Below, in pieces: positions 1 to 64,000 of a stretch of DNA of 64,000 bases. Position 1 is the stretch's first letter, and every line of letters begins with the position of its first letter. Location of the stretch: positions 13,591-77,590 of the forward strand of contig DATELB010000123.1 of assembly GCA_035277085.1 (NCBI GenBank), read 5' to 3'. The notes under the pieces are model-generated. The model worked only from the letters and a program-made list of their open reading frames with translations, made no database searches and was not told where the DNA came from. The position numbers were made by a program, and so were the translations under genes. Source of the DNA: Nitrospira sp. Lineage in GTDB: Bacteria; Nitrospirota; Nitrospiria; Nitrospirales; Nitrospiraceae.

Positions 1-323
1 TCAGACGGCGCGTCCGCGGCGCGGCGGGGCACCAGTTCTTTTTCGAGATGGACGGTAAGAAACTTGATGATGTTGTCTTCGAGGCGGTACGCGTGTTCCA
101 ACTCACCCACCGTATTGTTGGGAGCCTTGAAATAAAAGTATACGTAAGTGCCTTTTCGCTCCCGCCGGACTTCGTAGGCCAGCTTCTTGCGGCCCCAATT
201 CTCGGACTTGATGAACTGCGCGCCGGTTCGGTCGGCGACGCCTTTCATCTTCTCGATGAGCGCATTTGTCTCCTCGTCGGAGACGGACGGACGAATAATG
301 AACAGAGACTCGTAGAGCTCCAT
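1..323 (-). CDS. rpsF: 30S ribosomal protein S6, 3' end runs off the window; absent from the ORF track
   Basis: Manual translation from ATG at 323 gives MELYESLFIIRPSVSDEETNALIEKMKGVADRTGAQFIKSENWGRKKLAYEVRRERKGTYVYFYF...LEDNIIKFLTV. This has the S6 motifs YE.hFIIRP and WG.KKLAYE. SD GGAGGA at 336-331. Confidence 0.96.
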   Translation of the reverse strand, partial: MELYESLFIIRPSVSDEETNALIEKMKGVADRTGAQFIKSENWGRKKLAYEVRRERKGTYVYFYFKAPNNTVGELEHAYRLEDNIIKFLTVHLEKELVPRRAADAPS

Positions 324-331
324 GCAGCGAT

Positions 332-372
332 CCTCCTGGACAAGGCCCCGGAACGCATCCGGAGCGAGGTGT
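332..372 (-). ncRNA. Candidate S6:S18-binding rpsF leader (autoregulatory mRNA structure)
   Basis: Minus strand reads CCU-c-GCUCCGGA-ugcgu-UCCGGGGC-CUUGUCC-AGGAGG. An 8-bp inner hairpin sits inside an outer CCU/AGG pair that covers the SD. This resembles known rpsF leaders, but has CCU where CCR is expected. Confidence 0.45.
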
Positions 373-403
373 AGGCGCAGCCTGAGATGGCGGCGAAGCC
401 GAG

Positions 404-433
404 AACCTAACACAGCCGAAACGGCTGATGCAA
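404..433 (-). promoter_or_regulatory. Sigma70-type promoter of rpsF
   Basis: TTGCAT (433-428), 18-nt spacer, extended -10 TG-T-TAGGTT (412-404). Confidence 0.5.
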
Positions 434-509
434 ATAGGGTTTTTTCCGATTGACTCTGAGTCTGTTCTTTGTAACCATTGGATACACATAAAGCTCGTAG
501 CCTGTACCA

Positions 510-1688
510 ATGGAACGGCAGATCGCCTGTTTATTCATTCCTGCCTTCGAAATTGCGCTGGCCCGCACGGACAATGCGGCGCTCCGGAATCGACCGGTCG
601 CCGTGGCCCCTGTTCATACCTCGCGGGCATTGATTCGCGAAGTGTCCCTTGAAGCGTCGCAGGAAGGCCTCCAGCCTGGCATGTCCGTCGAACTGGCGCG
701 GATGCTGTGTCCGGCTGTACGGATCGTTGCGCCGGACTCCTCGCGTGTGCAGGCGGCGCATCACGAACTGCAACAGCGAGCGCTCGCCTGTGCGCCGGCA
801 TGGGAATCGATCAGACCCGGCTCGCTGTTTCTTGACTTCACAGGCACGACCCGGCTGTTCGGTCCGCCGATCGATACGGCCACCCGTCTCGGCCGCGAAC
901 TGACCCGTCACCAGGGATGGCACAGCGTCATCGGATTGGCGGGCAGCAAGCTCGTCTCCCAATTGGCTGCCACCATGCTGAAACGACCGCCACAAGTCCT
1001 CTGGATTCATCCCGGCTCCGAACCGCCCTTTCTCGCTCCCCTGTCGTCGATGTTGCTGCCCGGCCTCTCGCGCACCTCGACTTCACCGGTGATGCAGCGG
1101 CTCGAGGATTTGAACCTGCGTACGCTCGGAGCCATCGCCTCGGTGTCGCTGGCACATCTGGAAGCGGCATTCGGCGCGTCCGCCGCTCTCCTGCATAACT
1201 GGGCGTTAGGCATCGATCCTTCGCCCGTGCATCCGCCTGCCGCACAGCCGGTCATCGAACGGACCATCGTTCTCGACCCGGATGAAGTGGACGACTCTCT
1301 GCTCCTCGGACGGCTGTATGGCGTGCTGGAGAAACTCTGCGCCTTACTCCGGGAGCAGCAACGGGTCTGTCGGCGGCTGCGGCTCTCCATCCGGCACAGC
1401 GACCACGTCGAGCACACCGTGCATGAACGATTGCCGCAGGGCACCTGCTGGGAAGCCGATCTTCAACCGGTGCTCACGCGTCTGTTCTACCGGTGTCTGC
1501 GCCGGCGAGTACGCCTGACACGGCTAACGTTGCAGGCCGAGAGATTGGAGCTGCCGGCCGAGCAACTGTCGCTGTTTGATGAGGCAGCGCCGGTCCGGCC
1601 GTCATCCCATCGGCTGTCCACCGCCCTGGACGTCATTCGAGCGAGATTCGGCGAGCGCTCTGTGCGCTGGGGGAAAACGTTGCGATGA
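510..1688 (+). CDS. ImuB-like, catalytically inactive Y-family (DinB-fold) polymerase
   Basis: Y-family layout (RPVAV, ASREG...GM, G.SKLVSQLA, little-finger domain). Catalytic carboxylates are missing: ACLFIPAF replaces DxDxFY and SIRPGSLFLD replaces SIDE. C-terminal beta-clamp motif QLSLF. Stop overlaps the dnaE2 start (ATGA). Confidence 0.85.
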   Translation: MERQIACLFIPAFEIALARTDNAALRNRPVAVAPVHTSRALIREVSLEASQEGLQPGMSVELARMLCPAVRIVAPDSSRVQAAHHELQQRALACAPAWESIRPGSLFLDFTGTTRLFGPPIDTATRLGRELTRHQGWHSVIGLAGSKLVSQLAATMLKRPPQVLWIHPGSEPPFLAPLSSMLLPGLSRTSTSPVMQRLEDLNLRTLGAIASVSLAHLEAAFGASAALLHNWALGIDPSPVHPPAAQPVIERTIVLDPDEVDDSLLLGRLYGVLEKLCALLREQQRVCRRLRLSIRHSDHVEHTVHERLPQGTCWEADLQPVLTRLFYRCLRRRVRLTRLTLQAERLELPAEQLSLFDEAAPVRPSSHRLSTALDVIRARFGERSVRWGKTLR

Positions 1689-4600
1689 CGCCCGCTTTCG
1701 TCCACCTGCACGTGCATTCGGAGTATTCGGCCATGCGTGGCGTGTCGTCCTTGGAACTCCTGTGCCGCTCCGCTCAGCGGTGCGGATTTCCCGCCATGGC
1801 CTTGACGGATACCAACGGATTGTATGGCGCGATCAGGTTCGTCGAAGAGGCCCGCCAACATGGCCTTCGCCCGATCCTCGGCGCCGAGTTGACGACCGGT
1901 GATCACCGGGCAATTCTCTTGGTCAAGACACCGGATGGGTATGCTTCACTCTGCCAACTCCTGTCGGAGCGGCATACCAACCTCTCATTTGACTTTCTCG
2001 AAGCCGTGCCGCGTTTTCGAGACGGCTTAATCGTGGCGACCGACGATGAATCTGCGCTTGTGCGATGGGCGGGGGAATCTCGGGAAGATCTCTACGTGGA
2101 ATTGACTCCCGGGCCGGCGATGCATCCCACTCTTTTGCTCAGCCGCCGCCTCGGGCTCCCACCGGTCGCCACCAACCGTGTGCATTTTTCCCGCGCCCAG
2201 GAATTTTCGACGCATCGGTTGTTGCGCGCCATCGCGATGAATACAACCCTCTCACGGCTGCGGGACGACGAGTGCGCCGCCCCGGCGCAATGGCTGATGT
2301 CCGGCGTCTGCATGGCGCGGCATTTCCCTCATGTTCCTGAGGCCTTGGAAAACACCGTTCGCATCGCCGAAGCCTGCCATAGCGAATGGCGTTTCGGCGA
2401 GACAATTTTTCCTGCCTTCCGCCGAATGAAGGATGAGGAGGCCTTTGCCCTCCTGAAAGAGAAAACCTACGACGGAGCGCTCGGACGCTACGGCAGTCTG
2501 TCGCGGGAAGTCCGTGAACGAATCGACAAGGAATTGACGGTCATCCGGCAGAAACGTTTCGCCCATTATTTTCTCGTCGTCGAGGAAATCGTCCGCCAGG
2601 CGCCTCGTACGTGTGGTCGGGGTTCAGTCGCCGCGTCGATCGTTTCCTTTTGCCTTCAGATCACGCATGTCGACCCGCTGAAACATCACTTGTTCTTCGA
2701 ACGGTTTTTGAGCCCCGGCCGTAAAGATCCGCCGGATATCGACATTGATTTTCCGTGGGACGAGCGGGACCCGATCCTCAACTGGGTGTTCCGGCAATAC
2801 GGTGAGCGCCAGGCGGCAATGGTCGCAAATCAAAACAGCCTCGGCTTCCGCGCGGCGATCCGCGAAACAGCGAAGGTCTATGGGATTCCCGCCGCGGAAA
2901 TCACGGCGGTCGCCGCGCGTGTCACCAGGCAACAAGCGCTTTTGCACTTTGCCCAGGCGCCGACCAATGAGCAATGGATCCGCCGGCTGTGCCGGGCTCT
3001 GACCCTCCAGGCGCCGTGGCCCTCCATTCTCAGAGACGCGCTTCAGACGCAAAATCATTTTCGCCATTTGTCAATGCACTGCGGCGGCGTCGTCATCGTT
3101 CCCGACGACATCCGACGGTATGTCCCCGTCGAGTTCACCGTGAAACGTCTGCCCGTCATTCAATGGGAAAAGGATCAAACGGAGGAGGCTGGGCTCGTCA
3201 AGATCGACCTGTTGGGAAACCGGTCGCTGGCCGTCATTCGCGACGCCATTGCCGCGGTAGCCAGTCATACCGGGCGGATCATCGATTATGCCGCATGGGA
3301 TCCGCTGAACGACGAGAGCACACAGGATCTCATCCGGCACGGCGATACCATCGGTTGTTTTTACATCGAATCTCCAGCCACCAGGCTTTTGCTCAGAAAG
3401 CTGTGGAATGGCATGCCGTCGGACCGCCTCGCGTCGGCCGACGTCTTCGAGTATCTGGTGATGGTGTCGTCGCTGGTCCGGCCGGCGGCAATCACCTTCG
3501 TGAACGACTTCATCCGGCGGGCGCATGGGGAAGCACATCGCCCCCTACATCCCTTGATGGAATCCATTTTACAAGAGACGCACGGCATCATGGTCTATCA
3601 GGAGGATGTCACGAAAGTCGCCATGGCGCTCGCCGATTTTTCGTTCGACGATGCGGATCAACTCCGCAAGGTCATCAGCAAAAAGCATAAGCACCGGCAA
3701 CTGCGGGATTATTACCACCAGTTCTGTCGCGGCGCCGCGAACAACGGTGCATCAGCCGCCACGATCGACAAGATTTGGAGGATGATCATGAGCTTTTCGG
3801 GCTACAGTTTCTGCAAGCCTCATTCGGCGAGCTATGCCCAGGTATCGTTCAAATCCGCCTATCTCCGTGCACACTACCCGGCTGAATTCATGGCGGCCGT
3901 CCTCAGCAATGAAGGCGGCTTTTATTCGACCTTTGCCTATCTTTCGGAGGCACGGCGGATGGGCCTGGCGATTCTGCCGCCGGATGTGAATGCCAGTGAC
4001 TGGGCCTATTCCGGTGAGGGAGACCGGCTGCGGATGGGCTTGATGCAAGTGAAGACCATCCCAAAAGCGCTGGGCACCAAGATTATGGCGGAGCGCGCCG
4101 AGAGTGGCCCTTACCGGTCGTTTCATGATTTTTTACGGCGCGTGAACCCGGAAGTCGGGCATAGCCGCGCCCTGGTCCGCGCCGGGTGCTGCGATTCCCT
4201 CTCAGGTGAGCTGACGAGGCCCGCCTTATTATGGCGGTTGTATGCCGGACCCCAAGCCGAATCCGGTCCATTACCCGTCCCGGACGAGTATCCCGCCTCT
4301 CAAAAACGGACGCATGAGATCGAGTCGTTCGGGTTTCTCGCCAGCCGTCATCCCTTGACGCTGTACCGCAAGCCGATCGAGCAGCTGCAGCCGGTACCCG
4401 CCTCAGAAATGCACCGGTTCATCGGAAGCCGCATTACCATGGTGGGATGGCTCATCACCGAGAAGCCCGTTGAAACCAAACAGGGTCAGGCGATGGAATT
4501 CATTACCCTCGAAGATTGCACCGCCCTCTACGATGCGACGCTCTTTCCCGAGGTGTATCGGCGTTGCAGTCATCTACTGTCAGCCAACCGCGCCTATCTC

Positions 4601-4777
4601 GTCGAAGGACTCGTTGAAGCGTCCTTCGGTGTCGTGACGCTCACGGTGCTCGAGCTACGCAGCCTGGAGTCCGGGCCAGACGACGACCGCCCGAAAAGAT
4701 CCGATCCACAAACATGGTATGATGATCCATGCGACGCCTCGTCCGATCCGCCCGTTCATTTCTTCCGGCTCACCTGA
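1685..4777 (+). CDS. dnaE2: Error-prone DNA polymerase III alpha subunit (DnaE2/ImuC)
   Basis: 1030 aa. PHP domain (HLHVHSEYS, TDTNGLYG), RGSVAASIV, PPDIDIDF, KIDLLG, GYSFCKPHSASYA, C-terminal OB fold. Directly follows the imuB-like gene. Confidence 0.88.
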   Translation: MTPAFVHLHVHSEYSAMRGVSSLELLCRSAQRCGFPAMALTDTNGLYGAIRFVEEARQHGLRPILGAELTTGDHRAILLVKTPDGYASLCQLLSERHTNLSFDFLEAVPRFRDGLIVATDDESALVRWAGESREDLYVELTPGPAMHPTLLLSRRLGLPPVATNRVHFSRAQEFSTHRLLRAIAMNTTLSRLRDDECAAPAQWLMSGVCMARHFPHVPEALENTVRIAEACHSEWRFGETIFPAFRRMKDEEAFALLKEKTYDGALGRYGSLSREVRERIDKELTVIRQKRFAHYFLVVEEIVRQAPRTCGRGSVAASIVSFCLQITHVDPLKHHLFFERFLSPGRKDPPDIDIDFPWDERDPILNWVFRQYGERQAAMVANQNSLGFRAAIRETAKVYGIPAAEITAVAARVTRQQALLHFAQAPTNEQWIRRLCRALTLQAPWPSILRDALQTQNHFRHLSMHCGGVVIVPDDIRRYVPVEFTVKRLPVIQWEKDQTEEAGLVKIDLLGNRSLAVIRDAIAAVASHTGRIIDYAAWDPLNDESTQDLIRHGDTIGCFYIESPATRLLLRKLWNGMPSDRLASADVFEYLVMVSSLVRPAAITFVNDFIRRAHGEAHRPLHPLMESILQETHGIMVYQEDVTKVAMALADFSFDDADQLRKVISKKHKHRQLRDYYHQFCRGAANNGASAATIDKIWRMIMSFSGYSFCKPHSASYAQVSFKSAYLRAHYPAEFMAAVLSNEGGFYSTFAYLSEARRMGLAILPPDVNASDWAYSGEGDRLRMGLMQVKTIPKALGTKIMAERAESGPYRSFHDFLRRVNPEVGHSRALVRAGCCDSLSGELTRPALLWRLYAGPQAESGPLPVPDEYPASQKRTHEIESFGFLASRHPLTLYRKPIEQLQPVPASEMHRFIGSRITMVGWLITEKPVETKQGQAMEFITLEDCTALYDATLFPEVYRRCSHLLSANRAYLVEGLVEASFGVVTLTVLELRSLESGPDDDRPKRSDPQTWYDDPCDASSDPPVHFFRLT

Positions 4778-5370
4778 CCATGGCTCAATTACGGGAGTCC
4801 TCAGCCGCGTGCACCGGATGCGACTTGTACAAGCATGCCACTCAAACCGTCTTTGGCGAAGGAAGCGTCCATGCGTCGCTCCTGTTCGTCGGCGAACAGC
4901 CGGGCGATCAGGAAGACCTGGCCGGAAAACCCTTTGTCGGTCCCGCGGGGAGAATGCTGGACAAGGCTCTGGCTGAAAGCGGCATTGCCCGTCGCGACGT
5001 CTACGTCACCAATGCCGTGAAGCACTTCAAGTGGGAGCCGCAGGGAAAACGCCGGAAGCACAAAAAACCGTCCGCTACGGAAATTGCGGCATGCCGGCCC
5101 TGGCTGGAAGCGGAAACACAGCTCGTAAAGCCGCGCGTCGTCGTCTGCCTTGGCGTCACCGCGGCTCAATCCGTGTTCGGCAAGACCGTCCGGCTCAACG
5201 AACTGAGGGGACGGGCGTGGAGCACGCCGCTTGCGGCCACCGTGTTCGTGACGGTGCATCCGTCGGCGCTCCTTCGACATCCTGAGCCAGCCGAACGAGA
5301 GCGCGAATACCGGCGCTTCGTCGAAGATCTCGAAAGCATCCGGAAGCATCTGCGGTCGAAGGCCGCATAA
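4729..5370 (+). CDS. udgX: UdgX-family uracil-DNA binding protein / glycosylase
   Basis: CTGC, GEQPGDQED, NAVKHFK, R-loop GKRRKHKKP (KRRIH in M. smegmatis UdgX), ACRPWL, TVHPS. The N-terminus SARSFLP matches the UdgX start, so the gene overlaps the dnaE2 3' end by 49 nt. Confidence 0.88.
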   Translation: MRRLVRSARSFLPAHLTMAQLRESSAACTGCDLYKHATQTVFGEGSVHASLLFVGEQPGDQEDLAGKPFVGPAGRMLDKALAESGIARRDVYVTNAVKHFKWEPQGKRRKHKKPSATEIAACRPWLEAETQLVKPRVVVCLGVTAAQSVFGKTVRLNELRGRAWSTPLAATVFVTVHPSALLRHPEPAEREREYRRFVEDLESIRKHLRSKAA

Positions 5371-5379
5371 ACGAAATTC

Positions 5380-5952
5380 ATGCGGCGAAGACCGTCTTTC
5401 GCTAAGCCCTGCCTCCTCATCATCGACATGATCAATGAATTCGACTTTGACGGCAGCGCACGGCTGCTGCCGGCGATCGAACGGACAGCCCGCCGCATCG
5501 CTGCCGTCAAACGGCGCATGAAACGCGTACGCTGCCCTGTCGTATACGTGAACGACAATTTCGGAAAGTGGCGGTCCGATTTCCGAACATTGCTGGCCCG
5601 TTGCTTAAACGAGCAGTGTCGCGGGAAGCAGGTCGCAAGAATCCTCGCGCCGGAAGGCGACGATTACTTCGTGTTAAAACCGAAGCATTCAGCTTTTTAT
5701 GCGACGCCGCTCGAACTCCTGCTCCGCTATCTGAAAGTCGACGGAGTGGTCATCACCGGCATCGCAGGCGATAACTGCGTGTTGTTCACCGCCGCCGACG
5801 CCTACATGCGCGAATTCAGCATCGCCGTTCCGGCTGATTGCGTCGTGTCTTTGAATGAGGACAGGAATCGATCGGCGCTGGAACACATGCGGGCATCCCT
5901 CAAGGCTGATACCCGGCCCTCGGGGAAGATACGTTTTCGTCGTGCGGCGTAA
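5380..5952 (+). CDS. Isochorismatase/cysteine hydrolase family protein
   Basis: Asp-Lys-Cys triad context: LLIIDMINEF, KPKHSAFY, GIAGDNCVLFTAADA. Confidence 0.88.
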   Translation: MRRRPSFAKPCLLIIDMINEFDFDGSARLLPAIERTARRIAAVKRRMKRVRCPVVYVNDNFGKWRSDFRTLLARCLNEQCRGKQVARILAPEGDDYFVLKPKHSAFYATPLELLLRYLKVDGVVITGIAGDNCVLFTAADAYMREFSIAVPADCVVSLNEDRNRSALEHMRASLKADTRPSGKIRFRRAA

Positions 5953-5974
5953 TGCGACCGAGAGATCGCGTCAC

Positions 5975-6586
5975 TTACCTGGCGGTTTCAAACCAGTAAA
6001 TCACTTCGAACAGATGCAGATCCGTGCCGCGGCTCTCTGAGCCATAAATGGTCGCGTCCGAATAGTGTTGAAAATGATACCCCGCGCCAAACGGACCGGC
6101 GAAGCGGCTTGTGATACCGAACGTCCATACGAATTGAAAAGGACCGCCGAAATCCTGCGATCCAAATGTCTGGCGGGTGAAGAGGCCGCCGCCGGCGCCC
6201 ATATCGATCGTGACGAGTCCGTCCTTGCGACCGAAGGCGATGTCGAGCGGGACGAATGTGAACACGCCAGCGGTGTCTTGCGCGCCCCTGAGGACACCGG
6301 CGGAGCCGAGCATGCGCATTCTGAAAATCCAGCCGGAGCCGACTTCCCACTCCCACGGGAGCCGCGCGGTGAGGGCGACATCACCCTGGTAGAACTTCTC
6401 CCTTTGTTCTTCGCCAAGCGGGGATCCGCCGCTGAATCCCCCTCTGAGCTGAAACGATTCAAGCGCGAGTTCGCCCGAGGTACTCAGGGACGGAAGTGAA
6501 ATAATAAGCCCTGAGACTGCCAGACTTCTGCAGAGCGACAGACGGACCCTCCGAATAGGTGCCGATAGGCCGGCGTGCTCGCTCAT
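5975..6586 (-). CDS. PagL-like acyloxyacyl hydrolase (lipid A deacylase-type outer-membrane barrel)
   Basis: Signal-like N-terminus, amphipathic beta strands, DFGGPFQF and YHFQHYSDA (PagL H-x-S-N-A motif, with Asp in place of Asn). Confidence 0.65.
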   Translation of the reverse strand: MSEHAGLSAPIRRVRLSLCRSLAVSGLIISLPSLSTSGELALESFQLRGGFSGGSPLGEEQREKFYQGDVALTARLPWEWEVGSGWIFRMRMLGSAGVLRGAQDTAGVFTFVPLDIAFGRKDGLVTIDMGAGGGLFTRQTFGSQDFGGPFQFVWTFGITSRFAGPFGAGYHFQHYSDATIYGSESRGTDLHLFEVIYWFETAR

Positions 6587-7674
6587 ACGTTGAATCGGAA
6601 GTACACAATATCACCTTCCTGCAGGACGTATTCTTTACCCTCGAGCCGGAAGAGCCCTTTCTCTTTCACCTTGGCTTCCGATCCGCAGGCCATCAGATCA
6701 TCATAGTGATAGACTTCGGCCCGGATGAAGCCGCGCTCCATATCTGAATGGATTTTGCCGGCCGCCTGGGGCGCCTTCGTATGTTTCGGGATAGGCCACG
6801 CCCGCGATTCCGTCTCTCCGGCGGTGAAGAACGTGATGAGATCGAGGAGTGCATACGCTTCGCGCGTGAGGCGGACGAGGCCGGACTCGGTTAATCCCAT
6901 TTCGCCGAGAAAGTCTCCCCGTTCTTCGTCAGGCAACGTTGAGAGTTCGGCTTCAAACTGGCCGCAGATTGTGACGACTCGCGCCGAGCGCTTTTCTGCA
7001 AAGTCGCGGACCATATTGACCATCATCGCATCGGCAGTCTGTTGTTCGGACACGTTGGCCACAAACAGGACGGGCTTCGCAGCGAGCAGCTGGCACTCAT
7101 TGAGAATAAGCCGCTCCTCGGGCGTATAAGGGAGGTTGCCCAGCCATTCTCCCTTGTCCAGCAGGGCCATCAGCCTCGCGAGAAATTCGACTTCAAACGC
7201 GGCTTTTTTATCACCGGCACGGACCTTCTTGTCTGTTTTCTGCTTGCGGCGATCGAGCGTTTCGAGATCTGCCAGCATGAGTTCGGTTTCAATGACGCCG
7301 ATGTCTCTGAGAGGATTTACCGTGCCGCTCACGTGCACGACATCGCTTCCCTGGAAACACCGTACGACGTGCAACAGGGCGTCGACTTCCCGAATATGGC
7401 CAAGGAATTGATTGCCCAGTCCTTCCCCTTTGCTCGCCCCTTCCACCAAGCCGGCAATGTCACGGACTTCCAGCGTGCTATACGTGGTTTTTTTGGACTT
7501 GAAAATGTCGGTCAGCGTGCGCAACCGCGGATCCGGCACGAGCGCAATTCCGGTATTCGGATCGACAGTGGCAAACGGATAATTCGCAGCCAGCGCACCG
7601 GCGGCAGTCAGTGCATTGAAGACGGTGGTCTTTCCCACGTTCGGAAGCCCGATCATGCCGCAACACAGTGCCAT
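6583..7674 (-). CDS. ychF: Redox-regulated ATPase YchF
   Basis: GMIGLPNVGKTT, ANYPFATVDPN, DIAGLVEGASKGEGLGNQFL, C-terminal TGS domain ending DIVYFRFNV. Confidence 0.98.
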   Translation of the reverse strand: MALCCGMIGLPNVGKTTVFNALTAAGALAANYPFATVDPNTGIALVPDPRLRTLTDIFKSKKTTYSTLEVRDIAGLVEGASKGEGLGNQFLGHIREVDALLHVVRCFQGSDVVHVSGTVNPLRDIGVIETELMLADLETLDRRKQKTDKKVRAGDKKAAFEVEFLARLMALLDKGEWLGNLPYTPEERLILNECQLLAAKPVLFVANVSEQQTADAMMVNMVRDFAEKRSARVVTICGQFEAELSTLPDEERGDFLGEMGLTESGLVRLTREAYALLDLITFFTAGETESRAWPIPKHTKAPQAAGKIHSDMERGFIRAEVYHYDDLMACGSEAKVKEKGLFRLEGKEYVLQEGDIVYFRFNV

Positions 7675-7676
7675 GC

Positions 7677-8270
7677 CTACCCCGTCGAGTCCTCTCTGCC
7701 GTTGTCCCGGTCCCGGACGTTGAATTGATTCATTGCAGTCTCAGTCCCGCGGTGAATCAGTGCTTCCAGCGCGTCGACGGCTCGCTCGAGGCAAGGCTCG
7801 ATGATCTCCATCTCCTTGTCAGTAACGGCCTCCAGGACGTACTCGGCAGAGTCTTGTCCTGGCGCCGGACGTCCGATGCCGATCTTCAGCCGGAGGAACT
7901 CGGACGTGCCGAGAGCGTCGATCACCGACCTGATGCCGTTGTGCCCGCCGTGGCCGCCCGATTGCTTGATGCGCAGGCGGCCGGGCTCCAAATCCAAATC
8001 GTCGTGGACGAGAATGAGATCGTCGGGGGAGAGCTGATACTCGCGGAGTAGGCCTTTAAGCGGCGGCCCTGTGACGTTCATGAAATCGAGCGTGCCGGCG
8101 AGTTCTATCAGTTCCGATCCTTGCCGAACCGACGCCCGCTGCGCCCAACCGCTCCTGACGAGGCGACCAGCCCAACGCGCGGCAGCCTTCTCGATCACCC
8201 AGAAGCCGGCGTTGTGACGGGTCTTGGCGTATGTCGCGCCCGGGTTTCCCAGTCCTAGGATGAGGCGCAA
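7677..8270 (-). CDS. pth: Peptidyl-tRNA hydrolase
   Basis: GLGNPG, TRHNAGF, HDDLDL, GGHNG, RLKIGIGRP. Confidence 0.98.
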   Translation of the reverse strand: MRLILGLGNPGATYAKTRHNAGFWVIEKAAARWAGRLVRSGWAQRASVRQGSELIELAGTLDFMNVTGPPLKGLLREYQLSPDDLILVHDDLDLEPGRLRIKQSGGHGGHNGIRSVIDALGTSEFLRLKIGIGRPAPGQDSAEYVLEAVTDKEMEIIEPCLERAVDALEALIHRGTETAMNQFNVRDRDNGREDSTG

Positions 8271-8272
8271 CG

Positions 8273-9079
8273 TTATTTCTTCTTCTCGGCTTCCTTCTTC
8301 TCCGCTTTTGGAGCTGCGGCAGCTGCGGCGCCTTCTTTCTTGTCTCCCGCCTTCGCCTCCGTACCGGCCGCTGGGGCAGCAGCTCCGGCAGCGCCAGGAG
8401 CAGCCGCAGCTTCCGCGCCTTCGACCGCTGCCTTACCCTTAGCCGCCACTTCCGGTTCCTTGGACCCTTCCGGACCGGCGGCTTGACTCGTCAGCAAGGC
8501 TTCGAGTTTGGCATCGGACATCGGGACCGCAACGCTGACCACCATTTGATCCGGATCGTCGAGATACCGCACGCCATCTAATTTGGTCATTTCCTTCAGA
8601 TGGATGCCCTGGCCGATCGCGAGGGCCGAGGCATCGACTTCAATATGGTCCGGAAGCGCCCCCGGCAAACACTCGACGTGCAGTTCCCTCGTATTATAGT
8701 GGAGGATGCCTCCCTCTTTGACGCCGGTCGGAGTGCCGCCAATCACATGGACCGGTACTTTGACACGGATCGGCTTGTCCATCGAAATTTCGAAGAGATC
8801 CGCGTGCAGGACTTGTCCTTCGACCGGATCCACCTGGAAGTCGCGCAACAACGCCGTCCGTTTCGGGTTAGATTTCGCCCCATTGACGGTCAACGTAATG
8901 AGCGCCGTACTGCCGGCCTGAGACTTGAGAATCCTCGTCAACGGTTCAGGCTCGATCATCAACAACAAACACTCGCCCTGGCCATACAGCACGGCGGGAA
9001 CTTTCCCGCTTCGCCGAAGCTGACGTGCTGCGCCTTTTCCGGATTTTTCCCTCACCGTCACTGCCAAATCGAATTTCAT
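8273..9079 (-). CDS. rplY: 50S ribosomal protein L25/CTC with Ala/Lys/Glu-rich tail
   Basis: GKGAARQLRRSGKVPAVLYG, Q.DPV....LHADL, GVKEGG, CTC-type C-terminal domain. Confidence 0.96.
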   Translation of the reverse strand: MKFDLAVTVREKSGKGAARQLRRSGKVPAVLYGQGECLLLMIEPEPLTRILKSQAGSTALITLTVNGAKSNPKRTALLRDFQVDPVEGQVLHADLFEISMDKPIRVKVPVHVIGGTPTGVKEGGILHYNTRELHVECLPGALPDHIEVDASALAIGQGIHLKEMTKLDGVRYLDDPDQMVVSVAVPMSDAKLEALLTSQAAGPEGSKEPEVAAKGKAAVEGAEAAAAPGAAGAAAPAAGTEAKAGDKKEGAAAAAAPKAEKKEAEKKK

Positions 9080-9110
9080 GATGCTCCTCGCTCTCCCTTA
9101 ATGACGCTGC

Positions 9111-10052
9111 CTAGGCAAACAGCGAACTGACTGATTCGTCGGCATGTATGCGCCGGATGGCCTCACCGAGCAGGGGCGCAACCGACAACTGGTGAATCTT
9201 CGGACAGGCACGCAGCTTCTCCTGCAATGGAATCGTATTGGTGGTCACGACTTGCGTCAGGCCTGACTGCTCGAGCCGTTCGAGGGCAGGTCCTGAAAGC
9301 ACGGCATGCGTGCACGCCGTCCACACTTCCCGGGCTCCCTTGTCGGTGCAGGCCTGAGCGCCCTGCACAATGGTTCCGGCCGTGTCGATCATGTCGTCCA
9401 GCAACAGCGTGCTCTTGCCCTTGATGTCTCCGATGATATTCATGATCTGCGTTTGATTCGGACCCTCTCTGCGTTTATCGATAATGGCGAGACTTGCCTG
9501 CAAGCGCTTGGCGAAGGCTCGGGCTCGTTCCACGCCGCCCGCGTCAGGCGAGACGATGACCAGGTCGCTGACCTTCTTCTTCGTGATGTAATCGAGAAGC
9601 ACCGGCAGGGCGTAGAGGTGGTCGACCGGCACGTTGAAAAAGCCCTGAATTTGTCCCGCGTGCAAGTCCATCGTCAGCACCCTGTCGGCGCCCGCCGTCG
9701 TAATGAGATCGGCCACGAGTTTCGCCGTAATGGGCACCCGGGGCTGGTCCTTCCGATCCTGCCTGGCATACCCGAAATAGGGAATGACAGCGGTGATGCG
9801 GTAGGCCGAGGAGCGCTTGAGCGCGTCGATGATGATGAGCAACTCCATCAGGGAATCGTTCACGGGACTGCATGTCGATTGCACGACATACACATCCGCC
9901 CCGCGCACGTTTTCTTCTATTTTGACGCGGATTTCCCCGTCGCTGAACGACGATACCGTCGCCTCGCCCAGCTTCACGCCGAGATAGGCGCAGATCTCAT
10001 GAGCGAGGGCAAGATTCGCATTGCCAGAGAAAATCATCAATTCTCTGCTCAT
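9111..10052 (-). CDS. prs: Ribose-phosphate pyrophosphokinase
   Basis: Start reassigned to ATG 10052 ([21 protein letters not shown]). [42 protein letters not shown]. Confidence 0.97.
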
Positions 10053-10197
10053 CGGTCCCTCATTGACTTCCTGCGCAAAAACAGGAAGTGCTGCTCGTAC
10101 GTGGTTCGTCTCGACGGCGGGCGTCGGTGGGTATACTCTCGAACCCGCCACCCTTGTATTCGCTGCGCGCTGTTGAGGAAGCCAGCTAAGGGACTGA

Positions 10198-10227
10198 ACT
10201 GTAACGGAATTCGAGGAAGGTTGTCAA
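10198..10227 (-). promoter_or_regulatory. Sigma70-type promoter for the prs-rplY-pth-ychF operon
   Basis: TTGACA (10227-10222), 18-nt spacer, TACAGT (10203-10198). Confidence 0.65.
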
Positions 10228-10253
10228 CCGAGATCCGCCTCGATCGACGACGT

Positions 10254-11174
10254 TTAGGAGACTTGTATCGGTCTTAAACACGTCGGAACGACAACGACTT
10301 GCAGTCCCTCGCTGCCCTCCAGATGCGCCCCAGCGCGGCAAGCCGCCGATTCGTCATCGAACATGCCGAAGACCGTCGCACCGCTGCCCGACAATAGGGC
10401 GATTCGAGCGCCAAGATCCAGGAGGGTGCGCCTGATGTGTCGGAGCAGAGGATGCTTCGCAAACACCGGTGCTTCGAAATCGTTCTCGGCGGCGGCTGTC
10501 AAGTCGCTCCATGTGAACCGATTCCGCCGGTCCATTGCTGCGTGCTGCTCGGACAGCGGACGCACCGCAGTTCGTACCGCCGCTAGCTGCTGATAAGCCC
10601 ACTGTGTTTCGACACCGAACGCGGGTTTGACGAGTACGATCCAGCGACTCCCTTCGACGGTGACCGGCCGCACAGTCTCCCCCCGTCCGCATACGATGGC
10701 ACTGGGCGCAAAGAGGAAGAAGGCTACGTCACTGCCCAGAGCCTGGCCGACTTCGGCCATCTTGGCCGTCGACCACCCAAGCCTCAGCAACTGATTGAGG
10801 CCCAAAATGGTCGCCGCGGCATCGCTGCTTCCGCCGCCGAGGCCGGCGCCCATCGGAATCCGCTTGCGCAAGTCTAGGTCAACTCCGACAGACAACCGGG
10901 CATGATCGAGAACAGCGGCAGCCGCCTTCGAAACGAGATTGGTCTGATCGGAGGACAATCCGTCCGTATCGCAGGTCAATCTAATTCCAGGCAAGCTTGA
11001 GCCCACCTTAATCCGGACCTCGTCTGTGAGCCCGACGGTATGCATGACGGACCAAAGATTGTGGTAACCGTCGGGACGCCGATCCAGAATGCGGAGAATC
11101 AGATTGATTTTCGCGGGAGCATGAACGGTGAGCGATGTGTCGGCGGGGAGAAAGGCTGACTGACCCTTAGTCAC
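10254..11174 (-). CDS. ispE: 4-diphosphocytidyl-2-C-methyl-D-erythritol kinase
   Basis: APAKINL, RRPDGYH, KRIPMGAGLGGGSSDAAA, LGSDV, LSGSGATVF. Confidence 0.97.
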   Translation of the reverse strand: MTKGQSAFLPADTSLTVHAPAKINLILRILDRRPDGYHNLWSVMHTVGLTDEVRIKVGSSLPGIRLTCDTDGLSSDQTNLVSKAAAAVLDHARLSVGVDLDLRKRIPMGAGLGGGSSDAAATILGLNQLLRLGWSTAKMAEVGQALGSDVAFFLFAPSAIVCGRGETVRPVTVEGSRWIVLVKPAFGVETQWAYQQLAAVRTAVRPLSEQHAAMDRRNRFTWSDLTAAAENDFEAPVFAKHPLLRHIRRTLLDLGARIALLSGSGATVFGMFDDESAACRAGAHLEGSEGLQVVVVPTCLRPIQVS

Positions 11175-12552
11175 GGCCTCCTTTTATAGCATACTTCTCC
11201 AAGCGATACCGGAACGACCGCGTGTTGAGTCTCAGCAGCCTGGCCGCTTTCTTCTTCACCCACTTCGAGCGTTCCAGGGCCCTCATGAGGAGGTCTTTCT
11301 CGATCCCATTGATGAGGCCTTCGAGGTCCAGTCCTTCTTCCGGAAGGTCCGCGGGTACGCCTTGAGACTGCTGGGGCGCGACCGCATGATGCAACCAGCC
11401 GCGGATATCCGCGTCACCGACCGCGGCCCCCGTCGAAAACGCGACGACCCGCTCGATCAAATTCTCGAGCTCCCGTACATTTCCCCGCCATTCGTGTCCG
11501 AGGAGCACATGCATTGCCTCCGTGGTGAGCGTAGGGGCCGGCCTTCCGCTCTCCTGCGAAAATTTTTCCAAGAAATGCGTGACGAGCAAGGGGATATCGC
11601 CTGCGCGCAGCCGGAGCGGAGGAAGGCGGATGGGAATGACGTCGAGGCGATAGTAGAGGTCTTCTCTAAACGATCCGTCGGCGACGGCTTTCTCGAGGTC
11701 GCGGTTCGTGGCAGCGATGACCCGCACATCGACCTTCATGTCTTGGTTGCCGCCGACGCGACGGAATTCCCGCTCCTGAATGACCCGCAAGAGCTTGACT
11801 TGGATCGCCGGGGTCGTGTCGCCAATTTCGTCCAGGAAAATTGTTCCGCCGTTGGCGATCTCGAACAAGCCAGCCTTGTTGGCCACCGCGCCCGTAAACG
11901 AGCCCTTCATGTGGCCGAACAGTTCGCTCTCCAGCAAGGTTTCAGGCACGGCGCTGCAATTAACCGCGACGAAGGGCATGCCGCTTCGGACGCTGTTATA
12001 GTGGATGGCGCGGGCGACCAATTCCTTGCCCGTGCCGCTTTCCCCGCAGATCAGCACGTTGCTTTTTGAGTCGGCCACCTTGCGGACGACGTCGAAGACT
12101 TTTTGCATCGCTTCACTTTGTCCGACGATCTGCGCAAAGGAAGACTGGCTCGCGATTTCGCGCTTGAGCAGCATGTTCTCCGTCGAGAGCCGTCGCTTCT
12201 CGAGGGCGTTCCGGATGATGAGTTGCACCTCATCCACCTGAAAGGGCTTCGTGAGATAGTCGTACGCGCCTTGCTTCATGGCTTCGACGGCGGAATCGGC
12301 TGTGCCAAACGCCGTCACGACCAGGACCACCGTATCAGGGGACGAAGATTTCACGGCCTTAAGCACATCCATTCCGTCGGCTTTCGGCATGCGAAGATCT
12401 GTAATGACGAGGTCATAGATCTCTTTGTTGACCTGGCCGATGGCTTGCTCGCCGTCGGACGCCTCCGTCACCTCATAGCCGGCGCGCTTGAGCATGATGC
12501 TCATCACTTCGCGGAGGCTTTTTTCGTCATCGACGACTAAGATCTTTTCCAC
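11167..12552 (-). CDS. pilR: Sigma54-dependent response regulator, PilR-type (REC-AAA+-HTH)
   Basis: REC domain, GESGTGKE, ELFGHMKGSFTGA, FREDLYYRL, Fis-type HTH. Downstream of pilC and a pilS-like kinase. Confidence 0.8.
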   Translation of the reverse strand: MEKILVVDDEKSLREVMSIMLKRAGYEVTEASDGEQAIGQVNKEIYDLVITDLRMPKADGMDVLKAVKSSSPDTVVLVVTAFGTADSAVEAMKQGAYDYLTKPFQVDEVQLIIRNALEKRRLSTENMLLKREIASQSSFAQIVGQSEAMQKVFDVVRKVADSKSNVLICGESGTGKELVARAIHYNSVRSGMPFVAVNCSAVPETLLESELFGHMKGSFTGAVANKAGLFEIANGGTIFLDEIGDTTPAIQVKLLRVIQEREFRRVGGNQDMKVDVRVIAATNRDLEKAVADGSFREDLYYRLDVIPIRLPPLRLRAGDIPLLVTHFLEKFSQESGRPAPTLTTEAMHVLLGHEWRGNVRELENLIERVVAFSTGAAVGDADIRGWLHHAVAPQQSQGVPADLPEEGLDLEGLINGIEKDLLMRALERSKWVKKKAARLLRLNTRSFRYRLEKYAIKGGRD

Positions 12553-14228
12553 GGCGTTCGTCCTTCATGCCACAGCCGCACACCATCATCTCCGGAACGA
12601 GGGAGGCACACCACGAACCGGGCTCCGTGCGGTGGATGATTTTCCACTTTGATCCAACCTCCGTGCAGATCGACGATGCGATGGACGGCGGCGAGCCCTA
12701 ACCCAGAGCCCTGCTTCTTGGTCGTAAAAAACGGCAGAAAGATTTTGTCGAGATTTTCGGCAGCGATGCCTTCACCGGTATCGTGGAACGCGATTTCCAC
12801 CACGTCGCCTTTCCGCCCGGCGGCATCGATGTGGCGGCATCCCGTCGTGATGGTCAATTGCCCGCCGTCCGGCATGGCATCGAAAGCATTGGTCGCGAGG
12901 TTCCAGAACACTTGCCGCATCTGATTTTCGTCGACCTGAGCGAAGAGGGAACCGCCGGCCAATGACGTTGCGATGGCCACCTGTTTTCTGTTCCGCGCTT
13001 CATGTTGTACCAGATCCAGTGTCTCGGCAAGAATTTTGTTTATATTGTGCTCCGCCAGGTTGAGCGCCGGAGGTCTCGCATACTGAAGAAATTCGGTGAT
13101 GATCGCGTCAAGTCTTGTCGCTTCGCGGACCGCGATGTCCATCAGCCGTCGGTCCGTGGCATCGGCAGCCGCGTCCTTGCGCAACATTTGCATGGCGCCG
13201 GCCAAGGCTCCCAGCGGGTTCCGAATTTCGTGCGCCATTCCGGCCGACATCTCTCCCAAATTGGCCAGCCACTCCTTGCGTCGCATTTCTTCTTCGAGAT
13301 CCCTGATTTGGGTCAAATCCTTGAAGACTCCCACCAATCCATGGGGCTCTTCCCGCTCGTGCAGCGGCGACACGGTCATGCCGAGCACGAGCCGATTGCC
13401 ACTGGCGCTTTTGCATTCGACCTCGAAGCGCGTCATGGCGGACAGCCCTGGCAGAGGAGCGTCATCCGAACACCGGCCCGGATGCCAGTTGAAGATTTCG
13501 CGCCAGGACCGTCCCAGTACCTGCATCACCGAATAACCCGTCACTTCCTGCGCGGCGGGGTTGAACGAGGTGATGGCTCCCGCCGCATCGGCGGTGAAGA
13601 CTCCGCTGCTGATGCTTCTCACGATGTTTTCGTGGAAGGCTTGGAGCCTGGTGAGTCCTTGCTCTTTCTCACGCAGCGATTGATCGGCCTGATGGAGCTG
13701 GTCCGCCAGCGTCCCGCTCAATAAGCCGACAACGAGCAGAGCCAACGCATAGACGCCGAACGTTTGAAGTGTCGCAGCAGCGTTAACCCTGGGGAGCTGA
13801 GCCGCCCAGCCGGGAGCAAGCCCGTAGAGCTGCGCGTTGGTGACGATGCCAAAGATGATGACGCACGTACAGGCGGCGTAGAGTCCCACTCGGCGCTGCG
13901 GTATAAGGCTGGCCACCGTTACGGTGATGACGTAGAGCACTGCAAAGGGGCTTTCCACTCCGCCGGTGCGCGCAACCAGCACCGTTTCAAGCAGAAAATC
14001 AATGCCGACCTGCGTCCAAAAAAAGGTCGAGAGAGCCGGCGGCGATTTGAGAATGGGCAGAAGAAGCGCGGAAGGAATCGTCAGGGCGTAGGTCAGCACG
14101 ATGAGCGCGTAGAAGGTCTCGAGACGCGCACCGGTCGCTTCAAAAACGAGCGACATCGCGAGCATCAGGGTGACGAACGTCACCCGCAGCCCCATTAGCC
14201 AATGAAGCCTAGCCCGCAGCGCATCCAT
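12537..14228 (-). CDS. pilS: Sensor histidine kinase, PilS-type (multi-TM, PAS, HisKA, HATPase)
   Basis: About six TM helices with GGVESPF, a PAS-like segment, AHEIRNPL, N box, DTGEG, PFFTTK, GSGLGL. Confidence 0.8.
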   Translation of the reverse strand: MDALRARLHWLMGLRVTFVTLMLAMSLVFEATGARLETFYALIVLTYALTIPSALLLPILKSPPALSTFFWTQVGIDFLLETVLVARTGGVESPFAVLYVITVTVASLIPQRRVGLYAACTCVIIFGIVTNAQLYGLAPGWAAQLPRVNAAATLQTFGVYALALLVVGLLSGTLADQLHQADQSLREKEQGLTRLQAFHENIVRSISSGVFTADAAGAITSFNPAAQEVTGYSVMQVLGRSWREIFNWHPGRCSDDAPLPGLSAMTRFEVECKSASGNRLVLGMTVSPLHEREEPHGLVGVFKDLTQIRDLEEEMRRKEWLANLGEMSAGMAHEIRNPLGALAGAMQMLRKDAAADATDRRLMDIAVREATRLDAIITEFLQYARPPALNLAEHNINKILAETLDLVQHEARNRKQVAIATSLAGGSLFAQVDENQMRQVFWNLATNAFDAMPDGGQLTITTGCRHIDAAGRKGDVVEIAFHDTGEGIAAENLDKIFLPFFTTKKQGSGLGLAAVHRIVDLHGGWIKVENHPPHGARFVVCLPRSGDDGVRLWHEGRTPWKRS

Positions 14229-14302
14229 GAGTTGTCACGGTAAAGAGGTGCCCGCCCGCACGGAGCAGGCGATGAAGGACATCTTGCGGCGACCGTAAAA
14301 AT

Positions 14303-15517
14303 TTACCCAATCGCGGACGCCATCTTGAAAATAGGCAGATACATGGCGATCACAATGAAGCCGATCACGACGCCCAAAAACACCATCATCATAGGTTCGA
14401 GCAACGACGTCAGTGAGGCGACTGCCTGGTCAACCTCATCTTCGTAGAAATCTGCGATCTTCGAGAGCATGGCGTCAAGGGCGCCGGTCGATTCACCGAC
14501 GGCAATCATGTGGGTGACCATCTTTGGAAAGACCTGGCTGGCGGTCAGGGGATCGGCGATGGTCTTACCGCCGCTGATGCTCACGCGGGCGTTCAGCAAC
14601 GCCTCTTCGATGACTTTGTTGCCGGAGGTTTTCGCACAAATGGACAACCCGTCCAGAAGCGGGACTCCGCTCGACAGGAGCGTGCCCAGCGTCCTCGTGA
14701 ACTTCGCGACGGACGCCTTGCGAATGAGATCGCCGAAGATAGGCGTCTTCAGCAGGAACTTGTCGATCGCCATCCTTCCCTTCGGCGTAGCGTAGTATTT
14801 TTTTACCGACACGACCGCACCGACCATGATGCCTACGCCGATATACCAATAAGATTGAAAGGCGTTGCTGATATCGATCACGATCTGCGTCGGGCCCGGC
14901 AAGCCGACCTTGCCATTGGAGAGTTCCTCAAACATCTTCGCGAAAATGGGGATGACGAAGATCATGAGCACGGTGATCACAATCCCGGCGACGCCAAGAA
15001 TTGCCGATGGATAGATCATGGCTGATTTGATCTGGCCCTTGAGCTTCATCGCCTTTTCGATGTGTTTGGCCAGGCGGGTCAAAATGGTGTCAAGGAGACC
15101 ACCCACTTCGCCGGCGTGCACCATATTTACGTAGAGGTCGTCGAACACTTTAGAGTGCTTCCGCAACGCGTCTGAAAACGTGGAACCTGCTTCCACCTGC
15201 CCTCGCACATCGCCAACCGTCTCACGCAGCACTTTGTTTTCGGATTGCGTCGACAGAATTTCCAGACACTGCACCAGCGGGAGCCCGGCGTTGATCATCG
15301 TGCCAAATTGTCTCGTAAAAACGACGAGGTCCTTGTCGGTCAGTCCGGAGCCAAAGCTGATCTTGATTCCGCCTAGACCGGTTTTCTCCTCGAGGCTCGT
15401 GACAACGACGCTTTGCTTACGAAGCTGGTCGACCGCCTCGTCCTTGCTTTTGGCGGTAAGTTCGCCTTTTTTTACCGCTCCGGATCGTGTCCGCCCGACA
15501 TACGCAAAGGTCGCCAT
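14303..15517 (-). CDS. pilC: Type IV pilus inner-membrane platform protein (T2SS F family)
   Basis: FTRQFGTMINAGLPL, GEVGGLLD, KSAMIYP, GESTGALDAML, SLLEP, AMYLPIF. Confidence 0.93.
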   Translation of the reverse strand: MATFAYVGRTRSGAVKKGELTAKSKDEAVDQLRKQSVVVTSLEEKTGLGGIKISFGSGLTDKDLVVFTRQFGTMINAGLPLVQCLEILSTQSENKVLRETVGDVRGQVEAGSTFSDALRKHSKVFDDLYVNMVHAGEVGGLLDTILTRLAKHIEKAMKLKGQIKSAMIYPSAILGVAGIVITVLMIFVIPIFAKMFEELSNGKVGLPGPTQIVIDISNAFQSYWYIGVGIMVGAVVSVKKYYATPKGRMAIDKFLLKTPIFGDLIRKASVAKFTRTLGTLLSSGVPLLDGLSICAKTSGNKVIEEALLNARVSISGGKTIADPLTASQVFPKMVTHMIAVGESTGALDAMLSKIADFYEDEVDQAVASLTSLLEPMMMVFLGVVIGFIVIAMYLPIFKMASAIG

Positions 15518-15670
15518 AGGTCACTCTTACCCCAAGAAGGTCGTCACCGATCTGGTTTCAACGGAGAAATACCTACTGGGGGAGTCTACTGGCAGCCTCA
15601 AAACCTGTCCAATAAATTCAGGATCTATGCGGTGACATCAAGGCAGTGAAAGGAGCGAACGATTGACGGC

Positions 15671-16207
15671 TCAGGATGGAGCGGCACCCGCGGATCGATA
15701 CCCTCGATACAGGTAATGACACCCCGAGCAAACGGTAAATCCGACCATGCCGATCAACAGCGGATTGAGCAGGGTGGGATCCATCTGGCGGGAGCTCAAA
15801 AAAATCACCAACAGGACGTAGGACAGCTGGAGAAAGGTCGCCCCTTTTCCGAGAAACGTCGGCGCAATGTCGATGTTCGACTCCGTGAACTGTGCCACAG
15901 CGGTTCCGAGCAGAAGCATGGCATCGCGGCTGACGACAACGATGGTCACCCAGGAGGGAATCAGATGAATCACCGACAAGGTCACGAATCCGGACGTCAG
16001 CAAAAGTTTATCGGCCAAGGGGTCGAGGAAGGCGCCGAGGCGCGTGCGTTGATTGGCGGCTCGTGCAATGGTTCCGTCCAGTGCATCGGTAATTCCCGCC
16101 AACAGTAAGACTCCCATCGCCCCATCGAACCGCTCATATACCAATAACCCCACATAAAGCGGGATCAGCAGAATGCGAAGGATGGTCAAACTGTTGGGGA
16201 TATTCAT
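15671..16207 (-). CDS. CDP-alcohol phosphatidyltransferase (PgsA-like)
   Basis: NIPNSLTILR; DALDGTIAR...G...DPLADK signature. Confidence 0.85.
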   Translation of the reverse strand: MNIPNSLTILRILLIPLYVGLLVYERFDGAMGVLLLAGITDALDGTIARAANQRTRLGAFLDPLADKLLLTSGFVTLSVIHLIPSWVTIVVVSRDAMLLLGTAVAQFTESNIDIAPTFLGKGATFLQLSYVLLVIFLSSRQMDPTLLNPLLIGMVGFTVCSGCHYLYRGYRSAGAAPS

Positions 16208-16333
16208 GCCGTCTTAGCACATGCGGCAGCGACGCGGACGGAATGATAGGTGCGCCCTGCAGTGAAGTCAACGGCTTGCAGTCAGCGCCTGATCTCCCTA
16301 TACTGCGGCCTCCGCACGGGAGAGGGAGGGGCT

Positions 16334-16651
16334 ATGAATGCGCTGGCGTCATTGTTCAAACGAGACGGACTCATTGAGAAGCATCAGGTAGAGGGGGTCG
16401 ACCCGAGCGATCGCTACTTCAATCGAGCCGTATTGGTCAATCGAACCTCTTCGGGATACGCCGGAAAAGTCATGTACGAAGCCTTGACGGTCGAAGGCCA
16501 ATCACACCCTACCATTGCGGCTGCCGTGACAGAACTCGTTCAACGACTGCAGGCCCTCGGATTCACCCGCTTGAGAACGCGAGCCAACTTCAAGGGCGCC
16601 AAATACCTCGCGGAAAAAGAAACCTGGATAGAATATCCCGATCCCGCCTGA
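16334..16651 (+). CDS. Hypothetical protein, 105 aa
   Basis: SD GGAGG before ATG 16334; fills the gap between neighbouring genes; no recognisable motif. Confidence 0.6.
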   Translation: MNALASLFKRDGLIEKHQVEGVDPSDRYFNRAVLVNRTSSGYAGKVMYEALTVEGQSHPTIAAAVTELVQRLQALGFTRLRTRANFKGAKYLAEKETWIEYPDPA

Positions 16652-16652
16652 G

Positions 16653-17777
16653 CTACGGAAGCGCGAATTCACGATACACGAGATCATGGATCATCGGCCG
16701 GAACGCGCGAATCGCGTCATTTTTGCGGCTCGGGTGCACACGGTTGGTGAGCAAGACCACCTCCAGGCTCCGCTGGGGATCGATCCACAATGACGTGCCG
16801 GTAAAACCAAGATGGCCGAAAGATTCGGCGGAGAAGTACGTACCTGACGAGGAAGGCGTGCTCGGCGTATCCCATCCAAGAGCCCAGCTGGATCCTGACG
16901 GACGCGGTTGCCTCTTCGTGAACTCACGCACCAGATGACGATCGAGGGTTGAAGGGGTTCCTTGAAGGCCTTTCAGCCATGCGCCGGACACTGCCAGCAC
17001 GCCCTGCGCGGTTCCGAACAGACCCGCATGGCCCGCCACGCCGCCCATTGCCGCGGCATTTTCGTCGTGCACCTCTCCTTTCAAGAGACGTTTCCGCCAG
17101 TCATCCCATTCGGTCGCCGCAATCGACCCGCCAAACCTTGTGGATGGCGGCCGTGAAGCCTTCGCGGTACGATTGAAATACAGCGATTGCCCACCAAGCG
17201 GCTGCACCACGGCCATGTCGAAGTACTCGTCGAGCAAGAGGCCGCTCGCGCGCTCCACGGCCATACCCAGCAGGATGAACCCCAAATCGCTGTACAGATG
17301 TTGCTGCCCGAGCTCATAGGCCAGCGGCTCCGCGGAAACGAGCCGCAATACGGTTTGACGTACAACTTCTGGGTCCGCGCTTCCCCAAGCGACTCCCTCG
17401 GCATGCAGGCGTTCGTATAGAGGGCGCCAGCCGGGCAATCCCGAACGATGACACAACAGATCGCGCAGCGTCGCAGCGCCAATCGGAGACTCCTTCAATT
17501 CAGTGAGGATACCGCCGACGGCGGCGTCGAGTTCAAGTTTTCCTGCTTGCACGAGCAAGAGAACAGAGGTGACCGTTGCCAGCGGTTTTGTCAGTGACGC
17601 CAAGTCATAGATGGTTGAACTCCGAACGGCTTCGGCCCCCGGCTCCGCCGACAGGCGCCCTGCGGTGACGAGCAGCTGTAGTTGGCCGTGCACCCGAGCC
17701 ACCAACACTCCGCCGGGGAACACTCCGTCGAGCACCGCTTGATCCAACGCAACTTGAATGGCGCCCGTGTTCTTCAT
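16653..17777 (-). CDS. Serine hydrolase, beta-lactamase class C / esterase family
   Basis: SLTK (SxxK), YSDLGF, GEVHDENA, GHAGLF, FGHLGFTGT. Confidence 0.9.
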   Translation of the reverse strand: MKNTGAIQVALDQAVLDGVFPGGVLVARVHGQLQLLVTAGRLSAEPGAEAVRSSTIYDLASLTKPLATVTSVLLLVQAGKLELDAAVGGILTELKESPIGAATLRDLLCHRSGLPGWRPLYERLHAEGVAWGSADPEVVRQTVLRLVSAEPLAYELGQQHLYSDLGFILLGMAVERASGLLLDEYFDMAVVQPLGGQSLYFNRTAKASRPPSTRFGGSIAATEWDDWRKRLLKGEVHDENAAAMGGVAGHAGLFGTAQGVLAVSGAWLKGLQGTPSTLDRHLVREFTKRQPRPSGSSWALGWDTPSTPSSSGTYFSAESFGHLGFTGTSLWIDPQRSLEVVLLTNRVHPSRKNDAIRAFRPMIHDLVYREFALP

Positions 17778-17916
17778 CGGTGATTAGACATCGTGCCGTG
17801 AGACCGAAGGGCTGTAAAAGGCGGAAAGAGCCATGAGGACTGGCAGATAGGCCGGACGTCGGAGGGAGGGATAACGGGGTGGACACTGGATACTCAAGGC
17901 GCCCTTTGAGAGGCTT

Positions 17917-18429
17917 CTAAATTGCGGGGCTCGACTCTCCCTCCAGCTTGTGCTCGGCATGTGTCGCCCCATCGTGGAAGGCCTCTTGTTCCTCGACTTC
18001 CAGCATGCGCTCGAAGGTACGCAACGTCGCCCGCAACCGTTCGACCATCAGCAGCCGCTGCTTCTGGAGCGCCGAAAGATCCCGCTGCGTATTGGACAGC
18101 TCCACCCGGGCCTGACGGATCATTTCACCCGCCTTCAATTCGGCTTCCTTGATTACGAGCTCAGATTCACGCTGCGCGCTGCGCTTCACGTCCTCCGCCA
18201 GTGACTGGGCCGAGACAAGCGTATTGGAGAGCGTCATCTCCGTGCGCTTGAGTTCGGTCAGTTGCTGTTCGAGAAACACGATCTTCTCCCGCTGGACAGC
18301 ACCGTCCCGGTTGAGCTCTTCGACGGTTTCGGCGATCTCCTCAAGGAAGCGGTTGACCTCTTCCTTGTCGTAACCACGGAAGCTCGTCTTGAACACCATT
18401 TGTTGGATGTCGAGCGGTGTCATTTTCAT
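17917..18429 (-). CDS. divIVA: DivIVA domain protein
   Basis: MTPLDIQQMVFKTSFRGYDKEEVNRFLE followed by a coiled coil. Confidence 0.88.
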   Translation of the reverse strand: MKMTPLDIQQMVFKTSFRGYDKEEVNRFLEEIAETVEELNRDGAVQREKIVFLEQQLTELKRTEMTLSNTLVSAQSLAEDVKRSAQRESELVIKEAELKAGEMIRQARVELSNTQRDLSALQKQRLLMVERLRATLRTFERMLEVEEQEAFHDGATHAEHKLEGESSPAI

Positions 18430-18451
18430 GGCTGTCCTCCTCTAAGCGATC

Positions 18452-18748
18452 TCAACCGATGACAGTCCCCATCTGAAAAAGAGACGGCACAATGAATTTT
18501 TGCAAAAACATAATTATGAGGATAAGAATGATCGGCGACACATCCACGCCCAGCTTCCAACCGATCATCCTTCGAAGCGGAGCCAACGCAGGCTCGGTCA
18601 CTTTTTCGAGGAACTGCACAATCGGGTTCCAGGGGTCAGGATTAACCCATGAAATGAGTGCACGGGCAATTACTACATACATATAGAGTTCCAGGGCATA
18701 GTAGACCACGGAGCCTAGTGCAGTAAAAAAATTGTTCACAACAAACAT
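18452..18748 (-). CDS. yggT: YggT family membrane protein
   Basis: ALISWVNPDPWNPIVQFLEKVTEP, DVSPII. Confidence 0.92.
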   Translation of the reverse strand: MFVVNNFFTALGSVVYYALELYMYVVIARALISWVNPDPWNPIVQFLEKVTEPALAPLRRMIGWKLGVDVSPIILILIIMFLQKFIVPSLFQMGTVIG

Positions 18749-19563
18749 CAGCGGGCAAGCTCCTGTGAGCGTTTCGTGGCCGCTTCGACGGCCCCCATCA
18801 GTGTAGCACGGAACCGGCCCTCTTCAAGCCGATGCAGGCCCGCGATTGTCGTGCCGCCTGGCGACGCCACGCGGTCCTTGAGTTTCGCGGGATGATCGCC
18901 TGACTCCAACACCATTTTTGCGGCGCCGAAGACGGTTTGAGCGGCCAAGACCTCCGCGGTTTGCCGGGGAAGACCCATCTTCACGCCGCCGTCTGCCAGC
19001 GCTTCGATGGCTTGAAACACATACGCGGGACCGCTACCGCTCAGGCCGGTGACCGCATCCATGAGACGCTCGTCGATGGCAACCACACGGCCCACTGCCT
19101 GAAAGACGGCTTGTCCGATGTCTTGATCGTCCTCGGAAAGCGTACTGCTCCATGCAAGCGCCGTCATGCCTTCCCTCACCAGGGCGGGCATGTTCGGCAT
19201 CGCGCGAATGACGCGTTGGGCCGCCGGGGCATGGCTCGTGATCGCTTGAATCGTCACTCCCGCCGCGATGGAGATGACGAGCACACGGTGAAGTTCTTCG
19301 CTGAGTTCCTGCACTATGGCCGCGAGCACCTGTGGCTTCACCGCAAGGACTACGACATCCGCCCAGGCGACGGCCTCCCGATTGTCACAACCGACCCGCA
19401 CGCCGAACCGGCTTTTCAATAGATCACAGCGCGCAGCCACACGGTCGGTGGCCCACAATGATTCGGGACGGCAGACGTTGCCGGCAAGGAGGCCGCCGAT
19501 CATCGCCTCGGCCATTTGCCCTCCGCCGACGAACGCGATTTTCTTGGTCAACGGACTAGTCAC
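18748..19563 (-). CDS. proC: Pyrroline-5-carboxylate reductase
   Basis: GGGQMA, LAVKP, RAMPN, GLSGSGPAY, VASPGGTTIAG. Confidence 0.97.
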   Translation of the reverse strand: MTSPLTKKIAFVGGGQMAEAMIGGLLAGNVCRPESLWATDRVAARCDLLKSRFGVRVGCDNREAVAWADVVVLAVKPQVLAAIVQELSEELHRVLVISIAAGVTIQAITSHAPAAQRVIRAMPNMPALVREGMTALAWSSTLSEDDQDIGQAVFQAVGRVVAIDERLMDAVTGLSGSGPAYVFQAIEALADGGVKMGLPRQTAEVLAAQTVFGAAKMVLESGDHPAKLKDRVASPGGTTIAGLHRLEEGRFRATLMGAVEAATKRSQELAR

Positions 19564-20266
19564 GCCGCCCTCCGAATATCGCCGTCCCGAGACGGATCAA
19601 CGTCGCCCCTTCTTGTATAGCGACTACATAATCGTTCGACATGCCCATGGAAAGCTCATGAAGCGAAATGCGTGGAATTCCTCGGGCCATCATTCGCTGA
19701 GCGAGCTCCCGCAGACAGCGGAAGTGCGGCCTCGAAGCTTCCGGATGGGAGGCAGCCGGAGGAATGGCCATGAGCCCCTGCACCGCCACGTGTTCCAGCG
19801 CGGCCAATCGAGGAAGCGCCTTTTCGACGTCCTGGGGCAAAAAACCGGCTTTAGATTGTTCTGCCCCCACATTAATCTCGAGCAATACCTTCTGCCGAAG
19901 TCCGATCGCCGCAGCACGTCGATCGATTTCTGTCGCCAGCTCGACGCTGTCGATGGAATGAATTACTTCAAAGACTCCGACGACCGCCCTCACCTTTCGC
20001 CGTTGGAGCTGGCCGATAAAGTGCCACGTAATCCGGTCCCGCTTCAGCGCCTCGATCTTCGGCAGGGCTTCTTGCAGGCGGTTTTCACCGGCAATTTCGA
20101 GGCCCCCTACGATCGCGTCTCGGATACGTTCCGGAGGAACTGCCTTTGTCGCCGCCACCAACCGCACGTCGCCTTCTTTCCGGTTGGCTTCCCGTATGGC
20201 GCGTTGCATGCGGTCAAATACGAGTGCGAGACGATCCCTGACTGAGTCACCGGTCTCGGCATCCAT
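19556..20266 (-). CDS. yggS: PLP homeostasis protein YggS
   Basis: Start reassigned to ATG 20266. LVAATK, GENRLQE, WHFIGQLQRRK, LSMGMSND, TLIRLGTAIFG. Confidence 0.95.
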   Translation of the reverse strand: MDAETGDSVRDRLALVFDRMQRAIREANRKEGDVRLVAATKAVPPERIRDAIVGGLEIAGENRLQEALPKIEALKRDRITWHFIGQLQRRKVRAVVGVFEVIHSIDSVELATEIDRRAAAIGLRQKVLLEINVGAEQSKAGFLPQDVEKALPRLAALEHVAVQGLMAIPPAASHPEASRPHFRCLRELAQRMMARGIPRISLHELSMGMSNDYVVAIQEGATLIRLGTAIFGGRRD

Positions 20267-20330
20267 ATACGCCTGGTCGAACGCGCTGTTCCCGCGGTGG
20301 CGTATTCTACCGAAATCGCGGATGGCGCGG

Positions 20331-21062
20331 CTAGCCGCGCGGCACCAAGGCGATCCCACTGACCATGGTCCCGTTGACACGTCCCTCGCGGCGATAAGAG
20401 TAGAAGAGTGCGGGATGGCAGATCGTGCAAACGTTGACGATGGTGATGTGTGCCGATGAAATACCGCTCTCGGCGGCCTGCCGTCCCACGAGCGCTTTGA
20501 GATCCAATTGTGCTTTGCTGCCCCGGTCATTCCTGAGCAATGCCGGCCAATCCTGACGGCGGGTGCGCAACGGGGCGAGCACCGTCTCGTCAACCTCATA
20601 ACAACAGGGACCCGCAGACGGACCGATGCTCACGCGAAGATCACCGGCCTGGATTCCGAACCGTGCGACCATTGATTGGATCGTTTTCGGTACGATGCCG
20701 GCCAACGCACCTCGCCAGCCGGCGTGGACGGCTGCAACGGCGTTCTTGCGGCGATCATAGACGAGCACCGGTACACAGTCGGCAGTTTTCACCACCACCG
20801 TGACGCGGGGCTGATCGGTGATCAACGCGTCCCATCCACCTTCGAAACGATCACCTGCCGTTACCGGCCGATCAACGATCAATGCGTCGGTCCCGTGCAC
20901 TTGCTTGACGGACAACAGCCAGGCATGGCGTTCACCGTCCGCAGCCGGCGACGGCACCCCCGTTTCATAGGCAACCGGGGAATGGTGCCGCGTCCCGAAA
21001 AAGTGCCTCACGCCGTCCTTGGCCGAGGCGAACGCGGGTACGGTAATGAGCGATGCGGTCAC
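20331..21062 (-). CDS. pgeF: PgeF/YfiH family purine nucleoside phosphorylase (peptidoglycan editing factor)
   Basis: QVHGT, TADCVPV, AAVHAGWRG, GPSAGPCCYEV, CTIC...FYSYRR. Confidence 0.93.
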   Translation of the reverse strand: MTASLITVPAFASAKDGVRHFFGTRHHSPVAYETGVPSPAADGERHAWLLSVKQVHGTDALIVDRPVTAGDRFEGGWDALITDQPRVTVVVKTADCVPVLVYDRRKNAVAAVHAGWRGALAGIVPKTIQSMVARFGIQAGDLRVSIGPSAGPCCYEVDETVLAPLRTRRQDWPALLRNDRGSKAQLDLKALVGRQAAESGISSAHITIVNVCTICHPALFYSYRREGRVNGTMVSGIALVPRG

Positions 21063-21091
21063 GGGAAACCTTTCTCAGGACTGGATCCGGG

Positions 21092-22273
21092 TCAGTCCGT
21101 TTGCTTTCTCAGGAAAGTGGGCACGTCCCACTCATCGTCGGCCGCGACGGCCAGGCGCTCAATGGCCTCACGTTGGTCTCCCATCCGCCGTAAATAGGTG
21201 GGCCGGTCGAGATCTTTGTGCGGCCGGTCGGCCACCGCTGCTCCGACGGCGTTCGATCCCGGCTGCGCCGCTCTGACGGTGCGCGCCGCGGCGACACCGA
21301 CCGGCATGGGCTGCTCGTCCCTTTCAAAGCCTGTTGCGATCACGGTGACCACAAGGTCGTCGCCCATGTCCGGATTGATCACTTGCCCGACGATGATATT
21401 CGCCTCGGCATCCGCCGCCTGCTGAATGATGGATGCTGCCTCTTCGATCTCATGCAAGGACATGTTCGGTCCGCCGCTGATGTTCAGCAGCACACCTCGA
21501 GCTCCTTCGACGCTGCCTTCTTCAAGCAGAGGGCTGCAGATCGCTTTTTGCGCCGCTTCGATTGCACGATTGGTCCCGCGTGAAACCCCCATGCCCATCA
21601 CTGCCCGGCCGGTATGGGACATCACGGTGCGCACGTCCGCAAAGTCCACGTTCACGTGCCCGGTCGTGGTGATGACATCCGCAATGCCTTGAATCGCCTG
21701 GCGCAACACATCATCCGCTACTTTAAAAGCGTCGAGCAGAGGCGTCGCCTTGTCGACGATGCCGAGCAAACGTTGATTGGGAATGACGAGCAGCGTATCA
21801 ACGTGCCGTCTCAAATCTCTGATGCCTTCATCGGCATGAGTCATCCGGCGATGGCCTTCATACGAAAACGGCTTTGTGACGACTCCGACCGTCAGGATTC
21901 CCAGTTCCCTGGCGATGCTCGCCACGATCGGCGCCGCGCCGGTCCCGGTCCCCCCTCCCATACCCGCGGTCACGAACACCATGTCGGCGCCTTCGAGACA
22001 CTCCCGGATTTGATCTTTGCTTTCCAGCGCCGATTCCTTTCCTATTTCCGGCTTGGCGCCGGCGCCCAATCCTCTGGTTCGCTCGGGACCGAGTTGAACC
22101 TTGTACGCCGCACGCGAGCGGTCCAAGGCCTGCAGGTCGGTGTTGGCGGCAATGAAATCCACGCGGGCCAGGCCCGACGTAATCATGGTGTTCACGGCAT
22201 TGCATCCGGCGCCGCCCACACCGATGACCTTGATGCGGACGGGCGACAGGCAATCCTCTTGGAATGAGAACAT
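21092..22273 (-). CDS. ftsZ: Cell division protein FtsZ
   Basis: [27 protein letters not shown]-terminal peptide DVPTFLRKQ. Confidence 0.99.
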
Positions 22274-22318
22274 CAGGACACCTCCCTTGGCGCAAGGCCG
22301 TGCCGCGCGCCGGTTAAG

Positions 22319-23554
22319 TTAAAAAAACTCAAACATCCACGACTTCATTCGATCCAACATCCGGCCGATCGGTCTGCCGCTTCTGAGTCCCGCCGTGGCC
22401 GTTTCCTCCGTGTGGCGCCGCGCATGGAGGAGCAAACCCACTCCGGTTGCATGCATGGGATTACTGACGATGTCCCGAAGCCCGCCGATACCGCTGGGCG
22501 CTCCACGACGGGCCGGAAGATTCAGCACGTGTTCAGCGGCGTCGGGCATGCCCTCCAATAACGAGGTCCCCCCTGTGAGGACGACGCCCGCTCCGAGCAT
22601 GCCTTCATAGCCCGCGCGGGTGATCTCCCGCCGGACCAGTTCGAACATTTCTTCCACGCGCGGCTCCAGAATCTCCGCAATGTCGCGTCTGGAAAACGTT
22701 CGAGCCGGCCGATCGCCGACCGAAGGCACTTCAACAGTCTCATGTCCCTGCACAAGGTCGGTTCTGGTCACCCCGTGCTGGACTTTGATTTTTTCAGCGT
22801 CTGTTTGAGAGGTCAGCAGCCCGATGGCAAGATCTTTCGTCAGATTTTGCCCGCCGATGGGAAGAACCGCCGAATGTCGTATGCTGCCATCCAGGTAGAT
22901 GGCCAGGTCGGTCGTGCCTCCGCCAAGATCCACCATTGCCACGCCGAGATCGCGCTCTTCCTGACTAAGCACGGCTTCGCTCGATGCCAGCGGCTGCAGA
23001 ATGATGTCAACGACGTCGAGTCCGGCCCGGTTCACGCTTTTAATGATGTTCTGCGCCGAGGTGACCGCCCCCGTAATGACATGAACATTGACTTCAAGGC
23101 GATTGCCCGACAGTCCGAGGGGCTCCCTCACGCCTTCCTGCCCATCCACCATGAACTCACGCGGCAGGACATGGAGAATCCGGCGTTCATGCGGGATGAC
23201 GGCGAGCGTTCGAGCGCTTTCGATGGCGCGGTGAATATCCTCCCGGGTAACCTCGGACTTCTTCAGCGCCACGACCCCTTTACAATTTTCCGCCGAAATG
23301 TGGCTGCCGGCGATGCCCGTATAGACTGAATTGATTTGCACCGCCGCCATCAATTCAGCTTCCTCGACCGCCTTCTTGATCGATTCAACGGTGCTCTCGA
23401 TGTCGACAACGACCCCTTTGCGAAGGCCGCGGGACGGGCTTGAGCCGACGCCGATGATGTTCAGCGTGCCCTCTTCGGTCACCTCAGACACGATGGCGCA
23501 TATTTTCGTGGTGCCGATATCCAACCCGACGAGAATTTGCTCTCGTTTGGCCAC
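22319..23554 (-). CDS. ftsA: Cell division protein FtsA
   Basis: Probable GTG start at 23554. GLDIGTTKIC, DLGGGTTD, VLTGGTS, amphipathic C-terminal helix. Confidence 0.97.
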   Translation of the reverse strand: MAKREQILVGLDIGTTKICAIVSEVTEEGTLNIIGVGSSPSRGLRKGVVVDIESTVESIKKAVEEAELMAAVQINSVYTGIAGSHISAENCKGVVALKKSEVTREDIHRAIESARTLAVIPHERRILHVLPREFMVDGQEGVREPLGLSGNRLEVNVHVITGAVTSAQNIIKSVNRAGLDVVDIILQPLASSEAVLSQEERDLGVAMVDLGGGTTDLAIYLDGSIRHSAVLPIGGQNLTKDLAIGLLTSQTDAEKIKVQHGVTRTDLVQGHETVEVPSVGDRPARTFSRRDIAEILEPRVEEMFELVRREITRAGYEGMLGAGVVLTGGTSLLEGMPDAAEHVLNLPARRGAPSGIGGLRDIVSNPMHATGVGLLLHARRHTEETATAGLRSGRPIGRMLDRMKSWMFEFF

Positions 23555-23558
23555 GCCC

Positions 23559-24428
23559 TCACCCCCTTTCCCGAACAATCACCCGGTGGTCGTACCGCAG
23601 ATCGACGTCGTGCGCCTCTAACCTTCGACCGTCAAAAGCGGGCATTCGGAACGCCGCCTTCACTTGCACGAACCTGTCCCATTGTTCTTTCAGCGCTTCG
23701 CTTCCGAAATGAAATCGCACACCTTTTGCCGAAGCGACGATATTCACTGGGTGGCTCACATCGATTTCGATGCGGCCGTCCAGCGCTTCGGCCATCGACT
23801 TGGCTAATTGAATTGCGGACTGTAGCCGCTGCTTCAACCGAAGGTCGCCTTGCGCCAACAGACTGCCGTCGACGCCGAACAGGAGCGGCAGCGTGGGTTG
23901 GTCCTGTTCGCCAAGACGCGCCAGCACGACGCCCTCTTCATCGATCAGTAACTGTTCAGACCCGGTGCGCGCGATGGCCGCCGGTTTTCGTTCAACGATC
24001 GTCACGCGGAGGGCGTGAAGCGGAAGGCGTTCAACCGTCGCCTCTTTGATCCAGGGATGCGTCCGAAGCCGCTCAGCGAAGTACGCCAGACTTACCTGAT
24101 GCTGCGCGATGCCCTTTTTGAGCGGTAGCCGGTTCAACACTTCCTCTTTCGTCACTTGATGAATGCCTTCGATGGACACCTCTGTAATCTCAAGCCCATG
24201 CTGAACGGCCGGCACCAATTGACGCATCAAAAGCAGGGCTGCCCAGCAGATGGTGGCTGCAACGGCCAGCCAGCCGCAAAGGCGTAATGCCTTGCGGCAT
24301 CGAGCCGCGAGCCGCGATCGGCATGCCTTTAACGAGTGATCCTTGGAATGGATCGCCCGGGCTCCCTTCCACTGATTGCTGCGATAGCCAATCGCCTTGG
24401 CAGGTTGCCTGCGAATCGGAATCTTCAT
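23559..24428 (-). CDS. ftsQ: Cell division protein FtsQ/DivIB
   Basis: Single TM helix, POTRA domain (HPWIKEATVER.PLH), terminal VDLRY; located between ddl and ftsA. Confidence 0.85.
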   Translation of the reverse strand: MKIPIRRQPAKAIGYRSNQWKGARAIHSKDHSLKACRSRLAARCRKALRLCGWLAVAATICWAALLLMRQLVPAVQHGLEITEVSIEGIHQVTKEEVLNRLPLKKGIAQHQVSLAYFAERLRTHPWIKEATVERLPLHALRVTIVERKPAAIARTGSEQLLIDEEGVVLARLGEQDQPTLPLLFGVDGSLLAQGDLRLKQRLQSAIQLAKSMAEALDGRIEIDVSHPVNIVASAKGVRFHFGSEALKEQWDRFVQVKAAFRMPAFDGRRLEAHDVDLRYDHRVIVRERG

Positions 24429-25402
24429 GCGGCGTGTCCCGCCTTGCTCATTCTGATCACCGCAGATTCGAGAATCCGTTCCGTCAGTTCCTCATAGCCG
24501 ATACCCGCCTCGCCGGCCGCCATCGGCAGCAGGCTGGTTTCGGTCATTCCCGGGACGGTATTGATCTCCAGCACATAAGGCCGTCCCCGCGGCGTGATGC
24601 GGAAATCCACGCGTGCGGCTCCGGCGCAACCCAACACCATGTAGGTGTGAAGGGCGAGATTTCGTATTTGCTTGGTGACAGCGGCCCCGAACGGCGCGGG
24701 ACACAAATAACGAGTCTTTCCTTTTTCATATTTGGCTGAAAAATCGTAAAAGCCGTTCGGCGCCACGATCTCGACCGCCGGTAGAACCAGGGGAGATTCG
24801 TCGACGCGGCCGAGGAGCGAAACGGTGACCTCATGGCCTGGAATATAGGCTTCCACCATTGCGTCCGGATCATACCGATGCGCCAACGCCACGGCTTGTT
24901 CCCACTGTGCCGGTTTCCGGACGATGCTCACGCCGATGGTCGATCCTTCGGACGCCGGCTTGACGACAACGGGCCACCGCAGCTTGGCCGATCGCAACGC
25001 CCGAGCACTCGACATTCGTTCACCACGCTTGATCACCAGGCCGGCGGGAACCGGAATGCCATGAGCCGCAAGAACCGTTTTCGTCGTCACCTTATGCATG
25101 CCGACGGCGCTCGCATGAACTCCGGAACCGGTGTACGGAATCCCGAGCGTCTCGAGGAAGCCCTGAATCGAGCCGTCTTCACCGCCAGGGCCATGCAGCG
25201 CCAGAAACGCGAGCGCGATCTTTTGTTCCTGTAAATCCCGGCTCAATGTCGGACCGACGTCGATGGTGACCGCGTCATACCCCCGCCGGCACAGCGCCCC
25301 GTGCACGGCGGCACCCGTCCGCAACGACACTTCTCGCTCGGACGATTGCCCGCCCATCAGCACCCCGATGCGGGCGTGAGTCAGCAACGGTCTGGCGGTC
25401 AT
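24425..25402 (-). CDS. ddl: D-alanine--D-alanine ligase
   Basis: GGQSSEREVSL, LHGPGGEDG, EGSTIG, YDFSAKY, EINTVPGMT. Confidence 0.97.
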   Translation of the reverse strand: MTARPLLTHARIGVLMGGQSSEREVSLRTGAAVHGALCRRGYDAVTIDVGPTLSRDLQEQKIALAFLALHGPGGEDGSIQGFLETLGIPYTGSGVHASAVGMHKVTTKTVLAAHGIPVPAGLVIKRGERMSSARALRSAKLRWPVVVKPASEGSTIGVSIVRKPAQWEQAVALAHRYDPDAMVEAYIPGHEVTVSLLGRVDESPLVLPAVEIVAPNGFYDFSAKYEKGKTRYLCPAPFGAAVTKQIRNLALHTYMVLGCAGAARVDFRITPRGRPYVLEINTVPGMTETSLLPMAAGEAGIGYEELTERILESAVIRMSKAGHAA

Positions 25403-25405
25403 GAT

Positions 25406-26353
25406 TTAACCCTCGCCCACGATTTTGAGTTCAAGATCAAGCCGGACCCCGGCTTTCTGCCTGATCGTCCGGCGAACCTTGCCGATCAGATCGATCACGT
25501 CAGCGGCGGTCGCACGTCCTCTGTTCACGATAAAGTTTCCATGCTTGGTCGAGACCTCGGCGTCGCCGACGCGCATGCCCTTCATCCCGGCGGCTTCGAG
25601 CAGCCGTCCGGCGGAATCAGCAGGCGGATTCTTGAACACGCAGCCGGCGCTCGGCATGGCAAGCGGCTGCGTGTCCTTTCGATAATGGAGATAGTCCTTG
25701 ACGATTCTGGAAATCTCCGACCGCACGCCCGGCCGCAATTGCAGCCAGACGCCGACGACGATGCCTTTAGGCAGTCGGGCGCGCCGGTACTGAAACCGGA
25801 TGGACGCAGCCGGCAGATCACGGACGTCGCCATTCAGCGTGACCAGTCGTACCGCCTTCACCGCATCCTTCATTTCCCCGAGGCGAGTCCCCGCGTTCAT
25901 CACGAGACATCCTCCTACCGTCCCCGGAATGCCGGCTGCCCATTCCATACCGGCCAATGACCGGCGTATCGCATATCCGATCAGCGTCGGCATCCCAACG
26001 CCTCCTTCGGCGTAGACGATTGCTCCGGGCTCTTCGCTGATCCCGCGCAGCTTCGAGAGACTGACCACGATGCCGCGGATCCCTCCGTCTCTGATAAGCA
26101 GATTCGTACCGCCGACCACAAACAGCGGAATGTCGGCCGCCTGCGCCTGCATGACCAGGCGGCGCACATCCTCGACGTCCGCCGGCAAGACGAGGACGTC
26201 GGCTGGCCCGCCGATCTTGAAAGAGGTGAACGCACCCAGCCCAGCGCCGAAGGTAACGCGTCCGCGCAGCCCGGCAACGGCCCGCTCGAGGCGTTTCCTG
26301 TGGAATCCGGGCCTCGAACCCCTGTCTCTCGTGCGTCGCTCATGAACCTTCAT
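25406..26353 (-). CDS. murB: UDP-N-acetylenolpyruvoylglucosamine reductase
   Basis: FKIGGPA, GIPGTVGG, MNAG, PSAGCVFKNP, KHGNFIVN. Confidence 0.96.
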   Translation of the reverse strand: MKVHERRTRDRGSRPGFHRKRLERAVAGLRGRVTFGAGLGAFTSFKIGGPADVLVLPADVEDVRRLVMQAQAADIPLFVVGGTNLLIRDGGIRGIVVSLSKLRGISEEPGAIVYAEGGVGMPTLIGYAIRRSLAGMEWAAGIPGTVGGCLVMNAGTRLGEMKDAVKAVRLVTLNGDVRDLPAASIRFQYRRARLPKGIVVGVWLQLRPGVRSEISRIVKDYLHYRKDTQPLAMPSAGCVFKNPPADSAGRLLEAAGMKGMRVGDAEVSTKHGNFIVNRGRATAADVIDLIGKVRRTIRQKAGVRLDLELKIVGEG

Positions 26354-26356
26354 CGC

Positions 26357-27850
26357 TCATGCGACGGGCGCAAGCTTCGCCAGTAAGGCTGGCCCCGTCT
26401 TCCAAATGTCTCCGGCGCCCAAGGTCAACACTAGATCGCCGGGTTTCAGCTGCGGCAACACCGCGTCGACCAGCCGGTCCTTCTGCTCGACAAACGTGAC
26501 GGACCGATGGCCAGCGGCACGAATCGCTTCACCCAACTTGGCGCCGGATACGCCGGCAATCGGCGATTCACTCGCTGCATAAATCTCGGTCAGGAAGAGA
26601 TGATCCGCATCCCCGAACGCGCGAGAAAATTCCTCAAGCAGATCTCTGGTTCGCGTATACCTGTGCGGCTGGAAGAGTACGATCAAGCGTCGCTCGGGCC
26701 AGCCTTGCTTGGCAGCGGCAAGGGTCGCCCTGATTTCCGTGGGATGGTGGCCGTAATCGTCTACGACCATGATGCCGTTGGATTCCCCCCGGAGATGAAA
26801 ACGCCTCTCGACGCCGGTGAACGCCGCGAGCGCCTTGCGAATGAGATCCACGGGGACATCCAACTCGACGCCGATGGCGATCGCCGCCAGGGCGTTCGAC
26901 ACATTGTGGATGCCCGGCACTGAGAGCCGGAACGGTCCGAGGTTCCTCGCGCGGAAGAATGCGCGAAATTCTGAGCCGCCCTGTTTCGCCGAGATATCCG
27001 TCGCACGAAAATCGGGGGCGACGCCGCCGGCCTCCGACAATCCGTACGTGTAGTACCGCTTGACGATCTTGGGAAACAGCGCTCGAAGCCGGTCATCATC
27101 GGCGCAAAGCACCGCCAAGCCGTAGAACGGAACCTTGTTGATGAATTCAAGAAAGCTTTCGTAGATCCGCTCCATGCTTCCGTAGTGATCCAAGTGCTCG
27201 CGGTCGAGGTTCGTCACCGCCACGATCGTCGGAGAGAGCCTCAAGAACGATCCGTCGCTCTCGTCCGCTTCCGCCACCAACAGTTCTCCTCGTCCCAGTC
27301 GCGCATGGCTTCCAAGCGCATTCACTTTGCCGCCGATCACCATCGTCGGATCCAGTCCACCCTGGGCTAAGATATTGGCCACCATCGAGGTGGTGGTCGT
27401 TTTGCCATGCGCGCCCGCGATCGCGACGCCGAATTTCAACCGCATGAGTTCCGCAAGCATCTCGGCCCGGGGAATCACGGGAATCTGTTTCGCTTTCGCA
27501 GCGAGCACTTCGGGATTTTGAGGCGAGACCGCCGAGGAGATGACGACAACTTGGGCCTCCCCGATATTGCTGTCTTGATGGCCGACGAAGATGCGTCCTC
27601 CGAGCTCTTCCAAGCGTCGGGTCGTATCCGACGCCTGCAGATCGGAGCCGCTGACTTTGTATCCCAGTGTCAGCAACACTTCGGCGATGCCGCTCATGCC
27701 CGCGCCGCCAATGCCGACCAGATGAATGTGTTGCGTCTTACGAAACATCGATGTGCGCCTCAATGCTCCTGCCGGCTGTGAAGGGCCGGCGCCATTGCGT
27801 TGTCCCGCGCCATTAGATTCCTGCCGCTCCAAGAGACTGGTTGACATCAT
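26357..27850 (-). CDS. murC: UDP-N-acetylmuramate--L-alanine ligase (start either 27850 or 27748)
   Basis: [48 protein letters not shown]. Confidence 0.97.
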
Positions 27851-28937
27851 GCTGGTCTCCTATGAGTGCATAGCATTCACGGACGATCGCTTCAGCCGCG
27901 TCCATTCGTCTCAAGCTCAAACTCGCAGCGCTCATCGCTCGCATGGTCTCGGGATTGCCGAGAATCGACGCCAGTTCCCGCGCTAATGTCTGAGCGTTTA
28001 GTTGAGGCTGCGGAATGACGACCGCGGCGCCGGCCTCTTGCATGACCTTGGCGTTCTTCGTTTGGTGGTCATAAATGGCGGTGGGCAGCGGTATCAGGAT
28101 GGCCGGCTTGCCGCAGGCTGTCAGCTCGGCCACCGTCATCGCTCCGGATCGAGCCACAACAACATCCGCGGCGTTGATGGCCGTCGGCATGTCATAGAGA
28201 AAGGGCACCGCGTTCACGGAGACGCCGGCACGCTGGTAGGCCTCGGTGACGCGCCTATGATCCAGTTCGCCGGTCTGATGAGTGACCGTAATCTCCGGCC
28301 GTTGTTGCAGCAGCGTTGGCAGCCCCTCTATGGCGGCGCTGTTGATCGCTCTCGCTCCCTGACTGCCTCCGAAGATCAAGACGTGACGACGGTCGGTGGA
28401 GGGTGTTGGCGATGCTGGAACGCATTGGGTCAGGAATTCCCGCCGGATCGGCGTGCCGACAACACGCACTTTGCTGGAGCGAAAGGCTGCCGCCGCCGAA
28501 GCGAACGCCAAAAATATCCGATGAACGAACGGGCCTACCGCTTTATTGGCCAGTCCAGCATGCGCATTGGGTTCAACGATCACCCGCGGAACTCCGGCCA
28601 ACGCCGCTGCCAACACGATCATCGGGCTGGTGTATCCTCCGACGCCGATCACAAGGTCCGGGCGTCTCCGATGAATGAGCTTTCGAGATTCCCAGAGACT
28701 CACGGGCATCGCCCACAGCCCGGATAGAACATCCAGAGGACCTTTGCCCATGATCGGCTTTGCGCTAATCAATGCCAATTCGAACCCCTCATGCGCCAAC
28801 ACCTTTGATTCGAGGCCCCGTGAAGTCCCGACAAACACAATGCGGGTCGTCGCATTTCGCTCCAGAAACGCTCGCGCCAGCGCGATAGCAGGATACAGAT
28901 GGCCACCCGTACCTCCGGCTGCAATAAGGATCGTCAT
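27813..28937 (-). CDS. murG: Undecaprenyl-PP-MurNAc-pentapeptide GlcNAc transferase
   Basis: [32 protein letters not shown]. Confidence 0.97.
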
Positions 28938-30130
28938 CAGCGGTCCGACTCACCGCGCACGCCCCTGGAAGCGCCTCCATGTCGATCCCGCGAAATACTC
29001 AGCAACATGCCGACTCCCACAAAACTGACGACCAACGAAGAGCCCCCATAGCTGACAAAGGGCAGTGTCAAGCCCTTTGTCGGCAACAACCCGGTCACCA
29101 CGGCGGCGTTGACGAGCGCTTGGATGCCGATTAAGAGCGTGATTCCGAGGCCCAGGTACTTTCCGAAGGGCATCCGTGCCCGTGAAGCGATGTGGAATCC
29201 CCGCCACACGAACAATGCGAAGAGAACGATGACCGAAGCCGTCCCCGCCAGACCGAGTTCTTCGCCGACCAGCGCAAGCACGAAATCGGTGTGCGCTTCC
29301 GGCAAAAAGAACAATTTCTGCTTGCCTTCGCCCAATCCCACCCCGAATGGTCCGCCGCTGCCAAAGGCGAGAAACGATTGGGTGATCTGAAACCCGGCGT
29401 CCGTTGCATCCTTCCACGGGGCGAGAAACGTCATTAGGCGCTGCCGCCGGTAGCTGGACCCGAGCACCAAGACCAGGACCACCGGAATTGCGCAAAGTCC
29501 CAAACTCGCCAGATGTCCGAGTCGTGCACCGCCGAGAAACAAAAGACTCACGGTCACCAATCCCATGACGACGACAGTGCCGAGATCCGGTTCGAGCAGC
29601 ACGAGCCCGCTTAGAACGCCGACGACGGTCAACACGGGCAACAGCCCCCTCCGAAACAATACGAGTTTGTCGGTCTTCTTCGCCAAATAAGCTGCCAGGT
29701 AGATCACCGTGACAAGCTTCACCATCTCCGCCGGTTGAATGGAAATGAGCCCCCATCGCAACCACCGCCTCGCCCCTTTGGCCGCCACGCCGAACGATGG
29801 AATGAGCACCATAACCAATAGCACGGTCATGCCGATCAAGATGGGAATGGAAAGTTTCTTCCACAACTGGTAATCGATCCGTGAGGTCAGATGCATCAGC
29901 AACACCCCAAAACCCAGCCAGGCAATCTGCCGCTTGAGGAAAAACTCCGGGTCCTGAAATCGATTCCCTGCGACGATCGCGCTCGCGCTGAACACCATGA
30001 CCAGCCCGACCAAGGCGAGAGTCAAGGTCACGAACAGGAGCACGTGGTCCATGGCAACCCGGGACGGGGCCGTGCGCTGGCCGCTCGTTGGCCAAGGCAA
30101 CGACAACGTTCCTGCAGATCGTGAAGCCAT
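28937..30130 (-). CDS. ftsW: Peptidoglycan glycosyltransferase FtsW
   Basis: SEDS family: GARRW, QPAEMVK, EPDLG, LPEAHTDF, KGLTLPFVSYGGSS. Confidence 0.97.
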   Translation of the reverse strand: MASRSAGTLSLPWPTSGQRTAPSRVAMDHVLLFVTLTLALVGLVMVFSASAIVAGNRFQDPEFFLKRQIAWLGFGVLLMHLTSRIDYQLWKKLSIPILIGMTVLLVMVLIPSFGVAAKGARRWLRWGLISIQPAEMVKLVTVIYLAAYLAKKTDKLVLFRRGLLPVLTVVGVLSGLVLLEPDLGTVVVMGLVTVSLLFLGGARLGHLASLGLCAIPVVLVLVLGSSYRRQRLMTFLAPWKDATDAGFQITQSFLAFGSGGPFGVGLGEGKQKLFFLPEAHTDFVLALVGEELGLAGTASVIVLFALFVWRGFHIASRARMPFGKYLGLGITLLIGIQALVNAAVVTGLLPTKGLTLPFVSYGGSSLVVSFVGVGMLLSISRDRHGGASRGVRGESDR

Positions 30131-30162
30131 CGCCCAGCAACACTCCTCCTGGAACGCCTGCC

Positions 30163-31578
30163 TTATTCAGGCAGCGACTGCACCGCCGATTTAAATTGAC
30201 GCCCACGGTCCTGGTAATCCCGAAACATGTCGAAACTCGCGCAGGCCGGCGACATCAATACGACATCACCGGCCGCTGCCTCGCGAGCTGCCCACTCCAC
30301 TGCGTCCCGCAAGGACTTCGCTTCAGTCATCGTCGTCGCTCCGGCCCATGCCTCTTTCAATAGGGGCGCCGCTTCTCCGATCAAAACCGCATGCTTCACT
30401 CGCTGGCGCACGGTTTCAGTCAGGCGGGAAAAGTCGCCGCCTTTGTCCCGTCCGCCGGCAATCAGCCAGATCGGGCGATCGATTCCTTCCAAGGCTTTTA
30501 GCGTCGCATCCACGTTCGTCCCCTTCGAATCGTTGACGAAGCGGACACCGCGCCGCTCTCTTACCAATTCCAGGGCATGTTCGAGTCCCGGGAATGTCGT
30601 CACTACCCTGCGGATAACCTCGAAAGGACACCCCCAGAGGGCACCGTAGGTGGCCGCGGCCATGACATTCTCGACGTTGTGATGACCGATGATCTTCAGA
30701 TCGCCTTTGCGGCAAATCTCCTCGCGCCGTCCGGTGACGGTCGTGACGATTTGCTCCCCGTCGAGAAACGTTCCTCCCTCGAAACCACGCCCGACGTGCC
30801 GTTGCCGCGAGAACCCGAGCCGTTTTGCGGGCACGGTGTCGGCCAGGGAGGCCACCCGCGCGTCGTCGAGATTGAAGAGAGCAAAATCACCCGCCGTCTG
30901 ATTTTCGAATATGCGGCGTTTCGCGGCGACATATTCGTCGATCGAATCGTACCGGTCCTGATGATCCACCGTCACATTCAGGATTGCGGCTGCCCAGGGA
31001 TGAAAGCGGTCGATGGTTTCGAGTTGAAAGCTGGACACTTCGACCGCGAGGTAATCGTAGGGTTGCGCACTTCCCTGTTTCTTGGCCTGCAACGCCGTCC
31101 AAGCGGCTTCGCTGAGCGCCGTGCCCAGGTTCCCGCCGACAAATGCGCGTTTCCCCTGTTCGGCCAGCATCTTTCCAATCAATGTCACGGTGGTGCTCTT
31201 CCCGTTGGTTCCCGTGACGGCAAGGATTGGAACGGAGAGGAACCGGGCGGCCAACTCAAGCTCGCTGATGACCTTGACCCCTCGTCTCCGCACCTGCTCG
31301 AGAGCTTCCAGGCGGTAGGGGATTCCGGGACTGATGACCACCAGATCGGCTTGATCCAATGAGCGCTCATACGCTGCTCCGACTGACACCTGCACGTGAG
31401 CGCGATCTACCGTCTTGAGTACAGCAGCCAACTCTTCTTCGCCTTTGCGGTCGGCAACCGTGACCTGGGCACCGGCTTCTCTGAGCAAATGACAGGCGGC
31501 GACTCCGCTTCGGGCAAGACCCAACACCGTGACACGCGCTCCGGATAAATCCACTTGTTCCGCCTCTACCATCGTCAT
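30163..31578 (-). CDS. murD: UDP-MurNAc-L-Ala--D-Glu ligase
   Basis: Start at ATG 31578, coupled to the mraY stop (TAATG). [30 protein letters not shown]. Confidence 0.97.
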
Positions 31579-32654
31579 TACCGCAGCTTCAGGGTGCTGA
31601 GGCTCAAAAGCGCCAAGAGAATCGCAATAATCCACAGTCGCACTACCACTTTCGGCTCTTCCCAGCCTTTCATTTCAAAATGGTGATGGATCGGAGCCAT
31701 GAGAAAAATCCGTTTCCCCCGCGACTTGAACGATGCCACCTGAAAGATCACGGAGACCGCTTCGATGACGAAGACACCGCCGACCATCAACAGCAGCAAC
31801 TCGTGCTTACTGATCACGGCGACAGTGCCCAAGGCCGCCCCCAAAGGCAATGAGCCCACATCGCCCATGAAGACTGACGCCGGGTACGTATTGAACCAGA
31901 GAAACCCCAGGCTCGACCCGAGAATCGCGGCCGTGAAAACGGCGATTTCACCGGCGCCTTCGATGTGCGGGATCAACAGGTAATCCGACATAATCCGGTG
32001 GCCAGCCACGTACGCGACAATCGTATAGGCGAGGGCGGCAATCATAATGGGTCCGATCGCCAGCCCATCGAGCCCGTCCGTGAGATTGACGGCGTTCGAG
32101 CTGCCGACGATGACCATGACGACAAAGACGACATAAAACCAGCCCAAGTCGGGGGTGAAGTTTTTGAAGAACGGCACGTTGAGTTTCGTTGAATAGCTGG
32201 GGAGGAAATACAGGGCCAGGGCGATCAACAACGCAACGCTGATTTGAGCGGCGAACTTTTGGGCCGGAGACAGCCCTTTCGACCGGGCCTTGATGAATTT
32301 CAGATAGTCGTCTGCAAATCCGATCGCTCCAAAACCGAGCGTCGCGATAATGACGAGCCAGACATAAGGTTTTGTGATGTCCGCCCACAAGAGCGTGGAA
32401 AGCAGCACGGCAAAGATGATGAGCAGACCTCCCATCGTCGGCGTGCCGCTTTTGGCCAAATGATGCTTAGGGCCATCATCCCTGATCTGCTGACCGAGCT
32501 TGATTTCCTGCAGCTTCCGGATAAGCCACGGAGTCAGCACGAACGCGATGAGGAAGGCTGTGACGGCGGCATAAATAATGCGGAAGCTCAGATACCTGAA
32601 GACGTTCAGGAAGCCGTATTCCGTATGCAGCGGATATAACCAGTTGTACAGCAT
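31578..32654 (-). CDS. mraY: Phospho-MurNAc-pentapeptide transferase
   Basis: [39 protein letters not shown]. Confidence 0.98.
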
Positions 32655-32685
32655 GCCTGCGTGCCGCTTCTAATCGTTCACGATG

Positions 32686-34122
32686 TTACGACGCCTGCTT
32701 TGTAACGGCCTTCATGCCGGTCAAACTCTGCACGATTTGTTCCATCCGCATGCCGCGAGAGGCCTTCACCAGAATCACGTCGCCGCGTCGAACGGATTTC
32801 TTGAGAAAATCTGCTGCGGCACCGGCATCCGACAGTTCGACGATGGCCTGTTCCGACATGCCGGCCTCTCTGGCTCCCGCCGCGATCTCGCGGCCGAGGT
32901 CTCCGCACGCGACCAAACGCGAGAGGGGCAATGCAGCTGCAAACCCGCCGACTTCACGATGCAGTTGCTGTGCTCCTCGCCCAAGCTCCAGCATATCGCC
33001 CAGCACCGCCACGCGGTCACGGGCGGGAGTCCACTCGCTAAGAAGCTGCAAAGCCGCTTTCATCGAGGCCGGATTGGCGTTGTAGCAGTCGTTGATGATC
33101 TGCACGCCGTGATGGTTCATGACTTGAGAGCGCATCGCAGCGGGACGGAATTTCGTCAAACCCTCTGCGATCATTGTGCCGGTGAAATTCAATGAGAATC
33201 CGACAGCTGCGGCAGCGAGCGCATTGGTCACGTTGTGGGCACCATGGACCTTGATCCGGACTGACACGGGGCGGCTCTTCCCCGGCAGCCGAAGGCTGAA
33301 CGTTGTCCCCTGGCGCGCGTCGGAGATGACTTCAAGTCCCCGTACCTGCGCCCTCTCCGACAATCCAAACGAGACCACCCGGCATCTCGCACGGGCGGCC
33401 AGGTAATCGAAATACGGATCATCCGCATTGAGGACAGCCGTCCCCTCTAAGGGAAGCATGTCGAGAAGTTCCGCTTTCGCCTGCGCTGAACCTTCCATGC
33501 CGCCGAAAAATTCGAGGTGATCGGGCCCGATGTTGGTAATCAATCCGACGGTCGGGCGGACAATTTCACAGAGGCGCGTCGTTTGTCCTCGATGGTCGAC
33601 GCCCATCTCGATCACCGCCGCTTGGTGTCTGGCGGTGAGGCGAAACAATGTATGCGGCACGCCGATACGATTGTTGTAGTTGCCTTCCGTTTTGAGCGTT
33701 CGCCAGCGCGCGGCCAACACGCTCGCCACCATGTCTTTGCTCGTCGTTTTTCCGTTGCTCCCCGTGACGGCGACAACGGGAATAGAGAAACGACTCCGAT
33801 GGTGAGTCGCGAGCTGTTGATAGGCAAACAAGGGATCCTGCACCCCGAAAACAACGGGCTCGTTGGATCTTGCCCTTGTCCCCTCGAATTGATATCCATC
33901 GTGAACGATCGCCCCGGCGGCCCCCTTCGCCAAGACCGTGGGAACGAATTGGTGGCCGTCGAACCGGTCTCCCCGGAGTGCCACGAACAGATCGCCACGA
34001 CGGATGGAGCGAGAGTCCGTACTAATGCCGCGGAACCGCCGTTTCGCGGATGGCGAGGGATCGCCTGCGAGCACCTTCACGCTGATGACTTCCCGCAGCT
34101 CAGCCACGGTAAAGAGCGCCAT
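32686..34122 (-). CDS. murF: UDP-MurNAc-tripeptide--D-Ala-D-Ala ligase
   Basis: SD GAGGAG before ATG 34122. DSR, TGSNGKTT, NYNNRIG, DCYNANP, VKASRGM. Confidence 0.96.
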   Translation of the reverse strand: MALFTVAELREVISVKVLAGDPSPSAKRRFRGISTDSRSIRRGDLFVALRGDRFDGHQFVPTVLAKGAAGAIVHDGYQFEGTRARSNEPVVFGVQDPLFAYQQLATHHRSRFSIPVVAVTGSNGKTTSKDMVASVLAARWRTLKTEGNYNNRIGVPHTLFRLTARHQAAVIEMGVDHRGQTTRLCEIVRPTVGLITNIGPDHLEFFGGMEGSAQAKAELLDMLPLEGTAVLNADDPYFDYLAARARCRVVSFGLSERAQVRGLEVISDARQGTTFSLRLPGKSRPVSVRIKVHGAHNVTNALAAAAVGFSLNFTGTMIAEGLTKFRPAAMRSQVMNHHGVQIINDCYNANPASMKAALQLLSEWTPARDRVAVLGDMLELGRGAQQLHREVGGFAAALPLSRLVACGDLGREIAAGAREAGMSEQAIVELSDAGAAADFLKKSVRRGDVILVKASRGMRMEQIVQSLTGMKAVTKQAS

Positions 34123-34163
34123 GCTCTCCTCGGCTCGGTCGGACCTTCCAACCGGATGCACGG

Positions 34164-35681
34164 TCACGCGCAATTCCTCAACTGCTGTATCGCCTCGCGA
34201 GCTACTTCACGATCGTCGAAGTGGACCTTTTTCGTTCCGAGGATTTGGTAATCCTCGTGGCCCTTGCCCGCGATGAGCACGATATCTCCCGATCGAGCCA
34301 GACGAACGGCCGCTCCAATGGCCTCGCGCCGGTCGGGAACAAGATGGTATTCAACGCTTGGACGGCTTTGCAGCGCCTCGCGTACACCGGCTTCCACTTC
34401 GCGAAGAATGGCCACAGGATCTTCGGTTCGGGGATTGTCGGAGGTCAGCACGACGACGTCGCTGTAGTCCACGGCGGCACGGCCCATCTTGGGACGCTTG
34501 CCGCGGTCGCGATCTCCTCCGCAGCCGAACACCGTGATGATTCGATGCGTCTTCAAGCCTTGCGCAGCGGTCAGCAGGCGGACCAATGCGTCCTCGGTAT
34601 GGGCATAATCTACGACAACCGTAAAATCCTGCCCGGCCGATATGCGCTCGAATCGACCGGGCACGTTGGTCAAGGAGGCCACCGCCTCTTGCACCTGAAC
34701 ACAGGTCGCTCCTGCGTGCAGCGCCACGCCGATCGCGCCGAGCAGGTTGTAGACGTTGTGTTCACCGACCAGACGGCTTTCGACGCTGAAGACGCCGGCC
34801 GGCGTGGCGGCTGTGAAGGTGGAACCATTCATTGACAGGCGCATATGTTCCGCCTGCAGGTCTGCCCTGCCTTTGACGGCGAAGCCCCAAACGGGCACGC
34901 GGCAGGCTGCACGAACCAGTGCGCCTCGGGGATCATCCATGTTGACGATGGCGCGTTGACCGGTTTTCTTGCCCTGGCCGAGCGACGTAAACAGGCGCAA
35001 CTTCGCCTGGAAGTACTCTTCCATCGTGCGGTGATAGTCGAGGTGATCCTGCGTGAGGTTGGTGAAGACGGCGGCGTCGTATTCGCATCCTGCCGTGCGG
35101 TCCATGGCCAAGGCATGGGAGGATACCTCCATGGCGACGCTGTCCATGCCGGCCTGACTCATCCTAGCCAGTAGTCCTTGCAATTCGAGCGCCCCGGGCG
35201 TCGTATGAGAAGCCGGAAGGACTTCGGAGCCAATTTGATAGGCGACCGTCCCGATCAATCCAACGTGACGACCCATCCCTTCCAGGAGTGCTTTACAGAG
35301 GTAGGTCGTGGTCGTCTTGCCGTTGGTTCCTGTCACACCCACCATCGTTAATCGCGCCGACGGATCCCCGTAGAATCGGCTGCCGATCAGGCCCAGGGCC
35401 TTGCGAGAATCCGCCACCTTCACGAACGACACGGATGCCTGCTCCACCGATTCCTGACCGACAATCGCCGCTGCACCTGCTTGTATCGCCTCGGTCACAT
35501 AGCGGTGGCCGTCCACGCGCTCACCCTTTACGGCGACGAAGAGACTGCCGGCGGCAACAGCGCGCGAGTCGTCCGTCACGGAGGTGACGCCGGCGTCCAA
35601 AGTTCCGTGCCGTTCAATGATCGGGACCTGGCCGTTGAGCGCCGAAAGCAACTGCATGACGGTTGTGGTTCGCTGTTCCAT
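34164..35681 (-). CDS. murE: UDP-MurNAc-dipeptide--diaminopimelate ligase
   Basis: TGTNGKTTT, TTPG, EVSSHAL, TNLTQDHLDYH, DYAHT, DNPR (mDAP-specific), AGKGHE. Confidence 0.97.
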   Translation of the reverse strand: MEQRTTTVMQLLSALNGQVPIIERHGTLDAGVTSVTDDSRAVAAGSLFVAVKGERVDGHRYVTEAIQAGAAAIVGQESVEQASVSFVKVADSRKALGLIGSRFYGDPSARLTMVGVTGTNGKTTTTYLCKALLEGMGRHVGLIGTVAYQIGSEVLPASHTTPGALELQGLLARMSQAGMDSVAMEVSSHALAMDRTAGCEYDAAVFTNLTQDHLDYHRTMEEYFQAKLRLFTSLGQGKKTGQRAIVNMDDPRGALVRAACRVPVWGFAVKGRADLQAEHMRLSMNGSTFTAATPAGVFSVESRLVGEHNVYNLLGAIGVALHAGATCVQVQEAVASLTNVPGRFERISAGQDFTVVVDYAHTEDALVRLLTAAQGLKTHRIITVFGCGGDRDRGKRPKMGRAAVDYSDVVVLTSDNPRTEDPVAILREVEAGVREALQSRPSVEYHLVPDRREAIGAAVRLARSGDIVLIAGKGHEDYQILGTKKVHFDDREVAREAIQQLRNCA

Positions 35682-35685
35682 CGGA

Positions 35686-37392
35686 CTATCTCGCCGCCAT
35701 CGCTATTTTGACCTGATCATCCCGAGGCACGCCCATGTACGTCAGCACCTGCTCTCCGACTCGACGAAACACCGGAGCCGCCACGACACCGCCCCAGGCC
35801 TCGCCCTGCGGTTCATCGATCACGACGATCATTGCCAGGCGCGGCGCGTCCGCCGGTACGAAGCCGACGAAGCTACCGATTGAGAGCGCGGATGAGTAGG
35901 CTCCCGTGCGAGGGTCTACCTTTTGCGCAGTTCCTGTCTTTCCAGCCGCGCGAAAACCCGGAATGGCGGCCTTTGCCCCGGTCCCGTTGGTGACGACGCC
36001 TTCCATAATGGTCGTAAGCATACGGGCAGTCGCCGGTGAAACCACCCGACGTTTCACCTGGGGAAGCGCCTCCTTCACAGGCTGCCCCTTTTGATCCCTC
36101 ACCTGCGACACGATAAAAGGCTTCATCAGAACGCCGTCATTGGCGATCGCTGACACTGCGGAGACCATTTGCAACGGGGTGACTCCAACCTCCTGCCCCA
36201 TGGAGATGGACGCGAGCGACCGACGGCCCCACTCGCGCGGAGACTTCAGCAGTCCGGCCACTTCGCCAGGGAGGTCGATGTCCGTGCGTTGGCCGAATCC
36301 GAAGGCCTGCAGGTACCGATATAGCCGCTGGTCGCCCAGCAGCATGCCGGTTTTCGCGGCACCGATGTTGCTCGACTTTTGGATCATTTGGGCGAATGTC
36401 ATCCATCCGAGCTTTTCGTGATCGTGGATCGTCGTGTTGGCGACGGTCATCCTGCCGTTCTCGCCGAACAACATGGAGCCCGGCATCATCAGCCTCTCCT
36501 CCAGGGCGGCCGCCGCCACGACGAGCTTCATGGTGGAACCCGGTTCGTAGGTATCGGTGAGCGCCCGATTCCGCCACCGGTCAGCCGTCAACGACGCCAC
36601 GGCATTCGGATCGAATCGCGGGCTGACTGCCATTGCCAGGATGGCGCCGCTCCGTGGTTCCATGACGATAATGGTCCCCGACTTTGCGTGGGCCTGATCG
36701 ACGGCTTCTTCCAATTCCTTTTCCGCGATGTATTGAATGACCTCGTCAATGGTGAGTGTGAGCGTTTGCCCGGCAGACGGAGCCTGCTCACGAAGCCCTT
36801 TCGGGAAAACTGTTCGGCCGAGCGCATCACGCTGGAGCACCGTCAATCGTTTTTCTCCATGCAGTTGGGATTCATAACGGCGCTCCAATCCCTCAAGACC
36901 GACACCGTCCATCCCTACAAACCCAAGGACATGCGAGAGCAAAGGCCCTTTCGGGTAAAATCTTCGGCCCTCCATTACCATGCCGATCCCATCAATCGAC
37001 AATTGTTCGAGCCTACGGCCTTGCTCCGGCTCCACCTTTCTCGCCAGCCACACAAAATGTTTCTCCTGCCGGAGCTTCTTTTCGAGGTCCTCCCGGCGGA
37101 TGTGCAGCACCGGCGACAAGGTCCTCGCAGCCCCCGCAGGACTATCGAGCGATGTGGGCACGCCGAAGATCGAGGGCACTTCGACATTCATCGCCAACAC
37201 CTTCCCATGACGGTCGGTCACCGTCCCGCGGGCGCCTTCGAGCGTTACCGTTTTCTGATGTTGTCGGTCCGCGCGCGCGGTGAGTTCAGCCGCTTGCAGT
37301 ACCTGGAGGTTGACCAGTCGGAACAGGATGGCGCCGAACCCAGCCAGAAGCAGGGCCAGCAGAACGTATCGACGGCCGCGCGATGGCCCCAT
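35686..37392 (-). CDS. ftsI: Penicillin-binding protein 3 (FtsI)
   Basis: EPGSTMK (SxxK), SSN (SxN), GKTGTAQK. Confidence 0.95.
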   Translation of the reverse strand: MGPSRGRRYVLLALLLAGFGAILFRLVNLQVLQAAELTARADRQHQKTVTLEGARGTVTDRHGKVLAMNVEVPSIFGVPTSLDSPAGAARTLSPVLHIRREDLEKKLRQEKHFVWLARKVEPEQGRRLEQLSIDGIGMVMEGRRFYPKGPLLSHVLGFVGMDGVGLEGLERRYESQLHGEKRLTVLQRDALGRTVFPKGLREQAPSAGQTLTLTIDEVIQYIAEKELEEAVDQAHAKSGTIIVMEPRSGAILAMAVSPRFDPNAVASLTADRWRNRALTDTYEPGSTMKLVVAAAALEERLMMPGSMLFGENGRMTVANTTIHDHEKLGWMTFAQMIQKSSNIGAAKTGMLLGDQRLYRYLQAFGFGQRTDIDLPGEVAGLLKSPREWGRRSLASISMGQEVGVTPLQMVSAVSAIANDGVLMKPFIVSQVRDQKGQPVKEALPQVKRRVVSPATARMLTTIMEGVVTNGTGAKAAIPGFRAAGKTGTAQKVDPRTGAYSSALSIGSFVGFVPADAPRLAMIVVIDEPQGEAWGGVVAAPVFRRVGEQVLTYMGVPRDDQVKIAMAAR

Positions 37393-37394
37393 GA

Positions 37395-37727
37395 CTACCT
37401 TGCGCCTCCGGCAACCGGCATGCTGCGGGCGATCCTTACTTGATCTACGGCCGTTGCCGCCAACGGCATATCGGGCTGCGGATGAATGATAAACAGCTGC
37501 CCCTGCTGTGCGGGGAACAACCCCAGCTTCTCTGTGGCGAGTTTGGCAATCCGCTCGGGCGCCGTGAGGGCAGAAACCTTGACTTGCAACTGATCCCGGT
37601 CCCGCTCAAGCAGCGTCTTTTGCACCTTAAGGCGCTCGATGGAATAACCCAACCGAACCACATCGACCCGTTCCCAGACGAAGACGAACACGAGACATAC
37701 TCCGGCTATGACAGCAACCGCTTTCAT
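37395..37727 (-). CDS. ftsL: Cell division protein FtsL
   Basis: Short TM helix, leucine-zipper coiled coil and ERIAKLA.EKLGL; located between rsmH and ftsI. Confidence 0.8.
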   Translation of the reverse strand: MKAVAVIAGVCLVFVFVWERVDVVRLGYSIERLKVQKTLLERDRDQLQVKVSALTAPERIAKLATEKLGLFPAQQGQLFIIHPQPDMPLAATAVDQVRIARSMPVAGGAR

Positions 37728-38680
37728 GCATGTCCCTCCTTCATCGACCGCTGCAGAACTCGGAGCTTGGCGCTTCGCGAGCGGGGATTTTGATCCAGTT
37801 CATGCTCCGATGGCGTCTGCGGCCGCTTCGTCAGTACGTCCAGGTCGCCACGCTGCGCTGAAAGGGCCCTAAACGTGTGCTTGACGATCCGATCCTCGAG
37901 CGAATGAAACGAAATGACGCAAAGCCGAGCCCCCGGCGCCAATACAGTTGCCGCATCCGTGAGCGACGCCTCCAAATGGTCCAACTCCTGATTAACCGCA
38001 ATCCGTAGGGCTTGAAAGGTCCTAGTTGCGCAATGGATACGACCACGGCGATAGTGAGCCGGGACCGCCGACTCGATGACTGATGCCAACTGGCTCGTGG
38101 CGGTGAATGCACGGTGACGACGGGCGCTGACGATGGCCCGGGCGATGCGACGTGAATACCGTTCTTCACCCAAGCGGTAAATCATGTCTGCCAAGCTACC
38201 TTCGTCCAACCCATTTACAATATCAGCTGCAGTCCCATCACTTCCCTGATCCATTCGCATGTCGAGCGGTCCCTCCGACCGAAAACTGAAACCTCGGGAA
38301 GGGTCGTCAAGTTGCGGCGAGGACACTCCCAGGTCGAACAACACGCCGTCTACGCGCTGAATACGACGCTGCATCAGGATCGTCTTCAATTCCATGAAAT
38401 GCGCCTTCACAAGCCAGGCGCGGTCTCCGAATGCATGAAGGCGTTCGCGGCACGAATTAATGGCTTGGAGATCTCGATCGATTCCGAGCAGAATTCCGTC
38501 TGGCTGGCATGAACTAAGAATCGCAAGCGCATGTCCACAATACCCCACGGTACAATCCACGTAGATGCCGCCCGACTGCGGGCGGAGCCACTGAAGCACT
38601 TCCGCGGCCATGACTGGAAAGTGCACAGAGCTTGCGCTGCATCTCTCATCACCAGTTTCCCCCACATTCTCCCACGCCAT
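37724..38680 (-). CDS. rsmH: 16S rRNA m4C1402 methyltransferase (start either 38680 or GTG 38626)
   Basis: HFPVM, DCTVG.CGHA, FDLGVSSPQLD, RGFSF, LDMRMD, ISFHSLEDRIVK, NPRSRSAKLR. Confidence 0.96.
   Translation of the reverse strand: MAWENVGETGDERCSASSVHFPVMAAEVLQWLRPQSGGIYVDCTVGYCGHALAILSSCQPDGILLGIDRDLQAINSCRERLHAFGDRAWLVKAHFMELKTILMQRRIQRVDGVLFDLGVSSPQLDDPSRGFSFRSEGPLDMRMDQGSDGTAADIVNGLDEGSLADMIYRLGEERYSRRIARAIVSARRHRAFTATSQLASVIESAVPAHYRRGRIHCATRTFQALRIAVNQELDHLEASLTDAATVLAPGARLCVISFHSLEDRIVKHTFRALSAQRGDLDVLTKRPQTPSEHELDQNPRSRSAKLRVLQRSMKEGHA
38651..38675 (-). promoter_or_regulatory. MraZ-type operator (three direct repeats at 10-nt period)
   Basis: Minus strand GTGGG-AGAAT-GTGGG-GGAAA-CTGGT, immediately downstream of the dcw promoter. 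Matches the TGGG(N) 10-nt-period boxes bound by MraZ. Confidence 0.7.
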
Positions 38681-38685
38681 GGCGG

Positions 38686-38713
38686 AGTATACTCTTAGGT
38701 AAGACATTGTCAA
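38686..38713 (-). promoter_or_regulatory. dcw cluster sigma70 promoter
   Basis: TTGACA (38713-38708), 16-nt spacer, TATACT (38691-38686), with AT-rich sequence upstream. Confidence 0.8.
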
Positions 38714-38821
38714 TATAAAATTCATGCACTTACAGGTTTTCTAGAACGACCGAAAAAAGACGCATTTTGCCCGCTGGAAAGAGGTCCCACAATTGGGGTT
38801 GCGAGCAGATATGGACACGAA

Positions 38822-38842
38822 GAGACCCCAGAAAGGGATCTC
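38822..38842 (-). terminator. Possible terminator hairpin after asnS
   Basis: Minus strand GAGATCCC-tttct-GGGGTCTC (8 bp, one G-U) followed only by a weak U run. Confidence 0.35.
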
Positions 38843-38872
38843 GAAGCATCCAAAAGTCAGTCGGTGGACAAC

Positions 38873-40165
38873 TTAGGGATAGAGCTTGTACAGCATGCGG
38901 GGGAAGGGAATCGTTTCACGCACGTGTTCGATACCGCAAATCCAGGCAACAGCGCGTTCTATGCCCATTCCAAAGCCTGCATGAGGCACCGACCCGAATT
39001 GCCGCAAATCCAGATACCATTTGAAAGCTTCCTCGGGAAGACCGTGTTCCTTCAGGCGTCCGCGCAATAATTCCGCATCATGGATACGTTGACCGCCGCC
39101 AATGATCTCTCCGTACCCCTCTGGCGCCAGAACGTCCATGCAGAGCGCAAGATCAGGCCGCGCCTCGTCCGGTTGCATATAGAAAGCCTTGAGCGCTGTC
39201 GGATAGCGGTGAATGATCACCGGCCGATCATACTCCTGTGAGATGATGGTCTCTTCATCCCCTCCAAAGTCCTCTCCGAGCTTTGTGGGATTGTTTTTCT
39301 GTTGCAACAGTCTAATCGCTTCCTCGTAGGTGAGCCGGGGAAAGGGCGCCTTCACCGATTCGAGCTTCCGGACATCTCGCTCGAGCACTGACAATTCATT
39401 CCTTCGTGTTTCCAGCACTCTTTCCACGATGAAGCTTAAAAACTCTTCCGCGAGCGCCATCATATCGTCCAGCTGCGCGAAGGCGACTTCCGGCTCGACC
39501 ATCCAAAATTCCATCAGATGCCGCCGTGTCTTCGATTTCTCTGCTCGAAACGTCGGACCGAAACAGTACACTTTACCGAAAGCCGCTGCTGTTGCCTCAC
39601 TGTAAAGCTGGCCGCTCTGCGTCAGATACGCCGTTTCATCAAAATACTGCGTGTGAAACAGCGTCGTCGTGCCCTCACAGGCGTTCGGCGTAAAGATCGG
39701 CGCATCTACAAGAATGAAGCCACGGTCGTCAAAAAAGTTCCGGCAGGCCCGAACGATCTCGTGACGTATCCGGAGAATGGCGTGCTGCCGGTGAGAGCGC
39801 AGCCACAAGTGACGATGTTCCATCAAGAAACCGACACCATGTTCCTTCGGTTGAATGGGAAAGGGCTGAGCGAGTTGCAGGGCTTCGATGGTGCGGACGT
39901 CAAGCTCGTACCCTCCCGGCGCACGATCGTCTTGCCTAAGTTGCCCCGTCACAATGAACGAGGATTCCTGCGTGAGCCTGGCCGAGACGGCGAATTGTTC
40001 ATCGCCGACGGTTTTCTTACTCACGACCGCCTGCAGGTCGCCGGTGCCGTCGCGGATCGTCAAAAAATGTAGTTTGCCGCTATCACGGCGGCTTCGCAGC
40101 CATCCACGTACGGTCACTTCCTGTCCCACATACCGTGCAGCCGCCTCAATCATCATCACCGGCAT
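38873..40165 (-). CDS. asnS: Asparagine--tRNA ligase
   Basis: SD AGGAGG before ATG 40165. OB fold, [52 protein letters not shown]. Confidence 0.96.
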
Positions 40166-40212
40166 GAGACACATCCTCCTACGACTATGCGCATGTCCAC
40201 GGGATGAACGGC

Positions 40213-40241
40213 AGCCTAGCGGATTGCCGGTCCGCATTCAA
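40213..40241 (-). promoter_or_regulatory. Promoter of asnS
   Basis: TTGAAT (40241-40236), 17-nt spacer, TAGGCT (40218-40213). Confidence 0.55.
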
Positions 40242-40262
40242 GAATACGAAGCCGCAGTTTTG

Positions 40263-40290
40263 TTGACAAGGTGCCTTCCGGGGATAAAAT
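40263..40290 (+). promoter_or_regulatory. Promoter of the repeat-protein gene (leaderless geometry)
   Basis: TTGACA, 16-nt spacer, TAAAAT, then 6 nt to ATG 40297 with no SD. Confidence 0.7.
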
Positions 40291-40296
40291 CAAGCT

Positions 40297-41316
40297 ATGA
40301 AGAACCGCACGGAACTTTTGGGACACTTGCTGGTCATTGTCTGTGCCGGCGCGATCGGCGCAGTTGCGCTGCAAGAGGATCGTGCACTCGCCGCCTCAGC
40401 CATCTATTATTGTCCGGACAGAAAGGCGGACCAACAGTATTCGGCACAACCGGGTCCCGGCTGCGTACCGCTTGTGAACAAGAAAACGGAAAAGAAGCCG
40501 GATCTTCTCTCGGACGAGCCGCAACGACATTTTCATCCTGACAACCTGCCGCAGGACGTGTCCGCGTTTCTCGCTCGTTATCAAAAATTTTTACAATGCT
40601 GCAAGACGGATTCGGGTGAGTTGCGGGAGATCGAGGATATGGCCGACGAGCTCGACCAATTGCTAGATTCTACCCAAACGAACCTCTCGAACTACTCTCT
40701 TGCATCGAGAGGAATCATGCTTCGGGATCTGATTCCGCGCGTCGCCAAGGCACGAGGAGACATCAAAATCCTTCGTGCTCGCCTCGACAAAATCGGGGAA
40801 CTCTCAAGCCGGAGGGAGGCCCTTGAACCAGAAGAAAAAGGGCTGGCATTGCAAAGGATCAGGGAACTCGAGGAATCGATCGAACGAGACATTCAGGCGC
40901 CGACCTTACCGGGAAGTGCAAAAACAGGCGCCGGCATCGGCACAGCTCCGGCTGCCGGCCCGGCCATCGGCCGAAGCCCCAAGACCGGCGCAGACATCGG
41001 CCAAGAGGGAGTGACGGGCCAGGATATTGGCGCAACTCCGAAGAGCAGCCGAAACATCGGGGGCGGCGGAGTCTCAGGCTTTGAGATCGGAGCCACGGGG
41101 CGGGCAGGTCCGGACATCGGAGAATCCACCCTTAACCAGGAAATCTCATCGGGCGTTAGCTCAACACTCCAGCGATCGACGATCGGCTCGAGCCTTTCAG
41201 ATTCTACCGTCGGTTCGAACATCAACTCCTCCACCGTTGGCTCCAGCATGCAGGATACGTCGGTGAGCTCCACTTTGGGAGGATCGTCGGTCGGCTCGAG
41301 CTTAAAGGCCCGCTAG
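40297..41316 (+). CDS. Secreted hypothetical protein: DUF4124-like N-terminus, coiled coil, C-terminal tandem repeats
   Basis: Signal peptide ending ALA; AIYYCPD...QQYSAQPGPGC; helical middle region; 7x10-aa and 5x9-aa repeats. Confidence 0.75.
   Translation: MKNRTELLGHLLVIVCAGAIGAVALQEDRALAASAIYYCPDRKADQQYSAQPGPGCVPLVNKKTEKKPDLLSDEPQRHFHPDNLPQDVSAFLARYQKFLQCCKTDSGELREIEDMADELDQLLDSTQTNLSNYSLASRGIMLRDLIPRVAKARGDIKILRARLDKIGELSSRREALEPEEKGLALQRIRELEESIERDIQAPTLPGSAKTGAGIGTAPAAGPAIGRSPKTGADIGQEGVTGQDIGATPKSSRNIGGGGVSGFEIGATGRAGPDIGESTLNQEISSGVSSTLQRSTIGSSLSDSTVGSNINSSTVGSSMQDTSVSSTLGGSSVGSSLKAR
40921..41301 (+). repeat. Intragenic tandem repeats (7x30 nt, then 5x27 nt)
   Basis: KTGAGIGTAP/AAGPAIGRSP/KTGADIGQEG/VTGQDIGATP/KSSRNIGGGG/VSGFEIGATG/RAGPDIGEST, then LQRSTIGSS/LSDSTVGSN/INSSTVGSS/MQDTSVSST/LGGSSVGSS. 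Confidence 0.9.
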
Positions 41317-41318
41317 CA

Positions 41319-42383
41319 TCACACTCCCGCGTTGTGCGTGACGGCAGGCATAGATTCCCATGTCTCTCCAGCATCCTGGCTGCGATAGAGGCCGCTGCCA
41401 TTCGTGCCGGCATAAAATATATCTGGGTTTGTCGCACTTTGAGCGATTGACCGGATGTTCGTGCTGGCGAACCCTTTGTTGAGTGTCTTCCAATTCGCTC
41501 CTCCGTCCCCGCTGCGATGGACTCCGTCGCGGCCCGTGATATAGATGACGCCTCTCTTGCTGCGGTCCAGAATCATGGAGATAATCATCTGATCCTGAAG
41601 CGACTGCCCGATGCGATCCCACGACGCCGCCCCGTCGGTGCTTTTAAACAGACCTGAGAGCGTGGCTGCGTACACGGTGTCCGGCTCGAACGGATCGACA
41701 TGGATGGACGTCACGTTCAATGCTCTTGACGACTTGATCATCTCCGGCGGTACCAATCCGTTGTTCACCTTCTCCCAATGTCCGCCTTCGTTCACGCTCT
41801 TATAGACTCCTCCGCTGGTGCCCGCGTAAAGAACAGCAGGCCGCGTCGGATCCATTCCCATCGCCACTACCATCAGCACCTCTTTCATACCTTCCATCTT
41901 CTTGACCCAGCTTCCTCCGCCGGTCTTGGTCTCAAATATGCCCATTGTCGTCGCGGCAAAGATATGATTGCTGTCGTACGGATCAAACACGAACTGGTTG
42001 ACGACGGATGAAATTGTCGCATCGTCCAAGCCCGAGCGCATGGAAGCCCACCGCTGTCCGCCGTCATAGCTCTTATAGACGGCGTCCCCTTTTGTCCCCG
42101 CATATACCGTAGCCGGATACGACGGGTCGACCGCCATGGCAATGACCCGCGAGTGGCTCATACCCCTTGAGATATTCGCCCACGTCTTGCCGCCATCCCT
42201 GGACTTGTAGATGTAATCGTTGGTAGTGACGTACAGGATGTCGGGATTTTTCGGATGTAGTTGAATGACGACGATGGGTTCGCTGCGATCGCACGCAGCG
42301 AGCGCAAGGTGGGAAATTAGTACACCTATAAGAGCCAACGAGGGGAGTCGCGCATAGTGCCGTCGGAAAGCGCCGCCTGTCAT
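41319..42383 (-). CDS. BNR/Asp-box beta-propeller lipoprotein (Ycf48/VPS10-like)
   Basis: Lipobox LAAC. Asp-boxes SRDGGKTW, SYDGGQRW, STDGAASW, SGDGGANW, SQDAGETW. Confidence 0.85.
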   Translation of the reverse strand: MTGGAFRRHYARLPSLALIGVLISHLALAACDRSEPIVVIQLHPKNPDILYVTTNDYIYKSRDGGKTWANISRGMSHSRVIAMAVDPSYPATVYAGTKGDAVYKSYDGGQRWASMRSGLDDATISSVVNQFVFDPYDSNHIFAATTMGIFETKTGGGSWVKKMEGMKEVLMVVAMGMDPTRPAVLYAGTSGGVYKSVNEGGHWEKVNNGLVPPEMIKSSRALNVTSIHVDPFEPDTVYAATLSGLFKSTDGAASWDRIGQSLQDQMIISMILDRSKRGVIYITGRDGVHRSGDGGANWKTLNKGFASTNIRSIAQSATNPDIFYAGTNGSGLYRSQDAGETWESMPAVTHNAGV

Positions 42384-42877
42384 CGATAGTTGGTGAACTG
42401 CAAGTCGATACCGAAATCCTTGCCTCGCAGAAATGCGATCGCGGTCTGCAGCTCGTCCTTGCTTTTACTCAAGACGCGAACTTGTTCGCCCTGAATTTGC
42501 GCCTGCACCTTTAACTTCGCATCCTTGATCGCCTTTATAATTTCTTTTGCCTTCTCGGATGCGAGTCCGCTGTGGATCTTGGCCGTCTGCCGAATGGTAC
42601 CGCTCAATGCCGGCTCAGGAGCCCCGTAATTAAATGCCTTCAGCGAGACGCCGCGTTTCACGCATTTTGCCTTGATGATATCCTGCACGGCCTTCAGCTT
42701 ATAGTCGTCGTCTGAAACGACCACCAGCTCCTTTTCCTTCTCTTTCAAGTTGATCTCGGTCTTCGAATCCTTGAAATCAAACCGTTGCTTGATTTCTTTC
42801 GTCGCCTGATCGAGCGCGTTCTTCAGTTCCTGCATGTTCACTTCCGATACCACATCGAATGAAAATTGATCCGCCAC
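42380..42877 (-). CDS. yajQ: YajQ family nucleotide / c-di-GMP-binding protein
   Basis: GTG start 42877 after GGAGG. SFDVVSEV, RFDFKDS, KVQAQIQGEQVRV, QFTNYR. Confidence 0.95.
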   Translation of the reverse strand: MADQFSFDVVSEVNMQELKNALDQATKEIKQRFDFKDSKTEINLKEKEKELVVVSDDDYKLKAVQDIIKAKCVKRGVSLKAFNYGAPEPALSGTIRQTAKIHSGLASEKAKEIIKAIKDAKLKVQAQIQGEQVRVLSKSKDELQTAIAFLRGKDFGIDLQFTNYR

Positions 42878-42901
42878 GTCGGCCTCCACTGGTTCGGTGT
42901 T

Positions 42902-44905
42902 TTAACAACACCCTGTGCCATTCGGCAGGCGGAAGGCGTCCTCCTCCTGAGTGACGGTCGCACGAAAACTCCCGGGAGCTCCCCCACCGGCCATCACGAC
43001 GATTTCGCTGCTGGTAAACGGACGCTTTTGAATGAGATATCCGTACCATTGTTTCATACTGTCGCCGAGCACGACCAATCCCAGAACGGCCACGACCATA
43101 ACCAAGGCCGCATCGAAGTACAATGCAACCGCATTCCCAGCGGTCGCGGTCGTTGCAGCAGCTAAGAACATTCTGAACATCTCATACGAGCCGGTCAACG
43201 TGATGACACCGACAAAGACCATCGGCAGCGCCGTGATCCAGAGATAACGGGACTTTCGCATTTTAATCAGCACCGTTGTGCCGATGCACAGCGCGAGAGT
43301 TCCCAAGAGTTGATTCGCGGCGCCGAACATGGGCCAAATCGTGGAAATGCTCCCCGTGGCGATCAGACCTGCCCAGCCTCCCACCACTAGACCACTGGTG
43401 ATCAACACCCCGGGCAGCCAATTCAAGCGCCGGAACGGTGCGGAAATCCTGCCCGCCATCTCCTGTATGAGGTACCGCGCAACCCTGGTTCCCGTGTCGA
43501 TCGTCGTGAGAATAAACAACGCTTCGAACAGGAGGGCAAACTGATACCAATACGCCATCAACCCAGCCATTCCCGGTAATGCCGAAAAGATAGAAGCCAT
43601 GCCCACCGCCAGAGACACGGCACCGCCCGGCCGCCCCGCGACGTCAACCTCCACCAACCGCGAAAGCTCCTCGATCCTTTGGGGCGGGAAACCCATGGCC
43701 GTAAGCGTATCCGCTGACAACGTCGTATTGATCGAAAAGTAATCACCGGGCAGCAGGACGCTGGCGGCAATCAAAGCCATGACGCCGACAAAACTCTCGA
43801 GCAGCATGGCTGCATATCCAACCAGCGCCTGCGATTCCTGTTCGATCATCTTGGGGGTTGTGCCGGACGACACCAGCGCATGGAAGCCTGAAACGGCGCC
43901 GCAAGCAATGGTGATAAAGAGAAACGGGAACAGTTCTCCGGGAATGATAGGACCGCCGCCGGCGAGAAACGGCGTCACACGCGGCATTTGCAGCGTTGGA
44001 GCCAACACAATGACTCCGAGTCCAAGAAGAAAGACGACGCCCAGTTTCATAAATGTGGACAGGTACCCTCGAGGCACCAGCAGCATCCACCCCGGCAATA
44101 CGGACGCGAGAAACCCATAACCGGCCAGGAGCCAGACAAGCGTCGATTTCTCGAATTCAAACCATGACCCAACGGAAGATTGCCCCACCACGCGCCCCGT
44201 CACCACGGCAATTATGAGGAGCGCGATGCCGAGCAGAGAGACTTCCGCGACTGCTCCAGGCCGGAATCTCTGGAGATAAAAGCCCATGACAAACCCAATA
44301 GGAATGGTCATCGCAATCGTAAACGTCCCCCAGGCGTTGTGATACAGCGCATTCACGACGGCAAAACCGAGACCTGCCAGGGCGACCACGACGATGAACA
44401 GAACGGCCACAGCCGTTGCGGTTCCAGTCACTACGCCCAGTTCATCATGTGCAATCTCCGGCAGTGACCGTCCATTGCGGCGCATCGAAGCGACCAGGAC
44501 AATGAAATCCTGCACGGCTCCGGCGAGGACCGCCCCGATCACCAACCAAAGAAACCCGGGAAGAAAACCGAATTGTGCGGCGAGTACCGGCCCCAACAAG
44601 GGGCCGGCTCCGGCAATTGCTGCAAAGTGATGGCCAAAAAGGACGGCGCTGTTGGTGGGGTGAAAATTGATGCCGTCGTTCAACCGCACCGCAGGAGTCA
44701 CGCGCTGATTGCTGAGTTCGACAACCCTTTGCCCGATCCACCGCCCATAAAAGCGGTACGCCAGCACATACAGGCAGGCCGCGGCCACGACCAGCCAGAG
44801 ACCGTTCACCTTTTCGCGGGGAGACAGCAGGCCGGTGACGATGGCAAGGGCGCCGGCACCCGCAAACGCCACGACTGCCCACAGCACAAGCCTCAGTGCC
44901 GACAT
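42902..44905 (-). CDS. cstA: Carbon starvation protein A family transporter
   Basis: FGHHFAAIAGAGPLLGP, PRGYLSTFMK, IACGAVSGFHALVSSGTTPK, IWPMFGAANQLL. Start proposed at ATG 44905. Confidence 0.92.
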   Translation of the reverse strand: MSALRLVLWAVVAFAGAGALAIVTGLLSPREKVNGLWLVVAAACLYVLAYRFYGRWIGQRVVELSNQRVTPAVRLNDGINFHPTNSAVLFGHHFAAIAGAGPLLGPVLAAQFGFLPGFLWLVIGAVLAGAVQDFIVLVASMRRNGRSLPEIAHDELGVVTGTATAVAVLFIVVVALAGLGFAVVNALYHNAWGTFTIAMTIPIGFVMGFYLQRFRPGAVAEVSLLGIALLIIAVVTGRVVGQSSVGSWFEFEKSTLVWLLAGYGFLASVLPGWMLLVPRGYLSTFMKLGVVFLLGLGVIVLAPTLQMPRVTPFLAGGGPIIPGELFPFLFITIACGAVSGFHALVSSGTTPKMIEQESQALVGYAAMLLESFVGVMALIAASVLLPGDYFSINTTLSADTLTAMGFPPQRIEELSRLVEVDVAGRPGGAVSLAVGMASIFSALPGMAGLMAYWYQFALLFEALFILTTIDTGTRVARYLIQEMAGRISAPFRRLNWLPGVLITSGLVVGGWAGLIATGSISTIWPMFGAANQLLGTLALCIGTTVLIKMRKSRYLWITALPMVFVGVITLTGSYEMFRMFLAAATTATAGNAVALYFDAALVMVVAVLGLVVLGDSMKQWYGYLIQKRPFTSSEIVVMAGGGAPGSFRATVTQEEDAFRLPNGTGCC

Positions 44906-44949
44906 GCGCAGCATCCTAGCACAAATCACTCGCTGTCTTTGGGATCCAG

Positions 44950-44983
44950 CGCCTCGCCCGGCCACTTGCGGCCCGGCGAGGCG
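44950..44983. terminator. GC-rich hairpin downstream of hsp20 (no U tract)
   Basis: CGCCTCGCC/GGCGAGGCG 9-bp stem plus inner GGCC/GGCC. Confidence 0.4.
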
Positions 44984-44999
44984 TTCAGTCAGGCAGGAG

Positions 45000-45434
45000 T
45001 TAACCCTCGATCATAATACGTCGCGGCTTGGCTTCATCACGCTTCGGAAACGATATCGTCAGCAGGCCGTTCTTGGAGCTTGCGGAAGCCTTCTCCTGGT
45101 TGACGCTCGTCGGCAGCTTGAAGATCCGGACGAAGCGGCCATCGGCAATCTCGCGAATCATATGCTTACGCGAGCTAGTGGCTTCTTCCGTTCGCTGGCC
45201 TTTGACACACAGCATGTTGTCAGTGACCTCTAGAGCCACATCCTTCGGCTCCCAGCCTGGCAACGCCATTTGGATATAGAAACCATTTGAATCTTCCCAT
45301 GCGTTGCAGGCAGGAACCCATGCTCCTCCGGCGGTTCCAAAGGCACTTAACGCGTCTTCAAACATTTGGTCGATCTGTCGGTCAAACGCATCCGGACGCA
45401 CCGTCGAAAACACAGTCGGCAGATAGGTACTCAT
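45000..45434 (-). CDS. Small heat shock protein (Hsp20/alpha-crystallin)
   Basis: LPGWEPKDV, L.VKGQR, FVRIFKLP, NGLLTISFPK, RRIMI; strong SD GGAGG. Confidence 0.93.
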   Translation of the reverse strand: MSTYLPTVFSTVRPDAFDRQIDQMFEDALSAFGTAGGAWVPACNAWEDSNGFYIQMALPGWEPKDVALEVTDNMLCVKGQRTEEATSSRKHMIREIADGRFVRIFKLPTSVNQEKASASSKNGLLTISFPKRDEAKPRRIMIEG

Positions 45435-45641
45435 AACTATCCTCCTCCTCTCCGCGAGAGGTCCGTTATGGGGTTATAGGGTGGTTAGGCCCGATCATCG
45501 ATGTCGCCTGGTTCAACCGAGCCCAGTCGTAGAGATAATCGTCGAGGGCGCGGAGTCAAGTGGGCAATGGCCGAAGCGCGGCCGACCGAGACCGGACTCT
45601 TAATATGGTTTTTAAACTGGCCTATCCCCTCCAAGGCGGGA

Positions 45642-45684
45642 GGAAATTCTCGGCACTATGCCGGAATTTTCCGCTCTTTTTTTT
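45642..45684 (+). terminator. Intrinsic terminator-like hairpin with U8 tract in the hsp20/sORF intergenic region
   Basis: GGAAATTCTCGGCA-cta-TGCCGGAATTTTCC (imperfect stem), then GCTC and T8. Confidence 0.45.
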
Positions 45685-45848
45685 GCCGGTTGGCCCGTGC
45701 CAACCCGCTCGCTGGCCGGCTTAGAGGCCATCGGGCGACGGCGCGTGAGAAATCAACGACTTGCCACCTCCTTCTTTGTAGGTATTACTCTGGCCCTGGC
45801 ATTGCAGAGCCCAAGGGCATGCTGATCAATCTGAAAAGGAGATGCACG

Positions 45849-45959
45849 ATGTCCCCCTTGCTGTTGATGCTGCTTCTCAGTCTGGTTCCTTTTCCAGTGC
45901 TCGCGATCGCAATTGTTGCCGAGCGCTGGATGAAGGCACCTACTAAGTCCGTTTCCTGA
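45849..45959 (+). CDS. Small single-pass membrane protein, 36 aa
   Basis: SD AGGAG upstream of ATG 45849; MSPLLLMLLLSLVPFPVLAIAIVAERWMKAPTKSVS. Confidence 0.55.
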   Translation: MSPLLLMLLLSLVPFPVLAIAIVAERWMKAPTKSVS

Positions 45960-45960
45960 A

Positions 45961-45996
45961 GGCGCTCAAGCGGATGCCCCGCATCGCTTGAACGCC
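45961..45996. other. Stable intergenic stem-loop between the sORF and a PilZ gene
   Basis: GGCG-c-TCAAGC-g-GATGC-ccc-GCATC-GCTTGA-a-CGCC; 15 bp paired, no U tract. Confidence 0.55.
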
Positions 45997-46009
45997 GAGG
46001 TACCAACTG

Positions 46010-46333
46010 ATGACGAGCCATCGCCGACAATTCCGGATGCCGGTCTCACGGTGCGGCCTCGTGACGAAGGATCACACGACCGGGCTCTGCGAAATCATGG
46101 ACATCACCGAAGATGGCCTGCATTTTTCGACAGACATGTTTCTGCATACGGATGACATGGTACGCATCGAGTGCCAACTCGAGGCCGATTGCATCATTCA
46201 GTGCGGACTCGTGGTTACACACGCGCACGCCCCTCGTTTTGGCGGGCGAATTACGCATCTACTGCCGGAACATCAACAACAGCTGGCATTGTTTATTCAG
46301 CGCTTGATCATGTCCAGCATGGCCGGAATATAG
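46010..46333 (+). CDS. Stand-alone PilZ domain protein
   Basis: RRQFR (RxxxR) and DITEDG (D-x-T/S-x-x-G) motifs; beta-barrel pattern ending in a helix. Confidence 0.8.
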   Translation: MTSHRRQFRMPVSRCGLVTKDHTTGLCEIMDITEDGLHFSTDMFLHTDDMVRIECQLEADCIIQCGLVVTHAHAPRFGGRITHLLPEHQQQLALFIQRLIMSSMAGI

Positions 46334-46335
46334 CG

Positions 46336-47313
46336 ATGGCTTCCGACACGACGCACGATACAGACCCGTCCTCACAAATCATTCCGGCCTTTTGCCTCAT
46401 TGGAGTGGTCGCATTGCTCAGTGCGATTACCCCAACGATGAAGTATGTCCTTCAGCACAGCAGCCTGACATTTCTCTCCATCGCGAACGGACGTATCGTC
46501 ATCGGCTTTCTCTTTCTCGCCGCCGTCACGGCTTGTTTTGATGGGAAAGGGCTACGGTCGCTCGGCATTGCCGATACCGTGCGTTTTGGCCTTCTCGGTT
46601 TGCTTGGCGTGGGATCCTATGTGGTGGCGGCATACGGACTTGTGTATACGAATGTCACGCACTACGCGTTGATTTATAGTCTCCTTCCCACCTTTACCGC
46701 CTTTTTCAGCTGGTGCCTCTCCAAAGATCGCCTGACAGGCTCCAGTCTCATCGGGATCGTACTGTCCTGGGGAGGTTGTCTGGTCGCCTTATTCCCAACT
46801 CTCGAACCGCGAGCAATTGACTTCGCATCGGGAGATCCGCTGGTACTGCTTTTCACATTCATGATGGCCGCGCATATCGTTTTCAGCATGTCTATCGTGA
46901 GGCACCATGGCGTTCTTACCGCCAACACCGCGATGTTCGGCATCACCGCACTTTTAGTCTCGGGTTGCACCGTTGCTTGGGGGGAGCCGGCGCCGCCGAC
47001 TGATCTCTGTTGGACGGTTTTGGGCGGCGTGCTCTTTATCGGACTAGGAACGGCCAGTGTCTTCCTGTTGCGTTGCCGATCTTTGCAGTCTTTGACGCCG
47101 GCAACGGTGGCCGCCTATCACAACTTCATTCCGATCTGCACGATCGGTATCGCCCATCTCTCGCTCGGGGAACCCCTCACCGGGCAAACGCTGGTCGGGG
47201 CATCGGCTGTTTTATTGGGAACCGAGTTGGTACGGCGAAAGCCAGCTCTGGGGTACCAACCGGCCTCGCAGCGCCGGTGGGAACTGTCTGATGCGGCCGG
47301 AAAGCGTTCATGA
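46336..47313 (+). CDS. EamA/DMT family transporter
   Basis: About ten TM helices in two repeats, with GL.YTNVTHYALI and GEPLT...LVGAS; start reassigned to ATG 46336. Confidence 0.85.
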   Translation: MASDTTHDTDPSSQIIPAFCLIGVVALLSAITPTMKYVLQHSSLTFLSIANGRIVIGFLFLAAVTACFDGKGLRSLGIADTVRFGLLGLLGVGSYVVAAYGLVYTNVTHYALIYSLLPTFTAFFSWCLSKDRLTGSSLIGIVLSWGGCLVALFPTLEPRAIDFASGDPLVLLFTFMMAAHIVFSMSIVRHHGVLTANTAMFGITALLVSGCTVAWGEPAPPTDLCWTVLGGVLFIGLGTASVFLLRCRSLQSLTPATVAAYHNFIPICTIGIAHLSLGEPLTGQTLVGASAVLLGTELVRRKPALGYQPASQRRWELSDAAGKRS

Positions 47314-47391
47314 AAAGACGAGGACAGAGGCACCGATTCCGCCCCTCCAAGGAGGGATACTTTCGTCGGTTCATGCACAGTACACTGGCGC

Positions 47392-47763
47392 ATGCACGAG
47401 ATGAGACCGTACCATCGGGGTCTTTACCGGCTCGCAGTCACCTACCCTGCCATGTACTGCGTCACGTCGACCGTAGGAGAGGGAAAAGTCACCAACCTAT
47501 CGGCCATGGGATGCGCCATCGAGACGGACGAGCCGCTCCTGATGAATCAGCAGATGGCGCTTCGTCTGCTCCTTCCTGACAAATCGGATTCATTGCCCAT
47601 CGACGCCGCAGAGGTAAAATGGGTCACAGGCACGCGGGCGGGTGTAGAGTTTATACACTTGGAGCGTGAAGCCAACCTTCGCCTGCATTCATTCGTGTGG
47701 GACAAGATGATTGAGCGAATCCAACTCCTTCAGCAGCAGCGGGCCGCCTCACCGAAACTCTGA
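47392..47763 (+). CDS. Stand-alone PilZ domain protein
   Basis: RGLYR, NLSAMG, A.V.WV, AGVEF. Confidence 0.8.
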   Translation: MHEMRPYHRGLYRLAVTYPAMYCVTSTVGEGKVTNLSAMGCAIETDEPLLMNQQMALRLLLPDKSDSLPIDAAEVKWVTGTRAGVEFIHLEREANLRLHSFVWDKMIERIQLLQQQRAASPKL

Positions 47764-48747
47764 CGCGCCCCGCTTGCCGGCTCTTCCCATGGCAGCCAAA
47801 CAGAGAAGCCCGATCCCGATCCAGACCAATTCACGGAAGCGCCTCAAGAGCGCGAATGTGATGCCTGTGACGTCCGAATAGCCAAACGCCTTTAACAGCA
47901 GCAAATTCCCTCCGTCCTGCGCTCCTAGGCTCCCCGGAATAAAAAAAGTTCCTCCCTTGATGAACACCGCCAAGGCTCCGATGGAAATCGCGGACAAGAG
48001 ATTTGCCGGTTCCCCCAAGCACGCGATTATGACGTAGACTTCCACCGCTTCGGCCAGCCAGCCGAGAAGGTAGAGGCCCGTGGACGCATAGAAGGCGGAT
48101 CGATACCGTGTGTAAAAATCGAGGATGATGCCGTCCAGCGAGCGCAGTTTGTCTTCGCGCGCTTCCAGAAAGGCAATATGGAGTCCGAGCCCCCGCAGGA
48201 CACGGAGACCCAACATGAACATCCCGCGTTTTTGCACGAAAATGAAGGCGCCGATCCCAAAGCACAGTAAGGCGGTGGATAGCAGTGCGCCTGCGGCTAT
48301 CTGACCCGAGGAGCCGGAAGAACCGAGCATCCAGAACGCCAACACGATACCGACGAGGATGAACAGCACTTGCGCGAGCGTCATAATGGTTTTGGCGATG
48401 ACGACCGACGCGAGGCCCTCAACCAGTGGAATCTCGTGTCGCTGGAGGAGATAGGCCTTCAGCGGCTCACCGCCCACGTATGCGGTGGGCGTCGTCATAT
48501 TGACAACTTCACCGGCTGTTCTGATCGCCAAAATCTTCCAAAATGCAATTGCCTTTGCCGCTGAGCCGAGCGTGAGCTTCCACCCGTAGGCTTCAAACAC
48601 ATACATCACCAGCGAGGGAATCAAGATGACAGCGAGTGCGCCCGGTCCAAGCCGCGCGGCCGCTTCATAGATTCTCTCGGGACCGATATGCCAGACGAGG
48701 AGACTGACCGTAAGAAAGCCGAGGACAAATAGCAGATAGCGCCACAC
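47749..48747 (-). CDS. UPF0104 / lysylphosphatidylglycerol synthase TM (flippase-like) protein
   Basis: Multi-TM; NMTTPTAYVGGEPLKAY, PGSLGAQDGG, LLRRFRELVW. Probable GTG start at 48747. Confidence 0.85.
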   Translation of the reverse strand: MWRYLLFVLGFLTVSLLVWHIGPERIYEAAARLGPGALAVILIPSLVMYVFEAYGWKLTLGSAAKAIAFWKILAIRTAGEVVNMTTPTAYVGGEPLKAYLLQRHEIPLVEGLASVVIAKTIMTLAQVLFILVGIVLAFWMLGSSGSSGQIAAGALLSTALLCFGIGAFIFVQKRGMFMLGLRVLRGLGLHIAFLEAREDKLRSLDGIILDFYTRYRSAFYASTGLYLLGWLAEAVEVYVIIACLGEPANLLSAISIGALAVFIKGGTFFIPGSLGAQDGGNLLLLKAFGYSDVTGITFALLRRFRELVWIGIGLLCLAAMGRAGKRGASEFR

Positions 48748-48851
48748 GCTAGCAGGCGGGACACGAGGGCCGGGACATGGGAACCGGCGCAGCCCACACG
48801 TCCCCGGTTGATTGTACGAGCAGGTGCCGGTGCATGGCTTCCCGTCAAAGA

Positions 48852-50240
48852 TTACGAGGAGAATCGGTCGGCCACGGCAGCCGGCCTGATGACCCATACC
48901 ATGACCGCCGCAAACGCCATCGAGCCCGTTGCGGCAAGCCATAGAAACACTTCAAGCTTTCCGAACACTGCAAAGAGTAGCACGACAACAGAAAAATCCC
49001 TGCTGGCCACATTCTTGAGCATGAAATCCGACCAGGCCGCGTGGAGCGGGGTTTTCCATTCACTGGCACTTCTGATTTTCTGGGCCTTGTTTACTAGGAG
49101 AAACGACAGAGCGTTGCCAAAAACGGCGGCGGCGCCCAGGGCAAGGGGAACCCAGGCGCGATCGGCATTACCCGCCTGCACATATGCGCCGACAGCAATT
49201 CCGCCGAAAATGGCCATGTGCACGACATTATCCAACGCGAGGTCCAACCACGCGCCGAACGGAGACTCGGTAAACGTCAGGCGCGCCACCTCGCCGTCGC
49301 TACAGTCTATGACCGCCGCGAATTGGAACAGTAAGGCGGCGACGACGCCGCCGGTATAGCTGCCGGCGGCAAATGCGGCCGCTGCGAAGAGGCCGATCAC
49401 CGTGGCTAGGATGGTAATGGCGTTGGGGGACCAGCCCATCGCGACGAACGCTCGCGTACACCAGAGGGACAGCCGGCGATTGAAATACCGATCGACGAAT
49501 CCTTCAAATTCCCCTTTCAATGACGAATACAGCCGACGCTCTGCCTCGTGTAAACCAGACTCCTCGAACAACAGTTGATACCAGCTGGCCGGACCGTCGG
49601 TTCCAGTGGCGAGCCTCCTCACGTGGCCCTCGACGGATGCTTGCTCCAACCATCGGCCGATCGGCGCCGGGTCTCCCTGAGCCGCCAGTTGAGCGGCGGC
49701 GTTCAATTGTGATGCGGGCATCACGATCACGTCCGCGATTTCGCCGCCCAATGCCCGCCTCCATGCCCGCGGCCTGGCGTCGGCACCATCACCCCTGACG
49801 TCGGGTGGCGCCACGAGGATCGCCTCTCCCGTGCGAACATCGCGCCGCAGGTCTTCGATCAGCGATCGGGAGAACAGGGTGCCGACCCCCGACAACAGGC
49901 AGAACCCGCGGACTTCCGCGGCGAGCGCTTCCCATGTTCGGGGGTCGTCCAACGGGAATTCCCGAATCGGCATCCAACGCACCGGCACCGCCACCCGGGG
50001 GCCTCTGAGGAGTGCCTGCTTCAACAGTTCCTCCTCGGGTCCCGCAAGGACGATTAGCTGCCTGATGCCCGCTCGTTGGAGCGTGAGCACAGTCCGTTGA
50101 AAAAGGCTCATGCCGACGATGGGAGTCAGCGGGTCCACGGCTTTCCGTGCGGAGCCGTCAAACAGATCAATGGAAGGCAATAGCACGGCCGTGGAGAGTC
50201 CCTGAAGCTCGGTGCTTTTATCCAAAATCGGTTCGTTCAT
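48852..50240 (-). CDS. CDP-alcohol phosphotransferase fused to a degenerate N-terminal nucleotidyltransferase-like domain
   Basis: N-terminal IVGMSLFQRTVLTLQRAGIRQL lacks the LAAG motif; C-terminal SPNAIT, DCSDGEVAR...GAWLD...DN signature. Confidence 0.88.
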   Translation of the reverse strand: MNEPILDKSTELQGLSTAVLLPSIDLFDGSARKAVDPLTPIVGMSLFQRTVLTLQRAGIRQLIVLAGPEEELLKQALLRGPRVAVPVRWMPIREFPLDDPRTWEALAAEVRGFCLLSGVGTLFSRSLIEDLRRDVRTGEAILVAPPDVRGDGADARPRAWRRALGGEIADVIVMPASQLNAAAQLAAQGDPAPIGRWLEQASVEGHVRRLATGTDGPASWYQLLFEESGLHEAERRLYSSLKGEFEGFVDRYFNRRLSLWCTRAFVAMGWSPNAITILATVIGLFAAAAFAAGSYTGGVVAALLFQFAAVIDCSDGEVARLTFTESPFGAWLDLALDNVVHMAIFGGIAVGAYVQAGNADRAWVPLALGAAAVFGNALSFLLVNKAQKIRSASEWKTPLHAAWSDFMLKNVASRDFSVVVLLFAVFGKLEVFLWLAATGSMAFAAVMVWVIRPAAVADRFSS

Positions 50241-50265
50241 GGTCCGCTGCCGCTTGATCGCGAGT

Positions 50266-50988
50266 CTAGGAAAGCCTGGGCAAGATCTCGCGCTCCGCCC
50301 TCTCTACATCTTCCGGAAAATCGATTTCAGTCCAAGGCAAGCCCCCAATGACCTCGTACCCGACCTTGACGTCCTTGAAAAACCCGATCAGTGCGTCTTC
50401 GTATTCCATGTGCCAGGCGTCACGATCCACGAACGTTCGGAGTGACGCCACGACATGGGGAGCATCCGCGTGACGCACCCTGAGGAATCCGACGCCCTCA
50501 CCGGCATGGTCGTATCGTGACGGCATGTGTTTGGTAAGCGCGACCACGCGGCCCCCTTCGGCGACCACCATGCATTCTTCTCCCGTCTGTTTGACCGAAT
50601 CGTCCATCAGCAGCGCATTCGGATAGGCTGATCGCAGCAACCGGCGCAGGATCTCCCGATCAAAGAGTACATCGGCATCCATGATCACGACGTCATCGTC
50701 CATCACCGTCCGCGCCACCCAAAGGGAGGAAATGCTGCCGCGGTGAAAATGTTCGTTGACGAGGAACTGAACGTGGACGCCGAAGGAGTTGGATTCTGCC
50801 GCAGCGCGAATCATTTCCTGCTTGTAACCTACGACGATGTCAGCGCGCTTCACACCTAAGCTCGACAAGGCCGACAAATAGCGGGACAGCAAGGTCTGAC
50901 CACCGATCTCAATGAGGCATTTGGGGCGATGCTGGGTGACGGGCCAGAGGCGCTTTCCGACTCCGGCCGCCAGAATGACGGCTTTCAT
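50266..50988 (-). CDS. LicC/PntC-type (phosphocholine/phosphonate) cytidylyltransferase
   Basis: KAVILAAGVGKRL, PKCLIEIGG, MDADVLFD, GEGVG, WTEIDFPED. Confidence 0.85.
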   Translation of the reverse strand: MKAVILAAGVGKRLWPVTQHRPKCLIEIGGQTLLSRYLSALSSLGVKRADIVVGYKQEMIRAAAESNSFGVHVQFLVNEHFHRGSISSLWVARTVMDDDVVIMDADVLFDREILRRLLRSAYPNALLMDDSVKQTGEECMVVAEGGRVVALTKHMPSRYDHAGEGVGFLRVRHADAPHVVASLRTFVDRDAWHMEYEDALIGFFKDVKVGYEVIGGLPWTEIDFPEDVERAEREILPRLS

Positions 50989-52070
50989 GGACGCTTGCCG
51001 ATCTCGTTTTCGAAGGCGTCGAGGAACTCGACAAATTGCTGCTCGGTGAGCGCACCCATATTGGCGATGCGGAAAATGCTGTGCTCAAGGTTGCCCTGCC
51101 CGGCATAAATCACATACCCGCGCGCCTTCAGTCGATCATGCAGCGTCTGATAGGAAAGCCCCTCCGGCAGATAGTAGGCAGTGATGCTGTTGGATTGCCG
51201 GTCTGGGGGCAGGACAGGCCTGACGCCGATTTTCGCCATTCGTTCGCGGATCAACGTCGCCATCCGTTTATAGCGCTGAATCCGCTTGGCCACCCCTTCT
51301 TCCAGCAGTTCGTTGAGCGCCTCGTCAAACGCGTAATAAATTTGGACGGCAGGGGTAAACGGCACGACTCCCCGGCCTTGATCGTCGACGTAGTGCGTCA
51401 AATGCAAGTACAAGGACCGCTTGGGATACGTCCGCATTCGTTCTAAAAATCCTTTCCGTACCAGCACGAAAGAGACGCCGGGGAATCCCTGAATGCATTT
51501 TCCGGCGGTTCCGGCCACCATATAGATCTTCGAACCGGCAATATCGATATGCTCTCCTGCCAACGCGCTCACGGCGTCCAAAATGAACACGCGGTTTAAG
51601 CCGTCAACGACTTCCGCAACGGCTTTTCCGGGATTCAGCAATCCTGTGGTCGTCTCATGGTGAACCATTCCTACCGCATGGACCTCGGGATGCTGGCGGA
51701 GCGCCAAACGCAACCGCTCAGGATCTGGGCGCTCTGTCCACTCATGCTTGAGCTCCGACACTCCCAAGCGGTGGAGGCCGACCATCTGAGACATCCGCTC
51801 TCCATACACGCCGTTATTGATGATTAACGCGCGCTTGCCGTGTGGAATCGAGGACATCAAGGCCGATTCGACGGCCGCGGTACCGGAGCCGGTGATTAGC
51901 ACGGCCGTATAATCTGCCTCCGCACCGGGCACGAAGGCTTTGAGCAGCTTTGACTGAATTCCCTGCTGTAACTCTGCAAAGTCCGATTCTCGGTGACAGA
52001 TATCGGGACGCAACAGCGCCTGCCGTACACGCTCCGACACATTCACCGGTCCTGGATTCAACAACATCAT
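50985..52070 (-). CDS. 2-aminoethylphosphonate aminotransferase-like protein (class V PLP; PhnW/AepZ family)
   Basis: LLNPGPV, ITGSGTAAVE, NNGVYGER, HHETTTGLLNP, DAVSA, GKCIQGFPG, FRIANMG. Confidence 0.85.
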   Translation of the reverse strand: MMLLNPGPVNVSERVRQALLRPDICHRESDFAELQQGIQSKLLKAFVPGAEADYTAVLITGSGTAAVESALMSSIPHGKRALIINNGVYGERMSQMVGLHRLGVSELKHEWTERPDPERLRLALRQHPEVHAVGMVHHETTTGLLNPGKAVAEVVDGLNRVFILDAVSALAGEHIDIAGSKIYMVAGTAGKCIQGFPGVSFVLVRKGFLERMRTYPKRSLYLHLTHYVDDQGRGVVPFTPAVQIYYAFDEALNELLEEGVAKRIQRYKRMATLIRERMAKIGVRPVLPPDRQSNSITAYYLPEGLSYQTLHDRLKARGYVIYAGQGNLEHSIFRIANMGALTEQQFVEFLDAFENEIGKRP

Positions 52071-52101
52071 GATGAGAAGATCCTGTCGGGGTTGGCGGCC
52101 G

Positions 52102-52680
52102 TTATGCAATGCCGGTCATAAACCGCTTCGTGATGTCCGGCGGATCGAGCACGATCCGTCCGGCGTCTTCCGCAAACTCATTCACCTTGATCAGCAGCAA
52201 GCTGGGGCCGTCCTTCTTGAGCATTTCCTTGAATTCGTAGATCAGATCGTCGCGGTCGAGCGCGCGTTCGACATTCACGTAGCCTGCCGCTTTGGCCACT
52301 TTGTCGAGGGGCACGACATTCGAAATAGTGGGCTGGTTCCCCGTCGTGCCGTAGACCTCGTTGTCGAAGACCACATGGACAAAATTTTTCGGTCGCAATG
52401 CGCCGACCGTCGCCAATGTGCCCATGCCCATCAAGACGTTCCCGTCGCCGTCGAACGTGACCACTTGTTTGTGTGGTTTGGCCAGCGCCACGCCAAGTGC
52501 GATGGCCGGCGCATTTCCCATGGAGCCGATCATATAAAAATGCGTCGGACGATCGGCGATCTTCTGGACCTCGCGCGATGGAAATCCGTTGCAGACGATC
52601 AGAGGCTGATCCGTCAGCAATTCCAGCAGCGCGGCCATCGCCTGGGCTCGGCTGATCAATGTCCCCTGCTCCGGCCTCAT
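52102..52680 (-). CDS. TPP-dependent phosphonopyruvate/sulfopyruvate decarboxylase beta subunit (ComE-like)
   Basis: NGFPSRE, FYMIGSMG, TPP motif DGDGNVLMGMG...DNEVYGTTGNQPT. Confidence 0.85.
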   Translation of the reverse strand: MRPEQGTLISRAQAMAALLELLTDQPLIVCNGFPSREVQKIADRPTHFYMIGSMGNAPAIALGVALAKPHKQVVTFDGDGNVLMGMGTLATVGALRPKNFVHVVFDNEVYGTTGNQPTISNVVPLDKVAKAAGYVNVERALDRDDLIYEFKEMLKKDGPSLLLIKVNEFAEDAGRIVLDPPDITKRFMTGIA

Positions 52681-53174
52681 GGATGTAAGCCCTTCACAAC
52701 GCCTTTAGTGATGAACAGCGCAAGGGGTATTCTCTGTTTCATAAACGTCTCGGCCACCCACTTGAAATCTTCGACCGCCGTCTTTTCGGTCAATGTGCGA
52801 TGAGGGATCTTCATCGTATCCAGGAATTGGGGCATGACCTCCCCCATCACCAGATGTTCGGGAGCGTCTTTGCCGCCTTGGCCACGCCAGGACACGATGA
52901 GAATGCAGGGCTGCTTGTAAATAACGTTCAAGGAAATCAGCGTGTTGAGGGAAGTCCCCAGCCCGGAGTTTTGCATGAGTACGGCGGGAATCTTGCCGCC
53001 CATATACGCTCCCGCAGCCATGGCCACCGCTTCGTCCTCGCGGACGGCCGGCGTATACAGGCGCCGATCCATTAATTCAGCGATAATGCCGCCGAGGATT
53101 GAATCCGGCACACCGGTGAAAAAATTCACCCCCATGTCCTGCAAAACCTGAACGAAGGCATCGCTTTCGATCAT
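52677..53174 (-). CDS. TPP-dependent phosphonopyruvate/sulfopyruvate decarboxylase alpha subunit (ComD-like)
   Basis: Real start ATG 53174 (or 53186); the rest of the ORF-track call is antisense to the next gene. FFTGVPDS, REDEAVAMAAG, MQNSGLG, WRG...DAPEH..MG. Confidence 0.85.
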   Translation of the reverse strand: MIESDAFVQVLQDMGVNFFTGVPDSILGGIIAELMDRRLYTPAVREDEAVAMAAGAYMGGKIPAVLMQNSGLGTSLNTLISLNVIYKQPCILIVSWRGQGGKDAPEHLVMGEVMPQFLDTMKIPHRTLTEKTAVEDFKWVAETFMKQRIPLALFITKGVVKGLHP

Positions 53175-53210
53175 GACCGGCGTCATCCTCCAACAGGAAA
53201 AATTTCGCGC

Positions 53211-53240
53211 ATTATAAGCCATGGCAAGACGCATTCTCAA
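53211..53240 (-). promoter_or_regulatory. Promoter of the phosphonate-type operon
   Basis: TTGAGA (53240-53235), 18-nt spacer, perfect TATAAT (53216-53211). Confidence 0.7.
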
Positions 53241-53253
53241 GGAAACGAACCCG

Positions 53254-53282
53254 TTGCACGGCTTCCCACTGCATGATAGCGT
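53254..53282 (+). promoter_or_regulatory. Divergent promoter of the exported-protein pair (leaderless geometry)
   Basis: TTGCAC, 17-nt spacer, extended -10 TG-A-TAGCGT, then 6 nt to ATG 53289 with no SD. Confidence 0.6.
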
Positions 53283-53288
53283 TACCGC

Positions 53289-53795
53289 ATGCGACTGATT
53301 GGCGCGTTGCTGGCAGGCTGGATGATCGCGGTTCCTGCAGTCGCCGGCGCCGTGTCGATGACGAACGATCCCAAAGGCTTTCGCAACATCGTCTGGGGCA
53401 CTGCACTGCATGCGCGGGCGGATTTGGAACCGACCGGCCGCGGACGTAACATCATCGAATATCGTTTCAAAAATTCGGCGCCTTCTTTCGCCGATATTCC
53501 TGTAGAAAGCCTGCATCTCTCGACGGTAGACGGCCAATTCGCGCGGGTGACGATCCGATATCGGGGCGAAGAGACCCATAAAAAGATCCTCGCGTTTCTC
53601 GAGTCGGAATTCGGCCCGACCGAACGCCTGCCGGGTCAAATGTTGCGCGGCCTGAATCAGCAATACACCTGGCGAGGCAGCGAGTCGGAGATCAATCTCA
53701 CCTATCAGGCCGGCACAGAGCGCGGCTATTTGTTTTTGGACAGTCGCACCCTGGCACCCCGATTCAACGATTTGCTCGCCGATACGGCGGAGTAA
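53289..53795 (+). CDS. Exported hypothetical protein, paralog 1
   Basis: Signal peptide; DPKGFRNIVWG, FARVTIRY, LESEFGP, YTWRG. Confidence 0.75.
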   Translation: MRLIGALLAGWMIAVPAVAGAVSMTNDPKGFRNIVWGTALHARADLEPTGRGRNIIEYRFKNSAPSFADIPVESLHLSTVDGQFARVTIRYRGEETHKKILAFLESEFGPTERLPGQMLRGLNQQYTWRGSESEINLTYQAGTERGYLFLDSRTLAPRFNDLLADTAE

Positions 53796-53799
53796 CGCC

Positions 53800-54348
53800 A
53801 TGCTGGATTGGCGAATGTTCACACGCACCGTTAGCCTTATCGCCCTCGTCGGCGCCGCTTTGTCATCGGACGGCGTCGCGCTCGCCGTGCAGATGAAGGA
53901 AGATCCTCGCGGGTTCGAGGGAATTCCGTGGGGAGCGACCCTTTCCGAATCCGAGACGTTTGGAAAGGTGGAGGATGCCGGCCGGCTGAAGACCTATGAA
54001 CTCAAAGGCGGAACTCCCTCTTTCGGTCCCGCGAAAGTCGAGTCAATGAGATTCACCACCGTCGATGACCGCTTCGCTCGGGTCACCGTCCGATACGAAG
54101 GCAAAGAAACCCACGACCAGCTGCTAAACTTCCTGCAGTCCCGCTACGGGCCGCTCGATCGCACGCCTGGCCAGTTCGCTGGAGGGGCGGTCAAGCTGTT
54201 TGCGTGGCAAGGTGAAGAAACCGCTGTCAGCTTGCGCTATGAGATTCGCACGGACCGGGGAATCATCTTCTTCGAAAACCCTTCGCTCGCGAGCCGCATC
54301 GAGGGCGCGATGGCGCCCGAACCCGACGTGGGCGGTGCCACGTATTAA
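53800..54348 (+). CDS. Exported hypothetical protein, paralog 2
   Basis: Signal peptide; DPRGFEGIPWG, FARVTVRY, LQSRYGP, FAWQG; co-linear with paralog 1. Confidence 0.75.
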   Translation: MLDWRMFTRTVSLIALVGAALSSDGVALAVQMKEDPRGFEGIPWGATLSESETFGKVEDAGRLKTYELKGGTPSFGPAKVESMRFTTVDDRFARVTVRYEGKETHDQLLNFLQSRYGPLDRTPGQFAGGAVKLFAWQGEETAVSLRYEIRTDRGIIFFENPSLASRIEGAMAPEPDVGGATY

Positions 54349-54783
54349 TGGAGACCGCCGCAGATAGTTTTCATGAACGCGCTCTCGCATCATGAGCCGT
54401 CATCAAAGGCCAAACCATTTCTTGAGCGCGCCTTCGGCGGCTCAACGAAGCCAACATCATAGAGATTGCCGTCATTCGGGGTTCTAAAGAAGAAGCGATT
54501 GCGCTGCCCAACATCCCGCTATCGGACAGCATCTACCGCTTGACTAAGCGCCCGACGAATTCATCGGAATGGCGATGTTTTCCGACCGCCGGTCGCAAGA
54601 ACGGTACAAAGCCTCCGGCTTTCACGAAGCCCGCAGCGTCAGTAAGGCGTCCTTCACAGATCTCGTCCAGGAACTGCTTGACGAGGGACACCACGTCAAA
54701 ATGCCGTGCCGGTCTTCAAAGGCTGGATAAAAGTCGATCCCTTCGAGGAGTATCAGGAAGCCTGGGCCCGAACCCGCCACTGA
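54348..54783 (+). pseudogene. Decayed nucleotidyltransferase (LicC/PntC-like) gene remnant
   Basis: Fragments in shifting frames: IKGQTI (54402), LERA (54421), LNEANIIEIAVIRGSKEEAIALPNI (54441), RY, a deletion, EFIGMAMFS...QERYKASGFHEARSVSKASFTDLVQELLDEGHHV (54557-54697), then AVPVFKGWIKVDPFEEYQEAWARTRH-stop (54703-54783). Confidence 0.8.
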
Positions 54784-54930
54784 GTCCCACGTAGATCCAC
54801 GTAGTCTTCGTTTGCTCGACCACCACGCGATTTCTGCCCCCCTTCAGGAGGGTTCTCGACCCCCTCGATCTGGGAATGGCTGAAACCTGCCCCTGGGGTA
54901 TTCTCGAGATGTGTCGATGAGGAGGTCCCC

Positions 54931-55350
54931 ATGAAATGCAGCTTGCCTGAACAGAATCTCGCCGCCCCCCGCGCCCATGCGCCTCTGGACCGCCGCTACG
55001 CCGAACGAGCCCTGATCCACAATGAAGTCACCTATACCAGCACCGAGGGCGCCAGGTTCACGACATCCAGCGGGTCCCTGCAAGATCTCTCGAAAACCGG
55101 CTGCAAAGTGGTGGGAACGACGCTTCCTGCGATCGGCGGCAGTCTCACCATCACCTTGTACTTGAACGACGGCCAGGCGCCCTTGCGCCTGACAGACGCT
55201 ACGGTGTCATGGATCAAGGGCAATGTCTTCGCCGTTCGGTTTCCGAAGCTGACGGAAGAGGAACGGAAACGGATTCAAGCAGCCATTTGGAAACATGTCA
55301 GTTTGTCCGCAGCCAAGGACCAGCGAACAGCGTTTCGCATCGTTCCGTAA
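54931..55350 (+). CDS. Stand-alone PilZ domain protein
   Basis: SD GGAGG; RYAER, DLSKTG, A.V.W, FAVRF. Confidence 0.85.
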   Translation: MKCSLPEQNLAAPRAHAPLDRRYAERALIHNEVTYTSTEGARFTTSSGSLQDLSKTGCKVVGTTLPAIGGSLTITLYLNDGQAPLRLTDATVSWIKGNVFAVRFPKLTEEERKRIQAAIWKHVSLSAAKDQRTAFRIVP

Positions 55351-55384
55351 CGAAGCGGCATACGAACGGCACCACGGAGGAAGG

Positions 55385-55780
55385 ATGAGACAGCTGAGCA
55401 TCGAGCAGTCGCGCAGGATTGCGCACAAGTCAACTCGCGAAAACCGTCGAGGGACCGAGCGCGTCCCCACGCAGTTCAGTTTGATGTACTCCGGAATGTG
55501 CGACGGCCGCATGCTCATCGGGAGCGGCATTGTCAGAAACGTCTCCGAATCCGGGATCGGCATCCATGGCAATCATCCAGTCAAGCTCGGGATGGACCTC
55601 TCACTCTTTATCGAACTTCCCGGCGTGGAGGAACCTGTGTGCATTGCCGAAAGCCGGGTATCTTGGGTATCGGGACGGCGCTTCGGAGTTGAGGTAAACG
55701 CGCCCAAACTGGAAACCCAGAATGAGCTGAGGTTTTACGTCTGGAATCATCTGCATCGGCACAGCGCCAAGAAAGGATAA
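55385..55780 (+). CDS. Stand-alone PilZ domain protein
   Basis: Start reassigned to ATG 55385 after GGAGGAAGG; RGTER, NVSESG, V.WV, FGVE. Confidence 0.85.
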   Translation: MRQLSIEQSRRIAHKSTRENRRGTERVPTQFSLMYSGMCDGRMLIGSGIVRNVSESGIGIHGNHPVKLGMDLSLFIELPGVEEPVCIAESRVSWVSGRRFGVEVNAPKLETQNELRFYVWNHLHRHSAKKG

Positions 55781-55784
55781 GGCC

Positions 55785-56156
55785 ATGAAACAAACACGAG
55801 CGCCGAGGCTTACGCATAGAACCCGTCCCCTCTGCGACCGGCGTGCAGAACACCGCCTGCCGGTCGATTTCCGGCTGATGTATTCCGCACAGGACGAGAG
55901 GGAAGAATTGATCATGGGCGACGGCAGCGTTCTGGATCTCTCCAGCAAAGGTCTCCACATCCGCGGCAATAGGCCCGTGAAGCCGGGCCTTGACATGACG
56001 TTGTTTCTGTATCTTCCCGACGGCCAAGACCCTTTGTTCGTCCTCAGCGCCAAGGTGGCATGGTCGAAGGGCCATCAATTCGGGGCGGAGATTCTGAAAA
56101 TGAATCTGCGCGAGCGCAATCGATTGCGGTATTTTCTCTCCTCGAATCCCCGGTAA
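55785..56156 (+). CDS. Stand-alone PilZ domain protein
   Basis: RAEHR, DLSSKG, AKVAW, FGAE. Confidence 0.85.
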   Translation: MKQTRAPRLTHRTRPLCDRRAEHRLPVDFRLMYSAQDEREELIMGDGSVLDLSSKGLHIRGNRPVKPGLDMTLFLYLPDGQDPLFVLSAKVAWSKGHQFGAEILKMNLRERNRLRYFLSSNPR

Positions 56157-56184
56157 GCGGCCTCCCTCGCAATCCCGTTCTTGG

Positions 56185-56235
56185 TTGTCAGCCATGGGAA
56201 CTTCGTGCTACGCTTTTCGGTGAGTAATTACTCAC
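56185..56235 (+). promoter_or_regulatory. Promoter and TetR-type operator of the efflux operon
   Basis: TTGTCA, 18-nt spacer, TG-C-TACGCT; perfect 16-bp palindrome GTGAGTAATTACTCAC at 56220-56235 over the predicted TSS. Confidence 0.75.
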
Positions 56236-56247
56236 TCACTATCCACG

Positions 56248-56871
56248 ATGGCGCGACAACCTCGGCCGACCAGTCAACAGCGTCAGGCGGGTTTGATTGC
56301 TGCGGCCGCATCTCTCTTCGCGGCCAAAGGCTTCAACGGCACAACGACCAAAGAGATAGCCCGCGCGGCCGGGGTGAGCGAAGCACTGGTCTTCAAGCAT
56401 TTCCCCACCAAGCATGCGCTGTACGGCGCGATTCTGGCCGAAAAGGTCACGATTGAGGAGCTGCTCGGCGCCGTCGAAGAATCCGCAAAGAAACGGGATG
56501 ACCGCCGCGTTTTCACCTTGATCGCCGGCTTCCGCATCAAACCCAATGTGGATTCCACCTTTCTGCGGTTGCTGCTTTTCAGCGCGCTCGAGGGTCATGA
56601 GTTGTCCCAAATGTTCTTCGGAAAGCATCACCGCGTCCTTTACGACCACCTGGCCGCGTACATCGAGACGAGAATCGGGGAAGGCGCCTTCCGCGAGGTC
56701 GATCCGCTGTTGGCCGCCCGGGCCTTCATCGGAATGGTCGTCCATCACCGGCTGCTCCACGAAATCTTTGGCGTGCCGATGCACCGCTCGCATGACGAAA
56801 CGGTCGCGACCTATGTCGACTTGTTCCTGCACGGCCTGGTGAAAAGCCAAACGGGGAGACGGACCGCATGA
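56248..56871 (+). CDS. TetR/AcrR family transcriptional regulator
   Basis: AA.LFA.KGF.GTTTKEIARAAGVSEALVFKHFPTK HTH. Confidence 0.93.
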   Translation: MARQPRPTSQQRQAGLIAAAASLFAAKGFNGTTTKEIARAAGVSEALVFKHFPTKHALYGAILAEKVTIEELLGAVEESAKKRDDRRVFTLIAGFRIKPNVDSTFLRLLLFSALEGHELSQMFFGKHHRVLYDHLAAYIETRIGEGAFREVDPLLAARAFIGMVVHHRLLHEIFGVPMHRSHDETVATYVDLFLHGLVKSQTGRRTA

Positions 56872-58055
56872 ATTCTGTCAAGCAGCATCCGCTGGTCACG
56901 CTAGGCGTCATCATTTTTTTTGCCGTGACGGCGCTGGTGGTCTTTCGTCTCAGCAGCGGGGCCAAGGTCGATCAGAAAAAATCCCGGATCATTACCGTCG
57001 GGACGGTGACGCCGCTGAAGCAGGACCTCGACATCCGGCTGGCCTATACTGCGGACATTACGCCCAATCAGGTGGTCAACATCTTCTCCCGCGTAGACGG
57101 CTACATCGCCAGGTTGTACGTCGACAAGGGTGATTTCGTGAAGGCCAATCAGCTCCTCGTCGAAATCGACCATCAGGACTATCTGCATGCCGTCAACCAG
57201 GCAAAAGCGAACGTGGCCGCCGCGAAAGCCAAAGTCACGCAGCAGGAGGCGTCCGTTCGCAATGCCAAGCTCACGCTCGATCGCATGCAGGCGCTCATCA
57301 AAGAACAGTTCGTCTCCCAACAGGACTTGGACAACGCAGAAGTGAACCTGGACGGCGCGATGGCCGCCCTGGAGTCGCTGCGAGCGCAGGTCAAGCAGAT
57401 GGAAGTAGCGCTCGCCCAGGCGGAGACCAATCTCGCCTACTCATATATCCGCGCTCCGTTCGCTGGGTATGTGGCGGAACGGAACCTCGATTTGGGCGCC
57501 TACGTGACCGGGGCCGCCACCGCCAATTCCACGACTTCCCGGGGTATCGTCAGCCTGCATGACGTCGAAACGGTTCGCACGCTGATCGAGGTCGTCGAAA
57601 AACACGTCCCGCTCATCCAGATCGGGCAAAAGGCGGAAATCCGGGCGGAGGCATATCCCGATCGCATATTTGAAGGCACCGTCACCCGCGTCGTGCAAGC
57701 GTTGAACCGCGCGACCAGAACCATGACGGTCGAAGTGGATTTGCCCAACAGGGACCGCCTGCTGAAGGGCGGCATGTTCGCCCGAGTCGAAGTCCTGGTC
57801 GGCAAGCATCGCGACGCGTTGCAAATCCCGATCGACGCCGTGAGCCGGCTTGAAGACGCGCAGTACGTCTACATCGTCCGCGACGGAAAAGCGGAACGTG
57901 TCCCCGTGGAAATCGGCGTCCGCGACGAAAACCGGGTCGAGGTGACCAAAGGTCTTACGGGTGCCGAGCAGGTCATCGTCTCGGGCAAGGACCTCGTGCA
58001 CGACGGAACGCCGGTGCAGACCGAGCCGGTTGCTCCGGCGAAAGGTGCCGGCTGA
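56868..58055 (+). CDS. RND efflux membrane fusion protein
   Basis: N-terminal TM, lipoyl halves (RVDGYI..L.V.KGD.V), alpha-hairpin, IRAPFAG, GMFARV, GLT..EQVI. Confidence 0.92.
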   Translation: MNSVKQHPLVTLGVIIFFAVTALVVFRLSSGAKVDQKKSRIITVGTVTPLKQDLDIRLAYTADITPNQVVNIFSRVDGYIARLYVDKGDFVKANQLLVEIDHQDYLHAVNQAKANVAAAKAKVTQQEASVRNAKLTLDRMQALIKEQFVSQQDLDNAEVNLDGAMAALESLRAQVKQMEVALAQAETNLAYSYIRAPFAGYVAERNLDLGAYVTGAATANSTTSRGIVSLHDVETVRTLIEVVEKHVPLIQIGQKAEIRAEAYPDRIFEGTVTRVVQALNRATRTMTVEVDLPNRDRLLKGGMFARVEVLVGKHRDALQIPIDAVSRLEDAQYVYIVRDGKAERVPVEIGVRDENRVEVTKGLTGAEQVIVSGKDLVHDGTPVQTEPVAPAKGAG

Positions 58056-58095
58056 TTGCACCGTTTCCGGATCTCTGACTGAGAGTCGTTAGAGC

Positions 58096-61000
58096 ATGTG
58101 GCTTACGCTTCTTGCGTTACGCAACCGCATCGGCATTCTGATGTTGTCGCTGGCCATGGTCGTGCTGGGCGCGACATCGTTGAATCGCCTGCCCGTCGAC
58201 CTGTTTCCCAACATCCAGGTACCCGTCGCCTTCGTCGGCGTCATCTATAAGGGCGCCCCTCCGCTCGATATCGAGCAGAGCGTAGTGTATCCCATCGAGA
58301 AGGCCGTGAGCTCCGCTTCCAACGTCGAGCACGTCGAATCCTTCGCAAAACAAGGTATCGGAGCCGTTCAAATTTGGTTTAACTGGGGCGCGGACATCAA
58401 CGTTGGACAGATGGAGGTGATGCAGCGGATCACCCAGATCTTGAACAGCCTGCCGCCCGGTATCCTGCAGCCATTTATCGTCAAGTTCGACGTTTCGAAT
58501 ATTCCGGTCTCGTTTGTCACCGTGTCCAGCGACGACCTGGATGAACGCGCGCTCTACGACCTCTCGTTCAATACCATAGCGCCTCAGATCGAACAGATTG
58601 CGAACGTCGCGGCCGCCACGGTCGAAGGGGGGAAAATCCGGCAAATTAACATCAACCTGGATCCCGCCCTGCTCAACGCGCGGAGCTTGTCGATTTTGGA
58701 CGTCGTGAAAGCGGTCAAGGCCGCGAACTTGATCCTGCCGTCAGGCGACATCAAGGCCGGCAACCTCGACTACAATGTCTTCACAAATAATCAGTTCCGT
58801 ACGGTGGAACCGATTCAGGACGTCATTGTGAAGGTGAATCAGCAGGGCAACCCCGTCCGCGTCCGCGATCTCGGCACGGTGACGGACTCCTCGGACATTC
58901 AGACGAACGTCGTGAGGACGGACGGGAAGCGGGCGGTCTATCTCCGGGTCAACAAGCAGCCGATCGCCAACACCGTCGAGGTCGTCGATTCGCTGCGTGC
59001 AGCGTTGCCCAAAATGATCGGTATTCCGCCGGGAGTTCAACTCGGCATCTCCTTCGATCAATCGATTTACATCCGCCAGTCCATCGGGAACCTCGTGGAG
59101 CAGGCGCTGCACGGTTCGCTGCTCGCGGCCGCCGTCATTCTGATCTTCCTACGCAATTTGACGAGCACGGTGATTATCTCGGTCGCCATCCCTCTCTCCA
59201 TCATGGTGACGTTTATTGTGCTCTATTTCACCGGCCAGACGTTAAATGTCTTCACCCTGGGGGGACTGGCGCTGGGCATCGGCCGCCTGGTCGACGATTC
59301 GATCGTCGAATTGGAAAATATCCAGCGGCACCTCAATATGAACCCTCGCCGCTGGGACGCCATTCTCGATGCCGCCCGCGAGGTGGCGATGCCGATTTTG
59401 GCGTCGACCGTCACGACCGTGGTCGTCTTCCTGCCCATCTTTTTTGTGGTTGGCATCGCACGCCTTCTATTGATCCCTCTCACCTTGACCATTGCCATTG
59501 CCCTGTTCACGTCATTTTTTGTGTCGCGGACGGTGACCCCGGCGCTCTGTTTCAAATTTCTCAAACCGGAACAGGAAGCGCACCGGTCCATGCCGCGATG
59601 GTTCGTTCGCACCATGGAGTGGAGCAGAGCGCGTTATGAGTCTTTGGACCGCGGATTCGAAGATTCGCTGCGCTGGGTGATCGCCCATCGCAGAGTGTTT
59701 ATCATTGCCATTCTTGCGATGTTCGCCGCGTCGGTCGCCCTGGTGCCGAAAATCGGCACGGAGTTTCTGCCGGTGTCCGACGAGAGCCAATTCCGGATCG
59801 TCCTCCGGGCGCCGGTCGGTCAGCGGGTCGAGAAGACCGAGCAGCAGGTCGCCGAGGTCGAGCGCGTCTTGCGCGCCAACATTCCTGCCGGCGAACTGGA
59901 GACGATCGTCTCGAGCACCGGTGTGCTGGCGCAAGGCCGCTCCTCGCTCTTCAATCCGAACACGGGACCGCACACGTCGGTCATCTCCGTGTATCTGACA
60001 TCTCCGGATCGTCGCTCACGGAACCAGGTGCAAATCATGAACGATGTGCGGCCGAAGGTTGTCAAGCTCTTTCCCGGCGTGGCGATGTTCTTTGATCCCG
60101 GCGGCCTCGTCAAGCGCGTCACCAGCTTCGGCTCGCAAAAATCCGTGGATGTCGAGATCTACGGGTACGACTTCGACAAGGCGCGGGAAGTCATCAGGCA
60201 GGTCGAAGGCTTAATGCACCGCATCGACGGACTGGCCGACATCGAAGTCAGCCGCGAGGAAAACTACCCTGAGGTGAACGTCATCGTCGATCGCGAGAAG
60301 GCGGCGCTCTTGGGCATCAGTGAAACCGACATTGCCAACGCCGTCCTGTTCTCGCTGAACGGCAACGGCCAGACCGATCCGATCATCTATACCGATCCGC
60401 AGAACGGGAACGAATATTACATCAGCGCCTGGCTGGCTGAGGATCACCGGAAAGACCTGACCGACATCGAGAACATCATCCTCACGGCACGAAACGGAGA
60501 GCCGGTGCTTCTCAAGAATGTGGCCTCGCTGAAATTGAACGCCGGGCCCGTGAAGATTGATCGGAAGTATTTTCAACGGGTGATTCACATCACGGCCAAT
60601 CCGTTAAACCGCGATCTCGGCGCGATTGCGGAGGACCTCGAGACAGGCTTCGCTCAACTGCAACTCCCCACGGGATTCAGCATCCGCCTCGCCGGCCAGA
60701 TTCAGCAGCAGCGCGAAACCTTTGCCGGGTTGCTGTTCGCAACCGTTCTGGCGCTGATCCTCGTCTACATGGTCATGGCTGCCCAGTTTAAATCGCTGGT
60801 GGACCCGTTCATTATCATGTTTTCCGTACCCATGGGCTTTCCGGGCGTGATCCTCGCGCTGTTCCTTACGAACACGACGCTCTCAACGACCTCAATGATG
60901 GGCATCATCATGATGCTTGGCATTGTGGTGAGCAACGGCGTGCTGCTGGTCGACTACACGAACGTCTTGCGGCGCAAAGGTGTGGCGCTTCGTGACGCGG

Positions 61001-61290
61001 TCATTCGTGCGGCCAGGACGCGCCTTCGTCCGATTCTGATGACGTCGTTGGCGACCGTGTTCGGGCTGTTGCCGATGGCCATCGGTTGGGGGACTGGCGG
61101 AGAAACGAATGCCCCATTGGCACGGGCGGTCGTAGGCGGTCTCAGCGTCTCGACCTTGCTGACACTCTTTCTCGTGCCGACGATATACTTGATTCTTGAG
61201 GAACGGTTTCCGCGGCGTGCGCCGGCGGAGGGATCGACTGTCTTTGAGGAACTGCCTGCCGAAGCTCCGCTCGTGCCGGCAAACCGCTAA
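58096..61290 (+). CDS. RND efflux permease (AcrB/CusA-like)
   Basis: 1064 aa; VDDSIVELEN, SNGVLLVD, RLRPILMTSLATVFGLLP, PLARAVVGGL. Confidence 0.95.
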   Translation: MWLTLLALRNRIGILMLSLAMVVLGATSLNRLPVDLFPNIQVPVAFVGVIYKGAPPLDIEQSVVYPIEKAVSSASNVEHVESFAKQGIGAVQIWFNWGADINVGQMEVMQRITQILNSLPPGILQPFIVKFDVSNIPVSFVTVSSDDLDERALYDLSFNTIAPQIEQIANVAAATVEGGKIRQININLDPALLNARSLSILDVVKAVKAANLILPSGDIKAGNLDYNVFTNNQFRTVEPIQDVIVKVNQQGNPVRVRDLGTVTDSSDIQTNVVRTDGKRAVYLRVNKQPIANTVEVVDSLRAALPKMIGIPPGVQLGISFDQSIYIRQSIGNLVEQALHGSLLAAAVILIFLRNLTSTVIISVAIPLSIMVTFIVLYFTGQTLNVFTLGGLALGIGRLVDDSIVELENIQRHLNMNPRRWDAILDAAREVAMPILASTVTTVVVFLPIFFVVGIARLLLIPLTLTIAIALFTSFFVSRTVTPALCFKFLKPEQEAHRSMPRWFVRTMEWSRARYESLDRGFEDSLRWVIAHRRVFIIAILAMFAASVALVPKIGTEFLPVSDESQFRIVLRAPVGQRVEKTEQQVAEVERVLRANIPAGELETIVSSTGVLAQGRSSLFNPNTGPHTSVISVYLTSPDRRSRNQVQIMNDVRPKVVKLFPGVAMFFDPGGLVKRVTSFGSQKSVDVEIYGYDFDKAREVIRQVEGLMHRIDGLADIEVSREENYPEVNVIVDREKAALLGISETDIANAVLFSLNGNGQTDPIIYTDPQNGNEYYISAWLAEDHRKDLTDIENIILTARNGEPVLLKNVASLKLNAGPVKIDRKYFQRVIHITANPLNRDLGAIAEDLETGFAQLQLPTGFSIRLAGQIQQQRETFAGLLFATVLALILVYMVMAAQFKSLVDPFIIMFSVPMGFPGVILALFLTNTTLSTTSMMGIIMMLGIVVSNGVLLVDYTNVLRRKGVALRDAVIRAARTRLRPILMTSLATVFGLLPMAIGWGTGGETNAPLARAVVGGLSVSTLLTLFLVPTIYLILEERFPRRAPAEGSTVFEELPAEAPLVPANR

Positions 61291-61306
61291 GGATCCTGCC
61301 GGCGGC

Positions 61307-61648
61307 TTACATCTCCCGGCTGACGGCGGGGAACAGTGCTCGTAACTGCAGCGCCAATCCCATGTCGCCACTGATTCTGATCCGGCCGGACATGGCCGCG
61401 GCCGGTCCGCTCAGCTCGCCGTTCAGCACCTTGACGCAGTCCTCGCCCGCCATCGACAAAATGACATGCGGATCCTCATGCCGCCCTTCCTTCACCTGGC
61501 AGGCTCCTTCGCGAATCGTCACGACGTATTGCCCGCCCTGCGATCCGCTCAAGTCGAACTGATACACCGCTTCCAAATCCTCGGCAGCTTCGGCATCGAG
61601 CTTGGAAGGCAATTGCTTGAAGAATTCCTTTAAGCCAGTCGCTCGCAT
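61307..61648 (-). CDS. SCP2 sterol/lipid-binding domain protein
   Basis: VYQFDLSG, AMSGRIRISGDMGLALQL. Confidence 0.88.
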   Translation of the reverse strand: MRATGLKEFFKQLPSKLDAEAAEDLEAVYQFDLSGSQGGQYVVTIREGACQVKEGRHEDPHVILSMAGEDCVKVLNGELSGPAAAMSGRIRISGDMGLALQLRALFPAVSREM

Positions 61649-61674
61649 GCTCGAGGAAATCCGAGGATGGACGA

Positions 61675-61705
61675 GGCATGGGAGCGGCGTGTTGGCCGCC
61701 CCATG
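61675..61705. other. GC-rich intergenic stem-loop between the AdoMetDC-like and SCP2 genes
   Basis: GGCATGGG-a-GCGGC-gttg-GCCGC-CCCATGCC. Confidence 0.55.
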
Positions 61706-61716
61706 CCGTGCTTCAA

Positions 61717-62160
61717 CTAATAGCGAAGCGTGACGGTTGCGGTCGACCGCCGTGCGCCGAAAAACTGCCGTGAAAACTCTTCCACGACCGCCGGGTCATA
61801 GCCTTTGCAGCTGAAAATATCCAGATAGGCGTTGTTGGTGTCGTTGGCGAAGTGGCCGCTGATCAAGGAGGTCGAGATCAACTGAACCATCGAATAGCCT
61901 GCGACCCGCCCCGAACCGAAATCCACGACCTGGCATTCTCCGAAGCGCTGCATGTCAATGAGCTCGCAGAGCTCGACGACATAACGGCGGATATGGTCGG
62001 CATCGCGGATAAGATCGGGATGGCAGTCTTGCAGGTCAACAGCAGTGCACAGTCCCCAGGCCTTCCCTTCACCGACCATGTCCTTGACAGGGATGGCCGA
62101 GGAAGCCTCTGGGGCACTCGATGGCAAAATCGTCTCTTCGGAACCGACCGGGACGCTCAT
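61717..62160 (-). CDS. S-adenosylmethionine decarboxylase (SpeD) family proenzyme, atypical
   Basis: VDLQDC, GYSMVQLISTSLISGHF (canonical form is xES-H-x-S-x-H), YLDIFSC. Confidence 0.7.
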   Translation of the reverse strand: MSVPVGSEETILPSSAPEASSAIPVKDMVGEGKAWGLCTAVDLQDCHPDLIRDADHIRRYVVELCELIDMQRFGECQVVDFGSGRVAGYSMVQLISTSLISGHFANDTNNAYLDIFSCKGYDPAVVEEFSRQFFGARRSTATVTLRY

Positions 62161-62318
62161 AGGGCATTCCGCCTTTCTGTGTGTGGGTGAGAACTACGGG
62201 GGTTTTTTTCACTATACCATGAATTGTTTCATCCGCATGACGGCCCCGAAAAAAAATTTGCGCTGGTCGGTGTGCGGTCGGTTGACAAGATTCTTGACCC
62301 TCAGGGAGAATGCCGGCC

Positions 62319-62495
62319 ATGAACGCCAGTCCCCAAGCGCCCGCCTCAGATCTTCCTGATCGCCTCTGCACATGGTGCAAGGTCCCTATGAAGAAACGGC
62401 TGGTCGCCAGCGGGCAGTTCATTCATTACACCTGCCCCAAATGCATCTTCCAACACACGACGCGACGCGCGTCTCAACCATCCGCCTCTGACTAG
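62319..62495 (+). CDS. Small zinc-ribbon protein, 58 aa
   Basis: CTWC-x18-CPKC; ATG 62319 (alternative ATG 62310). Confidence 0.6.
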   Translation: MNASPQAPASDLPDRLCTWCKVPMKKRLVASGQFIHYTCPKCIFQHTTRRASQPSASD

Positions 62496-62547
62496 AGCCA
62501 TTGATGCCGCGATCCCCGGGCACGGCGAAGGATTTCCACCGACTGTT

Positions 62548-62910
62548 TTAGAGTTTCTCTCGGATTTGTGACCGGATGTCCTCCATCCGGCGGCGATTCA
62601 CGCCGAAATCCCCGTAGCCAAGGCGAGAGGCGGAGCGAAAGTGGATCGTCTTGGATGCTTCATCGAAGAGGAATTCCACATCGTCGACAAACTTCAGTAG
62701 AAGGCTCGTAAATTCGTAATGGAGGTAGCCATCTTCTTCCTCGACTAACTTGGTGCGCGGCAGGCCACCGATGATTGCCTTCAAGACGGCTTTCGCGTCT
62801 AACCTGGTCTTGGAATAGCGATAAGGACCTATTGCATGCCGGCTGTCTTGCGCGGGTGCAAGCGTCGACACGCAGTTCGGGCTCTCAGGACAGGGCGCAA
62901 GTGATCGCAT
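62548..62910 (-). CDS. DUF1499 domain protein
   Basis: LAPCPESPNCVST, LKFVDDVEF, RSASRLGYGDFGVNRRR. Confidence 0.9.
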   Translation of the reverse strand: MRSLAPCPESPNCVSTLAPAQDSRHAIGPYRYSKTRLDAKAVLKAIIGGLPRTKLVEEEDGYLHYEFTSLLLKFVDDVEFLFDEASKTIHFRSASRLGYGDFGVNRRRMEDIRSQIREKL

Positions 62911-62979
62911 CGTTGATGACGCCGAAACAACTACTGAATACTCTTACATGCCTCCTGAATGTGTTCTCAATCGACCCTT

Positions 62980-64000
62980 CTAATACCAGATCGTCGTCAA
63001 CGGGGGCTGTGGGTCATCGCGGCTTTCCACGGTCACGGAGACCCGTCCGATGATGCGTCCATCCTCAGATTCAAGATCCACCCGCCAGTCGCCGGGGTCG
63101 AGTTGTTGCTTGAACGTGTACGCCCGGTAACCGGCTTCGCGGCCACCGGATATCTTCACAGGAATCTTGTCGGCATGCGAGAACGGCTTATTGGGTTGCC
63201 CCCGAAAGTACCAATGGTGGTATACGGTCGTGTTCAATGCGACGGGCGCAAAGACGGCGGTAAAGCAATAAATCGGCTCATGCGCAGGAAAGGTCGTATC
63301 AGATCGCTTCCAGACTTGGTACCACTTGCGTTCGAACGACAATTCGAATCGGTCGTCCGACTTCTTGACTTCATGGTAAATGCCGCCGAACTTCATTGAA
63401 AGCGGCACGGGAGGAATCCAGTTCAGAAAATAGAATCCGACCATAAGACCGATCAATCCAAACGCCGGAATGGTGACACCAAAGGCCTCTCGCCCGGACC
63501 GATCCGGATTGTTGCGATAGATCAGTTGCACGACGCGGAACGTCACCGTCGCGCTGAGAGCCGCACCCGCCAAAAAGACCAGCAAGTTCATGTAACCGGT
63601 CATGACGGGCAGGAAAAAAGTAAAAAACCCGAAACAGACGAGCGCATACAGGCTGATCAACAAGCGAAGATTCGACAGACGGTCTCGAAGGAACTCGTTC
63701 CCCACCAGGAGGAGCACCAGCACACCAAAAAATACCGCCGTACTGGTCAGCGTGGCGCTGCGTGAATAGAACACGGCATACGCGCTGAAAAGGCTCCCTA
63801 GAAGAAACTGACTGGCCATCGGATAGTACGGTCGGCTCCGAAGGAGCCATCGGGTGAACGGCGAAAGCGCTGCCAACTGTTCTCGCTCGGGAGGCGGCTC
63901 GATTCCGAGTCTGCCGGTCAGAACGATGAGGACGCCGAGCAGCAGGAGATAGAGGAGCAGCAGCAGGTTGTCCTGGAGGCGGTCGATCCGTGTCAGGGTC
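62980..64000 (-). CDS. DUF2914 domain membrane protein, 5' end outside the window
   Basis: Frame is open from 63999 (TLTRIDRLQDNLLLL...). Multi-TM N-terminus; C-terminal YCFTAVFAP, H.W, GGREAGYR, GDWRV. Confidence 0.8.
   Translation of the reverse strand, partial: TLTRIDRLQDNLLLLLYLLLLGVLIVLTGRLGIEPPPEREQLAALSPFTRWLLRSRPYYPMASQFLLGSLFSAYAVFYSRSATLTSTAVFFGVLVLLLVGNEFLRDRLSNLRLLISLYALVCFGFFTFFLPVMTGYMNLLVFLAGAALSATVTFRVVQLIYRNNPDRSGREAFGVTIPAFGLIGLMVGFYFLNWIPPVPLSMKFGGIYHEVKKSDDRFELSFERKWYQVWKRSDTTFPAHEPIYCFTAVFAPVALNTTVYHHWYFRGQPNKPFSHADKIPVKISGGREAGYRAYTFKQQLDPGDWRVDLESEDGRIIGRVSVTVESRDDPQPPLTTIWY

Follow-up and report, generated by a model that had tools for sequence, protein, structure and literature searches.

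What does a phosphonolipid-type operon do in a stretch of DNA that carries no PEP mutase? That question is raised by a 64-kb stretch of DNA from a soil Nitrospira sp. (hereafter, the window). Our preferred answer, to which we assign a probability of roughly one-half, is that the operon encodes Nitrospira's form of a 2-aminoethylphosphonate (AEP) head-group pathway, and that this strain has lost the pathway's own first enzyme.

An intact six-gene operon

ORF, Pfam, and NCBIfam searches place six close-set genes under one promoter-like site at positions 47749-53240 on the minus strand. Gene borders overlap or almost abut, with 4-bp overlaps between the decarboxylase alpha and beta genes and between the aminotransferase stop and the nucleotidyltransferase start. 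The predicted sigma-70-like site, TTGAGA-18-TATAAT (53211..53240, minus strand; 11/12 consensus match), reads from 53240 to 53211 immediately 5' of the decarboxylase alpha start. It is the sole strong site of its type within 47300-54900, in a scan that showed no overall enrichment (3 sites versus 2.7 expected from shuffles). The first-pass annotation had called these six genes and read them as an operon with a single promoter; all six lie on the minus strand where it placed them, and the one strong site, by consensus match, agrees with its promoter. The genes contain no frameshifts and no stops, and their catalytic motifs are complete. The operon neighbors the cell-division (dcw) cluster, and the locus is core chromosomal.

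The first two genes specify a predicted TPP-dependent 2-oxo-acid decarboxylase. Specifically, the 169-aa alpha subunit (Ppd/ComD-like; 52677..53186, minus strand; TPP_enzyme_N) begins at an ATG at 53186, directly preceded by GGAGG, and carries the REDEA motif with the cofactor-activating Glu. It scores 127.6 bits against TIGR03297 and 106.5 bits against TIGR03845 (NCBIfam), and its best solved relative, 9iz3_A, is labeled "putative phosphonopyruvate decarboxylase alpha". The 192-aa beta subunit (Ppd/ComE-like; 52102..52680, minus strand; TPP_enzyme_C, 76.3 bits) carries the TPP motif GDG-x26-N and scores 180.4 bits against TIGR03846 and 171.9 bits against TIGR03297 (NCBIfam). Next comes a class-V aminotransferase of the AEP (PhnW/AepZ) type (50985..52070, minus strand; longest ORF to 52109). 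Its PLP-lysine context, GKCIQ, is kept, and its top family is TIGR03301 (PhnW-AepZ), at 340.5 bits, under the cut-off of 360.8.

The remaining genes suggest activation, transfer, and translocation. A 240-aa nucleotidyltransferase resembling the PntC/LicC cytidylyltransferases (50266..50988, minus strand; NTP_transferase, NTP_transf_3) keeps the signature GVGKR; among solved relatives, PntC-AEPT (6pd1, 65.7 bits) ranks first and LicC (1jyk, 46.5 bits) second. It is followed by a 462-aa IPCT-DIPPS/AF2299-like CDP-alcohol phosphotransferase (48852..50240, minus strand; CDP-OH_P_transf, PF01066), in which an N-terminal nucleotidyltransferase-fold domain lacking GxGxR is joined to a six-helix membrane domain with the complete motif D-x2-DG-x2-AR-x8-G-x3-D-x3-D. 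Its solved relatives are AF2299 (4o6m, 64.2 bits) and 4mnd (52.6 bits). The AlphaFold model (pLDDT 65) has 4mnd and 4o6n as top full-length matches, and the N-terminal domain taken by itself matches PntC, RmlA, and MurU. Finally, an MprF-type flippase-like membrane protein (47749..48747, minus strand; LPG_synthase_TM, PF03706, 109.7 bits) exceeds the TIGR00374 cut-off at 72.4 bits. Its GTG start at 48747 agrees with the gene start of a relative, and the longest ORF reaches 48942.

Loss of the mutase-like gene

In relatives, a 559-aa gene combining PEP_mutase and NTP_transf_3 domains lies 1.3 kb upstream of the operon, in divergent orientation. Its catalytic loop reads EDNxYPKRCS, not EDKx5NS (K116N, N122C), and the gene is therefore missed by motif-based searches, including the EDKxxxxxNS search that the first-pass annotation had suggested for finding the partner gene. 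The closest solved structure is the PEP mutase 5unc (284 bits), with which the remaining catalytic residues align. In other phyla, members of the same clade (EDNxFPKRCS) adjoin genes for the classic consumers of phosphonopyruvate, namely TPP decarboxylases, a 2-hydroxyacid dehydrogenase, a nucleotidyltransferase-aminotransferase fusion, and a homocitrate-synthase-like enzyme together with aconitase. On sequence grounds, the fusion is probably a genuine mutase. Because it fails both the accepted PEP-mutase motif and the NCBIfam cut-off (273.5 versus 319.55 bits), the first step is putative even for the ancestral pathway.

The window has lost this gene. EDKx5NS and relaxed variants gave 0 matches in a six-frame translation of the window, and tblastn with a PEP-mutase-like domain found no match there, as the first-pass annotation had stated for this locus. 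The remnant it had flagged at 54348 is real: it is a pseudogene at 54398..54780 on the plus strand, the decayed leftover of the fusion gene assigned to the first step. By tblastn it breaks into three pieces, each in a different frame, which correspond to residues 323-365, 464-532, and 531-559 of the 559-aa protein of a relative; what survives comes from parts of the nucleotidyltransferase half alone. Relative to locus L097, approximately 961 bp are deleted in the window, the entire mutase domain included; relative to locus L104, there is a second deletion of approximately 308 bp. The loss is recent, judging from L097, whose fusion gene is still intact and whose DNA, as far as the start codon, shows 94.6% identity. 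The deleted form occurs in metagenome runs X1, X2, and X5. Because contigs from these three independent runs read across the two junctions of the deletion, it cannot be an assembly artifact. The deleted allele recurs across several independent samples of soil and rhizosphere and thus represents an established lineage.

Two hypothetical secreted proteins, paralogues with 39% identity and no Pfam or NCBIfam family match, lie between the operon and the remnant (53289..53795 and 53800..54348, both plus strand). The former opens the divergent unit whose last gene in relatives is the mutase, and both are conserved in position across Nitrospira loci, whether or not the mutase is present.

Persistence of the operon without the mutase

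The operon was present in 80 of 80 Nitrospira/Nitrospiraceae species loci recovered. Among 61 informative species loci, the mutase fusion is adjacent in 29-30, absent in 29, and decayed in 2; approximately 7 independent losses have affected about half of the Nitrospira species that keep the operon. Where the Nitrospira-type mutase is found, it adjoins the operon in 53 of 57 informative metagenome loci, the ancestral arrangement. In the 29 species without the mutase, the 10 kb on either side of the operon contain no mutase-family gene. Likewise, the mutase-less isolate NS4 yielded no Nitrospira-type mutase at nucleotide identities of at least 80%, in a search that detected flanking control genes at approximately 80%.

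Every operon gene is intact in the mutase-less loci, and all catalytic motifs are retained in 29 of 29. Median dN/dS is 0.02-0.11 for mutase-less pairs versus 0.04-0.13 for mutase-bearing pairs. In metatranscriptome contigs of one mutase-less lineage, the genes from decarboxylase alpha through the phosphotransferase, together with the two upstream hypothetical genes, are covered 10-75x, versus approximately 0-9x for the flanks; coverage of the flippase-like gene is near zero. Collectively, these features argue that the operon is no relic in the mutase-less lineages. The idea, also raised in the first-pass annotation, that the pathway is decaying thus fits the mutase gene only: the window's operon is intact, and in many other Nitrospira lineages without the gene it remains under strong purifying selection, with transcription seen in one of them.

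A proposed pathway and its rivals

We propose that the split TPP enzyme would decarboxylate a 3-substituted pyruvate, ancestrally phosphonopyruvate supplied by the adjoining PEP-mutase-like fusion. The PhnW/AepZ-like aminotransferase would convert the resulting aldehyde to the amine, AEP, and the PntC-like enzyme would use CTP to form CMP-AEP. The IPCT-DIPPS/AF2299-like transferase could then move the aminoethylphosphonyl group to a membrane-bound alcohol, most simply diacylglycerol, and the MprF-like protein may carry the product across the membrane. We infer all of these substrates and products, and likewise the continued function of the operon in this strain. Such function would require phosphonopyruvate made away from this locus, the simplest supplier being another PEP mutase in the genome, an option also listed in the first-pass annotation. 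Counting against the proposal, no second PEP mutase was found in the 64-kb window or, in mutase-less species, up to 10 kb from the operon; each of at least seven losses would need a back-up source of phosphonopyruvate; and the literature searched contained no lipid or 31P data on Nitrospira.

Repeated loss of the mutase from loci that keep the operon gives indirect support to a possible, though doubtful, alternative, which generalizes an option of the first-pass annotation: the operon's substrate never came from a PEP mutase, the decarboxylase uses another 3-substituted pyruvate, and the neighboring mutase is an optional phosphonate add-on that many lineages have dropped. Loss in about half of species loci is consistent with this notion, as is the rarity of relocated mutase copies, with none seen in NS4. 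Moreover, old clades that lack the mutase (18 and 12 species), reaching down to 83-87% amino-acid identity, keep intact and constrained genes, and the operon enzymes show no convergent substitutions after mutase loss, as expected if the main substrate were independent of it. One candidate route, put forward in the first-pass annotation, runs from 3-phosphohydroxypyruvate through phosphoglycolaldehyde, phosphoethanolamine, and CDP-ethanolamine to an ethanolamine-phosphate lipid. Such a mutase-independent pathway would be new; none is described in the literature searched. The candidate route is, however, chemically awkward: phosphate would be a beta-leaving group on the TPP enamine, and elimination would be favored over protonation to phosphoglycolaldehyde. 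Fluoropyruvate turnover, phosphoketolase, and sulfoacetaldehyde acetyltransferase are TPP precedents for elimination. The nearest characterized relative of every enzyme (Ppd, PhnW/AepZ, PntC) is also phosphonate-specific, and a canonical PEP mutase could lie elsewhere in the genome.

It is unlikely that the operon in this strain is a freshly orphaned relic, too young for downstream decay. The very recent deletion and the still recognizable remnant suit that idea; the window's low dN/dS against its nearest relatives reflects mostly pre-loss time, and transcripts of the window's own lineage are sparse (few contigs, 97-99% identity, in four soil metatranscriptomes). Yet the window's genes are undamaged, its deleted allele is established, and the six other losses were followed by long retention of a constrained operon, transcribed in one lineage. 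Far less probable still is a ComDE-type sulfopyruvate decarboxylase that yields sulfoacetaldehyde and taurine, with no phosphorus head group. The alpha/beta split matches ComD/ComE, and beta slightly prefers the sulfopyruvate model, but both subunits score under the sulfopyruvate cut-offs (106.5 versus 147.95 and 180.4 versus 221.5 bits), alpha favors the Ppd model, and its best solved relative carries the phosphonopyruvate label. Furthermore, no known chemistry cytidylylates a sulfonate and transfers it by a CDP-alcohol phosphotransferase, which would leave three operon genes unexplained, and the gene ancestrally linked to the operon encodes a relative of PEP mutase rather than ComA, ComB, or ComC.

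Comparison with known systems

The operon resembles the Ppm-Ppd-AEPT-PntC systems of AEP biosynthesis and phosphonyl tailoring (PMC6697681). Both have a TPP decarboxylase, a class-V AEP-type aminotransferase, and a LicC-family cytidylyltransferase in the same order, and both have more than one nucleotidyltransferase per cluster. The Nitrospira relatives' mutase is fused to NTP_transf_3, a fusion shared by about one in three of the Ppm proteins described (Rice et al. 2019, PMC6697681); its EDNxYPKRCS loop would cause it to be filtered out of that inventory. In contrast to those systems, the window lacks a mutase, the Nitrospira decarboxylase is split in two, transfer would fall to a membrane enzyme of the IPCT-DIPPS/AF2299-like type, and the cluster is a genus-wide core operon rather than a variable surface-glycan island.

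The two-chain decarboxylase recalls ComDE of coenzyme M biosynthesis, which belongs to this TPP-enzyme subfamily, likewise has two subunits, and takes a 3-substituted pyruvate as its substrate. However, the Nitrospira subunits reach neither of the equivalog cut-offs, the genes farther along the operon call for a product that contains phosphorus, and no ComA, ComB, or ComC gene was present among the window ORFs scanned. The transferase shares with IPCT-DIPPS (4mnd) and AF2299 (4o6m) of Archaeoglobus fulgidus a cytosolic nucleotidyltransferase-fold domain fused to a six-helix phosphotransferase with a complete motif, and a CDP/CMP-activated donor from a separate or fused cytidylyltransferase. 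It differs in identity (approximately 19%; NF041135 88.6 bits versus a cut-off of 580), in the missing N-terminal GxGxR signature, and in its AEP-type rather than inositol phosphate context. The DIPPS product is a soluble solute, whereas the Nitrospira flippase-like gene points to a membrane product.

In the eukaryotic-type Kennedy pathway, a 2-aminoethyl-P compound is likewise activated with CTP and passed by a CDP-alcohol phosphotransferase to diacylglycerol. The Nitrospira operon, by contrast, has no ethanolamine kinase, its cytidylyltransferase belongs to the LicC/PntC fold family rather than the ECT family, and its precursor would arise de novo via decarboxylation and transamination. Finally, the putative flippase is a full-length member of PF03706, the family represented in the lipid-translocating half of MprF, but it lacks a synthase domain and scores below the HpnL cut-off (TIGR03476, 149.5 versus 195.65 bits).

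Gene Content and Setting of the Operon

The operon consists of six minus-strand genes at 47749–53240 whose start and stop codons overlap or almost touch. The sole strong sigma-70-like site in the region, TTGAGA-18-TATAAT at 53240–53211, lies just ahead of the alpha gene. Specifically, the genes encode the alpha (52677–53186) and beta (52102–52680) subunits of a TPP-dependent 2-oxo-acid decarboxylase of the phosphonopyruvate/sulfopyruvate decarboxylase subfamily (Pfam, NCBIfam), a class-V aminotransferase (50985–52070) which fits the PhnW/AepZ family far better than any other (NCBIfam TIGR03301), a 240-aa nucleotidyltransferase (50266–50988), a 462-aa protein with a CDP-alcohol phosphotransferase domain (48852–50240; Pfam), and a membrane protein of the LPG_synthase_TM, MprF flippase type (47749–48747; Pfam, NCBIfam). 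The catalytic signatures are all there: the TPP GDG...N motif, the cofactor-activating Glu, the PLP-lysine context, GxGxR, and the full CDP-alcohol motif. The first-pass annotation, which had described a single-promoter operon of these six genes, was right on every item. An ORF at 52069–52803 (+) and further antisense ORFs within the operon are regarded as chance ORFs.

Family models place the enzymes with graded precision. On the phosphonopyruvate decarboxylase model TIGR03297, alpha scores 127.6 bits and beta 171.9, each on one half of the model; the cut-off of 312.5 bits is for the single-chain enzyme and out of reach for a split one. On the sulfopyruvate models TIGR03845 and TIGR03846, alpha (106.5 bits) and beta (180.4 bits) both fall under the cut-offs of 147.95 and 221.5. 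The nearest solved relative of the decarboxylase is 9iz3, annotated “putative Ppd alpha/beta.” The aminotransferase reaches 340.5 bits on TIGR03301, just short of the cut-off of 360.8, with a conserved PLP-lysine context. The nearest solved relatives of the nucleotidyltransferase are PntC-AEPT (6pd1, 65.7 bits), whose PntC is an AEP-specific cytidylyltransferase, and LicC (46.5 bits); by this resemblance, the window enzyme is a candidate AEP-preferring cytidylyltransferase. The 462-aa transferase carries the motif D-x2-DG-x2-AR-x8-G-x3-D-x3-D as DCSDGEVARLTFTESPFGAWLDLALD, beginning at residue 312, and the motif is kept in 67 of 67 loci compared. The flippase-like protein exceeds the thresholds of PF03706 (109.7 bits, gathering 33.4) and TIGR00374 (72.4, cut-off 43.2) and stays below that of the HpnL subfamily model (149.5 versus 195.65).

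The window derives from a Nitrospira. The genes around the operon belong to the core chromosome (ImuB/DnaE2, prs, ispE, ftsZ/ftsA/ftsQ at the start of the dcw cluster, CstA, and a TetR/RND pump), and GC content is even throughout the window. Farther off, at 510–4777 (+) and 5975–6586 (−), an ImuB-like Y-family and DnaE2-like error-prone polymerase pair is followed by a UDG-family gene, with a PagL-like lipid A 3-O-deacylase nearby. The operon is also bordered by four small genes with PilZ domains, a single one downstream (47392–47763, +) and, past the mutase-gene remnant described below, three in tandem (54931–56156, +), an arrangement also seen in relatives. Judging from these domains, c-di-GMP signaling could operate near the locus.

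Recent Deletion of the Mutase Gene in the Window

In the syntenic locus L001 of another Nitrospira, the operon is faced by divergent genes: two small secreted paralogues, then a 559-aa gene fusing PEP_mutase and NTP_transf_3 domains, hereafter the mutase gene. The window retains the two paralogues at 53289–54348 (+). Beyond them, at 54398–54780 (+), tblastn finds a mutase-gene remnant consisting only of fragments of the nucleotidyltransferase half, spread over three frames. The earlier statement that there is no PepM here is true for the window: none of the six frames of the 64 kb holds an EDKx5NS motif, and tblastn gives no match to the mutase domain.

An intact mutase gene is present on the metagenome contig L097, which shares 94.6% identity with the window as far as the mutase start codon. 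Relative to L097, the window is missing ~961 bp, the whole mutase domain from the start codon on. A second deletion, of ~308 bp by comparison with L104, lies within the nucleotidyltransferase domain. Contigs from three independent soil/rhizosphere runs span both deletion junctions. The mutase loss in the window is real and recent. The paralogues themselves (53289–53795 and 53800–54348, +) share 39% identity, have signal-peptide-like N termini, and match no family in Pfam or NCBIfam. The pair is conserved between operon and mutase gene in Nitrospira loci and stays after mutase loss.

Repeated Mutase Loss across Nitrospira

When one genome per species was searched with the aminotransferase as query, 80 Nitrospira/Nitrospiraceae loci were recovered, and the operon genes were there wherever the contig reached. 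The mutase gene adjoins the operon in 29 of the 80 loci and is absent from 29 others with enough upstream sequence to judge. It is decayed in two, cut by a contig end in one (L010, for that reason not counted as a remnant), and undecidable in 19. Of the two decayed copies, one carries a frameshift and the other is joined to another member of the family. In this chimera (L024:702–1457, −), the initial ~105 residues barely differ from the Nitrospira mutase-like protein, and what follows comes from a distinct isocitrate-lyase/PEP-mutase family member that has an EDTLQPARFGH loop and lacks a nucleotidyltransferase domain.

On a neighbor-joining tree of five operon proteins, loci without the mutase gene form about seven distinct groups; because this is a gene tree, recombination could make the losses look more numerous than they were. 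Several independent losses are nonetheless secure because recognizable remnants persist in three separate places. Two of the groups are old clades, one of 18 species and one of 12, whose members have diverged to 83% and 87% identity, respectively. Mutase-less Nitrospira include N. lenta, isolate NS4, and clade-A and clade-B comammox genomes, and N. moscoviensis NSP M-1 bears the mutase. A search of mutase-less loci for an inserted replacement gene turned up, in one clade, nothing more than tandem copies of the flippase-like gene. There, one mutase-less subclade has three LPG_synthase_TM copies (L051:9864–13467, L062:13392–16891, also L041 and L057).

Could the mutase reside elsewhere in these genomes? 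In a metagenome scan with the mutase domain, the operon was adjacent in 53 of 57 informative loci. One exception, L140, keeps the downstream synteny and not the operon side, and the other three belong to a sister lineage of the Nitrospiraceae in which the mutase gene lies near ispA. In these sister Nitrospiraceae (L163–L167, e.g., L165:1286–2950), the fusion, at 71% identity, sits beside a metallo-beta-lactamase-fold gene, ispA, and an epimerase rather than the operon. In mutase-less species, the stretch within 10 kb of the operon is free of mutase-family genes of all types. Contigs from the runs of NS4, a mutase-less isolate, gave no coverage of two Nitrospira-type mutase genes, a negative that holds for copies of at least ~80% nucleotide identity, and they covered control genes from both kinds of locus at genome depth (at least 80% identity). 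The NS4 culture (runs X25 and X26 on loci L023 and L165) also contains a second organism at 3–4x, versus ~1400–1540x, with a mutase-like gene fragment. It probably represents contamination or a minor partner in co-culture.

Constraint and Probable Expression after Mutase Loss

In mutase-less loci, every operon gene is a single full-length match with no stops, and the catalytic motifs are complete in 29 of 29. Median pairwise dN/dS, given as mutase-less versus mutase-bearing, is 0.02 versus 0.04 for beta, 0.06 versus 0.05 for the aminotransferase, 0.06 versus 0.07 for the nucleotidyltransferase, and 0.11 versus 0.13 for the transferase. For alpha it is 0.08 versus 0.05; here 5 of 14 values from mutase-less pairs are disregarded (dN >2, mis-registered short alignments), and the other nine span 0.00–0.10. 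No convergent residue changes, which would be a sign of altered specificity, were found after mutase loss: three columns of ~1470 changed, all conservatively, each in at most three of the seven loss clades.

Two sediment metatranscriptomes cover the operon of a mutase-less lineage. Specifically, the small genes and alpha through the phosphotransferase gene are covered 10–75x, the flanks ~0–9x, and the flippase-like gene at about zero. Although some DNA carry-over is possible, so clear a difference from the flanks points to RNA. The window’s own lineage yields scattered transcript fragments only. The operon is not decaying where the mutase is gone. Thus, the first-pass option of a decaying pathway captures the fate of the mutase gene, of which a remnant is left, but not that of the operon, which is intact, constrained, and complete in its motifs.

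A Putative Mutase Clade with a Variant Loop

The gating loop of PEP mutases reads EDKx5NS. In the partner mutase-like protein encoded beside the operon in relatives of the window strain, this loop is EDNVYPKRCS (K116N and N122C in mussel numbering). The nearest solved structure is the Streptomyces PEP mutase 5unc (284 bits), with phosphonopyruvate hydrolase second, and the score on TIGR02320 is 273.5 bits against a cut-off of 319.55. In alignment to 5unc and 2dua, W44, S46, G47, D58, D85, D87, E114, K120, S123, R159, and H190 are identical, and the only active-site differences are K116N, N122C, and L48F. EDKx5NS occurs in none of the 119 closest database homologues that cover this loop, almost all of which show EDN...CS instead. 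Their hosts are Nitrospirota, Tectomicrobia, Binatia, Planctomycetota, Methylomirabilota, Acidobacteriota, Omnitrophota, and a Bacillus thuringiensis.

Members of this EDNxFPKRCS clade include L001:4137–5816 (−), L085:8001–8894, L086:8001–8888, L168:7001–7888, L169:7001–7903, and L170:7001–7921. In other phyla, they neighbor split or single-chain TPP decarboxylases, a 2-hydroxyacid dehydrogenase with a nucleotidyltransferase–aminotransferase fusion, and homocitrate-synthase-like and aconitase genes. Such neighbors are classic phosphonopyruvate-consuming enzymes. Because its members adjoin them, we infer that the clade comprises working PEP mutases with a variant loop. A ~315-aa gene with faint alpha/alpha-toroid (squalene-hopene cyclase or prenyltransferase-like) matches directly adjoins the mutase-like gene in three unrelated contexts (L085:6777–7724, L168:8729–9694, L169:7926–8870). 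The nucleotidyltransferase half fused to the mutase (L001:4137–4931, −) reads AAGFEKQL, versus AAGVGKRL in the operon enzyme, so that two residues of GxGxR, the second Gly and the Arg, are missing; it may be non-catalytic.

Published phosphonate inventories from 2019 to 2025 (PMC6697681, PMC8942020, PMC12723261) each demand a perfect EDKx5NS match, a filter that would discard the EDNxFPKRCS clade. The literature searched offered nothing relevant on non-canonical PepM, and a C. difficile paper in which a PepM homologue is mentioned proved unrelated.

What Feeds the Operon?

Read most simply, the ancestral locus would encode an entire AEP head-group pathway, in which PEP would be converted to phosphonopyruvate, phosphonoacetaldehyde, AEP, and CMP-AEP, with subsequent transfer to a membrane alcohol and translocation. 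Compared with phosphatidylethanolamine, a phosphonolipid head group has a mass lower by 15.995 Da and withstands phospholipase and acid hydrolysis. In the window strain, the first step of this putative pathway would just have been deleted. All substrates and products named for the operon are predictions from its genes. As the wider data show, Nitrospira lineages go on keeping and using the rest of the genes long after the mutase is gone; therefore, either phosphonopyruvate comes from another source, which could be a divergent or canonical mutase elsewhere in the genome, or the decarboxylase also acts on a second substrate that needs no mutase. We give odds of roughly one in four to the notion that about half of Nitrospira species, the window strain included, run the conserved Ppd–AEPT–PntC–transferase–flippase operon without a genomic PEP mutase, on a PEP-mutase-independent supply of 2-oxo acid. 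That supply could be a de novo route from 3-phosphohydroxypyruvate via phosphoethanolamine and CDP-ethanolamine to lipid, or a second route to phosphonopyruvate.

As a decarboxylase substrate, 3-phosphohydroxypyruvate, the proposal of the first-pass annotation, is a candidate only. It is consistent with the gene logic, but known TPP enzyme chemistry suggests that phosphate would tend to be lost from the TPP-bound enamine. The literature searched offered nothing relevant on a phosphohydroxypyruvate decarboxylase or such a route. If the operon instead processed sulfopyruvate toward taurine, three of its genes would be left without a role, and the sulfopyruvate ComDE models both score below cut-off. 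A pure relic is possible for the window strain alone because its mutase loss is so recent. Taken as a whole, the earlier interpretation is partly borne out: the mutase has decayed and the operon has not.

Significance and Relation to Known Systems

Nitrospira are the dominant nitrite oxidizers, and complete ammonia oxidizers, of soils, fresh water, and wastewater plants. Since all Nitrospira loci recovered have the operon, and on the core chromosome, its product may be a standard component of the membrane, and neither operon nor lipids are described for Nitrospira in the literature searched (PEP mutase, Ppd, AEP, intact polar lipids, phosphatidylserine decarboxylase). The PEP mutase reaction is the only known C–P-forming step. 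The EDNxFPKRCS clade is large, spans several phyla, and sits in typical phosphonate clusters; since the EDKx5NS filter drops it, phosphonate biosynthetic potential may be underestimated, especially in uncultured soil phyla. Repeated mutase loss combined with strict retention of everything downstream represents a natural experiment, one that should bring to light either hidden mutases or a substrate that these enzymes obtain independently of the mutase. Two leads emerge: the variant mutase clade and the mutase-less yet constrained operon.

By sequence, the closest relatives of the window transferase are AF2299 and IPCT-DIPPS of Archaeoglobus; an exact-sequence look-up gave no match in the collection queried, which lacks the window's genome. 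Its AlphaFold model (pLDDT 65, moderate) matches, along its entire length, 4mnd (E 1.9e-11 over 473 columns) and 4o6n (TM 0.65) and is predicted to share their architecture, in which a cytosolic nucleotidyltransferase-fold domain lies N-terminal to the membrane domain. In that moderate-confidence model, the N-terminal 230 residues alone match the nucleotidyltransferases PntC, RmlA, and MurU. On the IPCT-DIPPS equivalog NF041135, the transferase scores 88.6 bits, through its C-terminal half only, against a cut-off of 580. The N-terminal domain lacks the GxGxR signature yet is highly conserved, and is probably a binding or regulatory part rather than a second catalyst. Finally, the known Ppm–Ppd–AEPT–PntC cluster has an EDKx5NS PEP mutase in or near it, whereas the window has none and its relatives carry the EDNxYPKRCS form.
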